From positions 13,764,001 through 13,828,000 of the forward strand of contig JBHGNT010000012.1 in assembly GCA_043228905.1 (NCBI GenBank): 64,000 nt of DNA, given 5' to 3'. Under the pieces are notes generated by a model. It saw nothing but the letters and a program-made list of their open reading frames with translations, searched no databases and was not told the DNA's origin. The stretch comes from Azolla caroliniana (taxonomy: Eukaryota; Plantae; Polypodiophyta). Of this stretch, positions 1 through 64,000 are shown in pieces; the stretch's first letter is position 1; the number at the start of each line of letters is the position of its first letter. Made by a program: the position numbers and the translations under genes.

Positions 1-1335
1 GTCGGTCGTGTTGCCTTTGTAATTGATACATACAATAATCAATACACATACTTTTTGGGTCATCTCTGTGTCTGTTTCCTTAATATGTATTTTCGATTAT
101 GTTATTCCTAAGTCGTAAGTGGAAAACCGGTGGTGGCCGGCTATCATATAACTGTTCGGCCTACTCGTCCCTATCGTAGTCCCCTACGCAACCACGATTC
201 CTTGACCCAATTACTCCCTTGTTTCCCCAAGAAGGAGACAAGACAAATTGGCACACCCGGTTCACGTTGTGAGGTCACAACGAACAACGTAGGAGGAAAC
301 CACAACCGCCATTACGATGCCTAACTGTAGCACGCGATCTCGTCTACCATCTGGCTGCACAGAGCCAATCGAAGGCGCTTCTGACTCCATGCTTACACAA
401 CAATTGTTGCTGGAGCCATCTGAGTCGCACCACTCTCCGCTGCCAGCACCAGACACTTACATGGCTTCTCACACCGTTTCGCCTCACAGTACCCCCGAAG
501 TCAACCAAGTCGAATACAACCCATTCCCGGCGCTACCCGAAGATTTAGACTTCAACACCATGCCGTATCCGTATCAGCAGTGCACGGATGACCCCGACGC
601 TAAATCACACATTCGCACCTTCTTGTCGACATGGCAAGCCAACCACTCGACGTAGCGTCTGACTGCTGCTGAGGTGGACTTGTCCAAAATCGCGGAGATC
701 ACATTGTCTCTCAATGGACCCGCTCACAATAAGATGATATTCCCGCCATGATCTTGGGGAATTTATGATGTTTCAGGATGTTCACACTCGACTCCTCGAA
801 CTTTTCCATTGAGAGATACCCAAGCAAGAACTCCTCCACCAGTTCTACGCAATCGCATAGGAGACGAATGAAACGGTCTCCCAACTGGAATTCAATAGGC
901 ACAACGACTTCCAAACTTAATGCCAGCCAAAACGGTGTGGAATTTATACTCGTTTTGAAAGTCAAATATCCGAAAGACTTCCTAAGAACGAGTTAGAACA
1001 GAAGTGACTTGAACAACTACTCCAACTCGGGGAAAATCGGCTCGCTAGTCTCAGCCAATTAAAGCATGGTCAGAGGAAACGAGAAGCCTTCATCGATCGC
1101 CATCGGAAAGGGTCAGAAAAAACATTCGAAATCGGTAAAGTAGTCCTAGTTTTTCAAACCCGGCTTAGATCGATGCCAGGGAAACTCCGTTTCCACTAGA
1201 CAAGGCCCTTTTTGGATCATTAACGAATTCAACGGAATGTTCCAACTCGGAATATTAGCCGGTGGCATGATGCCGAAATGGGTCAATGGGTTCCAATTAA
1301 AACCATATCTCGGCCATACTCTACCCAACCTTTTC
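1..1335 (+). mobile_element. Degenerate, internally deleted Ty3/Gypsy element: LTR end, PBS, gag start, integrase C-terminal tail
   Basis: LTR-like end ...GACA at ~245 is followed by a TGGCACACCC PBS-like motif at 249. ORF 317-655 is gag-like (DPDAKSHIRTFL). Sequence at ~950-1330 translates to an integrase tail (MPGKLRF..GPFWI, VNGFQLKPY) homologous to 3050-3345. Confidence 0.6.
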
Positions 1336-1834
1336 GCCGATAAGAGAGACGGTCACGATAACCCCATGGTGGGTGGAACACGGGGGCCAATTGCCTCTAT
1401 CACGGTAACCACCCTACCTACCCGATATTGTATACTTTATGTAAAAAAGAAAAGAAAAAAAAGAATGACCCACTAAGTTAAGTATTTAAGAGCATGCACA
1501 ACACACGAATAAAGAAAGTACAAACGGGTTTTCAACGCGTGGTCTTAAAACCTTATTATGGTAGGGAAGATTTTGAATCTAGGGCACAAGGCCACCTATC
1601 GAGAACTGAGGCACATACATAAAGGAGGGCACCACACACACAACACTCACACACGCACATAGCCTTCAAGCTCTCTCACCTTCTGCACCAAGGCTCTCTC
1701 GTTCTCACACCCCCTGCTCAAAAGCCTTCTCACGCTCTCGTTCTCATTTGTGTTACATGGTTGTGTCTGTTACGCTTCCACACACGCTATTCTTTTACAA
1801 CAACTAACTCCACCAAACTTGTATCGTCCGTTTT

Positions 1835-3347
1835 ACTACCGAGCATAATTATTCGACCACTGAATGAGAAGCTTTAGGAATGATCTACAATGTGAACAAA
1901 TTTTGTCACTACCTTCTCAATCCGAAATTCACATTTCATGTCGACCATTCAACATTACTCTTCCTAGTGTCGAAGCAGTCATTAACACGCAAGCTAGCAA
2001 GATGGACATTACTCTTGCAAGAGTTTGAGTTTGATATCATTCACCAACCAAGAGTGCAACATGTTGTCGCCGATTACCTAAGTCGATTAGATTTAGGGGA
2101 GTCGGCAAATGGGGTAAAAGACGATTTTCCCGACGAACCTTTATTTCATATTGAGGTAGCCGATTCAGCAAAAGGCGACAAAGAGCCTAATGACAAATGG
2201 CTTAATGATATGTTGCAATTTCTTACAATGGGCTTACCACCTCAGGATATGCACCAGGATGAAAAGAAGAGATTAGCGTTACGAAGTCGGAATTTCTATG
2301 TCTTAAATGACACTCTATATCATAAAGGAGCACACGGGATATGACATCGTGCAGTTCGACAACATGAGAACGAAGTAGTTTTAAGAGAAGCACACTATGG
2401 CATTGCAGGAGGACATTATGCTGGAGACACTACGACACAGAAAATTTGGAGCAGTGGCTTATGGTGGCCGACAACTTTGAAAGATGACATCAATTATGTA
2501 AGCAATGTATTTTGTGTCAGAGACTAGGCCAACCGATGGAGCGGGCTTGAATGCCACATCAACCAATTCTACATTGGAGCCTTTTCAGAAGCGGGGATTG
2601 GATTTTGTTGGTCCATTTAAACTGATAGCAGCTCAAATAGGTAACAAATATATTATCATGGCTACAAATTACTGTACCAAATGGATCGAAGACAAAGAAC
2701 TCCATGATAATACAGCCGACTAGACAATGAAGTTCCATTATGAATACATCTGGTGTCGATTCAGATGTCCAATCGAGTTAATCAGCGATCAAGGGTCACA
2801 CTTCTTGGACAAAGTCATCCATGGATTAAAGCGTACTATGTGATGGTGCACAAAAAGAGCACACCATATTACCCTCAAGCAAATGGGTTGGCCAAGTCCA
2901 CTAACAAAATTTTACAAATGATCCTTAAAAAGATTGTAGATGAGAATCACATAGATTGGGATTGAAAATTGCATAGTGGTCTTTGGGCATACATGACAAG
3001 TTACAAAACAACAATTCAATCAACACCCTTTTGACTCGCCTTTGGATTAGAAGCAATAATGTCAATCGAATTTCAAGTACCTAGTCTACGCTTGTAGGTA
3101 GTCGAACAACTAAGTGAAGAAGAATCGGAGCAACATTGACTTGAAAAACTATTGGAATTAGAAGAAGCTCGACTACATAGTCTATGGCGGCTCAAACACG
3201 ACCAATGAAAACGAAAGGCGTTTGTCGACCGACATCGTCACAACAATGAAAAATTATTTGAAGTCGGCAAACTTGTTCTATTGTTCCAGACTAAGATGGG
3301 TCAGATGCCGGGTAAATTAAGATTCCGATGGACAAGACCATTTTGGG
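1835..3347 (+). mobile_element. Ty3/Gypsy pol pseudogene fragment (RNase H, integrase zinc finger and core)
   Basis: RNase H-type motifs (KFCHYLL, VDHSTL, LARWTLLLQEF, ADYLSR). Integrase motifs (GLDFVGP, TPYYPQANG). Many stops and frameshifts. Confidence 0.85.
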
Positions 3348-5399
3348 CTCAATGGAAGCAAAAGAACGATAAGGTTCTTTTCCCATGAAAGTACAAAACA
3401 TCCTAGGACTAGTCGAGGTCTAAGTGTGAGTGATCCCAATGGGCGACTACATGAGACTTTTAGCTTGGGACAAGATTAGTTTGAATGAACTTAAAATCTG
3501 ATTTCACTAAACACACTAATCTTTTTCTTGACACAACATGGCCCCACAGGAGAGTTACTATAGTGTACAAAACTCAGAGTCACACCTCCTGCTAAAAGCA
3601 ATGAGCCAAAGGTCTAGAATTTATGCTATGCAAACATAGAGGTGGTTCAAACCCCCTAATTGATGAACCAACTACCAAGAAACAATCGAAAATTTTCCCT
3701 CTACAAAATATTTCATGTAATGCATACACCCTAAGGGAAATCTTTCCCCTAAAACAAAGAGAAGATATACTTACTTTTAATGTACAAAGAGCAGTAGTAA
3801 AAGGAGAACACAAAAGGGCAAGTCATATGGAAGTGAAAAAGAATATTTCTATAGCACAAAGATAGTATAATAATGAAACCCAGTTTTGGCTACCAATATG
3901 CACCTGCATTCAAAACTTAGGTCCCAACTCACAAATTCTCTCCTTATTGTGCCACAAATTCTCAAAGTAAGTCGTTTAAAAGGTATACATTAGGGGAAGT
4001 GAGGTCACTGACAATTTACAAAGGTGTTATGATCAAACAAATGTGGTATGTGTCGAAGGTGTAAACCAAAAGGCATAGTTTGGTTCCATGAAAAGCCACA
4101 AATTTTGGTTTCCAAGATCAACCCAGCTCTTGCACAGAAGAGGCACAAGACTACCACCATGTATTATGATTATCACTTGCAAAAGCGGAACTCAATTAGG
4201 GTAGACATTCAAGTGTACAACAAGCACAAACATGCAATTAGTATCAGTATGGAAGTATGCTCATCCAATTGCAATCGTATATATAGAAACTAAGAAGCTA
4301 GTGAAATGCCTCTAGCCTAAAAACCCAACAATGTACCACTATCTTGAAATCTACTAATCTCCAAAGAAGTCACCAAATTCTTCTCCAAAGTATAAACATG
4401 CATAACAAAAGCAACTAGTACAAAATCAACACCATTTGATCATGTAAAACACATAACTAATGCTAGGTAGGTAAGACCTTTTACCATTTTCGTTTTCACA
4501 TTTCTCTTCATTTTTTCTTGTCGTTTTGAAAACCTTGCTTTGTTCCTATTAGCTCATATTTGTATGGACAAGAAACCTACAATGGTTCCATCCATTTTGT
4601 AGTTGTTGGGTCCATTGAAGTTCGACCCTCACCATGGGCTCTCATAGGTCAAAATTGGCCTCTTTATGGACGATAAAAATTCTAATTCTAATCTGTAAGT
4701 GCAGCAGCAGCAGCAGCAGCCTTCAAGCATCTTCAGCACCTTGCAAAATTCTCACAATGTGTGTATCCAGGGTGAATCAGTAACTACCAAGGGAAATTGC
4801 AGTATGTGGGTCTTGTAAATGTGAGCTGATCCTCGTCCCCTATGCGGAGTTGGGGGTTTATATATTATCCCCATGTCCTCCATATCAAGAGAATTTTGAA
4901 CTCATCTCAAGGGCCGGTTAAATCTTCTAGATTCCCTAGATAGAAATTTCCACTAAAATATCGATTATTTGTTACTCACTACGACCACTAAAACTGATTT
5001 GAAAGATGTTGATGTAGAATGATAATACATTATTGTAAAGCTGTAACTAATATAATTGTATATGTAGTTAATCAGTTATATTTCAAATGTGTGAAGAATT
5101 TGGTAATGTGAACATCTCTGAAAAGAGCTCAGGTTCACCCTATGCATGCAATAAATCTGACCATGACTGCAGTAGTGAATTTATTGTCAAAAAGAGTGAC
5201 TTATCGATTGGTCCATAGCTGGAGAGATTCAAACTATCAGCAATGCAGGCAAATTTCATTCTCTGAGCTTTGCTTCTCTTATTTAGTTACCTCTGTATAG
5301 AATAAAGCCAACCACGCTGTCCAACATCGGTAGCGTTGTTCAAATCACTTGCTTGTTACGGCACCCAAAGAGGCCAAATACTTGTATGAAAATGACTTT

Positions 5400-5897
5400 A
5401 AAGGGACCTTCATTGGATATTGGGAATGCACGAAACGGTTTACAAAGGCCTTGGGGTAGGCCTAACACGAGGGGGCAATTTGCTATCATTTTGTCTGGGA
5501 GTACTTTGCCAATGTTTTTGACAAAAGTCAGCTTCTTGAGCACCATTCTTATAATTGTTCCATTCATCTCCAGCCAAGGATGAACCCTCTGTATGGTCCT
5601 ATCAATGGCTTGCCAATAAATAAATTTGAGGGCCTTGCAGGACTTACAGTGAAGAAAATCTTGCAATTATTAGATTTATTGTTTTCAGAGCTTTTTGGAC
5701 CTCTTTGATACCATCTGTTTGGATGATATTCTGATTTACTCGATGACTCTGAAGGACCACGAGCAATATGTTGGAAGGTTCTTCAAAAGCTAAGTGAACA
5801 TGAACGTTAAGCCACGCTAGAGAAGTGTCAGTTCGAGGATGATGCAGAATCCCTTGGCTATCTGTATCACCCCTCAAGGTGTCTACATGGATCCAGA
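5400..5897 (+). mobile_element. Degenerate chromovirus-type Gypsy RT fragment
   Basis: Plus-strand translation gives LDDILIYS (5719), LEKCQF and GVYMDP, matching the RT of the element at 26459-32094. Confidence 0.7.
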
Positions 5898-8486
5898 CTT
5901 CACTCTCATGGTTTCAATATACTGGGCTTCTTCTTGCATCCCTAGAGTTGCATAAAGATTGGCCATGAGCACATAAGGTGCTGCAAGTTTATTATCCAAT
6001 TGAATGACACGATCAAAAGCCAATCTCCCAAGCTTTGTATTTCCCCATTTTCTACAAGCACCCAACAATGTAAGCCAAACTGAGGGATCTTCTGAACATG
6101 AGATTGTCATCATGACTGACATCGCCTTCTCGAAGTGCCCCGCACACCCAAAAACCACCACCATGCAAGTATGGTGTTCTAACATGGGTACAATCCCATA
6201 CTTTTGGCCCATGTTCTCATAATAAAATTGGGCTTCCTCCAATCTCCCTGAGTGGCCACACGCATTTAGCACACATAGGAACGTAACCTCATTTGGGGAT
6301 AGAGCCTCCTTTTGCATTTGTTCAAAGCAGTTCATCACTTTGTGACAATGACCCTCTAGTGCATATGCTGTAATAAGCACATTCCATGACACTAGATTTC
6401 GCCTCGGAAGCTCCTCAAACAGTCCCTGTGCTTTTGCAAGCATGCCGCATTTGGCATACATGTCCACCAAAGCATTGCCAAGCATTGTATTTCCTTCCAG
6501 CAAGCCCCTATTGGCAATCTCATCATGAATTTGTTTTCCCTTGTCTATAGCTCCTTTTTTGGCACAGGCCTTTAGGATGCAAGTGAAGGTGACCCCATCT
6601 GGGGAAATGCCTTCTTTTTGCATCTGTGCAAAGCACTTGAGTGCTTCATTAGTTTGTTCATCTTCAACATACCCTGCAATTAGTGCATTCCATGAAACTA
6701 TGTCCCTCACGGGAAGTGTGGTAAGAACTTGCTGAGATTTTTCGAGCATTCCACATTTGGCATACATGTCCACTAAAGAATTTCCGAGCACTATACTCTT
6801 CTCCAGCAAACCCCTATTGAAAATCACACTATGCATTTCTTTACCTTTGTCAAGAGATCCTGTACTGCTGCACGCCTTTAGTACGCAGGTAAAGGTCACC
6901 TCATCTGGAATGCTATCTCTTTGCATGTCTGCAAGGCAACTCAGTGCTTCATGAACTTTATCATGTTGGGCATAGCCAGCAATCACTGAATTCCAAGAGA
7001 CTTCATTCCGAACCGGGAGTTCTTGGACCAGTTGCAATGCCATGGCAAGAGCACCACATTTGGCATACATATCAACCAAAGCACCTCCAAGCATAATGTT
7101 GTCATCAAGCAATCTCTTAGCAGCAATCATAGCATGAATTTGTTTGCCCTTATCAATAGCTCTCAAGCTGCTACATGCCTTTAGGATGCAAGTGAAAGTG
7201 ATCAAATTTGGAGATAGGCCCTCCTTTTGTATCCAAGAAAAACATTTTAGCGCTTCATGACCTTGATCATATTGGGTATACCCTGTAATTAAAGCATTCC
7301 ACGAGGTTACATTTCGACCTCGAAGCTCCTCAATCACTTGTTGTGCTTTTACAAGCAAACCACATTTAGCATACATATCTACCAAAGCATTTCCAAGCAG
7401 GATATTTTCCTCTAACAATCCTTTATTGGCAATCTGCTCATGAATTTCTCTGCCTTTTGCAATCATTCCTGTATCTCCGCAGGCATTTAGGATGCAAGTA
7501 AAAGTGACCTCATCTGGGGAGTGGCCATCCCTTAGCATTCTCTCAAAACAGATCAATGCTTCATGACCTTGCCCCTGCTGGGCATACCCAGCAATAAGTG
7601 CATTCCAAGAAACCACATCTCGGGAATAAAGCTCTTCAAGCACTTTTCGAGCTTTAGAAAGGGCACCGCATTTAGCATACATATCTATCAATGCAGTGCC
7701 AATTAATATGTTTTCCTTTACCGAGTCTTTATCGATGACATTATCATGGATCTGTTTGCCCTTTTCAAGATCTCCAGTAATTCCACATGCTTTTAGGATA
7801 CCAATAAGAGTGACCTCATTAGGAGAGAGGCCCTCCCGTTGCATCCTTGAGAAACAACATAGTGCTTCATGACCTTGCCCATTTTGGACATACCCTTGAA
7901 TTAATGTATTCCAAGATACAACATCTCGATGAGGAAGCTGATCAAGCACTTGTTGTGCTTTTACAAGGGCACCACATTTAGAATACATATCGACTATAGC
8001 ATTGCCAAGAACAAGATGCTTCTCTAGCAAGCCTCTATTCATGATTTCATCATGAATTCTTTCACCTTTATCAATAGACCTCGTCCTACTACAAGCATTC
8101 AGGGCACAAGTCAAAGTGACATCGTCTGGATATGGCCCCTCTCTTTGCATCGTTTCAAAACATTTTAGGGCTTCGTGGCCATGCCCATTTTGTACATACC
8201 CTGCAATTAGAGAATTCCATGAGATTACATCTCGAACACTAAGCACATCAAACACCGCTCTAGCTTTCGGGAGCACACCACATTTAGCATACATACTTAT
8301 TAAAGTGTTACCAATGTAAGGGCTCTTTTCAAGTAATGATTTCTCGAGGATAACATCATGTAATCTCATGCCCTCAGAGAGATTCTTCTTCTTCCCGCAT
8401 TCCTTGAGTAATTTCACAAACATAAAGCCTTGCATTTTGCATCTTTCAGCTCTACTCTTCTTCCACCACTTTCCCCATTCCCCCAT
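5883..8486 (-). CDS. PLS-class pentatricopeptide repeat protein with E domain (7 P-L-S-type triplets), no DYW
   Basis: 867-aa ORF with 7 repeats of MYAKCG...WNALIAGY...TFTCILKAC, followed by E-domain motifs (W.TLLGACRKWGN, YVLMANLYA). Confidence 0.93.
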   Translation of the reverse strand: MGEWGKWWKKSRAERCKMQGFMFVKLLKECGKKKNLSEGMRLHDVILEKSLLEKSPYIGNTLISMYAKCGVLPKARAVFDVLSVRDVISWNSLIAGYVQNGHGHEALKCFETMQREGPYPDDVTLTCALNACSRTRSIDKGERIHDEIMNRGLLEKHLVLGNAIVDMYSKCGALVKAQQVLDQLPHRDVVSWNTLIQGYVQNGQGHEALCCFSRMQREGLSPNEVTLIGILKACGITGDLEKGKQIHDNVIDKDSVKENILIGTALIDMYAKCGALSKARKVLEELYSRDVVSWNALIAGYAQQGQGHEALICFERMLRDGHSPDEVTFTCILNACGDTGMIAKGREIHEQIANKGLLEENILLGNALVDMYAKCGLLVKAQQVIEELRGRNVTSWNALITGYTQYDQGHEALKCFSWIQKEGLSPNLITFTCILKACSSLRAIDKGKQIHAMIAAKRLLDDNIMLGGALVDMYAKCGALAMALQLVQELPVRNEVSWNSVIAGYAQHDKVHEALSCLADMQRDSIPDEVTFTCVLKACSSTGSLDKGKEMHSVIFNRGLLEKSIVLGNSLVDMYAKCGMLEKSQQVLTTLPVRDIVSWNALIAGYVEDEQTNEALKCFAQMQKEGISPDGVTFTCILKACAKKGAIDKGKQIHDEIANRGLLEGNTMLGNALVDMYAKCGMLAKAQGLFEELPRRNLVSWNVLITAYALEGHCHKVMNCFEQMQKEALSPNEVTFLCVLNACGHSGRLEEAQFYYENMGQKYGIVPMLEHHTCMVVVFGCAGHFEKAMSVMMTISCSEDPSVWLTLLGACRKWGNTKLGRLAFDRVIQLDNKLAAPYVLMANLYATLGMQEEAQYIETMRVKSGSM

Positions 8487-9800
8487 TCGTAAGTATATAG
8501 GTTTCTTCTCCCCAAGAGTTTAGCATTGCCAAGTCTACCCTCAGCTTCGTCCATGTGTCCTAAATCTGGTTATTCAGACTCGGATATACATATACTGTTA
8601 TACATAATAATCATATACATATACATATATATACAGAACATCTATGGCTCTCAAAATGCATGATGATCATTGTAAAGGCTCATTAGAAATGAGAAGGCCC
8701 ATTTCGGAGAAAAAACGCACTACTATAGACGATGCCGCCCAAAAGTCTCGAGAGTATGTATGAATACACCTTCCTTCCTTTTGGGTTTTATTGGGTCGGG
8801 TTGCACTGTTTACCACCACTCGCGACTTGCTACCCTCAGCAATTAATCGTTCCGTATAAGACTTGTCTGTCTTTACATGGACAAATGACTCCTGCAAGTT
8901 TGTACACGAGGTCTTGTCCTGAAGGATACCTCATTGAGACCCCCCCCCCCCCCCCCCTTCTCCATCCATCTACAGTTTTGGCCCCAGGGACGCCCTCTCC
9001 AACACCTAACAAACAAAGTTTTCATAGTTTTGTCTCAAGTTAGTGGGGCTTATTCTCGTGCTAAGCTGACACCGAGTATCGTTGATTCAAGCTACGAAAA
9101 CATGATGTCAATTGGTAAAGAAAGCTCACTTTTTACTACATCGATATTGGCATCGTCAAATCATTAACATTTTGGATGACCAGAAAACCTTCACAATCTT
9201 ACAAAGTAGACAATATCTTAGTGTTTGAATCCTTTAGAAACCCATGTTTTTACAACTTGTTCCTTGTCTCTCTAAATACTCTATGCATCCAGCATTTGAG
9301 GTAGACGGTTTCCGTTCCATATGCTATGGAACAAGGAACGTGCTTCTCCATATCTTCCTGTTTGCAGCAATTGTTGTATGGAAACAACATGTCATCTTCC
9401 CTGAGTTTGCAATGAGTTGTTGATAATTTGGTGTTGACACTTGTAGTTTCCTTGAAGATTTCCTTAGGTTGATTGGCAAATATTGACTCAACTTTTGCCA
9501 TTTTAACTTGGGTAGTTTCCTATATTGGGTCTTGCATGTGCCCCTATTCTTAACATTTCTTTGTCCTTCGCTCTCATTTCGGCCTTTGTGGCCTTTGTCA
9601 ATTGCACAAACCTTTGTATGCATGGTGCATTGCCTTCTTTGTCTATGGATTACCGATGAAATGTTGACATGAATAAACAACAATAAACCTCTCAAATGTG
9701 GTCAAATGGAGAAGGTCATTGCTTTTAAGGTGGTTGATGAGTTGACTATGGGGGTTATTAACTGATTGCATTATAGGGAACCTTGGAAAGAGTTCTAGAG

Positions 9801-10215
9801 TGTAAAAGAATACGTATGGACGCGTATGCGGAAGACACGGTCGGTTATTCGGAAGTATAACAATTAGGTAAACACAGAGAATGGAAATATGTAGTGAGAG
9901 AGAGATAGAGATAGAGCAAACAACAAAACTTCTATTATCAAATATTCTCTCTGTACATATAATGTGCTCAGTGAGCACTATTTATACAAGTCCTCAAAAT
10001 GACTGACAGAAGTACTGTGAAGTGCGTCAATGCTCATAAATGAGCTACTCACGCTAACACCTAAAATATTCCTACGAGGAATATTGGTCCTAATGGCGTG
10101 CCAGCTCCCCACCAATCTGACCTAGCCGATCGGTCTCCGTCCGATCCAAGCCTAACCGATCCGGTTCTCGGCTTCTTAAGCCAATCCGGCACAAGTTGAG
10201 CTTGCTCGCTCAACA
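9801..10215. mobile_element. Solo LTR
   Basis: TGTAA...CAACA termini flanked by the 5-bp target site duplication TAGAG (9796-9800 and 10216-10220). Confidence 0.8.
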
Positions 10216-10435
10216 TAGAGCTAGTTCTTCAATCCATTAATTTAGGAGTACATTATAGTTCTTATTTGTGGATAACGTCTATCCCTTCATACCCTCTCAT
10301 CATATTCATGCTTGGGGTTCATAGGTTACCCGTATCCTTCCTATAGTTTCTTTGTGATTGATTCATCTTAACGTTTACTCCATTGAAGAAAACGAATGCA
10401 TTCTAATGCATAATGCAAAATGATTGCCTTCATAC

Positions 10436-10877
10436 TAACAATCGACAACGGTTCGGTTCGGTTTGAGAGGGTCCAAACCAAACCGTTTAAAATTTTTGAA
10501 ACCTGAACCAAACCCCGAAACCGTTAAACATTTTTCAAACCATTAAACCATTAAACCGTAAAAACCGCGGTTTCGTGGTTTGGTTTCGGTTTTGAACATA
10601 GGTCAAATTTTTAATTTTTTAAAATTTATAATATTTCATGATTTAAAATTTTTAAGATGTTCCTAAAATGTGAGAATAAGGTCTAAAAATGAAAAGATTC
10701 TTTAAAAACAAATTTTAAAATTTTTTGGAATTTTTTACAATTTAAAGAAATAAAAATAAAAAACCGTTTAAACCGCGGGTTTTGACTGTTGAAACCGAAC
10801 CGAACCATTTAAAAAACCCAAACTTGAACCGAACCGTTGAAACTGCGTTTCGCGGTTCGAACCGTTGCCGATTGTTA
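10436..10877. mobile_element. Non-autonomous hAT-type MITE
   Basis: 20-bp TIR TAACAATCG(A/G)CAACGGTTCG, 8-bp TSD CTTCATAC, and many AAACCG/CGGTTT subterminal motifs. Confidence 0.9.
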
Positions 10878-11181
10878 CTTCATACTACATATGTATATGA
10901 TATAAGCAAAACTTTAGACTTTCCATAACTCATTGTTTGTAGCTTTATTATGGGTAGTCAATTTTCAAAGCCTTGTGACTGGAAACATTGAGATTGCGGA
11001 TTTGCGGGTTGAAGGCTGAAGTATTTGGTTTGCCGTTGCATCATCAAACAAAGCCAAATTTATCATATAGTGATTTTGACATCCATTCCTTCCTTGCGGA
11101 GTTCCTTCTTTCAACATAAAATTGAATGCATAGGAATGTTTCCTCTCGCCTTTCCTTACAAGAGATGGTCCTGGCCCCATC

Positions 11182-13809
11182 ATGTGTTGGGCGAAAGAAT
11201 TCATCATCTATGTAGAGATGATGATGATGATGATGGAAAACAGTAATCAGCAGATTAATGGTAACACATTTGTGGAGTTGCTCAAGGCTTGTGCCAAGAA
11301 GAAGGATATCTGTAGAGGGACTCAAATACATGCTAACATTCTCAAGAGAGGTTTGCTTGAGAAGAGCCCTTACCTAGCCACCACTTTGATCAGTATGTAT
11401 GCCAAGTGTGGTGAGCTCGGAAAAGCTCGGCAAGTGCTTGATGACCTTCATGTTAGAGATGTGGTGTGTTGGAATGCTCTCATTTCAGAGTATGCCCGAC
11501 AACAGCAAGGTCATGAAGCACTAAGTTGTTTCGAAAAGATGCAACAAGATGGTATCTCTCCTGATGGGGTCACCTTCACTTGCATCCTTAAAGCTTGTGG
11601 AAGTATAAGAGCTATTGACAAGGGCAAACAAATTCATGATGAGATTGTTTGTCGAGGATTGTTGGAGAAACATGCCATCCTCGGGAATGCTTTGGTGGAT
11701 ATGTATGCTAAATGTGGCATGCTTGCGAAAGCATGTCAAGTACTGAAAGGGCTTCCGGAGAGAAGTGTTGTCACTTGGTCTTCAGTGATTGCAGGGTATG
11801 CCCAAGAGGGACAAGGCCACGAAGCTCTCAGTTGTTTTGAAGAGATGCAAAAGGATGGCATCTCACCTGATGGGGTTACCTTCATTTCTATTTTGAAGGT
11901 ATGTGGTTGCATAGGAGCTATTGATAGGGGTACACAAATTCATTGTGAGATTGTTAAGAAAGGCTTGTTAGATAAGAACGATGTACTTGGCAATGCTTTA
12001 GTGGGTATGTATGCCAAATGTGGTTTGCTTGGGAGGGCACGAGAAATGCTTGAAGTTCTTTCAGTTCGAGATGTGATCTCTTGGTCGACACTAATTGCAG
12101 GATATGTCCAAGATGGACGAAACCATGAAGCACTCATTTGTTATGAGCATATGCAAAATGAGGGTGTTCATTCGAATGAGGTCACTTTCATTTGCATTCT
12201 TAATGCTTGTGGAAATGTTGGAGACATTGAAAAGGGCAAAACTATTCATGATGAGATTATAAATAGAGGGTTTATGGAAAAAAATGTCCAGGTTGGGAAT
12301 GCATTGGTCAGTATGTATGCCAAGTGTGGTCTACCAGCAAAAGCACAAAAAGTTTTTGATCAGCTTTCCGCAAGAGATGTTGTCTCTTGGTCTTCATTGA
12401 TTGCAGGGTATGCCCAAGAAGAGCAAGGTTTTCAAGCACTTGATTGCTTTGTGCAAATGCAACAAGAGGGCATTCCACCTAATGAGGTCACATTTATTTC
12501 GGTTCTGAAGACCTGTGGCAGCATTAATGCAATAGACAAGGGCAAACAAATTCATGAGGAGATTCTTGCTAAGGGCTTGCTCAAGCACAATAATATTGTG
12601 CTTGGCAATGCTTTGGTGGAGATGTATACCAATTGTCGAGAGCTTGCAAAAGCACGAGAAGTGGTCAAAGAACTTCTGGTTCGAAATATAGTCTCTTGGA
12701 ATCTACTGATTGCCGGGTATGCTCAAGAAGGCCAAGCTCATGAAGCGCTAAACTGTTTTGAATGTATGAAAAGAGAGGGCGTCTTTCCAAATGAGATTAC
12801 CTTCACTTGCATACTCAAGGCCTGTAGTTGCGTAGGAGCTATTGACAATGGCAAAGTCATTCACAATGAGCTTGTCTGTAGGGACTTGCTAAAGGAAAAC
12901 ATTGTGTTGGGTAATTCGTTGGTGGATATGTACGCCAAATGTTGTTTATTTGAAGAAGCAGGCCACGTTGTTGAAGAGCATTTTCTTCACAATGTGGTAT
13001 CGTGGTCAGCACTAATTGCAGGATATGCTCAAGATGGTCAAAGCCATGAAGCACTTAACTGTTTTGCACGTATGCAAAGGGAAGGAATCTCTCCGAACGA
13101 GATCACCTTTGCAAGCATCTTGAAGGCATGTGGGAGCATAGGAGCTATTGACAAGGGCAAACAAATTCACCATGACATTGCCAATGGGGGATTGTTGGAG
13201 AGAAATATTGTTGTGGGCACTGCTCTGGTAGACATGTATGCTAAATGTGGCATGCTTTTGAAAGCACAAGAGGTGCTTGAAGAGCTTTCTATTCGGAACA
13301 TTGTCTCTTGGAATGCATTGCTTGGAGGATATGCTCAAGAAGGGAATTGCCACGAAGCCCTGAATGTTTTCGAACGAATGCAAAAGGAGGGTCTCTTTCC
13401 AAACGAGATAACCTTCTTAGGTTTGTTGAATTCATTCGCTCACTCAGGAAAGTTGGATGAGGCCAAATTTTATTATGAGGATATGAGTACAATTTATGGA
13501 ATTGCATCACAGTTTGAGCATTATGCTTGCATGATGATCATTTGTGGATGTTTAGGCCGCTTTGAGAAGGCGATGTCGGTGATTAAGATGATGCCCTCTT
13601 CTGATGATCCGTCAGTTTGGCTCGCACTCTTAGGTACTTGTAGGAAATGGGAAAATGTGAAGCTTGGGAGATTGGCATTTGATCAAATAATACTATTGGA
13701 TAATACTCTTGGTGCCGCTTATGTTCTGATGGCTAAGATTTATAAAAATGCAGGCATGCATGAGGATGCCAAAGAGGTAGAAGACATGAATCCAGCTTGT
13801 AAGAATTAA
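11182..13809 (+). CDS. PLS-class PPR protein with E domain (7 triplets), no DYW
   Basis: 875-aa ORF with the same repeat architecture as 5883-8486. The true start may be one of the Met codons in the (ATG)6 run at 11218-11235. Confidence 0.93.
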   Translation: MCWAKEFIIYVEMMMMMMENSNQQINGNTFVELLKACAKKKDICRGTQIHANILKRGLLEKSPYLATTLISMYAKCGELGKARQVLDDLHVRDVVCWNALISEYARQQQGHEALSCFEKMQQDGISPDGVTFTCILKACGSIRAIDKGKQIHDEIVCRGLLEKHAILGNALVDMYAKCGMLAKACQVLKGLPERSVVTWSSVIAGYAQEGQGHEALSCFEEMQKDGISPDGVTFISILKVCGCIGAIDRGTQIHCEIVKKGLLDKNDVLGNALVGMYAKCGLLGRAREMLEVLSVRDVISWSTLIAGYVQDGRNHEALICYEHMQNEGVHSNEVTFICILNACGNVGDIEKGKTIHDEIINRGFMEKNVQVGNALVSMYAKCGLPAKAQKVFDQLSARDVVSWSSLIAGYAQEEQGFQALDCFVQMQQEGIPPNEVTFISVLKTCGSINAIDKGKQIHEEILAKGLLKHNNIVLGNALVEMYTNCRELAKAREVVKELLVRNIVSWNLLIAGYAQEGQAHEALNCFECMKREGVFPNEITFTCILKACSCVGAIDNGKVIHNELVCRDLLKENIVLGNSLVDMYAKCCLFEEAGHVVEEHFLHNVVSWSALIAGYAQDGQSHEALNCFARMQREGISPNEITFASILKACGSIGAIDKGKQIHHDIANGGLLERNIVVGTALVDMYAKCGMLLKAQEVLEELSIRNIVSWNALLGGYAQEGNCHEALNVFERMQKEGLFPNEITFLGLLNSFAHSGKLDEAKFYYEDMSTIYGIASQFEHYACMMIICGCLGRFEKAMSVIKMMPSSDDPSVWLALLGTCRKWENVKLGRLAFDQIILLDNTLGAAYVLMAKIYKNAGMHEDAKEVEDMNPACKN

Positions 13810-14520
13810 GGAATCCACATTTAAGGGGTCATTCTGATGAAGTCAAAGTGGTTAGCGCAGCAACGACGAGTTGGAGTTTGAGCTTCGAGACGTTAAAATC
13901 TTGAGTTGAAGTTTGGATATGGTGTCTATCCTAAGGCTAGGACCATTCAAAGATGCAAGCATAGATATGTTCTTAATACCATAGGAATCATACAAACAAT
14001 TAAGAGCTCCCTCAAAAAAAATCTGAATGTACAACAAGGACTCAAAATAGCTGAAGTACTTGAAAGCCTTTGGATAAGTTGTCGTACAAATTGATCATGG
14101 GAGAGAAAACCAAGCCAATAAAAATATCAAGGGTAATCTCTGACATACCCTTTAGTTGTTTTCTTCTTCCCCGATGCCCTCCTTGGTTAACCCTCAAAAG
14201 ATAGAGAAGAGATGAATCACCATAGAATTGTGCAAATAGAGTATATAATTGCTCAGGATGGCATTGCTAAGAGCATTTGGGAAGTGATGAAAACGTAGGG
14301 GTTTTGTGGGAGTGATTCCCTAAAAACCAATGACAGCAAGTGAAATCATAAGACATCTTTTCTCAAAAGCTAACAAAAACCTCCTGTTCACAACCCTCGA
14401 ATATCACGTATGGAAGGATGCATGCGAGAAGGACTTGCATGGAAGGATGACTCCCTCTCACTGACTCGACTGAGACTATGTTGTAGTGTTGAAATTATTG
14501 CTTTGAGGTCATGCACTCAT

Positions 14521-14677
14521 TGATCCACTAGCTGTGGCCAATGTATTCCATTTCACATATAACCTTGAAAGATGCTGAAAAGATGGATGTTGACAAATAC
14601 ATGGATCATGATCCACTAGATGTGGCCAATGTATTCCATTTTACATATTACTTTGAAAGATGCTGAAAAGATGGATG
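14521..14677. repeat. Local direct duplication, ~69-bp unit, 2 copies, 88-bp period
   Basis: TGATCCACTAG.TGTGGCCAATGTATTCCATTT...GAAAAGATGGATG occurs at 14521 and 14609. Confidence 0.8.
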
Positions 14678-16003
14678 ATTGTGAGTAATTTTGCACTCAT
14701 CGTGGTCTTGCACAACAAAAATGTCAAAAGGTCTGGATTCTTTTCGCTGACAATTATCCAATATTCTGAGTGATTGAGAGCATTGAGTACTTGATATCCA
14801 ATTATAAATGGAATGGATGTGTAATTTTGACAACTCGTGGAGAGGATGCAACCATGACTAAAACTCTATTCATCAGTCATATGAATGGAAAGAGTGGCTG
14901 ACTTTGTGCATCAAATTAAAGAACTAATATCCTTGTAGATTCTTGTGGATCGCCTGAAAAACAAGTTCTAAGATCCAAAAACTCAAAAGACAAGCTGTTA
15001 TGCATGGGATTAGTGCTTCACATGTCCAAGAAATGAGATGTACTCTTGTCAAAGGATCTATCTCTCCATCACCCTAGACATCCTTAAGAAACAATACATG
15101 TCTAAATAAATGGGAGGAGAAATGATCCTTTCTTAAATACATCCATCTTCTTCTCCTCCAAAAGAGATTACCAACTCCTACAACATACAAACTTGTCGTC
15201 CCACCTTCACAACAATCCATAAATCTGCCTAGGTCTTAGTGATGTTGCATTAAAACAATCCTTTGGGGTAGCGTTAATTCATCCCTCAACCTATGAACAT
15301 ACTCTTGCCTAAAACACACAATTTGAAGCTCACACCATTGAATGAGGATTGGCACCCAAAACATAAAAATATTTAATTGTGCTTGTATGGAAGTCAAATA
15401 ATATCCTCTCTAAGTAAGTAAATGGCAATGAATTGTGTGCATCATGCTAATATGTTGTTGTAAGACGCACAATGGAATGACCCCTTCATGGAATTTCCGT
15501 CATGCAATCCCCCCTTTGTGTGATTCTTTAGTGGATTGGCCTTCCTGCAATTCCGTTGTGGATTGCTCTCGCAGAATAGCATAACATTTGTACAATGAAT
15601 GAGAGTTCATGGATTGAATGGGCGCTCTTGCAAACCCCCGAAAAGATGATGGAACAAATCCCCTTTTTGTCTCTCCCCATCCCATTTTATAGTGAGAGGA
15701 TAGAGAGACCCACGCATCGCAATAAATGCACACACCTGCCCATTATTCATCTAGACTCCAAAAAAAGATAGATTATTCTCATCTATGCACGTGTTAAGAT
15801 ATGAAATCTTGTCTTTCACCAAAGGATTAATACCCTTCAACCTTTTGGCTATTCACTTCATATTTTGATTTTGTTCATATGTATACATATTTGCACCCTT
15901 TTTGTGGCTATCATGTTCTCCTTTTTTTACCCTTGGACCTGCCACATCATGACAACAATATTGATAATATGTAGCGGGAAACATGTGTAGACCACATGCT
16001 TGA

Positions 16004-16117
16004 ATACACAAAGGCTCTACCCCTACTGACTGATACAAAGGCTATATCCCTATGGACTGGTACGAAGGTTCTATCCCGACGGACTGATACAAAGGCTCTA
16101 TCCCGACGGACTGATAT
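16004..16117. repeat. 27-bp minisatellite, about 4 copies, upstream of a PPR gene
   Basis: Repeated variants of the unit ACAAAGGCTCTATCCCGACGGACTGAT. Confidence 0.75.
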
Positions 16118-16374
16118 AGACATGGTTAGAATTCACGAGAAATTTCCAGAGAGGTCATCCAAAGGTTTTTGCTTTGGATAATTTTGGACATTTACTTGGG
16201 GGGGCCTAAAGCATCTACATTTCCACACAAAGGCATATAATGGTGGCAGGTTTTTCCAAGGAAGAATCAATGGAGGCAATCAATTAGCTCTGATGATTTC
16301 AAATTTCAATATTTCTACTTCTGATTAGAGAGAACAGAGTATAGAGTGAGAAATGGAGCTTTCCCAGGACAGTA

Positions 16375-18090
16375 ATGGATGGAGTGAATGAGAAGAAGAG
16401 AATGGAAAATGCCCAAAGAAACCCAAACGACATGATTAACAGCCACTCTCTGATGCAGGCATCTGCATTTGTGGAGTCACTCAAGGCCTGTGCCAAGAAG
16501 AAGGATTTGTATACAGGTAAAAGATTGCATGGTGAGATTGTGAAGAAAGGTTTGCTTGAAAAGAACCCTTATATAGCTACCACTTTGATACACATGTATG
16601 CCAAATGTGGCGCTCTTTCAAAAGCTCAGCAAGTGCTCGAAGAGATACATGACAGGGATGTGGTGTGCTGGAATGCCCTCATTTCAGGATATGCCAATCA
16701 CGGGCAAGGTCAAGAAGCCCTAATCTGTTTCCACAGAATGCAAGGGGAAGGACTCTCTCCCGATGCAGTTACTTTCACTTGCATCCTCAAGTCTTGCGGC
16801 AGTATAAGGGCTATTGGCAAGGGCAAACAAATTCATGAAGAGATTGTCAGTAAACGTTTTCTGGAGAAAAATATTGTGCTTGGCAATGCTTTGATTGACA
16901 TGTATGCCAAATGTGGCATACTTGGGAAAGCACACCAAGTGCTCGAAGAGCTTCCAGTTCGGAATGTAGTCTCTTGGTCGTCACTGATAGCGGGGTATGT
17001 TCAAATTGGGCAAGCTCCTAAGGCACTCGATTGTTTCGAACGCATGCAGAGGGAGGGCATCCATCCTAACGAATTTACCTACACTTGTGTTCTGAAAGCC
17101 TGTGCTAACATAGGGTCCGTCAACAAGGGAGAAAGCATTCACCAGGAGATTGTAGATAAGGGGTTTTTAAAGCAAAGTATCATGCTTGGCAACGCTGTGG
17201 TGGATATGTATGCCAGATGTGGACTACTTCAGAAGGCACAAGAAGTGCTCCATGGGCTATGTGTACGGGACACTGTCTCTTGGTCTGCATTGATTGCCGG
17301 GTATGCCCGAGAGGGGCAAGGCCATGAAGCAATCAACACGTATGAAAGGATGCGGAGGGAAGGACTTTCTCCAGATGAGGTCACATTCACTTGCATACTG
17401 AAGGCATGTGGCAATGTTGGAGCTATTGATAGAGGCAAGGAAGTTCACGATGAGATTTTGAGTCTGGGCCTTTTGGAGAAGAATATTGTGCTTGGCAATG
17501 CCTTGGTTGATATGCATGCCAAATGTGGTGTTCTTGAAAAAGCACGCGAATTGCTCGAAGAACTTCCTTCTCGAAATGTTGTCTCTTGGTCTTCAGTTAT
17601 TGCAGGCTATGCCCAAGAGGGGCAGGGTAATGAAGCACTCAGATGTTTTTCAAGGATGCAAGGGGAAGGCCTTGCTCCAGATAACGTGACCTTTCTATGC
17701 ATTCTCAATGCATGTAGTCACTCTGGGAAATTGGATGTAGCCCAAACATATTATGAGAATATGAGCAGAAAATATGGGATCTCACCAAAAGTAGAGCACC
17801 ATACGTGCATGGTGGCTGTTTTTGGATGTGCGGGGTGCTTCGGGAAGGCAATGTCTGTGATCAAGATGATGCCATCTTCAAATAATCCATCGGTTTGGCT
17901 TGCACTTTTAGAAGCTTGTAGAAAATGGGGAAATGTGAAACTGGGGAGATTAGCTTTTGATCATGCAATACAAATAGATCATAATCTTTCGACGGCATAC
18001 ACACTTATGTGTAAGATTTATGCAGCTGCTGGTATGAAAGAAGATGCAAAGATGGTTGAAATCATCAGAGTAAGCACGAAGGGATCATGA
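16375..18090 (+). CDS. PLS-class PPR protein with E domain (4 triplets), no DYW
   Basis: 571-aa ORF. The N-terminal repeats are very similar to those of the 33143-36175 protein, and an E domain is present. Confidence 0.92.
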   Translation: MDGVNEKKRMENAQRNPNDMINSHSLMQASAFVESLKACAKKKDLYTGKRLHGEIVKKGLLEKNPYIATTLIHMYAKCGALSKAQQVLEEIHDRDVVCWNALISGYANHGQGQEALICFHRMQGEGLSPDAVTFTCILKSCGSIRAIGKGKQIHEEIVSKRFLEKNIVLGNALIDMYAKCGILGKAHQVLEELPVRNVVSWSSLIAGYVQIGQAPKALDCFERMQREGIHPNEFTYTCVLKACANIGSVNKGESIHQEIVDKGFLKQSIMLGNAVVDMYARCGLLQKAQEVLHGLCVRDTVSWSALIAGYAREGQGHEAINTYERMRREGLSPDEVTFTCILKACGNVGAIDRGKEVHDEILSLGLLEKNIVLGNALVDMHAKCGVLEKARELLEELPSRNVVSWSSVIAGYAQEGQGNEALRCFSRMQGEGLAPDNVTFLCILNACSHSGKLDVAQTYYENMSRKYGISPKVEHHTCMVAVFGCAGCFGKAMSVIKMMPSSNNPSVWLALLEACRKWGNVKLGRLAFDHAIQIDHNLSTAYTLMCKIYAAAGMKEDAKMVEIIRVSTKGS

Positions 18091-20326
18091 ATCAAGTTGT
18101 GTGCCACTGTTTATTTTTCTATTCTGGGTACATGCTTAAGCTTAGCAAGTTGGAATTGTTGAGAAAGAAACTTAGATGTGCATGTTTTGGACTTCTATGA
18201 AAGAATGGACTTGTATGCAAAATGACTGTTGATTGAGCTGAAACAGGATGTTATCTTCTGGACCACCAATTATTCAGGGGATGAAATCACTCCGAAATTA
18301 AAAGTAACTTTCAGACAAATTTGAGAGGTGTTGATGATAACTAGAAAAATTTAAAGCATGAGGAGCCCCAATACAATCACCAGAAATGCATAATTATGGG
18401 TAACATATTCATGTGATTTCAAAGTAATATAGCAATTATATTTCTCATGGGGAGTGAGGCTGGACAGAAAGAAGTTTATGCAAAATTGCCATGGAATGGA
18501 ATGAAATAGTTGCCTATAAGATAACAATATTTGTTGAAGGACTAGTTTGTACCTATAGAGAGATTGACAGTAACTGGTAATATTTCAGTTTTTGTGAAGT
18601 GAACCTCACAAGTTGGAGGAATGATAAATGTACGCCCAAGAAAGTGAAATAATATGCATCCATATAAATCCATTCATGTGGAAATTAATCAACGTTGATC
18701 GGTTTCTATTTAAAAAGATTTTGAAATAAAAATCAGGTTCCCAAAAGTGTGGCATTAGGTGTACATGTATTATTGAATAATCCCATATGCATTATTCATA
18801 AGATTTACCTTCACAAGATAATTGTGCTCATTTTCAGCTCATGTAGCATAAGAGCAGATTTTCTCTTCATTGAGAAACAAAAGTAGTTGAATACCTAAGG
18901 CGAGTTCTTGTGCAAGATTGAATTCTGTTTTCCAACAATATCATTCTCTTAGAATAGGAATTGCAGAATTTTAATCACTAACTGCTACACAAGACATTGG
19001 CATTATGCATGTCTAACTTTCGATCCTTGCCAAAGCCCAAGATTATATTTAAAATGTATCTCCTGGAGACAACAAATAATCATCACCCAGAAGCACCTAG
19101 TGGACAGGCCACATCAACCCTTAATGTCTGACCCTCAATCTCTTCACATAACCAAAAGACAAGCAAAATAACCATCTCACATAGAAAATGTCTAGTTTTT
19201 ATTGTATAGGATATCTTCATTTTGTAGATTACATAAAGTGCACTTACATGACCATGAAGCACAACAATAGCACTTTGTCTTCTGTCACAATACAAATGAA
19301 CACAACAACACGACCTCCTATCATTGATGCAATCGTGAATGCCTTCTGCTTCTTGTATCACTTCGAGTGAAAGGAAATCCAACTGACATAGGAATATTAT
19401 TCAATTTTTGGCAAGAATCTGTTTTTTAGTCAAGCTTTTCCTGTTGTTTCATGTTGCAGTGCTTGCTTAACGCTTCATAGGCTCTTCCTTGGCTACATAC
19501 CATCCCCTCCTTACTCATTTTACAAAGACAACGAGTTGCTTCATATACACCAACTCAATATCACCATGAAGAAAGATAGTTTTTTTATCCATTTGCTCCA
19601 ACTATATCTCCTCCACAGTGATTTTCAGTAGCATATGGAAATTGTCATCTTTGTGACTGGGATAAGATTACATTGACATGTACACAATTTTGATGCTTCA
19701 ATTCTTTTTCCAACAAAGCCATCTTTTACACTTCAAATTTGGATTCTCGAATGTGTACTTTGGTCTATATATTGCTCTTTATGGCGAGTCCCTACTTAAC
19801 CCTATCAACAAATTTGATCAATGGGGTTATCTCTACTAAATTCATTTAATGTCAGATTCGCCATGTGCCCAAAGCTTGATTTTCATGGATTCTGTGACGA
19901 CATAGGGATCCTTTCTTGTGCTTTTGGGCTCTCCTCAAATCCTTTGTTGCAACATCCAATATTTTGTAATCCCTTTTAGTTGCTCACTCCTCTTCTTGGA
20001 TTCATAGTTTGCATTTGCCCTACAATCCATGCATTTGCATCTATGAAGTTTTACATGCTTGAACTTTATGTATAAAAGGTTCTAATCCTCAAATCTATTT
20101 GACCATTTGCAATTCTACCTTTCTGGGTATTTAATGAAGCATCTTCTCTCTACAAAAGACTACATCACTACTCCAAATCACTCTTCAGGGGGATTACATT
20201 CCACAATTGATATCCAAACTTGGCATTAGAACCATATTCGAGGTCTAGTATTGTGGTGTAAAGATATAGGAGACCAACCTTCCGTTGCATAGTTGATACA
20301 ACAATTTCTCTCTAAAAATAGGAGAA

Positions 20327-20362
20327 ACACACACACACACACACACACACTCTCTCTCTCTC
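20327..20362. repeat. Compound microsatellite (AC)n(TC)n
   Basis: Read directly from the sequence. Confidence 0.9.
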
Positions 20363-23300
20363 TTTGGTGAAAACACACAATTATATTAATAAATGTGTGA
20401 AAAAAACACTACTTGCAATAGGTGTGACAATGGAGTATGCTCACCCATTAACTACACTACATGGGTAGTGGAACATGTTGAATTGCCAATAGGCAAGACA
20501 AACACTCCACCAAGAAAAGAATTTCCACTTGCTCCAATAAAGAAAATTGCCACATTAGTATTCCCTTCAACTTTCGTAGATATGCTTTCACTCCATGTCT
20601 ACCGTTGAATACAAAAGCGTTGCGCATATTCCAATTATGACGCAATCTCCAATATCTCAAAAATAGAAAAACGATCTCCTCTCTGATTTTGGGTCAACCT
20701 GTGTAGATTGTGCAAACACCCATTGTCTAGGTGTCAAATAACACCGTAATAAAACTTGCCAAATTTGAGAAATGTAACTCCAAGTCTGACAAGCAATCAG
20801 ACGTTGTATAAATCGATGAGTACTATCTTCCATTTGAACAATGCAAAAGAAACAATTACCCGTTGCTAATCCACGACACTTTAGAGCTAATCCCAAAGGC
20901 GATCCAAATGAAGAACTTTGCTACAAGTGGCAATTTAGAATGCCAACTACGTTGTATGATTTGCCACCACCCATGATCAGATTTGTGTAATCTCCATTCT
21001 TCTTCGGCCTTAGACGATAACCATCCAAGAGAATCAACAGAGCAATGATACAAAAGATTAGTAGTCACTTGTAATAATGATGTTTGACCCTTTGAACACC
21101 AATCAAGCCACGGTTGTTCTCGTGCATCAATGGAATATTATGTAGTTGTTGCCAAATAAACCCATAATTAGGCGGAATGCGTAATAATTGTCGTGCTTCA
21201 GCAAACTCCAAAATTCTTTGAGATGGAGTCTCAACTATATCCCCCATCTCTTTGACCCCCAAACGAAACAAACGATTAAATTGAGAGTGCAATCTCTTCT
21301 TTCTTGGCCAACATAAGAACCGAGAAGATACAAGCAACTTTTTTTGCAAAGAATTACAATGCTCTCTACTAGATGATGGTTTCCATACACATAACAAGAG
21401 TGATTCTTGCCATGAGGTAACCAAGTGTTGAACACATGTAGAGCCCGGAATCCTAAGTGAAATACATCCATTCAGTAATTGCCACCATGAAGCCTTAATT
21501 GTTGTCATCCCATGTGTTAAACCCTTGTTCTCAATGAAATATTGAACAATAGATATCCATGGTTGTGAGTTTGAACACATATCTTGTAATAATGAAAATC
21601 TACGAGCCATCATATGCTTAGATAAGTTCAATATTCCAGCTCCCCCCAAGTGCTTAGGGGTTGCTTGATGACTCCATGCAACCCAAGTGATTCCCATCTT
21701 ATCCCTCTTCTTCCACAACAAATATCGAAGAGGTTGCAAAATAGAATGCAAAGCCTTCTTTGTCCATGGAAACAATGACAAGTAATATAATATCATGGGT
21801 TCCATAATACATTGTACAACCTTCAATCGTACATGAAATGGCCAAGATTGTGACTTCCAATACATAAACTTATCCCTCAACTTACTAGACATCCATTCAA
21901 TCAATTGACCATTTGTAACATTCATTCCTAATGGATAGCCCAAATGTCGAAAAATAGAGCCTTTCTTCACCACGCATCCTTGCCATCCTAAACATTCCAA
22001 ATCCCTTTCAGTACATGATATGTGACTAGACTTCCTCCAATTAATATGTAATCCGGAAGCCAATACAAATTGGTTCCATACAAGCATCCCCTTCTCAAGA
22101 TTCTCTTGTGAGGCTTGTAGAAACATGAAAGAATCATAAGCCAAAGCTTGTGCTACTAGTTGCCCTCCAGACGGAAGGTGTAGACCCACAATATCACCAT
22201 TTGTTGCAAGCCTGGATAACATCACTAACAAGGGATGAGTAACAATAGCAAACAACAATGGACTAATAGGGCATCCTTGACGAACGGATCTTGTGAGGGC
22301 AATATCTGATGTAACTCCCCCATTAAGCATTACTCGAGACACCACATCTTGTCTTAATAAAAATATGAGGCGAGACATATGAGGTCCAAAGCCCATTGTA
22401 TGCATTAACCCAGAAACAAAGGACCAATTAACATGATCATAAGCTTTCTCCAAATCTAATAGCACCATAATCAATTCTTGATGAGTGTTTCGAGCAATAT
22501 ATTCCTACATGCAATAAAACCATATTGGGCGGGATGTGTCAACTTTGGCAAATACTTTTGTAATCTATTTGCCAAGACCTTTGTAAATATCTTATACAAC
22601 CCCCCCATCAAAGAAATAGGTCTCCATTGATGAAATGACTCTGGAGATGCCACCTTTGGAATTGATTTAATTAGACCAACCTTCCAAACTTGAGGCATAC
22701 GACCAAAATCCCAAGAATGTTGAAACATCAAAGTTAAGGGCCCCTTTAAAATGTTCAAATATTGCTTAAAAACTTCATTTGTCAAGCCATCCCAACCGGG
22801 GCTCTTACCACTAGGAAGATGCCTTAAAACTTTCTCCACCTCATCCTTAGTGAAATCTGCATCCAATTCATGACTAATGAGGTCATGCACAATACATCCA
22901 ACCACATCATAAAACTCATGACGTGCTCTACTCACCTCATTTGTCATTAACGATTGTGGGTCAATCAACTCCTTAAAGTAATGAACACATATATGTCAAT
23001 TATTGTAGTAGGATCCACTATCCATTCATCCCCTTGCTTCACATGTACCACATTAGATCGAGTATAAGTAGGATGTAACTCTTGGAAAAACAAATGAGAT
23101 TGACATTGATTATATATGAGCCCATCCCTCAATTGTTGCATCTTCGCATAACGATAACTTTGGCATTGCAACTGAGAAATAATAACATGCAATTGACTTT
23201 GGATATCCAAAAGCTCCTCATCTAATGGTGCATGTATCAATAATGCATTACACTTGGAGAGAACATGTGAGAATCGTCGAACTTGAAGACCTCTTCTTCG

Positions 23301-25026
23301 TTGAGCATTAGTTACTCCATACATACGACGAATGATCTTAATGTTTCATAATGTGATTTCCCATGCTTTAACTCCTTTAAGATTCACTTCTTGTGAAAAA
23401 TTTACCAAAATTTGCTCCATGAGAGAATCAAAGTGAGGTTGAAGCAAAAGAGAAGAGTTAAAGCATAATTGAGGCTTTCCAAGTAAAGACTTATACATGT
23501 CAATTGCATGACCACAAACCTCCAAACAAATAGGAAAGTGATCTGAAGTTCCTACATCTTGTAAAACTGTCATACGAAGTGATGTCGGTAAAAAAGAATC
23601 ATTGTGCATCACATATATTCTATCTAACTGAATCCATGTTTGTCTATGTTGAGCGGATTGGAAAGTAAAACCTAGATCATTCCCATGCAACCATGTCCAA
23701 ACATCCAACTTTAGAACCTCCATAGCCAATGAATCCCAAGCAAGTTGCTCAGGATCATCCATGATTAAATGTCCAGAACTAGATTGAGATGCATCAACAC
23801 ACATGTTAAAATCACCCATAAGTAATCTTGGACGACCAACACATAGGGTTTGACAGAGTGAGCCCCATAATGCAATACGTTGCGTGGCTTGGTTAGGGGC
23901 ATAAATCCCAACCACCCACACAACCTTGCCAAAAAAAGTGATTTCTAGAACCAAAAACCGACCATAAGGATCATTATGCACCACTTGAGGATAATATTCA
24001 CCCCACACGATTAATACCACACCTGAATAATGATTATTAAGATGTCCTACATTGAATGATGAATATCCACTCAAATGAACTGTGGATCTTGCTAACTCAT
24101 GACACTTATGCTCAACTGCACATAATACATCCCATTCTTTATTTAACAAACTTTGCCATAATATATACTTCTTATGAGGAGAACATGCCCCTCACACATT
24201 CCATGTTACCACTTTCATTCAATCAATAATGTTATGGGCACACTTGCTCCTTCAGGGCAACCAATGTCAAGAAACTAGTCAAAGCAAGTTCCAATGCTGC
24301 ATATGGATTTTCATGCACCACATCCTTAGGGGCATCTGTCGAAATCTTTTGTTTAGGTTCTCCTGCTTGATGAAAACCTCGAGAATTCGATGAGTTTACA
24401 ACCCGTTCCAATGAATCAAACTGAAGGTGAAGGGGTAATCCCTTATCCCTAAATTGTCTTTGCCAAGGAACTTTTTGAGAACCCTCACTAGTTCCTGAAT
24501 TACCTTTCCAAGTAGTCTCACGAGTAGTGGGCAAACTATTACGTTGCATATTCATTGATTTCCCCTTCGACTTGCCCTTAACTTGATGCCAATCCTTTTC
24601 AACAACATCACTACTAGTTCTATCCAAAGGTTTTTTCCCCTTATCTATAACCACCAAACTTTGTTTTTCCATATCCATATATTGAGCTCCCTTATTCTTA
24701 GGGCCCAAACCTTCAAGTGAAACCTCTTTATAACCTGCTCTAGATGATGTTCCTTCATCCATAACAACCACAATATCTGACACACCAACATCTCTCCCAA
24801 CTCCTTCCTTACCATTCCCTTCATTAGGAACCTATAGTTGAAGGACAATGACGATGGCATTCCGCCATAAAGTGACCCCATTCACCACATTCAAAACAAT
24901 GGCCTACAAATGTGTCCCACTTCAATTTAAAACAAAGTCTTTTCATACCAGGTGTGTTCATACGCAGCCATCCTGGCCTCTTACTATCAAGATTCGAACT
25001 CTTGACATGACCATGTTATAATCGAG

Positions 25027-25434
25027 TGTTATGTGTTAACCACACATCTAGCATATAATCATGTATATACTTCCTCATTGTAGGTTTTAGCTAGCATCAT
25101 GTACATAATTTCTCCCTTGTATTATTAACACTTGGCACATTCATGCGTACCTACTGCCTACATGCTCTATTGTATCACATGCGTGCAATAGGTATGCATG
25201 CCACTTAGTATAAATAGTTGAGTTCACCTTGAAGGAATTCAAGGTGAACAACGCCAGTCATGGACATATCAATCTAGTATTCTCATTTCGCCCAATCTTG
25301 TCTCCTTAATCTTCATCTCTATCTTTATGCTCTTGTGTCATTCCGTCATTGCTCCGTCGTAGCCTCATCATCCGTGCTCCGTCTTAGTCCGCGCTTGGTG
25401 TGTCCGTGACACTTACGACTTGTATCCCATAACA
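25027..25434 (+). mobile_element. Probable solo LTR inserted in LINE ORF1
   Basis: TGTTATG...CATAACA inverted termini and TATAAATA at 25209. It interrupts a CCHC knuckle. No clean TSD was found. Confidence 0.55.
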
Positions 25435-26910
25435 CAAAATCTACACTTATTTGTAGCATTTGCATGTGGAGATACCAACACTTTACCCATTTGACTCATC
25501 AACTTTGGTAAAAGTGACCATAAAAAAGCATGCTTACAATCCATTGTTACCCAAACGGGGCATTCTTATTTTAACAAAGCATGATAGTCCACAACGGGGG
25601 ACCATTGCATTACATGCACCGATCGTTTATCAAAAAACATAGGAACTTTAGCCAACAATGCACTTCAATGTTCCGGTGAACGAAACACTACATCATAAAA
25701 CCCTCGAGGTTCTGCAGATATATTTTCAACACAATTTGGTGACACGATTGTGTTCAACTATTGTTTAATCCAATTAATGTATGGGAGTTTCAAGGTAAAA
25801 AACAATATAACCGCATGATCATAGAATACATCAAAAGATTGCAACAGTACCTTAGCATCAACTTCCACATCATGCACATCCTCATCAATGCATTCTTTCG
25901 CTGCATTTTATTTTCTTCCACAATATCAGACAACAAGGTATTGGCAATTCCCCATAAATTATCCCAATTACAATGATCCTTGTCAATCTCATTTACATGT
26001 ATTACTTCGGCATATGTCGCTTTTTTCTCATAAATTTCCTCAATACCCTTAAACCTCTTAGAGCTTCCAATGTCTTCCCTTTCACGATTACATTCAACCA
26101 TCACATTATTCTGTTTTGGATCAATTGTGTCCATATCGATGTCCCCTACAATTTGAGAGGAATTCATGTTCATATCCATTATTCTTGATGTGATAGTGAT
26201 CTGGGATAAAAATAATTTTCCATGAACAAGAAAGATAACCGGAACTCACCCGATTAAAGAGGTCGAAGATGATGAATACAATAGAAGACCCACACTATGT
26301 GTTGAGTATGTGGATGTCAACAACACAAGATTCCTTATTTCTATCGTTACTTGTTGCACAGACCACCAATTTTAACTTTCTATATCTCGTTGCGAAGCTC
26401 TAATCGAGGGCTTTCTGACGCATGTCTTTATGCTCGATTTTGTTACTGATAGAGAGTGTGTCAGGAATAGTACTAAAGCAGAGATGGGATTAGTACTAAT
26501 AAGAGAAGTACTATTAGTACTAAGAAGACGGGACTGCGTGAGATTCCCGAGAGAGGAAGTGAGAAGAGGAGAGAGAGATAGCGAGGATGAGAGAGAGAAA
26601 GATGATGACAACAACTAATATATTATGTGAAAAGATAAGTACAAAGCGGCTAAGAGGCTTAAGACTGGCGTTGAACCAATTTGGTTCAACATAATGTCTA
26701 GTGCCTTCTTTTATAGTGTTGTCAGGAGTAATCCTGAAACTTCTAGAATGTTCCAGAGAAATCTGGAATATACATTACTTTCTTATAATAAAACATAAAT
26801 GAAAATAATATCCTATGAATTACAATAGATGGTGTGATGGTTAAGAGCTCGACCCATATACCATAAGGTCATGGGTTCAAGTCTTGCCATATCATGACAC
26901 TATCTCCCCC

Positions 26911-29900
26911 TTAAAGACGACGAGTGGAACGAGTCGGTGTTGATTGCGGACCGGGTTTGTCCGGATACTTTCGGTGGAAATCAGCAAGCAGATCCTGAGC
27001 ATTGACAACATGCTTGACGGGTTCCCAAGTGCGTTCGCTCGGACTATAACCAAGCCAATCGACCAAATAATAAAGTTTGTTGCGAATAAGTTTGGAATCG
27101 AGGATGGCAACAACTTCATACTCCGGGCCGGCGTCCAACTCGAGCGGGGGCGGCGGTGGTGTAACGCGATCAGGAATGGTGTTGGCTTTATAAGGTTCAA
27201 GAAGAGAACAATGGAAAACTGGATGTATCTGAAGCTGCGGAGGGAGATCAAGGTGGAATGTGACATCATTAACCTTACCCGTAATACGGAAAGGACCGAG
27301 TCGTCGATAATCCAACTTGCCACACGGTCGAGTAGTCTTGATGTGACGACGTAAGAGCCATACTCGATCTCCGATGGCAAAATAGGAGGGAAGCCGAGGA
27401 CGATCCGCGTAAGTCTTCTGTGTCTGTTGAGCATGACGAAGATGAGTCGAGAGATCTGTCTAGATCTTGTGTAGTCTTTCCAATTGATCCCCGGCACGAG
27501 GATTGGTAGGTAGTTCCGGGGTGTCGATCACCGACCAACGAGGATGAGAACCGGTATAAGCGTAGAATGGGGAGACTTGAGTCGAGGAGTGAACAACATT
27601 ATTATACGCAAACTCCGCAAGGTGGAGAATCTCGGCCCAATCGTCCTGCTGATAACTCAGGAAACACCGGAGATATTGCTCCAGCGTTTGGTTTGTTCGT
27701 TCCGCCTGCCCATCGGTCTGAGAATGGTAGCCAGAGGAGAGGTTGCAAGAGATCTTGAGCATCTTGAAGAGATGCTGCCAAAATTTGGAGACAAATTGCG
27801 GTCCTCGGTCACTGATGATACTGTCTGGGAGGCCATGATGCCGAAATACCTCACGCATGACTAGGGCGGCGGTTTCCTCGCTAGTGATGGCCTTAGTACA
27901 CGGAACAAAATGTGCCATCTTCGTATATCGATCGACAACAGTTAAGATAGCATCGAACCCCTGCGAGACTGGCATATCTGTGATAAAATCAAGACAAATA
28001 GACTGCCACGGCTTACTTGGAATCGGTAAGGGTTCCAACAAGCCATATGGATGGTGTCGTGGCATCTTTGCTCGGCAACAAGCATCACAGGTCCGAACGT
28101 AGTCGTCAACAAAACGATGCATGTGGGGCCACCAAAAAGATCGTTGCACTAGCTCCAACGTCTTAGTACTATCGAAATGTCCCGTTGTATGGGTGTCGTG
28201 ACAATGGCGACAGGAGCAATCGAGGATATATACGCGCTTTTTAAAGAATAACAAACCATTATGATATTCGAATTGTCGGTAGTCAATACCTGGTTGTTGA
28301 GACTGAGAACAAGATGCCCGAGAAGTATCAATGTGCGCTAGGATGTCTTGATCAAAGCTATCTGTCTTCAAGTTTGCACGTATGTCATCGGTAATCCGTG
28401 AATCCATCGGGGTGTGAAAAATCCGTGTCGTGTGCAATCGTGTTGGTCCCAAGATTACTTGCTTTTGATTATCAAATGTTGGATCACCAGGACGAGGTGC
28501 AAGATACGAACGCCGTGATAGTGCATCTGCTTTTCCTTGCTGCTTCCCCGGTCGATATGTGATTTTGAAGTCGAAATGCGTGAGGAATTGCGCCCACCGA
28601 GCTTGCCGTCGATTTAGTACGCGAGCGTTCTGGAAATAAGCAAGATTTTTATGATCACTAAAGACAATGATCTGATGTGGAGAGCCCTCTAAGAAATGCC
28701 GCCATTGCACAAATGAATCCACGATGGCTAATAACTCCTTGTCATGTATTTCGTAGTTGATTTCCGCGTCATCGAATTTGCGCGAATGGAAAGCCACCGG
28801 ATGCAACTCTTCTTTATCTCCTTGTTGAGAAAGGATGGTACCGAGAGCGAAATCTGAAGCGTCGGCCTCCATGATGAATGGTTTGCTGGTATCCACATGA
28901 GCTAGAATCGGTGCTGATGTAAAGGCTTTCTTAAGATGCCGAAAAGCCATATCTGCTTCAATGGACCAAAGAAATGCTTGGCCCTTCTTTGTAAGTTGTG
29001 TGAGGGGTAAAATAATCTTCGAGTAATCCTGTATAAACTTACGGTAGAAGTTAGAAAAACCTAGAAAACATTGTACATCTCATACCGACCGTGGAATTTG
29101 CCACTCTAGTACAGTTTGGACTTTAGCTGGATCCATGGCGATGCCCTTTGAGGAGATGACGTAGCCTAGAAATTTCACTTGCTTGCAGTCAAAGCTACAT
29201 TTTTCTAGCTTGGCATAAAGACCATTCTCGCGGAGTCGTTTTAGTACTAATAGTACATGAGAATCGTGCTCTTCCTGGGTCTTCGAATAAATCAATAGAT
29301 CATCCAGATAGATGATCAAACAGATATCCAAGAGGTCTCTGAATATATCATTTGCCGTGTTGAAAGACTGCGGGTGCATTGGTTAAGCCGAACGACATAA
29401 CAGTATACTCGAAATGCCCATATCGCGTGCGAAAGGCGGTCTTCCATTCATCTCCCGGTTGGATCCGCATGAGGTTATACGCTCCTCGTAGATCGATTTT
29501 GGTAAAAAACTTGGTGCCACCATTAACTCGCTCCAAAAGACTTGATATAAGAGGAAGTGCATACCTATTCCGGATGGTGACCTTATTCAATCCTCAGTAA
29601 TCAACGACGAGATGAAGTGAGCCATCTTTCTTCTTGACAAAGAAGATGGGTGTACCGGCCGGAGATTTCGAATGATGGATGAACCCGCTTGCCAAGTTCT
29701 CCTCTATGTAGGCTCAAAGGACTTCTAACTCGGTGGGTGACAAGTTGTAAATTGGTCCCCATGGTGGCTCGGTTCCTGGTTGTAAATCAATGGGACAGTC
29801 ATAGGGACGGTGATGAGGAAGGGTACCGGCTTTTACCTTGTCAAATACATCGGCATAAGGATGATATTTTGCTGGAAGTTGTACTGAGGAGTCCTTCTTA

Positions 29901-31430
29901 ATAGTGTTGGAAGGATGTACTGATATTGCAAATAGGAACATTGCCTCCTTGTGTCCTTCTTCGCGTAATTGATGGAGTGAAATGGTCGAAACTCAGTGAG
30001 TAGATTCTTGGGGTGGTCGATATCGGACTTCTCTTGTTCTCCAATCTATGGTTGGATTATGTAATTCAAACCAAGGTAATCCTAGGACAATGGGATGCTC
30101 TGGACTACTAATTATATTAAATGATAGTACACACACAAAACTACCTAGGACAACTTGAATGGGTTCTGATTCTTCTACAATATTCCCGGAAGCAATGGGA
30201 TGACCATAATGACTACTACAGATGCGGGACAAGGAAGTTTTCTTAAGGATATTTGAGAAGCTTGGGCAAAATTTCGATCCATGAAATAGGAATTAGCTCC
30301 GGAATCTAAAAGTGCTAGGACGGGTACTGGAGGAGTACTTTTAGTACTAACAATGACTTGGGCTAGGAACACATTGCTAACTTGCTTAGAAGGAATGGAA
30401 CCACTAATAGGCTGTACAGATCTAGGGCTGCTGTCCAACCAAACGGCTCCTATTTTGGTTGGACTCAATCGTTTAACTCTTCATCTAATTGACTAAGGAC
30501 TTCAAATTTATTTGAGATACTTGGGCTATTAGTACTATGAATACTATCTGACACGCTATTAGTACTATTAATACTATCAGACACTCCGAAGGGAATAATT
30601 GACTCGGGTTTAGTACAGGCGACAATTTGATTTACCTGTCTTCTTGGCCTATGGGGACAATTGATGGCGATATGCCCTGGTTCACCGCAATAAAGACATA
30701 ATCGATTGGCACGTCGTCGTTGCTTTTCTTCTTCCAATAACGGGCCGCGTCGACGCATGGTGTCGATCTCCATCAGTGTCGGAATATTGGCTTGAGGTAC
30801 ATCGTGTGCAAACGGTTTAGCCGTGACTGAGGCGTATGTGGGTTCCGGCCGAGAGCGTGGTATTTGTAACTGACGTTCCGAACACCGTTCGAAAAGGCGG
30901 TTGTCGCATCGGACCGCTCGACTGATTGCCTCCGTAAGAGACTTTGGTTCCTCGGGGAAGATTAAAAGCAAGTCTTTAACATTGTTGCGCAAGCCATAGC
31001 GAAACTACTCCATGAGGGCCTGATCATCCCAGGGGATATCTGAGGCGAGTAGACGGAAAGCTACCGCGTAGGCCGAGGCTGGACGATCGCCTTGACGCAA
31101 TCTTCGGATCTTGTTGATCGCCATCCTGATGCTGTCGGTATCTCCAAAGCAGGCTTTAAACTCACCAATAAAATCTTCAAAGTTATTAAGCAAGGGTGAT
31201 TGTTTTTCTAGAAGTGGAGCGAACCATGCCAAGGCTAAGCTGCTAAGTAACGTGCCTATTAGGCAGACTCGAGATGCATCAGTGGGATATCGGGAAGGAT
31301 GCATCTGGATGACTAAGCGTACCTGATTAAGGAATCCCCGGAATTGCGATCGTGTTCCATCAAATTTCACAGGAAGTCCAATCTTGGGCTCTTTATGAAA
31401 TCCTTGGGGACTTGATCCTTGTTGTTGCAA
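26911..31430 (-). pseudogene. gag-pol of chromovirus (stops and frameshifts), ending in a chromodomain
   Basis: ORF pieces 31005-31430, 30465-30992, 30175-30468, 29080-29941 and 27460-28950. Piece 26911-27315 carries EYEV..ILD...YLVDWLGY..SERTWEP. Confidence 0.9.
30423..30477 (-). promoter_or_regulatory. -1 ribosomal frameshift signal (slippery heptamer plus stem-loop or pseudoknot)
   Basis: G TTA AAC in gag phase, a 6-nt spacer, then a perfect 11-bp stem GTCCAACCAAA/TTTGGTTGGAC. The pol frame is -1 relative to gag. Confidence 0.75.
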
Positions 31431-33142
31431 TGCTGCTTCGAGTTGTTGTACCCGTAACGCTTACTCCCCATGTTGTTGTTGCGTTTGTTGTTTTTCGAGA
31501 GTGATTTGTTGCAGATCCCCTATCAACCGTTGGTTTTCTTGTTCCAGGGCAACAAAATTTTCTTTTAGGCACTATAACTCGGAGAAAACGGATTGATATT
31601 CTTGGGCACTAACAATAGCCATAGTATAGGGAAAAGGGTAGGAGGAAAGGAAGAAAAATTGGTTCAAACTGTCAGGAATAGTACCAAAGCAGAGATGGAA
31701 TTAGTACTAATAAGAGAAGTACTATTAGTACTAAGAAGACGGGACTGCGTGAGATTCGCGAGAGAGGAAGTGAGAAGAGGAGAGAGAGAGAGAAAGATGA
31801 TGACAACAGCTAATATATTATGTGAAAAGATAAGTACAAAGCGGCTAAGAGGCTTAAGACTGGCGTTGAACCAATTTGGTTCAACATAATGTCTAGTGCC
31901 TTCTTTTATAGTGTTGTCAGGAGTAATCCTGAAACTTCTAGAATGTTCCAGAGAAATTTGGAATATGCATTACTTTCTTATAATAAAACATAAATGAAAA
32001 TAATATCCTATGAATTACAATAGATGGTGTGATGGTTAAGAGCTCGACCCATATACCATAAGGTCATGGGTTTGAGTCTTGCCATATCATGACAGAGTGC
32101 AGCAATAAAAATATTTCCACTTCTTCTTTCCCTCTCCACTCTTGCTTTTTTCCTCGCTAACTCTCTCTCCTCTCTCTCTCTATACATGCATTCAATTCCA
32201 CGAAGGTTTTGTCCATGTCCCCTTCGCTTAGACGGTGCAAGGTTAGATTCAAGATGGCTTAATACTTTTCAATCCCAAATTCTATTAATCTATATATTTT
32301 TGTCAACATCATCCGTTATTCCATCTCAGATGTAAATATGATCTTACTATAAGTGACACAAAATATTCTTTACCAAAATAATACCATGTGATATACCACC
32401 TCATCAATATTCCTTTCTTAATGTACACCTTTGCATAGGAATTAAGTATAGACTGCTAACAGAAACCATGTGCATGAGTATGGGGGTCAATGTATGGTCC
32501 ACGACCTTTGCATGTGTATAGAGTGATGTCATGCATGAGTGGCCATATCTAGACACATGCATACATACATGGCGTATATTGAAGGACGAAAACATGTCAT
32601 GTTTGCCCTCAAGTAACATGTTCACATGAGACAAAGAGACATAAATGCATTTAGGCATAGTAGTGTCCACCACGACATTTTCTTGGTTTTTGAAATTTCA
32701 ATATTGCCTTATATCCCTCATGCAATGATTTGCACATGTAGATGGAATGGGTGGTTAAAATGTGTTATATTACCTCTTCATGTATATGTACGTACACACA
32801 TAAGCACATTGGCATAGTGCCATTAGTTTTGACGATGATATCACATGTAGTGTGAGTTCCAAACATGACTTGTAATTTGCGTGGAATAATTTAGATGTGT
32901 TTTCCTTCTCTAGTGTTTCATTGTTGAGGATGAGTCAATCGTCAGTTCATTTAACATTTTAGTTTTCTTTAAAAACAAGAGCTATGCACACAGAATTTGT
33001 GTTATGTAAGTCCTTAAATGTGCTTGCCACCAAGACATGAGTATGTAAGTATACCATATCAAGTATTAGGTTCGGTTGTATTTCACATGTTGTGCATAAA
33101 TGTAGATCTGTTTTGCTTAAAGATAGATAGATTTAGCCACCA

Positions 33143-36100
33143 TCATGAACCTTTCTCACAAGTACACTTTCCATCTTCAAAAATGTGAACATTGTTAGGA
33201 TCTCTAATTATAATCTTCCTCTTTTCTAATCTCGATATATTCGATGTCACCAAATGACACTCATCACAAATACATGTGGTATTCATAATATGGATACTTT
33301 CCCCTTCATGTGTATTGATAAGGCCACAAGCAATGGCCATCTTCACACATTGGCAACACATCGTGGGACCATCCAATACATGTTGTAATGCCGATTTCAT
33401 ACTAGGGCAATAATATCTATCTCCCAAATTTTGACGATCAAATGATGCCACCTTTGCATATATCTCTTTACTTTGGGGATGTCTCAAGTCCCCAAAAGGA
33501 AAAGAATGAACATTCCCACTAGCATCCACCCAAACACACATCCCTGGCTTCTTCCAAGTAGGAACATGAATTTCTCTCATAGCTTCAACCTTTTTGGCTT
33601 CCTCTAGCATACCTGCAGCTGCATAAATGTTAGTCATAAGCACATAAGCTGCTCCAAGGGTAACATCCAGTTGTATTGTCTTCTCGAAAGCTAATCTCCC
33701 AAGCTTCACGTTTCCCCATTTTCTACAAGCACCCAATAGAGTTAGCCAAATGACTGGCCTCACGGGATCTGGCATTGCCTTAATCACCGACATCGCCTTC
33801 TGGAATCGTCCCGCACATCCAAGAAGAACCACCATTGAAGTATGATGCTCTAATGTTGGAGTTAAACCATAATTCTTGCTCATATCGTCATAATACATTT
33901 GGGCCTCGTCCCATTTCCCTGAATGCCCGCATGCATTCAGCACACATAAGAACGTGACTTCATTTGGACAGCAACCTTCTCTTTGCATCTGGTGAAAACA
34001 GTTAAGTGCTTCATCAGAATGTCCCCTTTCGGCATATCCTGCAATGAGTGTGGACCACGAGACGATGTCCCGAACAGGAAGGTCTTCAAGAACCCGCCTT
34101 GCTTTCATAAGCATACCACATTTGGCATACATGTCCACCAAAGCATTGCCGAGAACAATATTCTTCTCCAGCAACTCATTATTGATAATCTCATCATGAA
34201 CTTGTTTGCCCTTGTCAATGGCCCCAATGCTGCCACATGCCTTGAGGACACAAGTCAATGTGATGATATTCGGAGAGATGCCTTCCTTTTGCATACATTC
34301 GAAACAGTTGAGTGCATCGTGACCTTGCTCGTTTTGTGAATAGCCAGAAATGAGCGCATTCCAAGAGATTACATTTCGTTCTGGAAGTTCTCGAAGCACT
34401 TCATGTGCTTTCTTAAGGTTTCCACATTTGGCATACATATCAACTAGTGCAGTTCCAAGCATATTGTTCTTCAGCAATCCCCTATTCACAATTTCATGGT
34501 GAATTTGCTTTCCCTTGTCGATAGCTCCTGTATAACCACAAGCCTTCAAAATGCAAGCAAAGGTGACCTCGTTTGGTGTTATCCCCTCCCTTACCATCTG
34601 TGAAAAACAGTTAAATGCTTCATCACATCGCCCATCTTCAGCATATGCAGTAATTATCGCATTCCAAGAGATTCTATCTCGAACCGGAAGCTCTTCAAGC
34701 AGCTGCCATGCATGCGAAATTAGACCACATTTGGCGTACATATCCACCAAAGCATTGCTGAGAACAGTATTCTTCTTCAGTAAATCCCGATTAACAATCT
34801 CTTCATGGATTTCTTTCCCTTTATCAATTGATCCAACGTTTCCACAAGCCTTCAAGATGCAAGTGAAGGTGACATCGTCAGGAGAGAGGCCTTCCTTTTG
34901 CATCTGTGCAAAACAATCAAGTGCTTGATGGCCTTGCTCCCCTTGGGCATATCCTGCAATGAGTGCATTCCAAGAGATCACGTTCCGGACTGGAAGCTCT
35001 TCGAGAACCTGTTGTGCTTTGACAAGTATGCCACATTTGGCATACATGTCCACCAAAGCATTGCCAACCTTAACACTTTTCTTGAGCAAATCCTGATCTA
35101 GAATCTCCCTGTGAATCTGTTTACCTTTGTCAATCGCTTCTATGCCACCACAAGCCTTCAAAATGCAAATGTAGGTGACATCATTTGGAATGAGACCCTC
35201 TCTTTGCATATGTCCAAAATAGTTCAGAGCTTCATCACCATGTCCATCTTGAGCATATCCGGAAATAAGTGCAGACCAACAGATTGTGTCTCGAAAAGGA
35301 AGTGCTTCAAGCACCTCATGTGCTTTTGTGAGCACACCACATTTGGCATACATATCAATCAAGCTTGTGCCGAGCAAAACATTCTTCTCCAACAAGCCCT
35401 TGCTGGCAATCTCGTCGTGAATTTGCTTGCCCTTGTCAATAGCACCAATGCTACCACATGCTTTGAGAATGCAAGTGAAGGTGACGTCATTAGGAAAGAA
35501 TCCCTCTCTTTGCATTGAATCAAAAGAATTAAGCGCTTCTTTACCTTGGTTGTGTTGAGCATAGCCTGCGATTAGTGTATTCCAAGTGACTGCATTTCGT
35601 GCAGGAAGTGCCTCAAGCACTTGCTGTGCTTTTGCAAGCATGCCACATTTGGCATACATATCAACCAAAGAATTACCGAGCACAACATTTCTCGCCACAA
35701 ACAAGAATCTCCTATTCAAAACTTCATCATGGATTTCTATGCCTTTGTCGACATCTTGAATGTTACCACAAGCCTTGAGGATGCAAATGAAAGAAACGGG
35801 ATCCGGAGAAAACCCCTCTTCTCTCATCATCTCAAAACACTTGAGAGCTTCACGGCCTTGTCCATGTTGCACATACCCTGCAATGAGAGCATTCCAGCAC
35901 ACCACATCCCTATCATCAAACTCATCGAGCAATTTCTGAGCTTTCGACAGAGCACCACATTTGGCATACATGTGTATCAAAACGCTTGCTATATAAGGGC
36001 TCTTGTCAAGCAAGCCTTTCTTAACAACCTCACCATGTAACCTTTCACCGCTGTACAGATCCTTCTTCTTGGCACAACCTTTGAGTGACTCAACAAATGT

Positions 36101-36175
36101 GAACTCTGAGTTCTGTTTCCATGGAAGGACGGGTCTTCTACTCTTCAGCTCCTCATGAAGCCGGGGAGATTTCAT
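33143..36175 (-). CDS. PLS-class PPR protein with E, E+ and a degenerate DYW (WW-like) deaminase domain
   Basis: 1010-aa ORF with 7 triplets. C-terminus has KKPGMCVWVDASGNVHSF, HPQSKEIY, QCVKMAIACGLI, CDECH and HIFEDGKCTC. Confidence 0.93.
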   Translation of the reverse strand: MKSPRLHEELKSRRPVLPWKQNSEFTFVESLKGCAKKKDLYSGERLHGEVVKKGLLDKSPYIASVLIHMYAKCGALSKAQKLLDEFDDRDVVCWNALIAGYVQHGQGREALKCFEMMREEGFSPDPVSFICILKACGNIQDVDKGIEIHDEVLNRRFLFVARNVVLGNSLVDMYAKCGMLAKAQQVLEALPARNAVTWNTLIAGYAQHNQGKEALNSFDSMQREGFFPNDVTFTCILKACGSIGAIDKGKQIHDEIASKGLLEKNVLLGTSLIDMYAKCGVLTKAHEVLEALPFRDTICWSALISGYAQDGHGDEALNYFGHMQREGLIPNDVTYICILKACGGIEAIDKGKQIHREILDQDLLKKSVKVGNALVDMYAKCGILVKAQQVLEELPVRNVISWNALIAGYAQGEQGHQALDCFAQMQKEGLSPDDVTFTCILKACGNVGSIDKGKEIHEEIVNRDLLKKNTVLSNALVDMYAKCGLISHAWQLLEELPVRDRISWNAIITAYAEDGRCDEAFNCFSQMVREGITPNEVTFACILKACGYTGAIDKGKQIHHEIVNRGLLKNNMLGTALVDMYAKCGNLKKAHEVLRELPERNVISWNALISGYSQNEQGHDALNCFECMQKEGISPNIITLTCVLKACGSIGAIDKGKQVHDEIINNELLEKNIVLGNALVDMYAKCGMLMKARRVLEDLPVRDIVSWSTLIAGYAERGHSDEALNCFHQMQREGCCPNEVTFLCVLNACGHSGKWDEAQMYYDDMSKNYGLTPTLEHHTSMVVLLGCAGRFQKAMSVIKAMPDPVRPVIWLTLLGACRKWGNVKLGRLAFEKTIQLDVTLGAAYVLMTNIYAAAGMLEEAKKVEAMREIHVPTWKKPGMCVWVDASGNVHSFPFGDLRHPQSKEIYAKVASFDRQNLGDRYYCPSMKSALQHVLDGPTMCCQCVKMAIACGLINTHEGESIHIMNTTCICDECHLVTSNISRLEKRKIIIRDPNNVHIFEDGKCTCEKGS

Positions 36176-37599
36176 CCTCTGTTGTTATTCATACACACTC
36201 TCAGGTCAAGCAATGAATTGAAACAGAAAGTTTACCCTTCTTTTCCATAGTCTAGACTTTAGAGTCCTCTAACTAACCAAACCCACTCTTTCCCAGCCAC
36301 ATGCACACACACATTACTCTGAGAGTCGAGCCTTGGAAACTTTGTGTGCCAATGATGCCCAGTTTGCGCCAAATTACTCTATGAAAGCGTCCATCCGATT
36401 GTCGTGACAAAGTAGTAGTAAGAATAGTTATATATATATATATATGTTTAGGAGTGTAAGAAGGTTTTCTTAGATGAGTATTATAAACTCCTTAACTCGC
36501 AACCCTACTTTATATGGCCTGAATCTGAGCTTGGTAGTTTTGCCCATTGGTGACTAAAGTCAGTCCTTAGTGTAACCACACTAGGTTCTTAGTCAACTTG
36601 GAGCGGAAAATCCTCATGATGACTTCCCTGCCCATAACCACAAACTAATAGCTATTTGTATATCCCAAATGGACCTGCAAACTTGTGCGATCCGTAGTAT
36701 GGATGAGAGTATGTTATCTACACTCTAGGGTAAGTGCTTAGAGCACTTTTGGGCCTAGAAGGCATATATGCTTGATAGGCAAATATACTTGATTATGGGG
36801 CAAATGCCATTTTGTGCTAGTCTTCTGGTGCAACCAGGAGATGATTATCCTAAGAAACCATCGATATAAATATAGTTCCCTTTCCCTCTTGTTCACTCCA
36901 ATAAGTCTTTAGTGTAGGGGAAAAGATAGTTTTCGCGAATGGTGACTCCATTTACTGTTTTGAAATCTATGCATATCTAAATCTTGCTATTTTCTTATGT
37001 ACTGCTACAATGAGGAGAGACCCACATAGTACAATAAATGAGGTAGATTATTCCAACTTAAAGCATTCTATTGGTCTCATCTTTAACTTATTGAGCATAA
37101 CAACCATTCATCCAAGTGTGGTCTATGTCGGATAGGACGAGTGCACCTTCCTTCTAATATAGGAATTGTTCATATCTACATAGAACACGTTCACGTTCAC
37201 AAGTGGAAGGATCGTGCACAATTGGAAGGATAAGGAATGTTCTGTTAGATTTCAAGGTTTTTTTAACCATCTCACAAAACATGTGATACTTGTATCACAT
37301 GTCCTCAAAGACTTAATGGAAAAGCTTCAAATCTCACCATTTCATAATTTTGAATTTAACAAAATTAGGCAAATTTCACAAATTTATGCCATGTTTTTTA
37401 TCGTAAAATTAACAACTCATGTTTTTAATAACAAAAAATATTCACAAGTAGAGATTGATTTAAAAACAATTAAGCTTTATATCATTCGAGTTCTTACAAG
37501 CTTATATTGTTAACCGTTCATGCCAAAAATACAATCAAGAGTTATTCCTCTCATAAGAATCACAACTATGTAGAGCCTAGTATACAATGGTGACTCCTC

Positions 37600-38020
37600 C
37601 TCCTCCTCATAAGATGTACCAATCAAAGCATTGTCTTCATCTAAAACCAAATGTTGTGACTCCAAATCATTTGTAGAAGACCTGGTTCGCCTTCAATCTG
37701 AGAAGCCTTGTAGACTTGGACTTTCTCTTTTATTATGTCTATTGTTGACTTCCTTAAATGTCCAACTTTTGTTAGTGTAAAGTCATACACAATGATATCC
37801 ACCTCTTGCATGTCAAGGGTCGATGTGTTCCGAATATTTCTTTTCCGCTTTCTATTTCCTCTTGATCTTGGGCATACCATCATCACCAATGTATACTTGC
37901 CTGTAAATGCATTCTTGCTTTTAGTGTTGTACCAATGCACCTTTGTAGATTTTATCTAATTTTGGTTTTCATGCATCACCACTTCCAATACATTACCAAT
38001 CCAAAATTGGTGCCCAAGGT
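37600..38020 (-). pseudogene. Fragment of an unknown, probably DNA-transposon-associated protein (C-terminal part)
   Basis: Translates as HQFWIGNVLEV...KVHWYNT...DIIVYDFTLTKVGHLRKSTIDIIKEK. It is protein-like but has stops, and I do not recognise the family with certainty. Confidence 0.45.
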
Positions 38021-38025
38021 CAACT

Positions 38026-38175
38026 ATATGTAATTATAAGTATGTATGTATGTATTTATAGGTATATAACTATGTATGTAAGTATAAGTATATAACTATG
38101 TATGTATTCATAAGTATATAACTATGTATGTTAGTATAAATACATAACTATGTAACTATATAACTATATAACTAA
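38026..38175. repeat. AT-rich tandem repeat (ATAACTATGTATGT-like)
   Basis: Read directly from the sequence. Confidence 0.7.
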
Positions 38176-38902
38176 TTGTGGTTAATTATAACGAATCCTA
38201 GCTAATTTTCCATGCCCTATATATAGCCACGCATATTCTTTTTCTCTTCACAAAGCGTGAGAGAACACCCGACTATACCGAGGTTTTGTCCTTGATTCAT
38301 TATTTGCCCTCTTTCAATAATGATAACTCGATACTTGGTATTGAGTTGGTGCACATATGGGCCCCAACTCGATACCACGGTTTTCGACCAATAAAACGAA
38401 GTCTAATAGGTACCAACCTATGATATTATTGACCAATAATAGTAGTTTTGGCACATAAATCAGTGCATTTTGACAATATTGTACACTTGCAATATTCTTT
38501 TGGGCGTAAAAAAAGTTTAGGTTTTATGTGTGAATTTTGCATTTTTTTAGCTAAATGGCTGGTTTTAATCATACAAATACCTTAATGAACACTTTCTAGA
38601 CCTCTTAGTGCCGATTTCCTTATTCTTTCCTTGTTATTATACTATTAGGTCTACGGATCCCAAGGATGAGCGCCCTGTGAAGAAAATTTTCCTAAAATAT
38701 CAAAGCTCCCCCATAGACACCACCAAAGTTCCCATTCTCACGTATAATCATGTTCACGTTCAGAAGTGGAAGGATCGCGCATTCCACTTTTAGATTCCTT
38801 TTATAACTATGCAAATCTATGATATATATAGAGACTTGTTACACCAGTATCACATGTTTGTCAACCTGTTTAGAATTTGTAGAATTATTAATAGTGAACA
38901 AG

Positions 38903-41900
38903 TTTTTTTTCAAAAAAATTCTACTTCCATTAGTTAAGAAAACGTACATAGGATAATATATAACTCATATGTTACAAGCCACTTTGCAATGGCTACAAGA
39001 AACCATCATGTATAAATGAAGCAACAAAGCCCCGTCACAGAATTACTCGACAGACTCCCCTCAACATGAGCCTCACACAACCCACATTCAACAAAGACAC
39101 CCTCCAATCTCTTCACAATTTAGCACCTACCTCTATGTTTGGTACCCTAGGAGGTAACAGCCACTGGTGTGGCTGATAAATCCACCTTGCATTGTCATCC
39201 ACCATCTATAACATCGGAGAACCTCTCCATTTAAGAAGGAAGCGGTATCTAGCTTCTTCACTTGCATCAGAGGGCCCTTGAAGGTTGTCAAACTTTCCTT
39301 GTAACGTAGAAATCAAATTAAACCAAATCATCACTAAACTCTCGGCCGCTGGGGTTCGCTTCTCGGTAAACGACTCCTTGCACCTAGATACCCACACTTG
39401 CCAAACAATAAAGTCAACCACTAAAAACCAAACATCTACGTACCGTTCCTATATGTAGAATGAATCTCCTTGAGCCGCAAGTTGAATTGTTCCATTCACC
39501 ACCTTTAAAGAAGGGCTATTGCCATTCCACCCATGAAACCATGCAAACCTATTCAGTAGCTAACCAAACAACTGCTGCACTTGATACCTGAACTTCAACC
39601 TTGCATCGAGCTGGAATTCTTAAGCTCCTCGTCCAAACTTATTGGGCTCGCGGGCAACTCCATAAACAATGGGAGATGTCCTCGAAACTCGCTCCACAGG
39701 CCTTGCAATTACTCATGCCACCCCTTTTCCCCAACCACTCTCCAGTTGGAATAGCCTGATGGGTGATTAGCCAAAAAAACACCTTCACCCTCTCGAGGAG
39801 GGATGAGTTCCATATCCTGCTCCTGGTTTTATCCACAAAGACTGAATCAACAACTGCATGGGTCCATTTGTTGACACACTTCTTGCAATGCAAGCATAAA
39901 TGTCTCCCCAAGCGAGTTGAGTAGTCAAAGAAACCACGTGATTTACCTTGTTCGTCCCTACACATATATTCTGCAAGATCCCATTCTAAACACTCGAGTG
40001 GCTTGCCTTCAACTACATACAAGATCCAATCCTCCTCAACGTCATCGACTGATGGATTCACCTTCCATTTCTTACCGTCTCGTGCCACAATTCTAATCGG
40101 GGACCAACGAGCACCTGCAACTACATATCCCAATCGGATGATCTTCCCATTCTTTCCTATACCCTTGACATTGATAACTTTTCCGGCATCACCACCACCA
40201 CATTGTCCGAACCACTCACCCTCTTCCCCATTACTAATAGGAATAGAGTAAACAACTTTATCAACTAGGTCAAACATCTTCCTACCATTTCTGAACTTTC
40301 TCGCATCTTCATATAATTTATCCCAATTACTAGGGGACAACTGCATCCAATCTTCCACTGATTGAATCCCAACACCATGCAATATAGCCCACGACATACC
40401 CTTGCTCTGGCCAAGCATCTTCCCCTCGTTCGACTTTAAGGTCTCGTTCCACAATAGGGGTTGGTGCATCCATTCAACATTAGTACTTGGACCTATACGG
40501 CTAAGATGCCCACGGAGCATATCCCACACCTTCACCACTGACATACATGTGCGATCAACCAACCGATTAGATCTCCTAAGCTTTAAGTCCATACAAAATA
40601 GCCATGATATATGTGGCTTCCAATGCCCACCAAGTCGTGGACTCCAAAGGATGCTCCTATTAAAAATCAATGTTTTCCATAACTCATTTCCGGGTAGCGA
40701 GCTCCTTACCAATACCTTACATAGCAATGATTGACTTTGTACTCTAGGGTCGATCAATCCTAAACCCCCCTTACTTTTGGGGAGAATCAACATAGACCAT
40801 GATACTTTAGCTACCGCATTGTCTTTCCTATTCCCAGCCCATAGAAAGCCCCTGATACATGCTTTAATAATACGAATAGCATGCCTGTCAAACATCCACA
40901 CTAAGACCGCATGCCACATAGTAGACAAGATCATATGGTTCGCTACTATGATCCTGCTAGCTAATGATAAATTCATCCCTGACCATATATGGATTTTGTT
41001 GCAAATTTTACTTTGAATTTGTTGCAACTATATTCTTTTGTCGATATCAACACCAATCCACATTCCCAAATATCTGGTGCCTTCCCCTTTTGCAATCCAT
41101 CTGAAATCAACATTCACTTTCCTTACTGGCTCGGCCTCCGAGCTAATCCAAAAACCCTTGGACTTATTCCAATTGATGGTAGCTCCCGATGCTTTGCAAA
41201 AGAGATCGATAGCAATTTGTGCCCTCCCCAGATTCCCTACATTACCTTGGAGGTATAACATCGTATCGTCCGCGAACTCCGAGTCAAGCAAGGACTGCCT
41301 TGTGTTAGGGATTGAAAGACCATGTAAATTTGCCGTCAGACTATTCAAAAAGGCAGACATTGCTTCAGTAATAAAGAGGAATAGAAAGGGGACGAGAGGA
41401 CAACCTTGCCTGATGGATCTAGTTAGAGAGATTCAAGCTCCTTTCTTCCCTGCAATCAACACCTTACTTGAGCCAATATTATATAAGGCTTGAGTAGCAC
41501 ACCTCCATTCCCATGGTAGCTCAATCACCTACATCACTTCTTCAAGGAAATACCATTGCACTCGATCATAGGCTCTCTCGAATTCAAGCATCAAACAAAG
41601 CTATGTTTTGCTTGGTCTCCCTTGCTGTCGCAATAGCCTCCCAAAACAATATCACATTGTCCACAATAGATCGATGCTGCATGAAACCAGTTTGATTGGT
41701 CTGGATGATATCTCCTAGAAAGGGTTTGACTCTCTGCACTAGTATGTTAGCAATTTTTTTATAAATGAGATTTAAAATGGTGATGGGCCTCCACTATCTA
41801 ATCTCGTGCGACACCTTCTCCGATTTAGGAATCAGGTATATCAGTCCTTCATTGAAGCTGCTCGGCATCCTTCTCATTCTCCACATTTCCCGGAATCCAG

Positions 41901-44900
41901 CTTCCAAACTAGGAAAAATATGCTCCCAAAATTCCACGAAGAAGGCTTTGGGAAGGCCGTTAACTCTAGGGCAAGCCCTGTTATGAATCCTATCTAGCCC
42001 CGCTACAATCTCTTCCTTCTCTATGGTCTTTGACAATAGTGATTTAGCTACCTCTCCAATCCTGGTCTTCAAGCATGCAACTACATGATGCATCAAGTTA
42101 ATCGGTGGGGCTTCTGTCAATGTTGGAGCTAAAAGGTCTCTGTAATACTTTTTTGCCATTTGCAAGATTTCATCTTTGTCAGTTGTCATCAAATCATCCT
42201 CTCGCTTAAGACTTAGAATAGGCTTTCCCTTCAGTTTTGGAGCCTTGGTAAGAAAAAACTCACTGTTAACTTTATCTCCCTTGACAGCCCACCATGTTGC
42301 CGACTTCTGAAGAGGAATTGCTCCCGTTGCTGCCTAGTCTCCTACAACACCCTTGTGGCTTCTAGTAGTCTATCTTTCGCCCAAGAATAGTGTGGGTCCA
42401 CTTGTGTAAGATTTTGAGCTGAGATGATTGCCTTCCTTAGGCATTGTAGCTGGGAATGACACCTTACCAACTCCTCTCTAGCCGCTTTCTAAAGAGCATG
42501 TGAAAAATTAATAATCTTATCCTCCAATACATGTAACGGGTCATCGGATAAGGGAGATGCTGACCAGATTTTAATCACTTCATCCTTAACCTTCTGGATA
42601 CCAAAACTCTTCGGAGGTATCCTCAAATTGCACTCACTCTTCTTCTTATGAATAGGATAGAGAGTCAAGGAAACTGGAAGGTGATCGGAGTAGGTAAAGC
42701 CAACTAGAATGGATGTGCAACCGCTCCAATCCTCAATTTTGGGGCTCATATAGATGCGGTCCAATCTAGAGTGACATCCTTCACTCTCCTTCCAACCAAA
42801 TCGTGAAAACCGCAAGGAATTCTCCTCAACCACCATACTAGAATACCAAGAATCTCTGATTCCAAGCATGGCAATTAAGAAACCCCATGCTCTAAGCTCC
42901 TCTCCCTGTAACAAGTTCGAGTGAGCCCCTAGACAATCATTAGTCCTCTCAGTCATGTTGAAATCTCCTGCTATTATCCAGTTGTCATAAGAGGAAATTT
43001 TGTTTGCCAGCTCGCTCCAAAAAGAGATCTCTCATTGCTACTATTTGGTGCATAGACATTCAGCACCCCAAATTTCTCATTCCTCCATTCCAGGTAGCAG
43101 AACACGATCCTTCCTTCTATCAGTATGCCATGATCCAGAATGGCGATATCTGGTGATTTTCTCGCCAAAATACAAACTCCAGCTCTCTTTTCTAGCACAT
43201 CGTGAGCTGGAGGCCACCATGTGTGCCAATCCCCTAGCAACGGGTCTTTGAAAAGTTCTGTCCTTTCTCGGCCAAGGTGATGCTCTTGTAAGAGAAAAAT
43301 ATCAATCTTCCTACATAAGTTAAAAACTTCAAATTCCTTCCTAAAAATTCACTTCTCAAGTAGATGATGGGACCCACCAAGTCCTTGCACATTCCAAGAG
43401 AAAAGTCTCATTGACTTGGATTCAAAAGAAGAGCCAAGGGGGATTCACCCTCGCTCGACAAATATGTCGTCATCATACTCCATATGTTTTCCCACGCCAT
43501 TCTTATTTCCCATTTTTTATCAGTGGGTAATTCAGCACAATGGGAGTGGAACTGACCAAGATTTAGCATAAGATCTTGCACCCTTCATATGCAAACCAAG
43601 GGAACATTTGGACCAAGTTCAAGAATCTCCCCGTGTATCATGGAGCTCTTCCATTGTGCATGTAACCCCGTGGCCTCGTTTTCAGATATAAGGTATCACA
43701 TACACACTGCTACTCTGATACAAAACGTCTTCAGGAGGATTCTTCTCCCCTTCCATCTTCCAAATCCGGCTCCAATTGGAAGGAGCAACCAATCTCCGGT
43801 CTACTAGAGTCCTTATTGATGAGGACCATGTGTGCTCTATTCCAACCGTGAACTCTTTCCTTGGGAGTACCAATGTTCACTGCAACCTTGGGTACCTCCA
43901 TACCTTGCATCTTCTAGTCTTTCATCATAACAAAGTCAAATCCCACAATCGAGGGATTTCCGGCCTCAATCCGGGCAAGCATTTTCTGCACTTCACTATT
44001 ACCCATGTCCACATGACTCTCCTTGTCCTTCCCTTTCCTAATCCACACCTTAACCGTTCTTAGGTCTGATGAAAATATGTTGCCTTGGCTTTCAGAGGGC
44101 TCTACAAGTGTTTCGAGGGTCTCGACTCTTGGAAGCAAATCAATTGGAGTCGTCAAAATTATCTCACCCTCTTGGGTTTCCTCTTCCCTTTGTGACAAGA
44201 TATCAAATCTATTCGAACTGGAACCGTCACTTGTAGGAGGACGCTTATGATTATGAATGTTAGACCTGGCCACTTTCCTTGGCGTTACCCATCCTTCTTC
44301 CCCAATGACTTGCTTCCCAACATGAGCGAGGATCCTTTGCCCTCCCATCACTAACATTGGGTTATCGAGCATCTTGGTGCCCTGATTTCCCTTGCCTTCT
44401 CTTTTCTTCCAATACAAAGGGCAATGTTTGGCCATATGGCCCATTTCCTTACATGCAAAACACTGGCCCGACAAGCCTTCATAGCCAACCTTCACCACCC
44501 TTAGGCCAAAAACCTCCGTGCGGACTCTAATCTCTGTTGGCAGTTCTTTTATGTCTCTAACCAACACCTTAAGCTTGGGGATTTCTGCAACCTTATCTGC
44601 AAATGAGGGTTTGTCTATACATACCATCCCAATATTGTGTGCCAACTTTGGGATCAAATGATAGAGTTGGATGGGTAGGTCTGGGAAGCATACGGTAATG
44701 ACCACTAGAGTGCCCTCTTTTTTATGCTCCTCCATTGGATTAAAGTCTGGACTCCATTCCAAAATCATGGCTTTGCCATACTTGAGCATAATCCATTTGT
44801 CGTCCAGAATTTCTTTCACATTATGGCCTTCTTCTAAGATCACATGGTGATAACTACAACCCATTCACAAAATGTTCTGGATAGATGGCATTTTACCCAA

Positions 44901-45788
44901 AAGGGCTACTTGCAACATGTCTCTTAACAACCCTTTACTAGGGCGCCCTCCTAATAGCGGACATATGAATGACGAACACTTCAACCTACCCACTTCTTCA
45001 ACCAACCTTTGATTCTCGGCCAGAGAAAGATAGAGGTCAATTCCTTTTCTTTCGTCAATGTTCTCCTCCATCGGCGTCTCTTGGACTAGATCGAAGTCAA
45101 TAAACTCCTTTTCCATCATGCTACTGTCAATGAGTTCCTTGGTATTCATTTCGGCAAGTGCCGTGTTCAGCTCCCCCCCTATTGGCTTCTGGTCCTTTGG
45201 GCCCAAATGCATACAAGTATCTAATATTTCAGCTCTAGGAGGGTTTGGATCCATACCTGTTCCAATTATGTCCACTGGAGGAAGCTTGACCATCACCATC
45301 TTCAAAAGATTGTTGCAGCTCTCTGTGCTTTAGCCTTGCATCATTAATAGCCGCCTTCCAATCGTGTTGCCGCCCGTTGCCGAAGACTTGTCCTTGCCGA
45401 CTACCTTCATTGCCAATCCCGGTTTGGGTCGCGCTATTCGACGAGAGGTTTGCTGACGCAGAGGCAGAGAGGGCCATCGAGGATGATGGAAGGAAGCTTT
45501 TCCTTTCGACAGAGCCCTCGTTTGATTTTCCTCTATCGCCTCCTCATTCCGCTGCCCCATCCCTCTTCTCTGTCACTCCCTCGTTCAGGCATGACAACAC
45601 CACAAAGCAGAACAATCGTTGATTAGAACAAGACAACCACTGACGAGCGGCTGAAACTCCCTCCTGTGATAGCCGCTGCACGCGCTCTCATCCCGTTGAC
45701 TGTGGCGCACTGCTAGCCAATGCACGCGGTCCTCGCCATGCTCCTCAGGTCTCCTCGACGATTGTTCCACTGTCAAACTGTTTTTACC
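38903..45788 (-). mobile_element. Near full-length degenerate L1-clade LINE
   Basis: Poly(T) tail at 38903 and an imperfect TSD AATAGTGAACAAG (38890) / AATATTGATCAAG (45789). ORF1 has the knuckle CFACKEMGHMAKHC. ORF2 starts MRLFSWNVQG at 43411 and has APE motifs, RT FADD and zf-RVT CKAC...HCLWSC. Confidence 0.88.
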
Positions 45789-46801
45789 AATATTGATCAA
45801 GTTTCAAAGTAAAAACTATATTATGTAATATGCAAAGTTGGTATCAACGTTGAGAAAATCATGATCTCCAGATATAAAAGGTAGTTAAATTACAGACAAT
45901 GAACATTTGAAGCAACATTTGATATCCAGGTTTAAACATCGTGTGGAGGTTCAGGGACAAGAAATGGAAGTCATATGCTATAGTAACCGTTAATGATTAT
46001 GTATTTTGCACTCTAATACTTAGTGAATGTTGCCCGATATAATACCTTACCCTAATGGTAGTAAGAAAGAAGCAAATCAAACATATGGACACTATGGGCA
46101 TACATTCCATGTTAAATATCATCTAGAGTTTCCCCGATACACACTCATGAAAGAGGACACCCATACACACGTAGCATATAATGGATACACCTGAACACTC
46201 ATTATGGTCACACCCAAAAGTAAGGTGGGTACGAAAGGTAGAACAAACTCGATGATCATTTAAAGTGAAGCTTAGATTAAAACAATTATAACATGTAGCG
46301 TAGTAAAGCTTAGTAATGTTATAACGTCGATTAAAACATGTACCTCAAGTTTTAATGTCGATAGCAACAACAAAAATGTAACAATATATTAAACAATTAA
46401 AGAAACAATATAAACATTGGTAGACATATTTAAAGAAACAATATAAACACGAAATTAAACTTAGATTACGGAGAATAAAACTTTGATTACAATATTTTTG
46501 ATAAAATACAAAATTCTTTACATGGCTATAAGGTTATCTTCATCATTCTCTTCGTCTTCCTTTTAAGAACTGTTCTCAAAATTCTATGCATCGGCATCCA
46601 CTCTAGATAGGCTAGCTATAGTGGGGTCCTCTAGAAGCTCATCATCCAGTTCTATAAGTTCCCCAGGTTCACTAGTCAAGGGAGGAATAGGCTTATGGGA
46701 GGCAACTTGAAACCGTTCCATATCTGCGATATGCTTTGCCCCTTGTAAAGAATCAAGAGATGGATTCTTGTGAAGCGGAAGAGATGTGAGTTGTGTGTGT
46801 G

Positions 46802-46840
<39 letters not shown>

Positions 46841-46910
46841 ACGCAAGGTTAAGTGTATTAGCAAAGGAGAAAGACTCAACCTTATACAAGGTGGGAGGAG
46901 GGTGCTTTAT

Positions 46911-47182
46911 TGACGGGAACTGGTCGTTCCTTATGCGCAACGCTCGGCCACAACCGGGCTTAGAATGATACATAGAAAACGGGAAATAAAACGCGACACA
47001 AAGAAGAGACGAGGTACACAGGAGGTTTACGTGGAAAACCCCAAACTAGGGGAAAAAACCACGGCAGCCCACAGGCTACAAACTATCACTATGATGGAAT
47101 GTACAACCATGAGTTCACTGAGGCACCAACCTCGTGCTCACAGATCTTCGCCACAGGTGGCGGTTACAACAGAGGCAACGAC

Positions 47183-47221
<39 letters not shown>

Positions 47222-50200
47222 CAGTTACACACACTCTCTATTCTTGCACCAACAAGAATGACAACAACAACAACAGTAACAACAGTAACAATAGTAACAA
47301 CAGTAACAATAGTAACAACAGTAACAATAGTAACAACAGTAACAATAGTAACAACAGTAACAACAGTTACAACAGTTACAACAGTTACAACAGTTACAAC
47401 AGTTCCTAAAAGTTTGCCCTAAGTCATATTTATACTAATATGACTTTTTTGGCTATTTACAAATGTAGCCGCGATGGACTATAAGAAAACATATTTACTA
47501 ATATGTCTCTTCATCCGGTTCTCCGTAGCTGGGTACTCCTCATCCGGTCTTCACCAGGTCTGCATCATCCAGCTCTCCGTAGCCGGGTACTCCTCATCCG
47601 GTTCATACTGGGTCTGCACCATCCGGCCCTCTGTAGCCGGGTACTCCTCATCCGGTCTTCACCGGGTCTGCACCATCCGGCCCTCCGTAGCCGGGTACTC
47701 CTCATCCGGTCTTCATCGGGTCTGCATCATCCGGTTCTCCGTAGCCGGGTACTCCTCATCCGGTCTCGGCCTCGGCCTATCGGCCTCAGCCGAGTTTGTT
47801 CATCGGCACTGTTCTTCTCCCTTCCCATCCGGAGGGACCTGTCTCCCAACATTTATGTAGTCCTTCACTCCGGCATGGGGTGTCTTACCAGTCCGATTCT
47901 CTTCCGGCATGCATCCAGCTTGTCGGGTATCAACACTTTGGTTAGCATATCTGACCCGTTCTCGACCGTGTGGATCTTCATCAGCGCGAACTCCTGGTCA
48001 TCTACTCTTTCCCGGATCCAGTGATATCTTCGCTGGATATGCTTCGTCCGAGAATGGTAGGCCGCATTCTTAGCAAGGTGGATGGCACTTTGACTGTCGC
48101 AATAGAGTCATATTCCTCTTGCCGGATACCGAGCTCTCCGATGAAGTCCTTCATCCATAATATTTCCTTGCCGGCTTCCACAGCCGCCATGTACTCCGCC
48201 TCTGTGGTTGACAATGCAACAGTCTTCGCAGCCTCGACTGCCACGAAACGACTCCCCCTGCATATGTCATTACATACCCGGAAGTAGACCGGCTGGTATC
48301 CACATCAGCCGACATGTCTGAATCGGTGAAACCGTCAAGTTGAGGTTTTCCGGAGCCGAATCGGAGACACATATTTGAAGTGCCCTTCAAATATCGGAGT
48401 ATCCATTTGACCGCGTTCTAGTGCTCCTTGTCGGGATTGCTCATAAACCGGCTCACCACTCCGACTGCGTATCCTATGTCCGGTTGGGTACAAACCATTG
48501 CGTACATCAAGCTCTCGACGGCAGAGGCATATGGAATCTTCATCATATCCGCCTTCTCTGCTTTCTTCTTCGGGTTTTGCTTACCGGATAGCTTGCAGTT
48601 TGCCGGAAGTGTCGATCTGACCGGTTTTGCTTCTGACATGTTGAACCGGTGAAGCACCTTTGTCACGTACTTCTCCTGTGACAGCCATAATTGCTTCTTT
48701 GACCAGTCCCGAATGATATGCATCCCCAACATCTGTCTTGCCGGACCCAAGTCTTTCATTGAGAAGGTCCGGTTGAGAGCCTTCTTCAGCATCCGTATTT
48801 TGACTTGGTCACGTTCGACGATGAACATGTCATCCACGTACAGAAGGAGTAACAGGCAGTGATCGGCCTGCGTCTTGTGGTACCCTTGATAGGTCATGAA
48901 GGAGTCGAACTTCCGGTACCATTGACGGGGAGCCTGCTTCAGTCCGTACAAGCTCTTCTTCAACCGGCATACCAAGTGCTCCTTCCCTTTCTCCACGAAT
49001 CCTTCTGGTTGCTGCATGTAGATCTCCTCTTCGAGGTCGCCGTGAAGGAATGCCGTCTTCACGTCCAGCTGCTCTACCTCGAGGTCCATGCTTGCTGCTA
49101 TACTCAGCACCGTCCAGATGGAGGTCATCTTTACTACTGGGGCAAATATCTCGTCGAAGTCCGCGCCCTTCTTCTGCTAGAACCCCTTCACCATGATCCT
49201 GGCTTTGTATCTCGGGGGGTTTCCGGCATCTCCCGGTTTCAACTTGTACACCCACTTGTTTCGGAGTGCCCGCTTTCCTTTCGGCAGCTCCACCAATTCG
49301 TACGTATGGTTCTCATGCAGGGAATCCATCTCGTCCTGCATGGCACTTAACCATTTTCGGCTGTGGGTGTCATCCTCCGCTTCTTTGAAGCTTTCCGGCT
49401 CCCCCTCATCGGTTAGCAGAACATGCTCTGCATCCGGAAATCTCCGGGGGGCCCTTCTCTCTCTGAGAGGATATCTCCGTCTTTGGGCTTCGGTAGCCGG
49501 CTCCTCCATTTGCTCTTCATCCTAATCCGATTCGGGGTCTTGGCCGGTTCCGGTCTCAGCTTCCTCTACTTCTTCTTCTGCCGGTTCGGTATGCTCACCG
49601 TAACCGGCTGGTTCCTGAGTGTTAACCGGTCTCTTGCCGGTTGGGTCTGCTCATTGTAGAGTCTATCCTTACCGATCGACTCGGAGTTCATTATCTTCTT
49701 CTCCGACTCCCAGTCGGCGAGCGTCTTGTCCTCCATGAAGATAATATCTCGACTCCGGAATACCTTCTTGTCGACCAGGTCCCACACTCAGTAGCCGAAC
49801 TCATCGTCACCGTAACCGAGGAATATGCATGGCCGGGTCTTTGGATCTAACTTTCCTCTCCGGTCATTAGCTACATGCATGTACACGAGACACCCGAACA
49901 CCTTTAGATGCCGGTAGGATACTTCCTTACCGGTCCACACTCTCTGTGGCGTGTCTCCGTCCAAGGGTACTGAGGGTGATCTATTTATCACATATGTCGC
50001 CGTCGACAGTGCCTCAGCCCAAAACTTCTTGGGTAGTTTTGCATGCGCTAGCATACTCCGAACCCTCTCCATTATGGTCCGGTTCATCCTCTCGGCCTGT
50101 CCATTTAGTTCCGGCGTCTTCGGCACGGTAAATTCAAGCCGGATCCCCTTCGAGCGGTAGTACTCCTCGAACTGCCCCCGGTATTCTCCTCCGTTGTTTG

Positions 50201-52762
50201 CTCGTACCGCCTTCAGCTTCCGGCCGGTTTCTCTTTCCACTCTTGCGTGGAGCTCTTTGAAGACGGATAACACTTGATCCTTCGTCTTCAACGGTGTGGC
50301 CCACAGCTTCCGGCTGTGGTCATCTATGAACGTCACGAAGTACTGCGCTCCGGCATGTGACTTCGTGTCTACTGGACACACATCCGTATGCACCAACTCC
50401 AGTGGTGTATTACGTCTCATCGGTGGCTTTGGTCGGAAGGAGGTTCGGTTCTGCTTACCGGCCAAACAATCAGTGCACTTCTCTAAGTGCACGTTCTTCA
50501 CTGGAATGAGGTTGTCGTTTGCAAGCCTCTTCATCCCCTTCTCGCTCATATGACACAGCCTCTTGTGCCACAGCTCACCGGCAGTGTTGGATGCCACGTT
50601 CACTTCTTCCGGACATAACTGGGTATTCATCAGGTACAATGTGTTTACCTTCCGGGCCCGAGCCACAATTAGGCTCCCTCTACTGAACTTCATGACATCG
50701 TTCCGGATGCTACCCGTGTAGCCTTCATCATCTAGCCGACCGGCTGATATCAGGTTCAGTCGAACCTCCGGAACGTGTCGGACATCCTTCAGCAGCAACT
50801 TGCATCCGGTTGGTGTTGACAGCCACACGTCTCCTATGCCGACAATTCGGCATGTACCTTCATTCCCCATCCGGACACAGCCGTGGTCACCGGCTGAGTA
50901 GGATGAGAAGCATTTCCGGTCCGGGGTAAGGTGGAACGATGCTCCGGAGTCTGCCACCCAGGTCATCTCGTCGCCAGCAAGGTTTATCTCACTCTCCTCG
51001 GTGATGAGCATCAACTCTTCTTCACTTGCCGCGATTGCCATCGTTCCCTTCCGGTCCGGGCCCCTTCGGTCTTTACCGTTCCGGTCCGGGGTCCGCTTCG
51101 AATCGGTACCGTCGGTTTCCTTGTCTTTTCGGAAATGCCGACAGTTCTTTTGGAAGTGTCACGGCTTGCCGCAATAGAAGCAAGTAGGGCTCCCCCTTGA
51201 CTTTGACCGTGTTCCCGACTTCTCCCGGTTCTGGGGACTACGGTTTCTATGTCTTCCGCGTTCTGATTCGGTAAGGAGCGCTTTGGAGTCGGAGCTCGTA
51301 TCTTTATCTTTTCGACGCGCCTCCTCATCTAACAAGCTCGACTTTACTCTTGCTAGGGATAACCGTTTTCCTTCCGGCCCGGCGTTGCCCAAAGTGACAA
51401 CCAACGTCTCCCAGCTATCCGGGAGGGAACCGAGCAGAAGTAGCGCTAGTACCTCATCGGCGAGAGGCACTTCCAATGAAGTTGCCTGGTGGATCAGCCC
51501 CTGGAAGGCATTCATGTGCTCCGCCATGGTGGAGCCATCTTGGTACCGGAGTCTTACTAGCTTCCGGAATACCGAAACCTGATTAACAACATTTTTGTTT
51601 TGAAACATTATGCCGATCTTCTCCCAGAGCTCATGAGCCTTGCTCTCTTCATTGAAGTTGTTGTACAGGCTCATGTCGATGAAGCACTGTATGTACGCCG
51701 TTGTCTTCATGTGCATCACCTCCCATATCGCGGCGTCGATTTTGTCCGGTCTCTTGTCCCCGTACTGAACCGGCAGCCAAAGATCTTTTACCACGAGCAT
51801 ATCCCTCATCTTCGACTTCCACATTGAATAGTTGGAGCCGGTGAGCTTGAACATGCCACCAAACGATTTGTCCATTTTCTGTGTCGTTTTGCTCTGATAC
51901 CACTTGACGGGAACTGGTCGTTCCTTATGCGCAATGCTCGGCCACAACCGGGCTTAGAATGATACACAGAAAACGGGAAATAAAACGCGACACAAAGAAG
52001 AGACGAGGTACATAGGAGGTTTACGTGGAAAACCCCAAACTAGGGGAAAAAACCACGGCAACCCACAGGCTACAAACTATCACTATGATGGAATGTACAA
52101 CCATGAGTTCACTGAGGCACCAACCTCGTGCTCACAGATCTTCGCCACAGGCGGCAATTACAACAGAGGCAACGACCTCTTTCTCTCTCTCTCTCTCTCT
52201 GTGTGTACAATTACACACACTCTCTATTCTTGCACCAACAGGAATGACAACAACAACAGTAACAATAGTAACAACAGTAACAACAGTAACAACAGTTACA
52301 ACAGTTACAACAGTTCCTAAAAGTTTGCCCTAAGTCATATTTATACTAATATGACTTTTTCGGCTATTTACAAATGTAGCTGCGATGGACTATCAGAAAA
52401 CATATTTACTAATATGTCTCTTCATCCGGTTCTCCGTAGCCGGGTACTCCTGATCCGGTCTTCACCGGGTCTGCATCATCCGGTTCTCCGTAGCCGGGTA
52501 CTCCTCATCCGGTTCATACCGGGTCTGCACCACCCAGCCGTCTGTAGCCGGGTACTCCTCATCCGGTCTTCACCGGGTCTGCACCATCCGGCCCTCCGTA
52601 GCCGGGTACTCCTCATTCGGTCTTCACCGGGTCTGCATCATCCGGCTCTCCGTAGCCGGGTACTCCTCATCCGGTCTCGGCCTCGGCCTATCGGCCTCAG
52701 CCGAGTTTATTCATCGGCACTGTTCTTCTCCCTTCCCATCCGGAGGGGCATCCCTCCCAAAA
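46911..52762 (-). mobile_element. Ty1/Copia element A, nested in the LTR of element B
   Basis: LTRs at 46911-47851 and 51905-52762, TSD TTTAT, tRNA-iMet PBS at 51891-51902. gag-pol spans ~47880-51875 with stops and frameshifts. Confidence 0.95.
47260..47765. repeat. Tandem arrays inside the Copia A LTR: 9-bp (ACAACAGTA)n and a ~51-bp CCGG-rich unit
   Basis: Read directly. Also present at ~52246-52675 with fewer 9-mers. Confidence 0.9.
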
Positions 52763-55700
52763 TTTATGTAGTCACCCTCTCTCTTCATTAACTACAAGCC
52801 TCATGGATCATGGGGAATGTGAAAGCTCATAAGTTATGTGTCATAGAATATGATTCTATGACTCATACTAAATGCTAGAATACAAAGTGGTGACATAATG
52901 GTTACTCTTGACCGTTGGAGTGTCTCTTCACTCTCAAGGTGAGTTCACACACTAGACCAAGTTGAGCTTGATTCTCAACACGCCCCCTCAAGCTCAAGTC
53001 GGGTTGGTTTCAGACGGTATCCGAAATCCGTTTCAATTCACGTTCGGGAGTCCGCGGCGACTCACGTCGAATCGCTTTATGCGGAGTTGCGGAATCTGTG
53101 CTCCAGCTTGTGTTGTGCGTAGTTACGAAGTCTGTGCTTCGGCTTGTGTCTTTCTTGGCGGCTTTGCGCGGTAGATCGGCTCTTCACTACTACGTTGCAT
53201 GGTTGCAGAATCTACGCGTTATTGCGTAGTGTCTTCAATACTCCCCTTCAAGCTTGGCAGGTCAGGGATCATCAATCCGAGATTGGTCATGAATTGCCAT
53301 AGCTTGTCGGCTCCTAAGGCTTTAGTGAAGATGTCAGCCGTTTGAAGATTGGTGCTTATGTGTTGTAGGTCGACATCGCCAGCCAGAACGCGCTCTCGGA
53401 TGAAGTGATAGTGCACTTCGATGTGCTTTGTCCGCGCGTGGAACACCGGGTTCCGAGCCAGATAGATACTGCTCATGTTGTCGCAGTAAAGGGAAGTCGG
53501 ATCCTTGATGGGTACGCCCAGATCCTTCAAAATCCTCTTGAGCCATACAGATTCACACGCAGCTACGGCTGCGCCCTTGTATTCCGCCTCCGTACTCGAA
53601 AGAGCGACGGTGGGCTGCTTCTTGCTACTTCAGGATATTGCTCTGCTGCCGAGGGAGAAAACAAATCCGGAGGTTGATCTTCTACCAGCTTTGTAGCCGG
53701 CCCAATCGGCGTCTGTGTACCCCTCGAGTCGTATTGGCATCGCGGTCTTGTAGAGGATGCCATAATCCATTGTGCCGCTCACGTATCATAGAACTCGCTT
53801 AGCGCAATCCAAGTGAGTATCACGCGGTGTTTGCATGAATTGGCTAAGGAGACCGACCGGATAACTGAGATCAGGTCGTGTGATCATGAGGTAGATGAGA
53901 CTCCCGATGAGTTGCCGATACTGAGTCGGCTCACACGCTATGGTGCCGGAGTTCGCATCTAGTTTGAGATTACGATCGAGCGGGGTTGCCACGGATTTGC
54001 ACTCAGCCATCCCGAACTTGTATAACAAGTTGAGGATGTAGTGCCGTTGAGAGATCATGATTCCGGCCGAAGTCCGAATTACCTCGATGCCGAGGAAGTA
54101 GTGGAGCTCCTTCATGTCCGTCATCTCGAACTTGTCGGAAAGGAGGGATTTGACTTTATTGATTTCGACGAGATGCTCACCTCCAATGACTAGGTCATCC
54201 ACATATAAAATGATGACAATCGGACTTGTGGAATCGCTTCGTATGTAGAGGGAGTTGTCCGATTTTGACATACGGAAGCCGATTTGATGAAGATATTTCG
54301 TTATCTTCGAATGCCAAGCACGCGGTGCTTGCTTGAGGCCGTAGAGTGGCTTCTTGAGTCGGCAAATAGCCTTTGGATGGGTGCTCGAGTTGAAGCCGGG
54401 TGGTTGTATCATGTAAACCTCCTCTTCTAATTCGCCTTGTAGAAAGGCGTTCTTGACGTCCATTTGATGGAGGTGCCACCCTTTCACCGCGGCAAGCGCA
54501 ATTACGGTCCGCATTGTTGTCATCTTTGCCACTGGGGCAAAGGTCTCCTCGTAGTCAACTCCATGCGTTTGGGTGTAGCCTTTCGCTACGAGTCGCGCTT
54601 TGTAGTGGTTGACGGAACCGTCGGAGTTGTACTTCACTTTGTAGATCCATTTGCATCCGATCGCCTTTTTGTGCGGTGAGGTGGGAACGAGATCGCACGT
54701 CTCGTTCTTCCGGAGTGCCTGCATCTCCTCGTTCATTGCTTCAATCCATCGCGGGTCCTTCGCAGCTTCGGAAAAGGTTTCCGGCTCCCGTACTGTTGCT
54801 ACCTTCATCATAACGGCATAATGGTACGCCATATACTCGTTGTAGCCGAATTGGCTTACAGGGTTCTTTTCACGAGTGGATCGGCGGAGCTTTTCATTTG
54901 CAAAGATAAGGGCTTTCTTAGCTCCGATTGGTACATCGAAGCCGCCGAACTCACTATCAAGTGATTCATCGTCGTCGAAGCGATCGTCTTCGTATTCCGC
55001 CATTTTCGCCTTGCCTTTGTCCATCTTCGGGCTAGGCCGTGATGTGCTTTGATCGCTCAAAGGCTCTTGTGGTCCGCTCAATCGGGTCGTGATCGGACTT
55101 TCTTCGAACATGCGCGTAAGGTGATCTTCGTCTTCTATCTCTTGTTCGGTGGATTCCGGGTCGAGCGGGGTCGGAGTCGAAGTTGTCTCTGGTGCGTACC
55201 AAGATGCAGACTCGTCAAAGACGACATCTCGACTTACCCGAGATTTTCGAGTTGAGGGGTTGTAGCACTTGTACCCCTTTTGCTCCAGTGAGTATCCTAC
55301 GAGGATACATTTCTCCGACTTCGGGTCGAGCTTTTGATGCTTCTCGTCAGGGATGTGCACATACGCAATGGAGCCGAATATCCGAACATGTGATAGGTTC
55401 GGCTTCTTTCCGAAGAATCTTTCGTGCGGAGTGACCTCGTGCATGCCGGATGTTGTGCACCGGTTCATTAGGTAGATGACCGTATTTGCCGCTTCGGCCC
55501 AATATGACTTGGGCATATGCTTCTCGTTCATCATGGCCTGCACTACTTCGAGGATGTGCCGATTTTTGCGCTCGGCTACTCCGTTTTGTGCGGAGTGTGT
55601 CGGCAAGTGAATTCTCGCCGAATTCCTTCCTTTCGGAGATACGTCGTGAAATCGTCCGAGAAGTACTCCTTGCCACCATCCGATCGAAGGCATCGTACAT

Positions 55701-58700
55701 GTCGGCCCGTGGCTTTCTCGACTTCCTTCTTGAAATTTTGGAAGTGTCCGAACACTTCGCTCTTTTGCTGCATCGGGTAGATCCAAGTGTGCCTAGAAAA
55801 GTCGTCGATGAAGAGCACGTAATATCGGCATCCGCCGAATGTCGCCGTTTGAGCCGGACCCCATACATCGGAATGAATTACGTCGAGTACACCTTTGCTC
55901 ACATTCCGCTCCTTCGGAAATGGGTGTCGGTGTTGCTTGCTGAATTGGCACGCTTCGCATACACCTTCAATCTCCTTCTCTTTGAATGTCGGGAGTCCGA
56001 TGGCGACTCCTTTTGATTTCATTGCTTTGAGTTTGTTGAGATTGATGTGGCCGATTCGCTTATGCCATAGCTCTATGTCGGATTCGGCTTTCGTGCTTTT
56101 CGCGAACATGGCGGATTTCATCTCGTGCGAATCGAGAATGAACATCCGACCCTCTCTTCTACCGCGTGTGATGATTTGGCCTTCTTTTTCGATGAGACAC
56201 CCTTCTTGGTCGAATCGTACTTGCATCCCTTGCTCAACCATTTGGCCGACCGAGACCAAATTCTTTGTGATGGTGGGTACATGCAAGACGTTTTTAATGT
56301 ATGTTTGCTTACCTCTTTCGCCGAACGGAACATTGCCGATGTGCCGAATCGGGTGCGTAGTGTCATCTCCGGTTTCGACATAACCGGGTCGCTTCGGCTC
56401 TCGAAGTTCGAGAAACCATTCTTTGTGGGATGTCATATGGTTCGAGGCACCGGAATCGACAAACCATACGTCTTCCGGACGGGAGGCACTAGTTGAGGTA
56501 GCGGCCGACATAGAGTTTGCTCTATGTTTCATCATGAACATTCCGCCACGGTCGGAATTGTATGCATACATTCTGCCACGATCCTCGTAGTCGGAGTTGT
56601 GCCCATGCATTCCGCTATACTCTTTGTAGTCGGAATTGTGCGTGTAATTCGTGAGTTGTCGGCTTGTGGAAACCGATTCATGCATCTTCTTTCGGCACTC
56701 TTCTTCGTGGTGGCCGAACTTTCCGCAATATCCGCATTCGGTTGCGTTTTGACGGCTCGGGCCGGAGTGGAAGCTCCCCCTTCTTGCGAAGGTTCCTCAT
56801 TGGCCTCCGTTTTGCGGCCGAAATTCGGAGTTGTTGTCGTAGGTCGGACCTTGTCCACCTTGTCCTTGGCCGAATCGGCCTCTCGCTTGTCCGCGTCCTC
56901 TTCCTCCATTAGAGTGCCTGTAGAGCATGTGGCCTTCCGACTCATTGCTCCTTGTACGCACGTGGTTTTCTTCGACCAATAGCATTGATTGGAGCTCAAA
57001 GAAGGAGGGAGATTTCTCCCGTGCTAGAACGGCGATTCGCATCGCGCCGAACCGTGGTGCGAGGCCGCCGAGGCATATTTGCACCATCTCATCATCATCT
57101 ATACTTACGCTTATTGAGCCGAGTGAGTCGCAAAGCTCCTTGATCTTCAAGGTGTATGTTGTGATGGACATGTCCCTTTGTTGAATGTTGTTCAACTCTT
57201 GGTGGAGTTGAAGCTTCCTCGCGGTCGTATTGGCGGCGAAAATCTTTCGTAGATTTTCCCACGCTTCCTTCGGCGTCTTGGCTTCTCGAATGTAACCGAG
57301 CATGTGGTCGTGAACACATGTCGCCAAACAATACATCACGCGGCTTGCAACTTGCTCCCATGTCGCGTATTCGGAAGCCGCTTCGGCGGGTTGGTCTTCA
57401 TGCGCTCCTTTGATGTAGCTCCAATAGCCTTGTCCGACAAGGTATTGGTGCATCTTGTACTCCAAAGATGCGAAGTTTTTTCGATCGAACTTCTCGGTAG
57501 GGAGAGCGCTCCCCATTTGAGTATTCATTATGTCGATTCTTCTTCTTCTTCTTCTCTCTTCGAATGTGAGCTATGTAGCGAAGCTACAATAGCGATGAGC
57601 CGGTTCTTGGTCGTCGGCGTGGAGCACAACACACGATCACGATGAGGCGAATGGGCTAGATCGAGTTACCAAATTGCTCTGATACCATGTAAAGAATCAA
57701 GAGATGGATTCTTGTGAAGTGGAAAAGATGTGAGTTGTGTGTGTGTGTAAGAGAGAGAGAGAGAGACACAGAGTATACGCAAGGTTAAGTGTATTAGCAA
57801 AGGAGAAAGAGTCAACCTTATACAAGGTGGGAGGAGGGTGCTTTATGTAGTCACCCTCTCTCTTCATTAACTATAAGCCTCATGGATCATGGGGAATGTG
57901 AAAGCTCATAAGTTATGTGTCATAGAATATGATTCTATGACTCATACTAAATGCTAGAATACAAAGTGGTGACATAATGGTGACTCTTGACCGTTGGAGT
58001 GTCTCTTCACTCTCAAGGCGAGTTCACACACTAGACCAATATGAGCTTGATTCTCAACACCCCTACCTCCTCGTCTTGATCTGGGAAATCCCATAAGGCT
58101 TTAATCCACATGTTAATGAAATATACTTGCTCTCGTCCTTCTCCAATGCAACAATATTTCGAAACAATTTCAAGGCGCACGCAAATGTCCTATCTATCAC
58201 CAAAATAATAAGATCATAGCTTCAATTAGACAACTGATAAGTTTATACTTTTGTTGAGCAAAGTCTAAAAACATACTTGTTCCAGAAAACAAATCTAAAA
58301 TCCAATCTCCTTCATTAGAGAATATTTCGATAAGGCGCATCATTAGTCATTGAGGCTTCTGCAAGGATTGAATAGGCCACGTTCAGTCGTCGTGACATGT
58401 CTCAATTTCCGCATAACTGCAAGGCACACTAGTGGATTTGAACCTCCAACCTTGTTCAAATGCTCCTTAATCCTTGGCTTCTTGATTGCATCATAATAAC
58501 CAACAGATGTGTATTTAGTAGCATTAACAAACCGAAAGGTAGGTCCTCTATTAACATTGTTTTTCATCCTATAAATGACAAAAGGAAAGAGTCATGTTGT
58601 AGTTACACAAAGTGACAAGACTTGAAAGGAAACCAAAATCAAATTAGTCTTTGTATAAGCCTTACCAAGTAAGGTTCTCTACATCATGACAACGAGATCT

Positions 58701-61193
58701 CAATGCTTGAGCCACAGAATATCGTTGGTCAATACTACGAAAGACCACTATTCTCCACAAGCTAGTTGTGGTCAACTTTGCAAAATCCTTCACCGTTTTC
58801 TCCAACTGTTGGAACCTAAATGGTTCATCATCATAAGAAGATCCAGCCATCTAGAAACCGTATGGAATATCTGTAGTGAGTAACTTGTACTCCTTCAACA
58901 ACTTCTAGATCATCTCCCCCTCATCTCCGCCACATCACCACGATACACATTATAATACAGTTCTCGAGTGATATCTTTTTTGTAGCTGAACTTCTTGAAA
59001 GTTCCGACATTGTCCACATTGAATGCCTTCACTAAGAGCCGGTCCTTTTCTTTTCGTGCTCTTTCAAGATGAGCAAGAAAGGAAGTTGGAAAATCATGTA
59101 TGTCTTTGACTTCTCCAGGCTTCTTGCTACGACATGGTTTCTATGTGAAACAACAACAGAAGTAACTCATACTTAGTCTTCAAATATGTAATAAACTAGA
59201 ATGGAAAATTTCAAATATGTAATACTAACCCAATCATTAAAAAGCAATAAAATATTTCAGTAGCACCTTCTATGAAGATCTAATCGGATACCCTTCAGTC
59301 ACTTGTTCCCATGTTAAGCAACCAAGTTGCTTCATCATCATGTTGGGAATTTGGTCCCTCCGTATGGGATCTGGATGAGAACCAGACGAGCTAGATCAGA
59401 CGAGACGAAGGAAGGAACCGGATCGGATGGATTTGGAAGGAGTCCGGCCGGATCGGGTATAAATCAACAAATAGGAACATATTAGTAAATATGTTCAGAC
59501 ATGACCATTGAGGTCATAGTTGTTAATAGCCCCAAAGTTATATAAGTATAAATATAACTAGGGCAATACTGATTTGGATGTAGATCATAATTAGAGTTGT
59601 TATCGTTGTATAGAGATAGATACATAGAGGCAGGGAGAGAGAGCGTGAGAGAAACAAAAAGTATTCTCTGTTGTAACGGCTGGTTGGCAAAGACATAGAG
59701 CTCGAGGTCATTGCCTCTGATTCTGTCATTGTACCCTTCCTCTCATAGTGATAGTTGGAGTATGTGGGCTCTTGTGGTTTTTCCTGATTAGGGTTTTCCA
59801 CGTAAACATTCAGTGTCCTCTGTGTTGTTTGTGTAAGTGCATTGCCATTTTCTGTTTATTTCTTCCATCATGAGTTTGAGACTCGATTGTGGCCGAGCGT
59901 TATTCTCCACAATCTGGTATCAGAGCATGGAAGATCCATTCACCAGCATGTTCAAACTCACCGGCTCCAACTACCTAGTGTGGAAGTTGAAGATGAGGGA
60001 CATGCTAGTGGTTAAAGATCTCTGGCGGTAGTTTGGAAACAGAAGACCGAACAAGTTCGATGCCACGACTTGGGAAGTATGCACATGAAAACAATGGCAT
60101 ACATTCGATGCTTCATCGACATGAGCCTGTACAATAACTTTAATGAAGAGAACAAGGCCAATGAGCTTTGGGAGAATATCAACACGATGTTGGAGAACAA
60201 GAAAGCCGTAAATCGGGTCTCGGTATTTCGGAAGATAGTGAGGCTCCGATATCAAGACGACGCCATCATGGCAAAGCATATGAATGCCATCCAAGGGCTG
60301 ATAAACCAAACTACCTCTCTCGAAGTACCATTAGCCGACGAGGTACTAACACTGTTATTGCTCGAATCCCTCCCGCATAGCTGGGAGACATTGGTTGTGA
60401 CTCTGGGCAATGTCGAAACAGAGGGAAAGAACTTATCCTTGGCGAGAGTTAAGTCAAGTTTGCTAAACGAAGAAGCTCGCCGGAAGGATCGTGAGTTCGG
60501 AACAGATCCAAAGGCCTTGGTTATAGAAGACGACCATAACCGGGGAAGAGGCCAGAATCGGAGTCCCCAAAACTGGGACAAATCGGGGACGAGGTCGAAG
60601 TCAAGGGGGAGGCGCACTTGCTTTTATTGCGGAAAGCCAGGACACTTCCAGAAGAATTGCCGACACTTTCAGAAAGCCAAAGGGGGAGCCGACATTTCGG
60701 AACCAAAGAAGGTTTCGGATAGGAGAGGAACGTCGGCAATCATAAGTGAAGAAGAAGTACTGCTCATCACCAAGGAGAGTGAGCTCCATCTTGTCATTGA
60801 CGAAACGACATGGGTAGTCGACTCCGGAGCGTCGTTCCATCTGACCCCCGACCGGAATTGCTTCTCATCCTACAAAGCCGGAGATCATGGTTGTGGCTGG
60901 ATGGGAAATGAAGGTGCATGCCGAATTATTGGCATAGGAGACGTGTGGTTGACGACGTCAACCGGGTGCAAGTTGCTACTGAAAGATGTATGACACGTTC
61001 CGGAGGTTCGGTTGAACCTGATATCAGCTGGTTGGCTAGATGATGAAGGATACACGGGTAGCTTTTAGAATGGAGTCATGAAGTTTTGCAAAGGATGCCT
61101 GATCGTGGCCCGAGCCCGGAAGATAAATATGTTGTACCTGATGCATTCTCGGATATGCCAGGAAGAAGTGCACGTGGCATCCGACACTATTGG

Positions 61194-63054
61194 TGTCGTG
61201 AAAAATCCGTCACTATGTGCGGATCGTGAGGCGGAACCGCCAGGGTTATGGTCTGGAAGGAATTAGAGCTCACGCACGCACAGCACAATCAAGATTTACA
61301 CATAAGACAAGTAGATGAAAGAAAACATTTGTTTACATCAAAATAATAGATTCTTTATAATTTTTGAATCATGTTTCAATGGGTTGGATATCAATATGAG
61401 AGATCATTTTTGAAAGAAGGGAGAAGAAGCCTCCGAAAAGAAGAGAGTGGAATATATATATATATATATATCAGGAGTTCTTTTTTTATCATGGCCCTTG
61501 ATGTTCAGTTGCATGCGTCCACACATGACCTTACTTTAGTTGCATGGCCTCTACTTTTAGATGCATGCATTTGTATAGTTCGACCTGTGCATGATCTGTA
61601 CAATCGTCCTGGTCGATCCGTGCGTCATGACTGTCCTGTGCATCCGCGATCGAGCCGTACCAGACGTTTTGAACCGTCCTCCAAAATTGTTTCAAGCAAT
61701 TCATCCGCATCCATCCATCTAGGCAATTGGATTGCATCCATCCATCCAAACAGTTCAGGCCAAATCACCCTAATCGTTCTATGCTCCAAACATACAAATA
61801 TAAAATAATAAGTTATGGGTCTACATATATAATGACGGATCTGATGTTGCCCTATCTATGTGGGATATCTCACAGTTTTGTTTTTCTCATCTTCTCAACT
61901 TCATTCTCACAGAACTTGATACTTAGTTGTCCATTTCATATGTAGTAAAATGTGTTTCGAAGCTCTTGAAGACATCCATCTTTTCCATATCAAACCATTA
62001 AACAAATTTAAAATAATTATTTCATTATTTTTCATATCGTGTATGAAGAACCACATGACATTCACCCCCACCAAACCTTCACATCCACCGATATGTGGCA
62101 ATTGTGATGAGGTTCCTCTTTTGATTATTCTTTTTCAACCTCGATGCTCGAGGCTACATCGTCTAGAGCTTCGATTTCAAGATTTGGGGTCTCTCTTCTC
62201 TTAAAGATCTCGATTCTCTTTCCTGCAATTGGCAAAGCAAGTCGAGTTCCATCTAACTCTGTTAAAAAATAGGTTGCATTGCTTTCAATTTTCTTGACCA
62301 TATATGGGCCAAACCATCGTTTTGCAAACTTTCGAGTAGTGCTATATTGATTATCAAGGCTACTATCATAGACAAGTACCCAATCTCATTCTTCAATTTT
62401 TCTTTGACGAGGACGATGCTTTTTATCAAAATTCTCCTTGTTCCTCAATCGAGCATAGCGCAACCGTTCTATTGCCAACTCGACATCTTCAGGCCTCCGT
62501 TCTAATTGTTGAATCCTTGTAGCTAGCAAGTCTTCTCGACTCATTTCCTCTTGCCATGGCAAAGATTTCCACGAAGCAACACTTTGTTCGACCTATGCAT
62601 GATCTGTATAGTCGTCCCGCCCGATCCACGTGTCCATGATCGAGCCGTACCGGACGTTCTGAACCGTCCTCCAAAATCATTTCAAGCAGTTCATCTACAT
62701 CCATCCTTCCATCTAGGCAATTCGACCGCATTCGTCCATCCGAACATCTTAGGCCAATTAACCCTAACAGTTCTGTGCTTCAAACACACAGATATAAAGT
62801 AATAAGTTATGGGTCTACTTATATACTGCCATATTTGATGTTATCCTATCTATGTGGGATATCTCACAGTTCTGTTTTCCTCATCTTCTCAACTTCATAC
62901 TCACATAACTTGATACTTAGTTGTCCGTTTCATATGTAATAAGATGTGTTCGGAAACTCTTGAAGAAGTCCATCTTTTCCATATCAAACCATTAAGCTAT
63001 TCTAAAATAATTATTTCATTTTTTTTCATATCGTGTGTGAAGAACCACATGACA
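61194..63054 (-). mobile_element. Internally deleted Gypsy-type LTR element
   Basis: LTR 61194-62060 (TGTCGTG...CATGACA), PPT at 62061, integrase tail (DWVLVYDSS...RKFAKRWFGPY), partial second LTR at ~62585-63054. Putative 4-bp TSD TTGG/CCGG. Confidence 0.85.
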
Positions 63055-63415
63055 CCGGTGAGCCGTGGCACAAGAGGTTGTGCCACATGAGCCAGAAGGG
63101 AATGCGGAGACTTGTCGAGGAAAACCTCATTTTGGAGGTGAAAGACGTGCAACTTGAGAGATGCACCGTTTGCTTAGCTGACAAACAAAACCGAACCTCC
63201 TTTTGGACAAGATCACCGATGAGACGGAATGCACCGTTGGAACTTGTGCATACCGATGTATGCCAAGTGGACACGAAGTCACATGCTGGGTCGTAGTACT
63301 TCGTGACCTTCATAGATGACTATAGCCGGAAGTTGTGGGTCTCGCCGTTGAAGATGAAGGACCAGGTATTATCTGTCTTCAAGGAATTCCACACAAGAGT
63401 GGAAAGGGAAACCGT

Positions 63416-64000
63416 TGTCGTGAAAATCCGTCACTATGTGCGGATCGTGAGACGGAACCGCCAAGGTTCTGGACTAGAAGGATTTAGAGCAACATGTACA
63501 ACACAAGCAAGTTTTAAGCATAAGACAAGTGGGAGAGACAAATCATTAGATTATTGCAAAAGAAAATCGATTCTTAATAATTTCAAAATCTAGTTACAAT
63601 GGGTTGGGTATGGAAATGAGAGATTAATTTTTCAAAGAAAGGAGCCAACAACCATGCAAGGAGTGGTTTGATATGAATACGAGAGATAATTTTTGACCAA
63701 AAAGATCGAGTAAACAAAGCTAGGAGTTTGATATCAATATGTGAGATAATTTTTTTCTCAAAAACCTAGAGGGAAGAAGAAGGAAGAGGGGAAAAAAAAA
63801 CTAGTAGGGAAAAAAAATGGGACATATATCCAGCTCCTCGTTGATCCTCCCTCCCCAATGTTACTTTGCATGCCCACTTTTAGTTGGATGGCCTCTATTT
63901 TTAGTTGCATGCTTCCATTTTTAGATGCATGCCTTTTACTTTTAGTTGCATGGCCTTGGCTTTTGGTTGCATGCGATTGTTCGTATAATTCGGCCAAATG
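63416..64000 (-). mobile_element. Second LTR of the same Gypsy family (partial, at window edge)
   Basis: Begins TGTCGTGAAAATCCGTCACTATGTGCGGATCGTGAG, like the copy at 61194. Confidence 0.85.

Follow-up and report, generated by a model that had tools for sequence, protein, structure and literature searches.

The question raised by this locus is why a DNA amino-methyltransferase (MTase) gene of bacterial type, interrupted by introns, should lie in the genome of a fern, and what such a gene may be for. The window, meaning the whole 64,000-nt stretch of Azolla caroliniana DNA that was analysed (contig JBHGNT010000012.1), had been predicted from its letters to hold, at 58060-59340, a dead, intronised, probably mobile copy of such a gene. 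The evidence assembled here points to this region being, quite probably, the 3' half of a passenger gene belonging to a fern family of cut-and-paste DNA transposons, and for the intact copies of this family self-marking is proposed.

A broken gene in the window

The minus strand of 58060-59340 holds four exon remnants with three GT-AG introns between them, and all of the peptides quoted in the original prediction are found on this strand (...YNVYRGDVAEM at 58913-59140, KEYKLLTTDIPYGF at 58854-58904, MAGSS...ENLTW at 58665-58850, MKNN...FNPC at 58346-58567, LMMRLIEIFSNEGDWILDLFSGT at 58200-58346 and ACALKLFRNIVALEKD at 58066-58221). The predicted extent is right as far as these remnants go, but the last exon continues further on, at 46743-46518. 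The features, in the direction in which the gene is read, are as follows.

59341..60993, plus strand: start of a second copia (LTR, then gag), from LTR similarity and a Retrotran_gag_2 match at 60070-60990
59230..59340, minus strand: remnant of the small linker exon between the ParB and MTase halves, peptide MMMKQLGCLTWEQVTEGYPIRSS*KVLLKYFIAF
59141..59229, minus strand: intron 1, 89 nt, GT at 59229-59228, AG at 59142-59141
58666..59140, minus strand: motif IV exon (TDIPYGF), interrupted by TAG stops and by a cluster of frameshifting insertions; 71% nucleotide identity to the intact L007 exon
58569..58665, minus strand: intron 2, 97 nt, GT...AG, splitting a Trp codon (tg|g)
58277..58568, minus strand: exon with NPY(Q)KP and AdoMet motif I (DLFSGT), with a 1-nt deletion and CGA>TGA
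58194..58276, minus strand: intron 3, 83 nt, with GT/AG ends
58060..58193, minus strand: initial portion of the last exon (..ACALKLFRNIVALEKDE..PDQDEEVG), lacking one nucleotide and ending at the target-site copy AGGGG (58060-58064)
46744..58059, minus strand: tandem copia (LTR-internal-LTR-internal-LTR), from LTR repeats and copia gag/INT/RT Pfam matches
46518..46743, minus strand: remainder of the last exon, AKHIADMERFQ...NLIAM*, with an acidic C-terminal tail, the stop codon and two premature stops
38906..45846, minus strand: insertion of ~6.9 kb with retroelement-like ORFs and a zf-RVT match; boundaries approximate
38744..38905, no strand assigned: right terminal inverted repeat (TIR; 38744-38781) and subterminal region of the MTase-bearing copy, aligning with the right end of L007 at 73% identity
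37183..38022, no strand assigned: left end belonging to another copy of this transposon family, with the TIR AACACGTTCACGTTCACAAGTGGAAGGATCG at 37183
37591-38006, minus strand: decayed C-terminal piece of a transposase-like gene (tblastn with the L001 ORF, 60% identity, E 1.5e-31)

The introns have their GT and AG ends exactly where they had been placed, and fern gene models back the position of each: P0049 for intron 1 (...FILFRDY|KPKKSK...), the spliced models P0028 and P0019 for intron 2 (...ECLTW|VKTNVN...), across which the tg|g Trp codon is confirmed, and the same two models for intron 3 (DLFSGTG|TTLACSL in P0028), AdoMet motif I of the window stopping, as DLFSGT|, at the splice site. 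The linker remnant matches Ceratopteris P0049 (...EVMMKRLGCFSWTEVQEDYPTTSSYKALSEYFILFRDY|KP...). Motifs follow in the order TDIPYGF (58666-59140), NPC-KP and DLFSGT (58277-58568), and R..V.LEKD (58060-58193), and along 1300 bp the DNA is 69.5% identical to that of the intact copy L007.

The window copy of the gene is dead, as had been claimed, being truncated, split, frameshifted and carrying C-to-T stops. Its reading frame is broken at approximately three places, by a cluster of +2/+6 insertions ahead of KEYKLL, by a -1 lesion at NPY(Q)KP and by another -1 lesion within the last exon. Seven or more stops interrupt it, and of these the four with an aligned L007 codon (CGG>TAG, CGA>TGA, CAA>TAG and CAA>TAA) are all C-to-T at codon position 1. 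The tandem copia, flanked by a perfect 5-bp target-site duplication (TSD; AGGGG at 46739-46743 and 58060-58064), is a lesion that splits the last exon and is not part of the gene; the piece on its far side was found by tblastn with P0028 (E 5.7e-10) and has 75% nucleotide identity to L007 4493-4717. The LTR of the second copia, starting with TGTTGGGAAT at 59341-59350, removes the 5' half of the gene, and no match to the ParB half was found anywhere within the window; this half, the palindrome array and the transposase would be expected beyond that copia, outside the window. The 6.9-kb insertion interrupts the 3' untranslated part of the element, with colinear matches on its two sides (L007 5336-5390 to 45900-45847 and L007 5418-5574 to 38905-38749), and it is such brief stretches of colinearity, one with a weak match (E 2e-4), that appear to connect the MTase remnant to the terminal repeat at 38744. 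The second copy of the family, at 37183-38022, aligns with the left end of L020 along 906 bp, at 65% identity (E 6.5e-80).

The intact element and the ParB-like half

The element to which the gene belongs can be described from intact relatives, and its identity and anatomy are very probably as follows. In copies with both ends placed it measures ~8.5-9 kb and consists of a TIR, a DUF7869 gene, a palindrome array, the ParB-MTase gene on the opposite strand and a second TIR. The passenger gene has five exons and encodes ~800-900 aa, combining a PH/SANTA-like domain, a ParB/Srx domain, a KorB/ParB-type domain and a beta-class MTase. The transposase-like DUF7869 gene (E 2e-51) lies head-to-head with it in L001/L002, L017/L019, L020 and L021, and in this divergent position at six loci in at least three ferns; among its neighbours in the atlas, which are eukaryotic proteins present in multiple copies, one cluster has DDE_Tnp_ISAZ013 in 11% of its members. 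Palindromic repeats of ~31-51 bp are arrayed between the two genes in L001, L007, L017, L020 and L021, the arrays varying by subfamily with a TCGAT core kept.

As to the ends, the termini of L001 are AACAGCGAGTCGTAACAAA and AACACTGAGTCACAACAAA (16/21 matching), L020 has a 21-nt TIR (95%), and Adiantum elements begin with AACAGC(A/G)AG. One terminus, AACACGTTCGCG..., is common to copies with 95-99% identity, and at least five unrelated flanks follow it. Three copies only are informative as to 4-bp TSDs, which are perfect in L001 (ATAC) and L019 (AGTA) and match at three of four positions in L017 (CTAA/TTAA); none was seen in L020, a short-read contig that may be an assembly chimera. Because the unit is bounded by TIRs with 4-bp target duplications, it is assigned to the cut-and-paste DNA transposons, and the suspicion of mobility is borne out by the TIR-bounded elements with a transposase-like gene and by near-identical copies in different flanks. 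Sola1 transposons make 4-bp target duplications, with which those of the ferns would be consistent.

The N-terminal part of the protein, ~500 aa before the MTase in intact relatives, comprises a PH/SANTA-like domain and then a ParB/Srx plus HTH domain. The AlphaFold model of this half of P0035 (pLDDT 72) is matched by Foldseek to ParB/Noc (E 5.6e-6, prob 1.0) and to sulfiredoxin (TM 0.59-0.66), and by VIA alignment to PadC (Z 8.9), to pNOB8 ParB-N (Z 8.7, 209 residues, within model residues 201-509) and, for residues 339-509, to the KorB DNA-binding domain (Z 4.9). This half is predicted to be a ParB/Srx fold with, C-terminal to it, a helical DNA-binding domain of the KorB/ParB type. At the sequence level the family has no match to Pfam ParB_N (PF02195), even at an E-value limit of 1, and lacks the GERRxR arginine patch, the conserved box VIGGSHSAEARRQL being ParB/Srx-like and not the canonical CTP-binding motif.

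A methyltransferase, active or not

The predicted assignment of the gene family to the beta-class DNA amino-MTases is supported by profile comparisons. In the window, a 49-aa piece (58200-58346, minus strand) matches PF01555 (N6_N4_Mtase) with E 1.2e-5 and 25.9 bits, just under the Pfam gathering threshold of 26.7 bits, and the remaining four pieces match nothing in Pfam. Relatives score above this threshold (P0028 57.3 bits, 2.8e-15; P0071 65.7 bits, 7.6e-18; an L007 exon 37.4 bits), and exon 3 alone retrieves, by phmmer among 1.84 billion proteins, 22 relatives, to E 6e-25. Because of the PF01555 match, these exon-3 relatives and the DNA identity to L007, the window match is not due to chance. 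The family profile matches CcrM (E 2.5e-7), spanning motif IV to motif I in the same permuted order, and the best profile matches among solved structures are CcrM, M.MboIIA, DpnA and M.RsrI, all of them N6-adenine enzymes, with whose specificity the earlier leaning toward m6A would fit. In the alignment to CcrM, DPPY, HPTQKP and DPFxGxGTT correspond to DIPY, NPYQKP and DLFSGTGTT, although the match is a weak one (33 bits), the two target-recognition regions are unrelated, and Ile stands for the first Pro in the fern motif IV. Fern copies have DIPY, NPYQKP and DLFSGTG in this order, the DxPY-type motif preceding DxFxG as had been expected of homologues.

Compared with the canonical motif IV, (D/N/S)PP(Y/F/W/H), the fern copies keep D, the second P and Y invariant, the first P being replaced by Ile. 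ADIPYGF is invariant in at least 17 fern copies, and both it and NPYQKP...DLFSGTG are invariant among copies down to 55% identity. Motif IV reads DIPH in Ginkgo and EAPY or DAPY in Adiantum paralogues, and for motif I with the following TT, ferns have DLFSGTGTT and Ginkgo has D(L/P)FSGSGTT. The predicted model of the MTase domain has a pLDDT of 36. Because DIPY, DIPH, EAPY and DAPY all depart from DPPY, methyltransferase activity is not assured.

One alternative, which we consider improbable, is that the transposon passenger carries a pseudo-enzyme, its protein being only a ParB/KorB-like DNA-binding regulator or partition factor that leaves no DNA mark. The Ile of DIPY, the DIPH of Ginkgo and the EAPY of the Adiantum paralogues would agree with this, the last recalling METTL14, an inactive protein with the motif EPPL. 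However, motif IV keeps its D, P and Y, and NPYQKP and FSGTG(T) are likewise unchanged, in copies as little as 55% identical, and between young copies, with dN/dS of 0.08-0.13, suggesting strong purifying selection on the ParB-MTase gene, the MTase exons are almost without non-synonymous change, a conservation hard to explain without a catalytic or at least an AdoMet-binding constraint. The gene family is probably active elsewhere in ferns.

For an enzyme that marks its own element we propose the following mechanism, possible rather than probable at present. In intact copies the ParB-like half would bind the palindrome array of the element itself and so carry the fused methyltransferase to the element's own DNA, where N6-methyladenine (more likely) or N4-methylcytosine would be written, and this mark may control expression or transposition of the element or shield it from host silencing. 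It is less likely still that the young intact fern copies (95-99% identical and under purifying selection) are active today, marking their own DNA with 6mA or 4mC through subfamily-specific docking on palindromes; if they are, land plants would carry a transposon-encoded, self-targeted mark other than 5mC, overlooked in fern and Ginkgo methylomes.

Passenger or host gene

Relatives were located in Ceratopteris, Adiantum, fern-like ENA contigs and Ginkgo, in line with the fern-like genome that had been suspected; intact relatives do exist in ferns and Ginkgo, and spliced fern gene models confirm the intronised state. The copies, many of them dead, form dozens of paralogous clusters. No close prokaryotic relative was found among 185,579 prokaryotic genomes, nor a close viral one, IMG/VR giving only two phage MTases with ~40% identity over ~45 aa. 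The comparison with bdelloid N4CMT and Marchantia MpDN4MT1 stands insofar as these N4-cytosine enzymes, which derive from bacteria, are also PF01555-type amino-MTases with introns in eukaryotic genomes; they are, however, host genes with SPPY and TSPPY, while the fern family is transposon-borne with DIPY, and N4CMT is fused to a chromodomain, the fern MTase to ParB. No specific sequence relationship of the fern family to either was seen, and the comparison is one of analogy only.

A second alternative, distinctly improbable and more so than a pseudo-enzyme, is that the window holds no transposon passenger but the decayed paralogue of an amino-MTase that was acquired horizontally, became domesticated as a host gene and now serves the plant, in the manner of DN4MT1 in Marchantia sperm or of N4CMT in bdelloids. 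Such a gene would account for the deep conservation of the protein between ferns and Ginkgo (37-41% identity over ~500 aa) and for the strong purifying selection; ferns and Ginkgo have swimming sperm, like Marchantia, and in Ceratopteris the 10 kb upstream of one copy, L018, contain no DUF7869 gene. Against this stand the six loci, in at least three ferns, at which the gene shares a unit bounded by TIRs with a transposase-like gene, the different flanks of near-identical copies, the many clusters and dead copies, and a motif IV that is DIPY versus the TSPPY of DN4MT1. A transposon passenger remains the preferred reading, though a domesticated copy may exist somewhere. That there is no plant MTase gene here, but a chance or low-complexity resemblance or bacterial or phage contamination, has a likelihood close to nil and is refuted, despite the sub-threshold score and the four unmatched pieces in the window, by exon-by-exon homology to intact spliced fern genes, GT-AG introns at conserved positions, DNA identity to L007, plant copia elements with target duplications nested within the gene, and the failure to find a close prokaryotic or viral relative.

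Known systems of similar design

Transposon passengers of the ParB-MTase type have been published for brown, red and green algae, and no published description was found for land plants; the passenger design itself is already known from algae. One example is Sola1-1_Ec32 of Ectocarpus, a TIR transposon in which a gene for a ParB-like domain plus an amino-MTase lies opposite the transposase; the product is proposed to bind and mark the very element that carries it (Genome Biol 2025, PMC12477816). The fern gene is also on the strand opposite a transposase-like gene in a TIR unit, but the fern element is ~9 kb versus 21.5 kb, the protein ~800-900 aa versus 1104 aa, and the host a land plant, the two being likened by design and description, not by sequence. 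Another example is presented by the red algae, in which PAG2 (PF01555 plus SET) and PAG3 (ParB-like plus 2OG oxygenase) occur in Plavaka, Zisupton and Mutator elements, with inverted-repeat tandem arrays adjoining the ParB-bearing gene, and for which a self-binding, self-modifying idea has been proposed (10.1101/2025.02.11.637652; Curr Biol 2025). Both have DNA-transposon passengers that feature a PF01555 methylase and a ParB-like domain, with inverted repeats nearby, but the red algae have two proteins with other partners, in other transposon superfamilies, where the ferns have one fused protein. The original prediction did not include the ParB-like half of ~500 aa, the setting within a transposon, the stretch of last exon at 46743-46518 or the published algal design.

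A third example is the ParB_N plus N6_N4_Mtase fusions of phages and bacteria, in which a ParB N-domain likewise precedes a beta-class amino-MTase. These are ~400-480 aa long, without introns and without the PH/SANTA-like N-terminal domain, and by language-model features (0.88-0.89, a lead only) they form the nearest clusters after the plant cluster itself.

The gene remnant and its relatives

All of the peptides quoted in the original prediction are present on the minus strand at 58060-59340, across three reading frames, and each of the three proposed introns (59229-59141, 58665-58569, and 58276-58194) starts with GT and ends with AG, the tryptophan codon that closes ...ENLTW being divided by intron 2 as tg|g. 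The queries used here were individual stop-free pieces of the window or natural proteins, with exons unjoined and frames uncorrected. One such piece, of 49 aa (58200-58346, minus strand), matches PF01555 (N6_N4_Mtase) in Pfam (E 1.2e-5; 25.9 bits, slightly below the 26.7-bit cut-off), in agreement with the amino-methyltransferase (MTase) identity that had been proposed. Another, from exon 3 (58346-58567, minus strand), finds 22 relatives among 1.84 billion representative proteins (phmmer; best E 6e-25), all short exon-sized fragments, including Ceratopteris richardii KAH6557349 (P0019), and a search from the latter leads to KP509_15G027200 (P0028, 268 aa), itself matching PF01555 (E 2.8e-15). 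In these two annotated and spliced models the sequence runs LTW|VKTNVN and SGTG|TTLAC, bearing out introns 2 and 3. A further Ceratopteris model, P0049, joins a big ORF to ...EVMMKRLGCFSWTEVQEDYPTTSSYKALSEYFILFRDY|KPKKSK..., showing that exon 1 (MMMKQLGCLTWEQ...), like intron 1, exists as proposed. Motif IV is real as well, since in the Ceratopteris locus L002 an open exon upstream of the annotated start carries ...YYNVFCSDV...LLIADIPYGFRMLGS...; the annotated model is truncated N-terminally.

The assignment to the beta class is upheld by a profile of the MTase half, which aligns with CcrM from motif IV through motif I (E 2.5e-7), followed by M.MboIIA, DpnA, and M.RsrI, all of them beta-class N6-adenine enzymes. 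All the fern copies fetched, as low as 55% identity, keep ADIPYGF and NPYQKP...DLFSGTG unchanged; Ginkgo has the motif IV variant DIPH, and a divergent Adiantum pair has EAPY/DAPY. A model of the MTase domain (Ginkgo P0071:330-670, 14-row alignment) reached a pLDDT of 36 and was kept out of fold searches. The intact paralogues that the original prediction proposed to look for exist on fern-like ENA contigs (L003-L016), each with an ORF of 509-579 aa followed by three exon-sized ORFs, and the big ORF has counterparts in Adiantum nelumboides and in four Ginkgo gene models, several of the latter also with PF01555. These results confirm the observation, and they support and extend its interpretation as an intronised, probably mobile MTase lineage.

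A ParB-like half

The 509-aa N-terminal ORF matches neither Pfam nor PDB sequences, and its likeness to ParB is revealed by fold search only. The AlphaFold model of this half (pLDDT 72) matches ParB/Noc/KorB/sulfiredoxin folds in Foldseek (E 5.6e-6, probability 1.0), and VIA-align places it with PadC (Z 8.9), pNOB8 ParB-N (Z 8.7, residues 201-509), and the KorB DNA-binding domain (Z 4.9). In the N-terminal ORF of the intact reference copy L007 (P0035; L007:1592-3118, plus strand), residues 30-146 fold as a beta-rich domain of their own (pLDDT about 87-92) that weakly resembles the M18BP1 SANTA domain (Z 5.7) and PH-like folds (Z about 4) and that, on the basis of the model, might serve to bind chromatin or proteins. 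As to origins, language-model features put phage ParB_N + N6_N4_Mtase fusions closest among the non-plant clusters (0.88-0.89), which is no more than a lead. A profile search of prokaryotic genomes returned no relatives and its phage side only two plain MTases, both without ParB, and thus no donor lineage can be named.

The gene is a transposon passenger

On the opposite strand and upstream of the ParB-MTase gene lies an ORF of 600-700 aa that matches DUF7869 (E 2e-51) and has another, C-terminal ORF after it; this arrangement holds in Ceratopteris (L001/L002), in Adiantum (L017/L019), and on the fern contigs L020 and L021. DUF7869 proteins are multi-copy and eukaryotic, and in one atlas cluster 11% of the members match DDE_Tnp_ISAZ013. 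In every locus examined, the transposase-like and the ParB-MTase genes are separated by a palindrome array:

L001, 6966-7656: a 31-bp unit, present about 20 times, with AAGTCGATGCC-W-GGCATCGACTT
L007, 921-1111: 51-bp units with CAACTCGATAC-AAT-GTATCGAGTTG
L020, 3933-4708: GAATTCGATAC-GTG-GTATCGAATTC
L017, 8063-8261: TTGGATTC..GAATCCAA
L021, 3757-3942: palindromes between the two genes

The arm sequence and the period (31 or 51 bp) vary by subfamily, with a TCGAT core kept in three arrays, a sequence pattern that looks as if the array sites and the DNA-binding domain co-evolve.

Inverted repeats sit where the copies lose similarity. L001 has the left terminus AACAGCGAGTCGTAACAAA and the right terminus AACACTGAGTCACAACAAA, with ATAC outside each of them, and L020 has a 21-nt terminal inverted repeat (TIR, 95%). 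For L017 and L019, blast searches alone gave no TIRs, and their short ends, AACAGC(A/G)AG, were recognised by reading the copy boundaries, the flanking 4-bp sequences being CTAA/TTAA and AGTA/AGTA, respectively. The mobility suggested for the lineage is evident from six fern-like contigs (L007, L008, L009, L013, L015, and L016), which are 95-99% identical and have the terminus AACACGTTCGCGTTCAGAAGTGGAAGGATCG in common, with unrelated flanks beyond it. In these young copies the ParB ORF has a dN/dS of 0.08-0.13, and the MTase exons are nearly without non-synonymous change. The ParB-MTase gene is a transposon passenger.

At the Ceratopteris loci L002, L001, and L018, the models KP509_15G027200, KP509_1Z120000, and KP509_1Z236600 cover only parts of transposon genes, and so do Ceratopteris, Adiantum, and Ginkgo models that carry the name "hypothetical protein" or "DNA methylase N-4/N-6 domain protein". 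Several further features of the individual loci were observed. L002, on Ceratopteris chromosome 15, is enclosed by an NB-ARC/LRR gene model of 1484 aa and is similar to L001 for more than 10 kb. In Adiantum nelumboides L017 (10001-31360), the ParB-MTase model covers 21 kb, of which about 18 kb is one intron, and EAPY/DAPY replaces DIPY in this subfamily. In L021, a 28-nt inverted repeat (89%; 1747-1774 / 8155-8182) encloses the whole two-gene unit, resembles no other terminus (it is not of the AACA... type), and is without target duplication.

Anatomy and decay of the window copy

The window copy is a dead fossil, as had been proposed, and it is dismembered by later insertions:

59340, minus strand: boundary of the gene remnant; a plus-strand copia starts at 59341 (TGTTGGGAAT)
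60070-60990, plus strand: copia gag of the element beginning at 59341
46744-58059: tandem copia, LTR-internal-LTR-internal-LTR, inserted in the last exon after ...PDQDEEVG, with a perfect 5-bp duplication, AGGGG
from 46743, minus strand: continuation of the last exon, AKHIADMERFQ...NLIAM*
37183-38022: left end of a second transposon copy (match to the left end of L020, E 6.5e-80), with a TIR and the decayed remainder of the C-terminal part of the transposase-like gene (E 1.5e-31)

The gene remnant stops at 59340 because the plus-strand copia begins at the next position. In the tandem array all three LTRs have the same orientation, the full ones containing 54-bp tandem repeats (47457-47820 and 52368-52731) and the third (57685-58059) having lost its middle, and the array looks like the product of unequal recombination between two elements. 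Relative to L007, the stops are CGG>TAG, CGA>TGA, CAA>TAG, and CAA>TAA, the C-to-T changes noted earlier, a sequence pattern that would be expected of methylated, silenced DNA; other lesions are an insertion cluster before KEYKLL and two 1-nt deletions. No match to the ParB half was found anywhere in the window, nor was a second MTase copy found in its 64 kb.

The 3' untranslated part of L007 is colinear with window positions 45900-45847 and then 38905-38749, which places a 6.9-kb insertion between the two and the right terminal repeat at 38744-38781. A 33-bp motif found here (38749) and at 37186 had also been considered as a copia polypurine tract with an LTR junction, a reading that was dropped as the identical sequence forms both inverted termini of L020 and as six contigs diverge precisely at the motif. 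The two direct motif copies (37183-37218 and 38744-38781) are the terminal inverted repeats of two adjoining ParB-MTase transposon copies, one of which may have inserted into the other.

Possible function and known systems

We infer self-marking by a ParB-guided MTase, as well as its purpose. The ParB/KorB-like half is predicted to bind the palindrome array of its own element, and the array-bound protein would bring the fused amino-MTase onto the element. The D in motif IV and the N6-adenine neighbours make 6mA the likelier predicted mark, ahead of 4mC. Such marking might control the divergent promoter, protect the element from host silencing, or couple transposition to replication, by analogy with Dam, which does so for IS10.

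An enzyme, its docking domain, and its docking sites on one transposon would make a compact self-targeting epigenetic module. To our knowledge, DNA methylation in land plants is thought to be all 5mC, with the exception of 4mC in Marchantia sperm. Modules of this kind have been reported recently, and so far in algae only. One example is the Ectocarpus transposon Sola1-1_Ec32, in which a gene for a ParB-like + 4mC/6mA MTase lies opposite the transposase (PMC12477816), a design the same as that of the fern element, Sola1 membership being compared through the 4-bp duplications only. Another example is presented by the red algal Plavaka, Zisupton, and Mutator elements, with PF01555+SET and ParB-like+2OG genes adjoining inverted-repeat arrays (10.1101/2025.02.11.637652). 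Bdelloid N4CMT, stated in its original description to be without eukaryotic homologues, and Marchantia DN4MT1, which has TSPPY, are analogues only, as both are host genes. A preprint on a retrotransposon "DAM" (10.64898/2026.05.21.726589) was rejected as a precedent, as the Dam family that it describes in retroelements is another one, of the alpha class. Full-text literature searches found no published account for ferns or Ginkgo. The fern family is a land-plant addition to this recently described kind of transposon passenger, and its occurrence, along with the Ginkgo gene models, would carry the module into land plants. Young copies under selection are present in ferns, those of the L007 type being concrete genes from which an intact cDNA would come, and the palindrome arrays candidate binding sites.

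Other features of the window

Elsewhere in the window, long intron-less PPR genes are clustered, three of them P-type ORFs (571-875 aa) whose PPR matches are very strong and the fourth an ORF of 1010 aa, and retroelement sequences are present:

5886-8486, minus strand: PPR gene
11182-13806, plus strand: PPR gene
16375-18087, plus strand: PPR gene
33143-36175, minus strand: PPR gene
21068-24149 and 27463-28950, both minus strand: a non-LTR retrotransposon with ORFs for RVT_1 and Exo_endo_phos, and a fragment of a gypsy-type pol with RNase H and integrase
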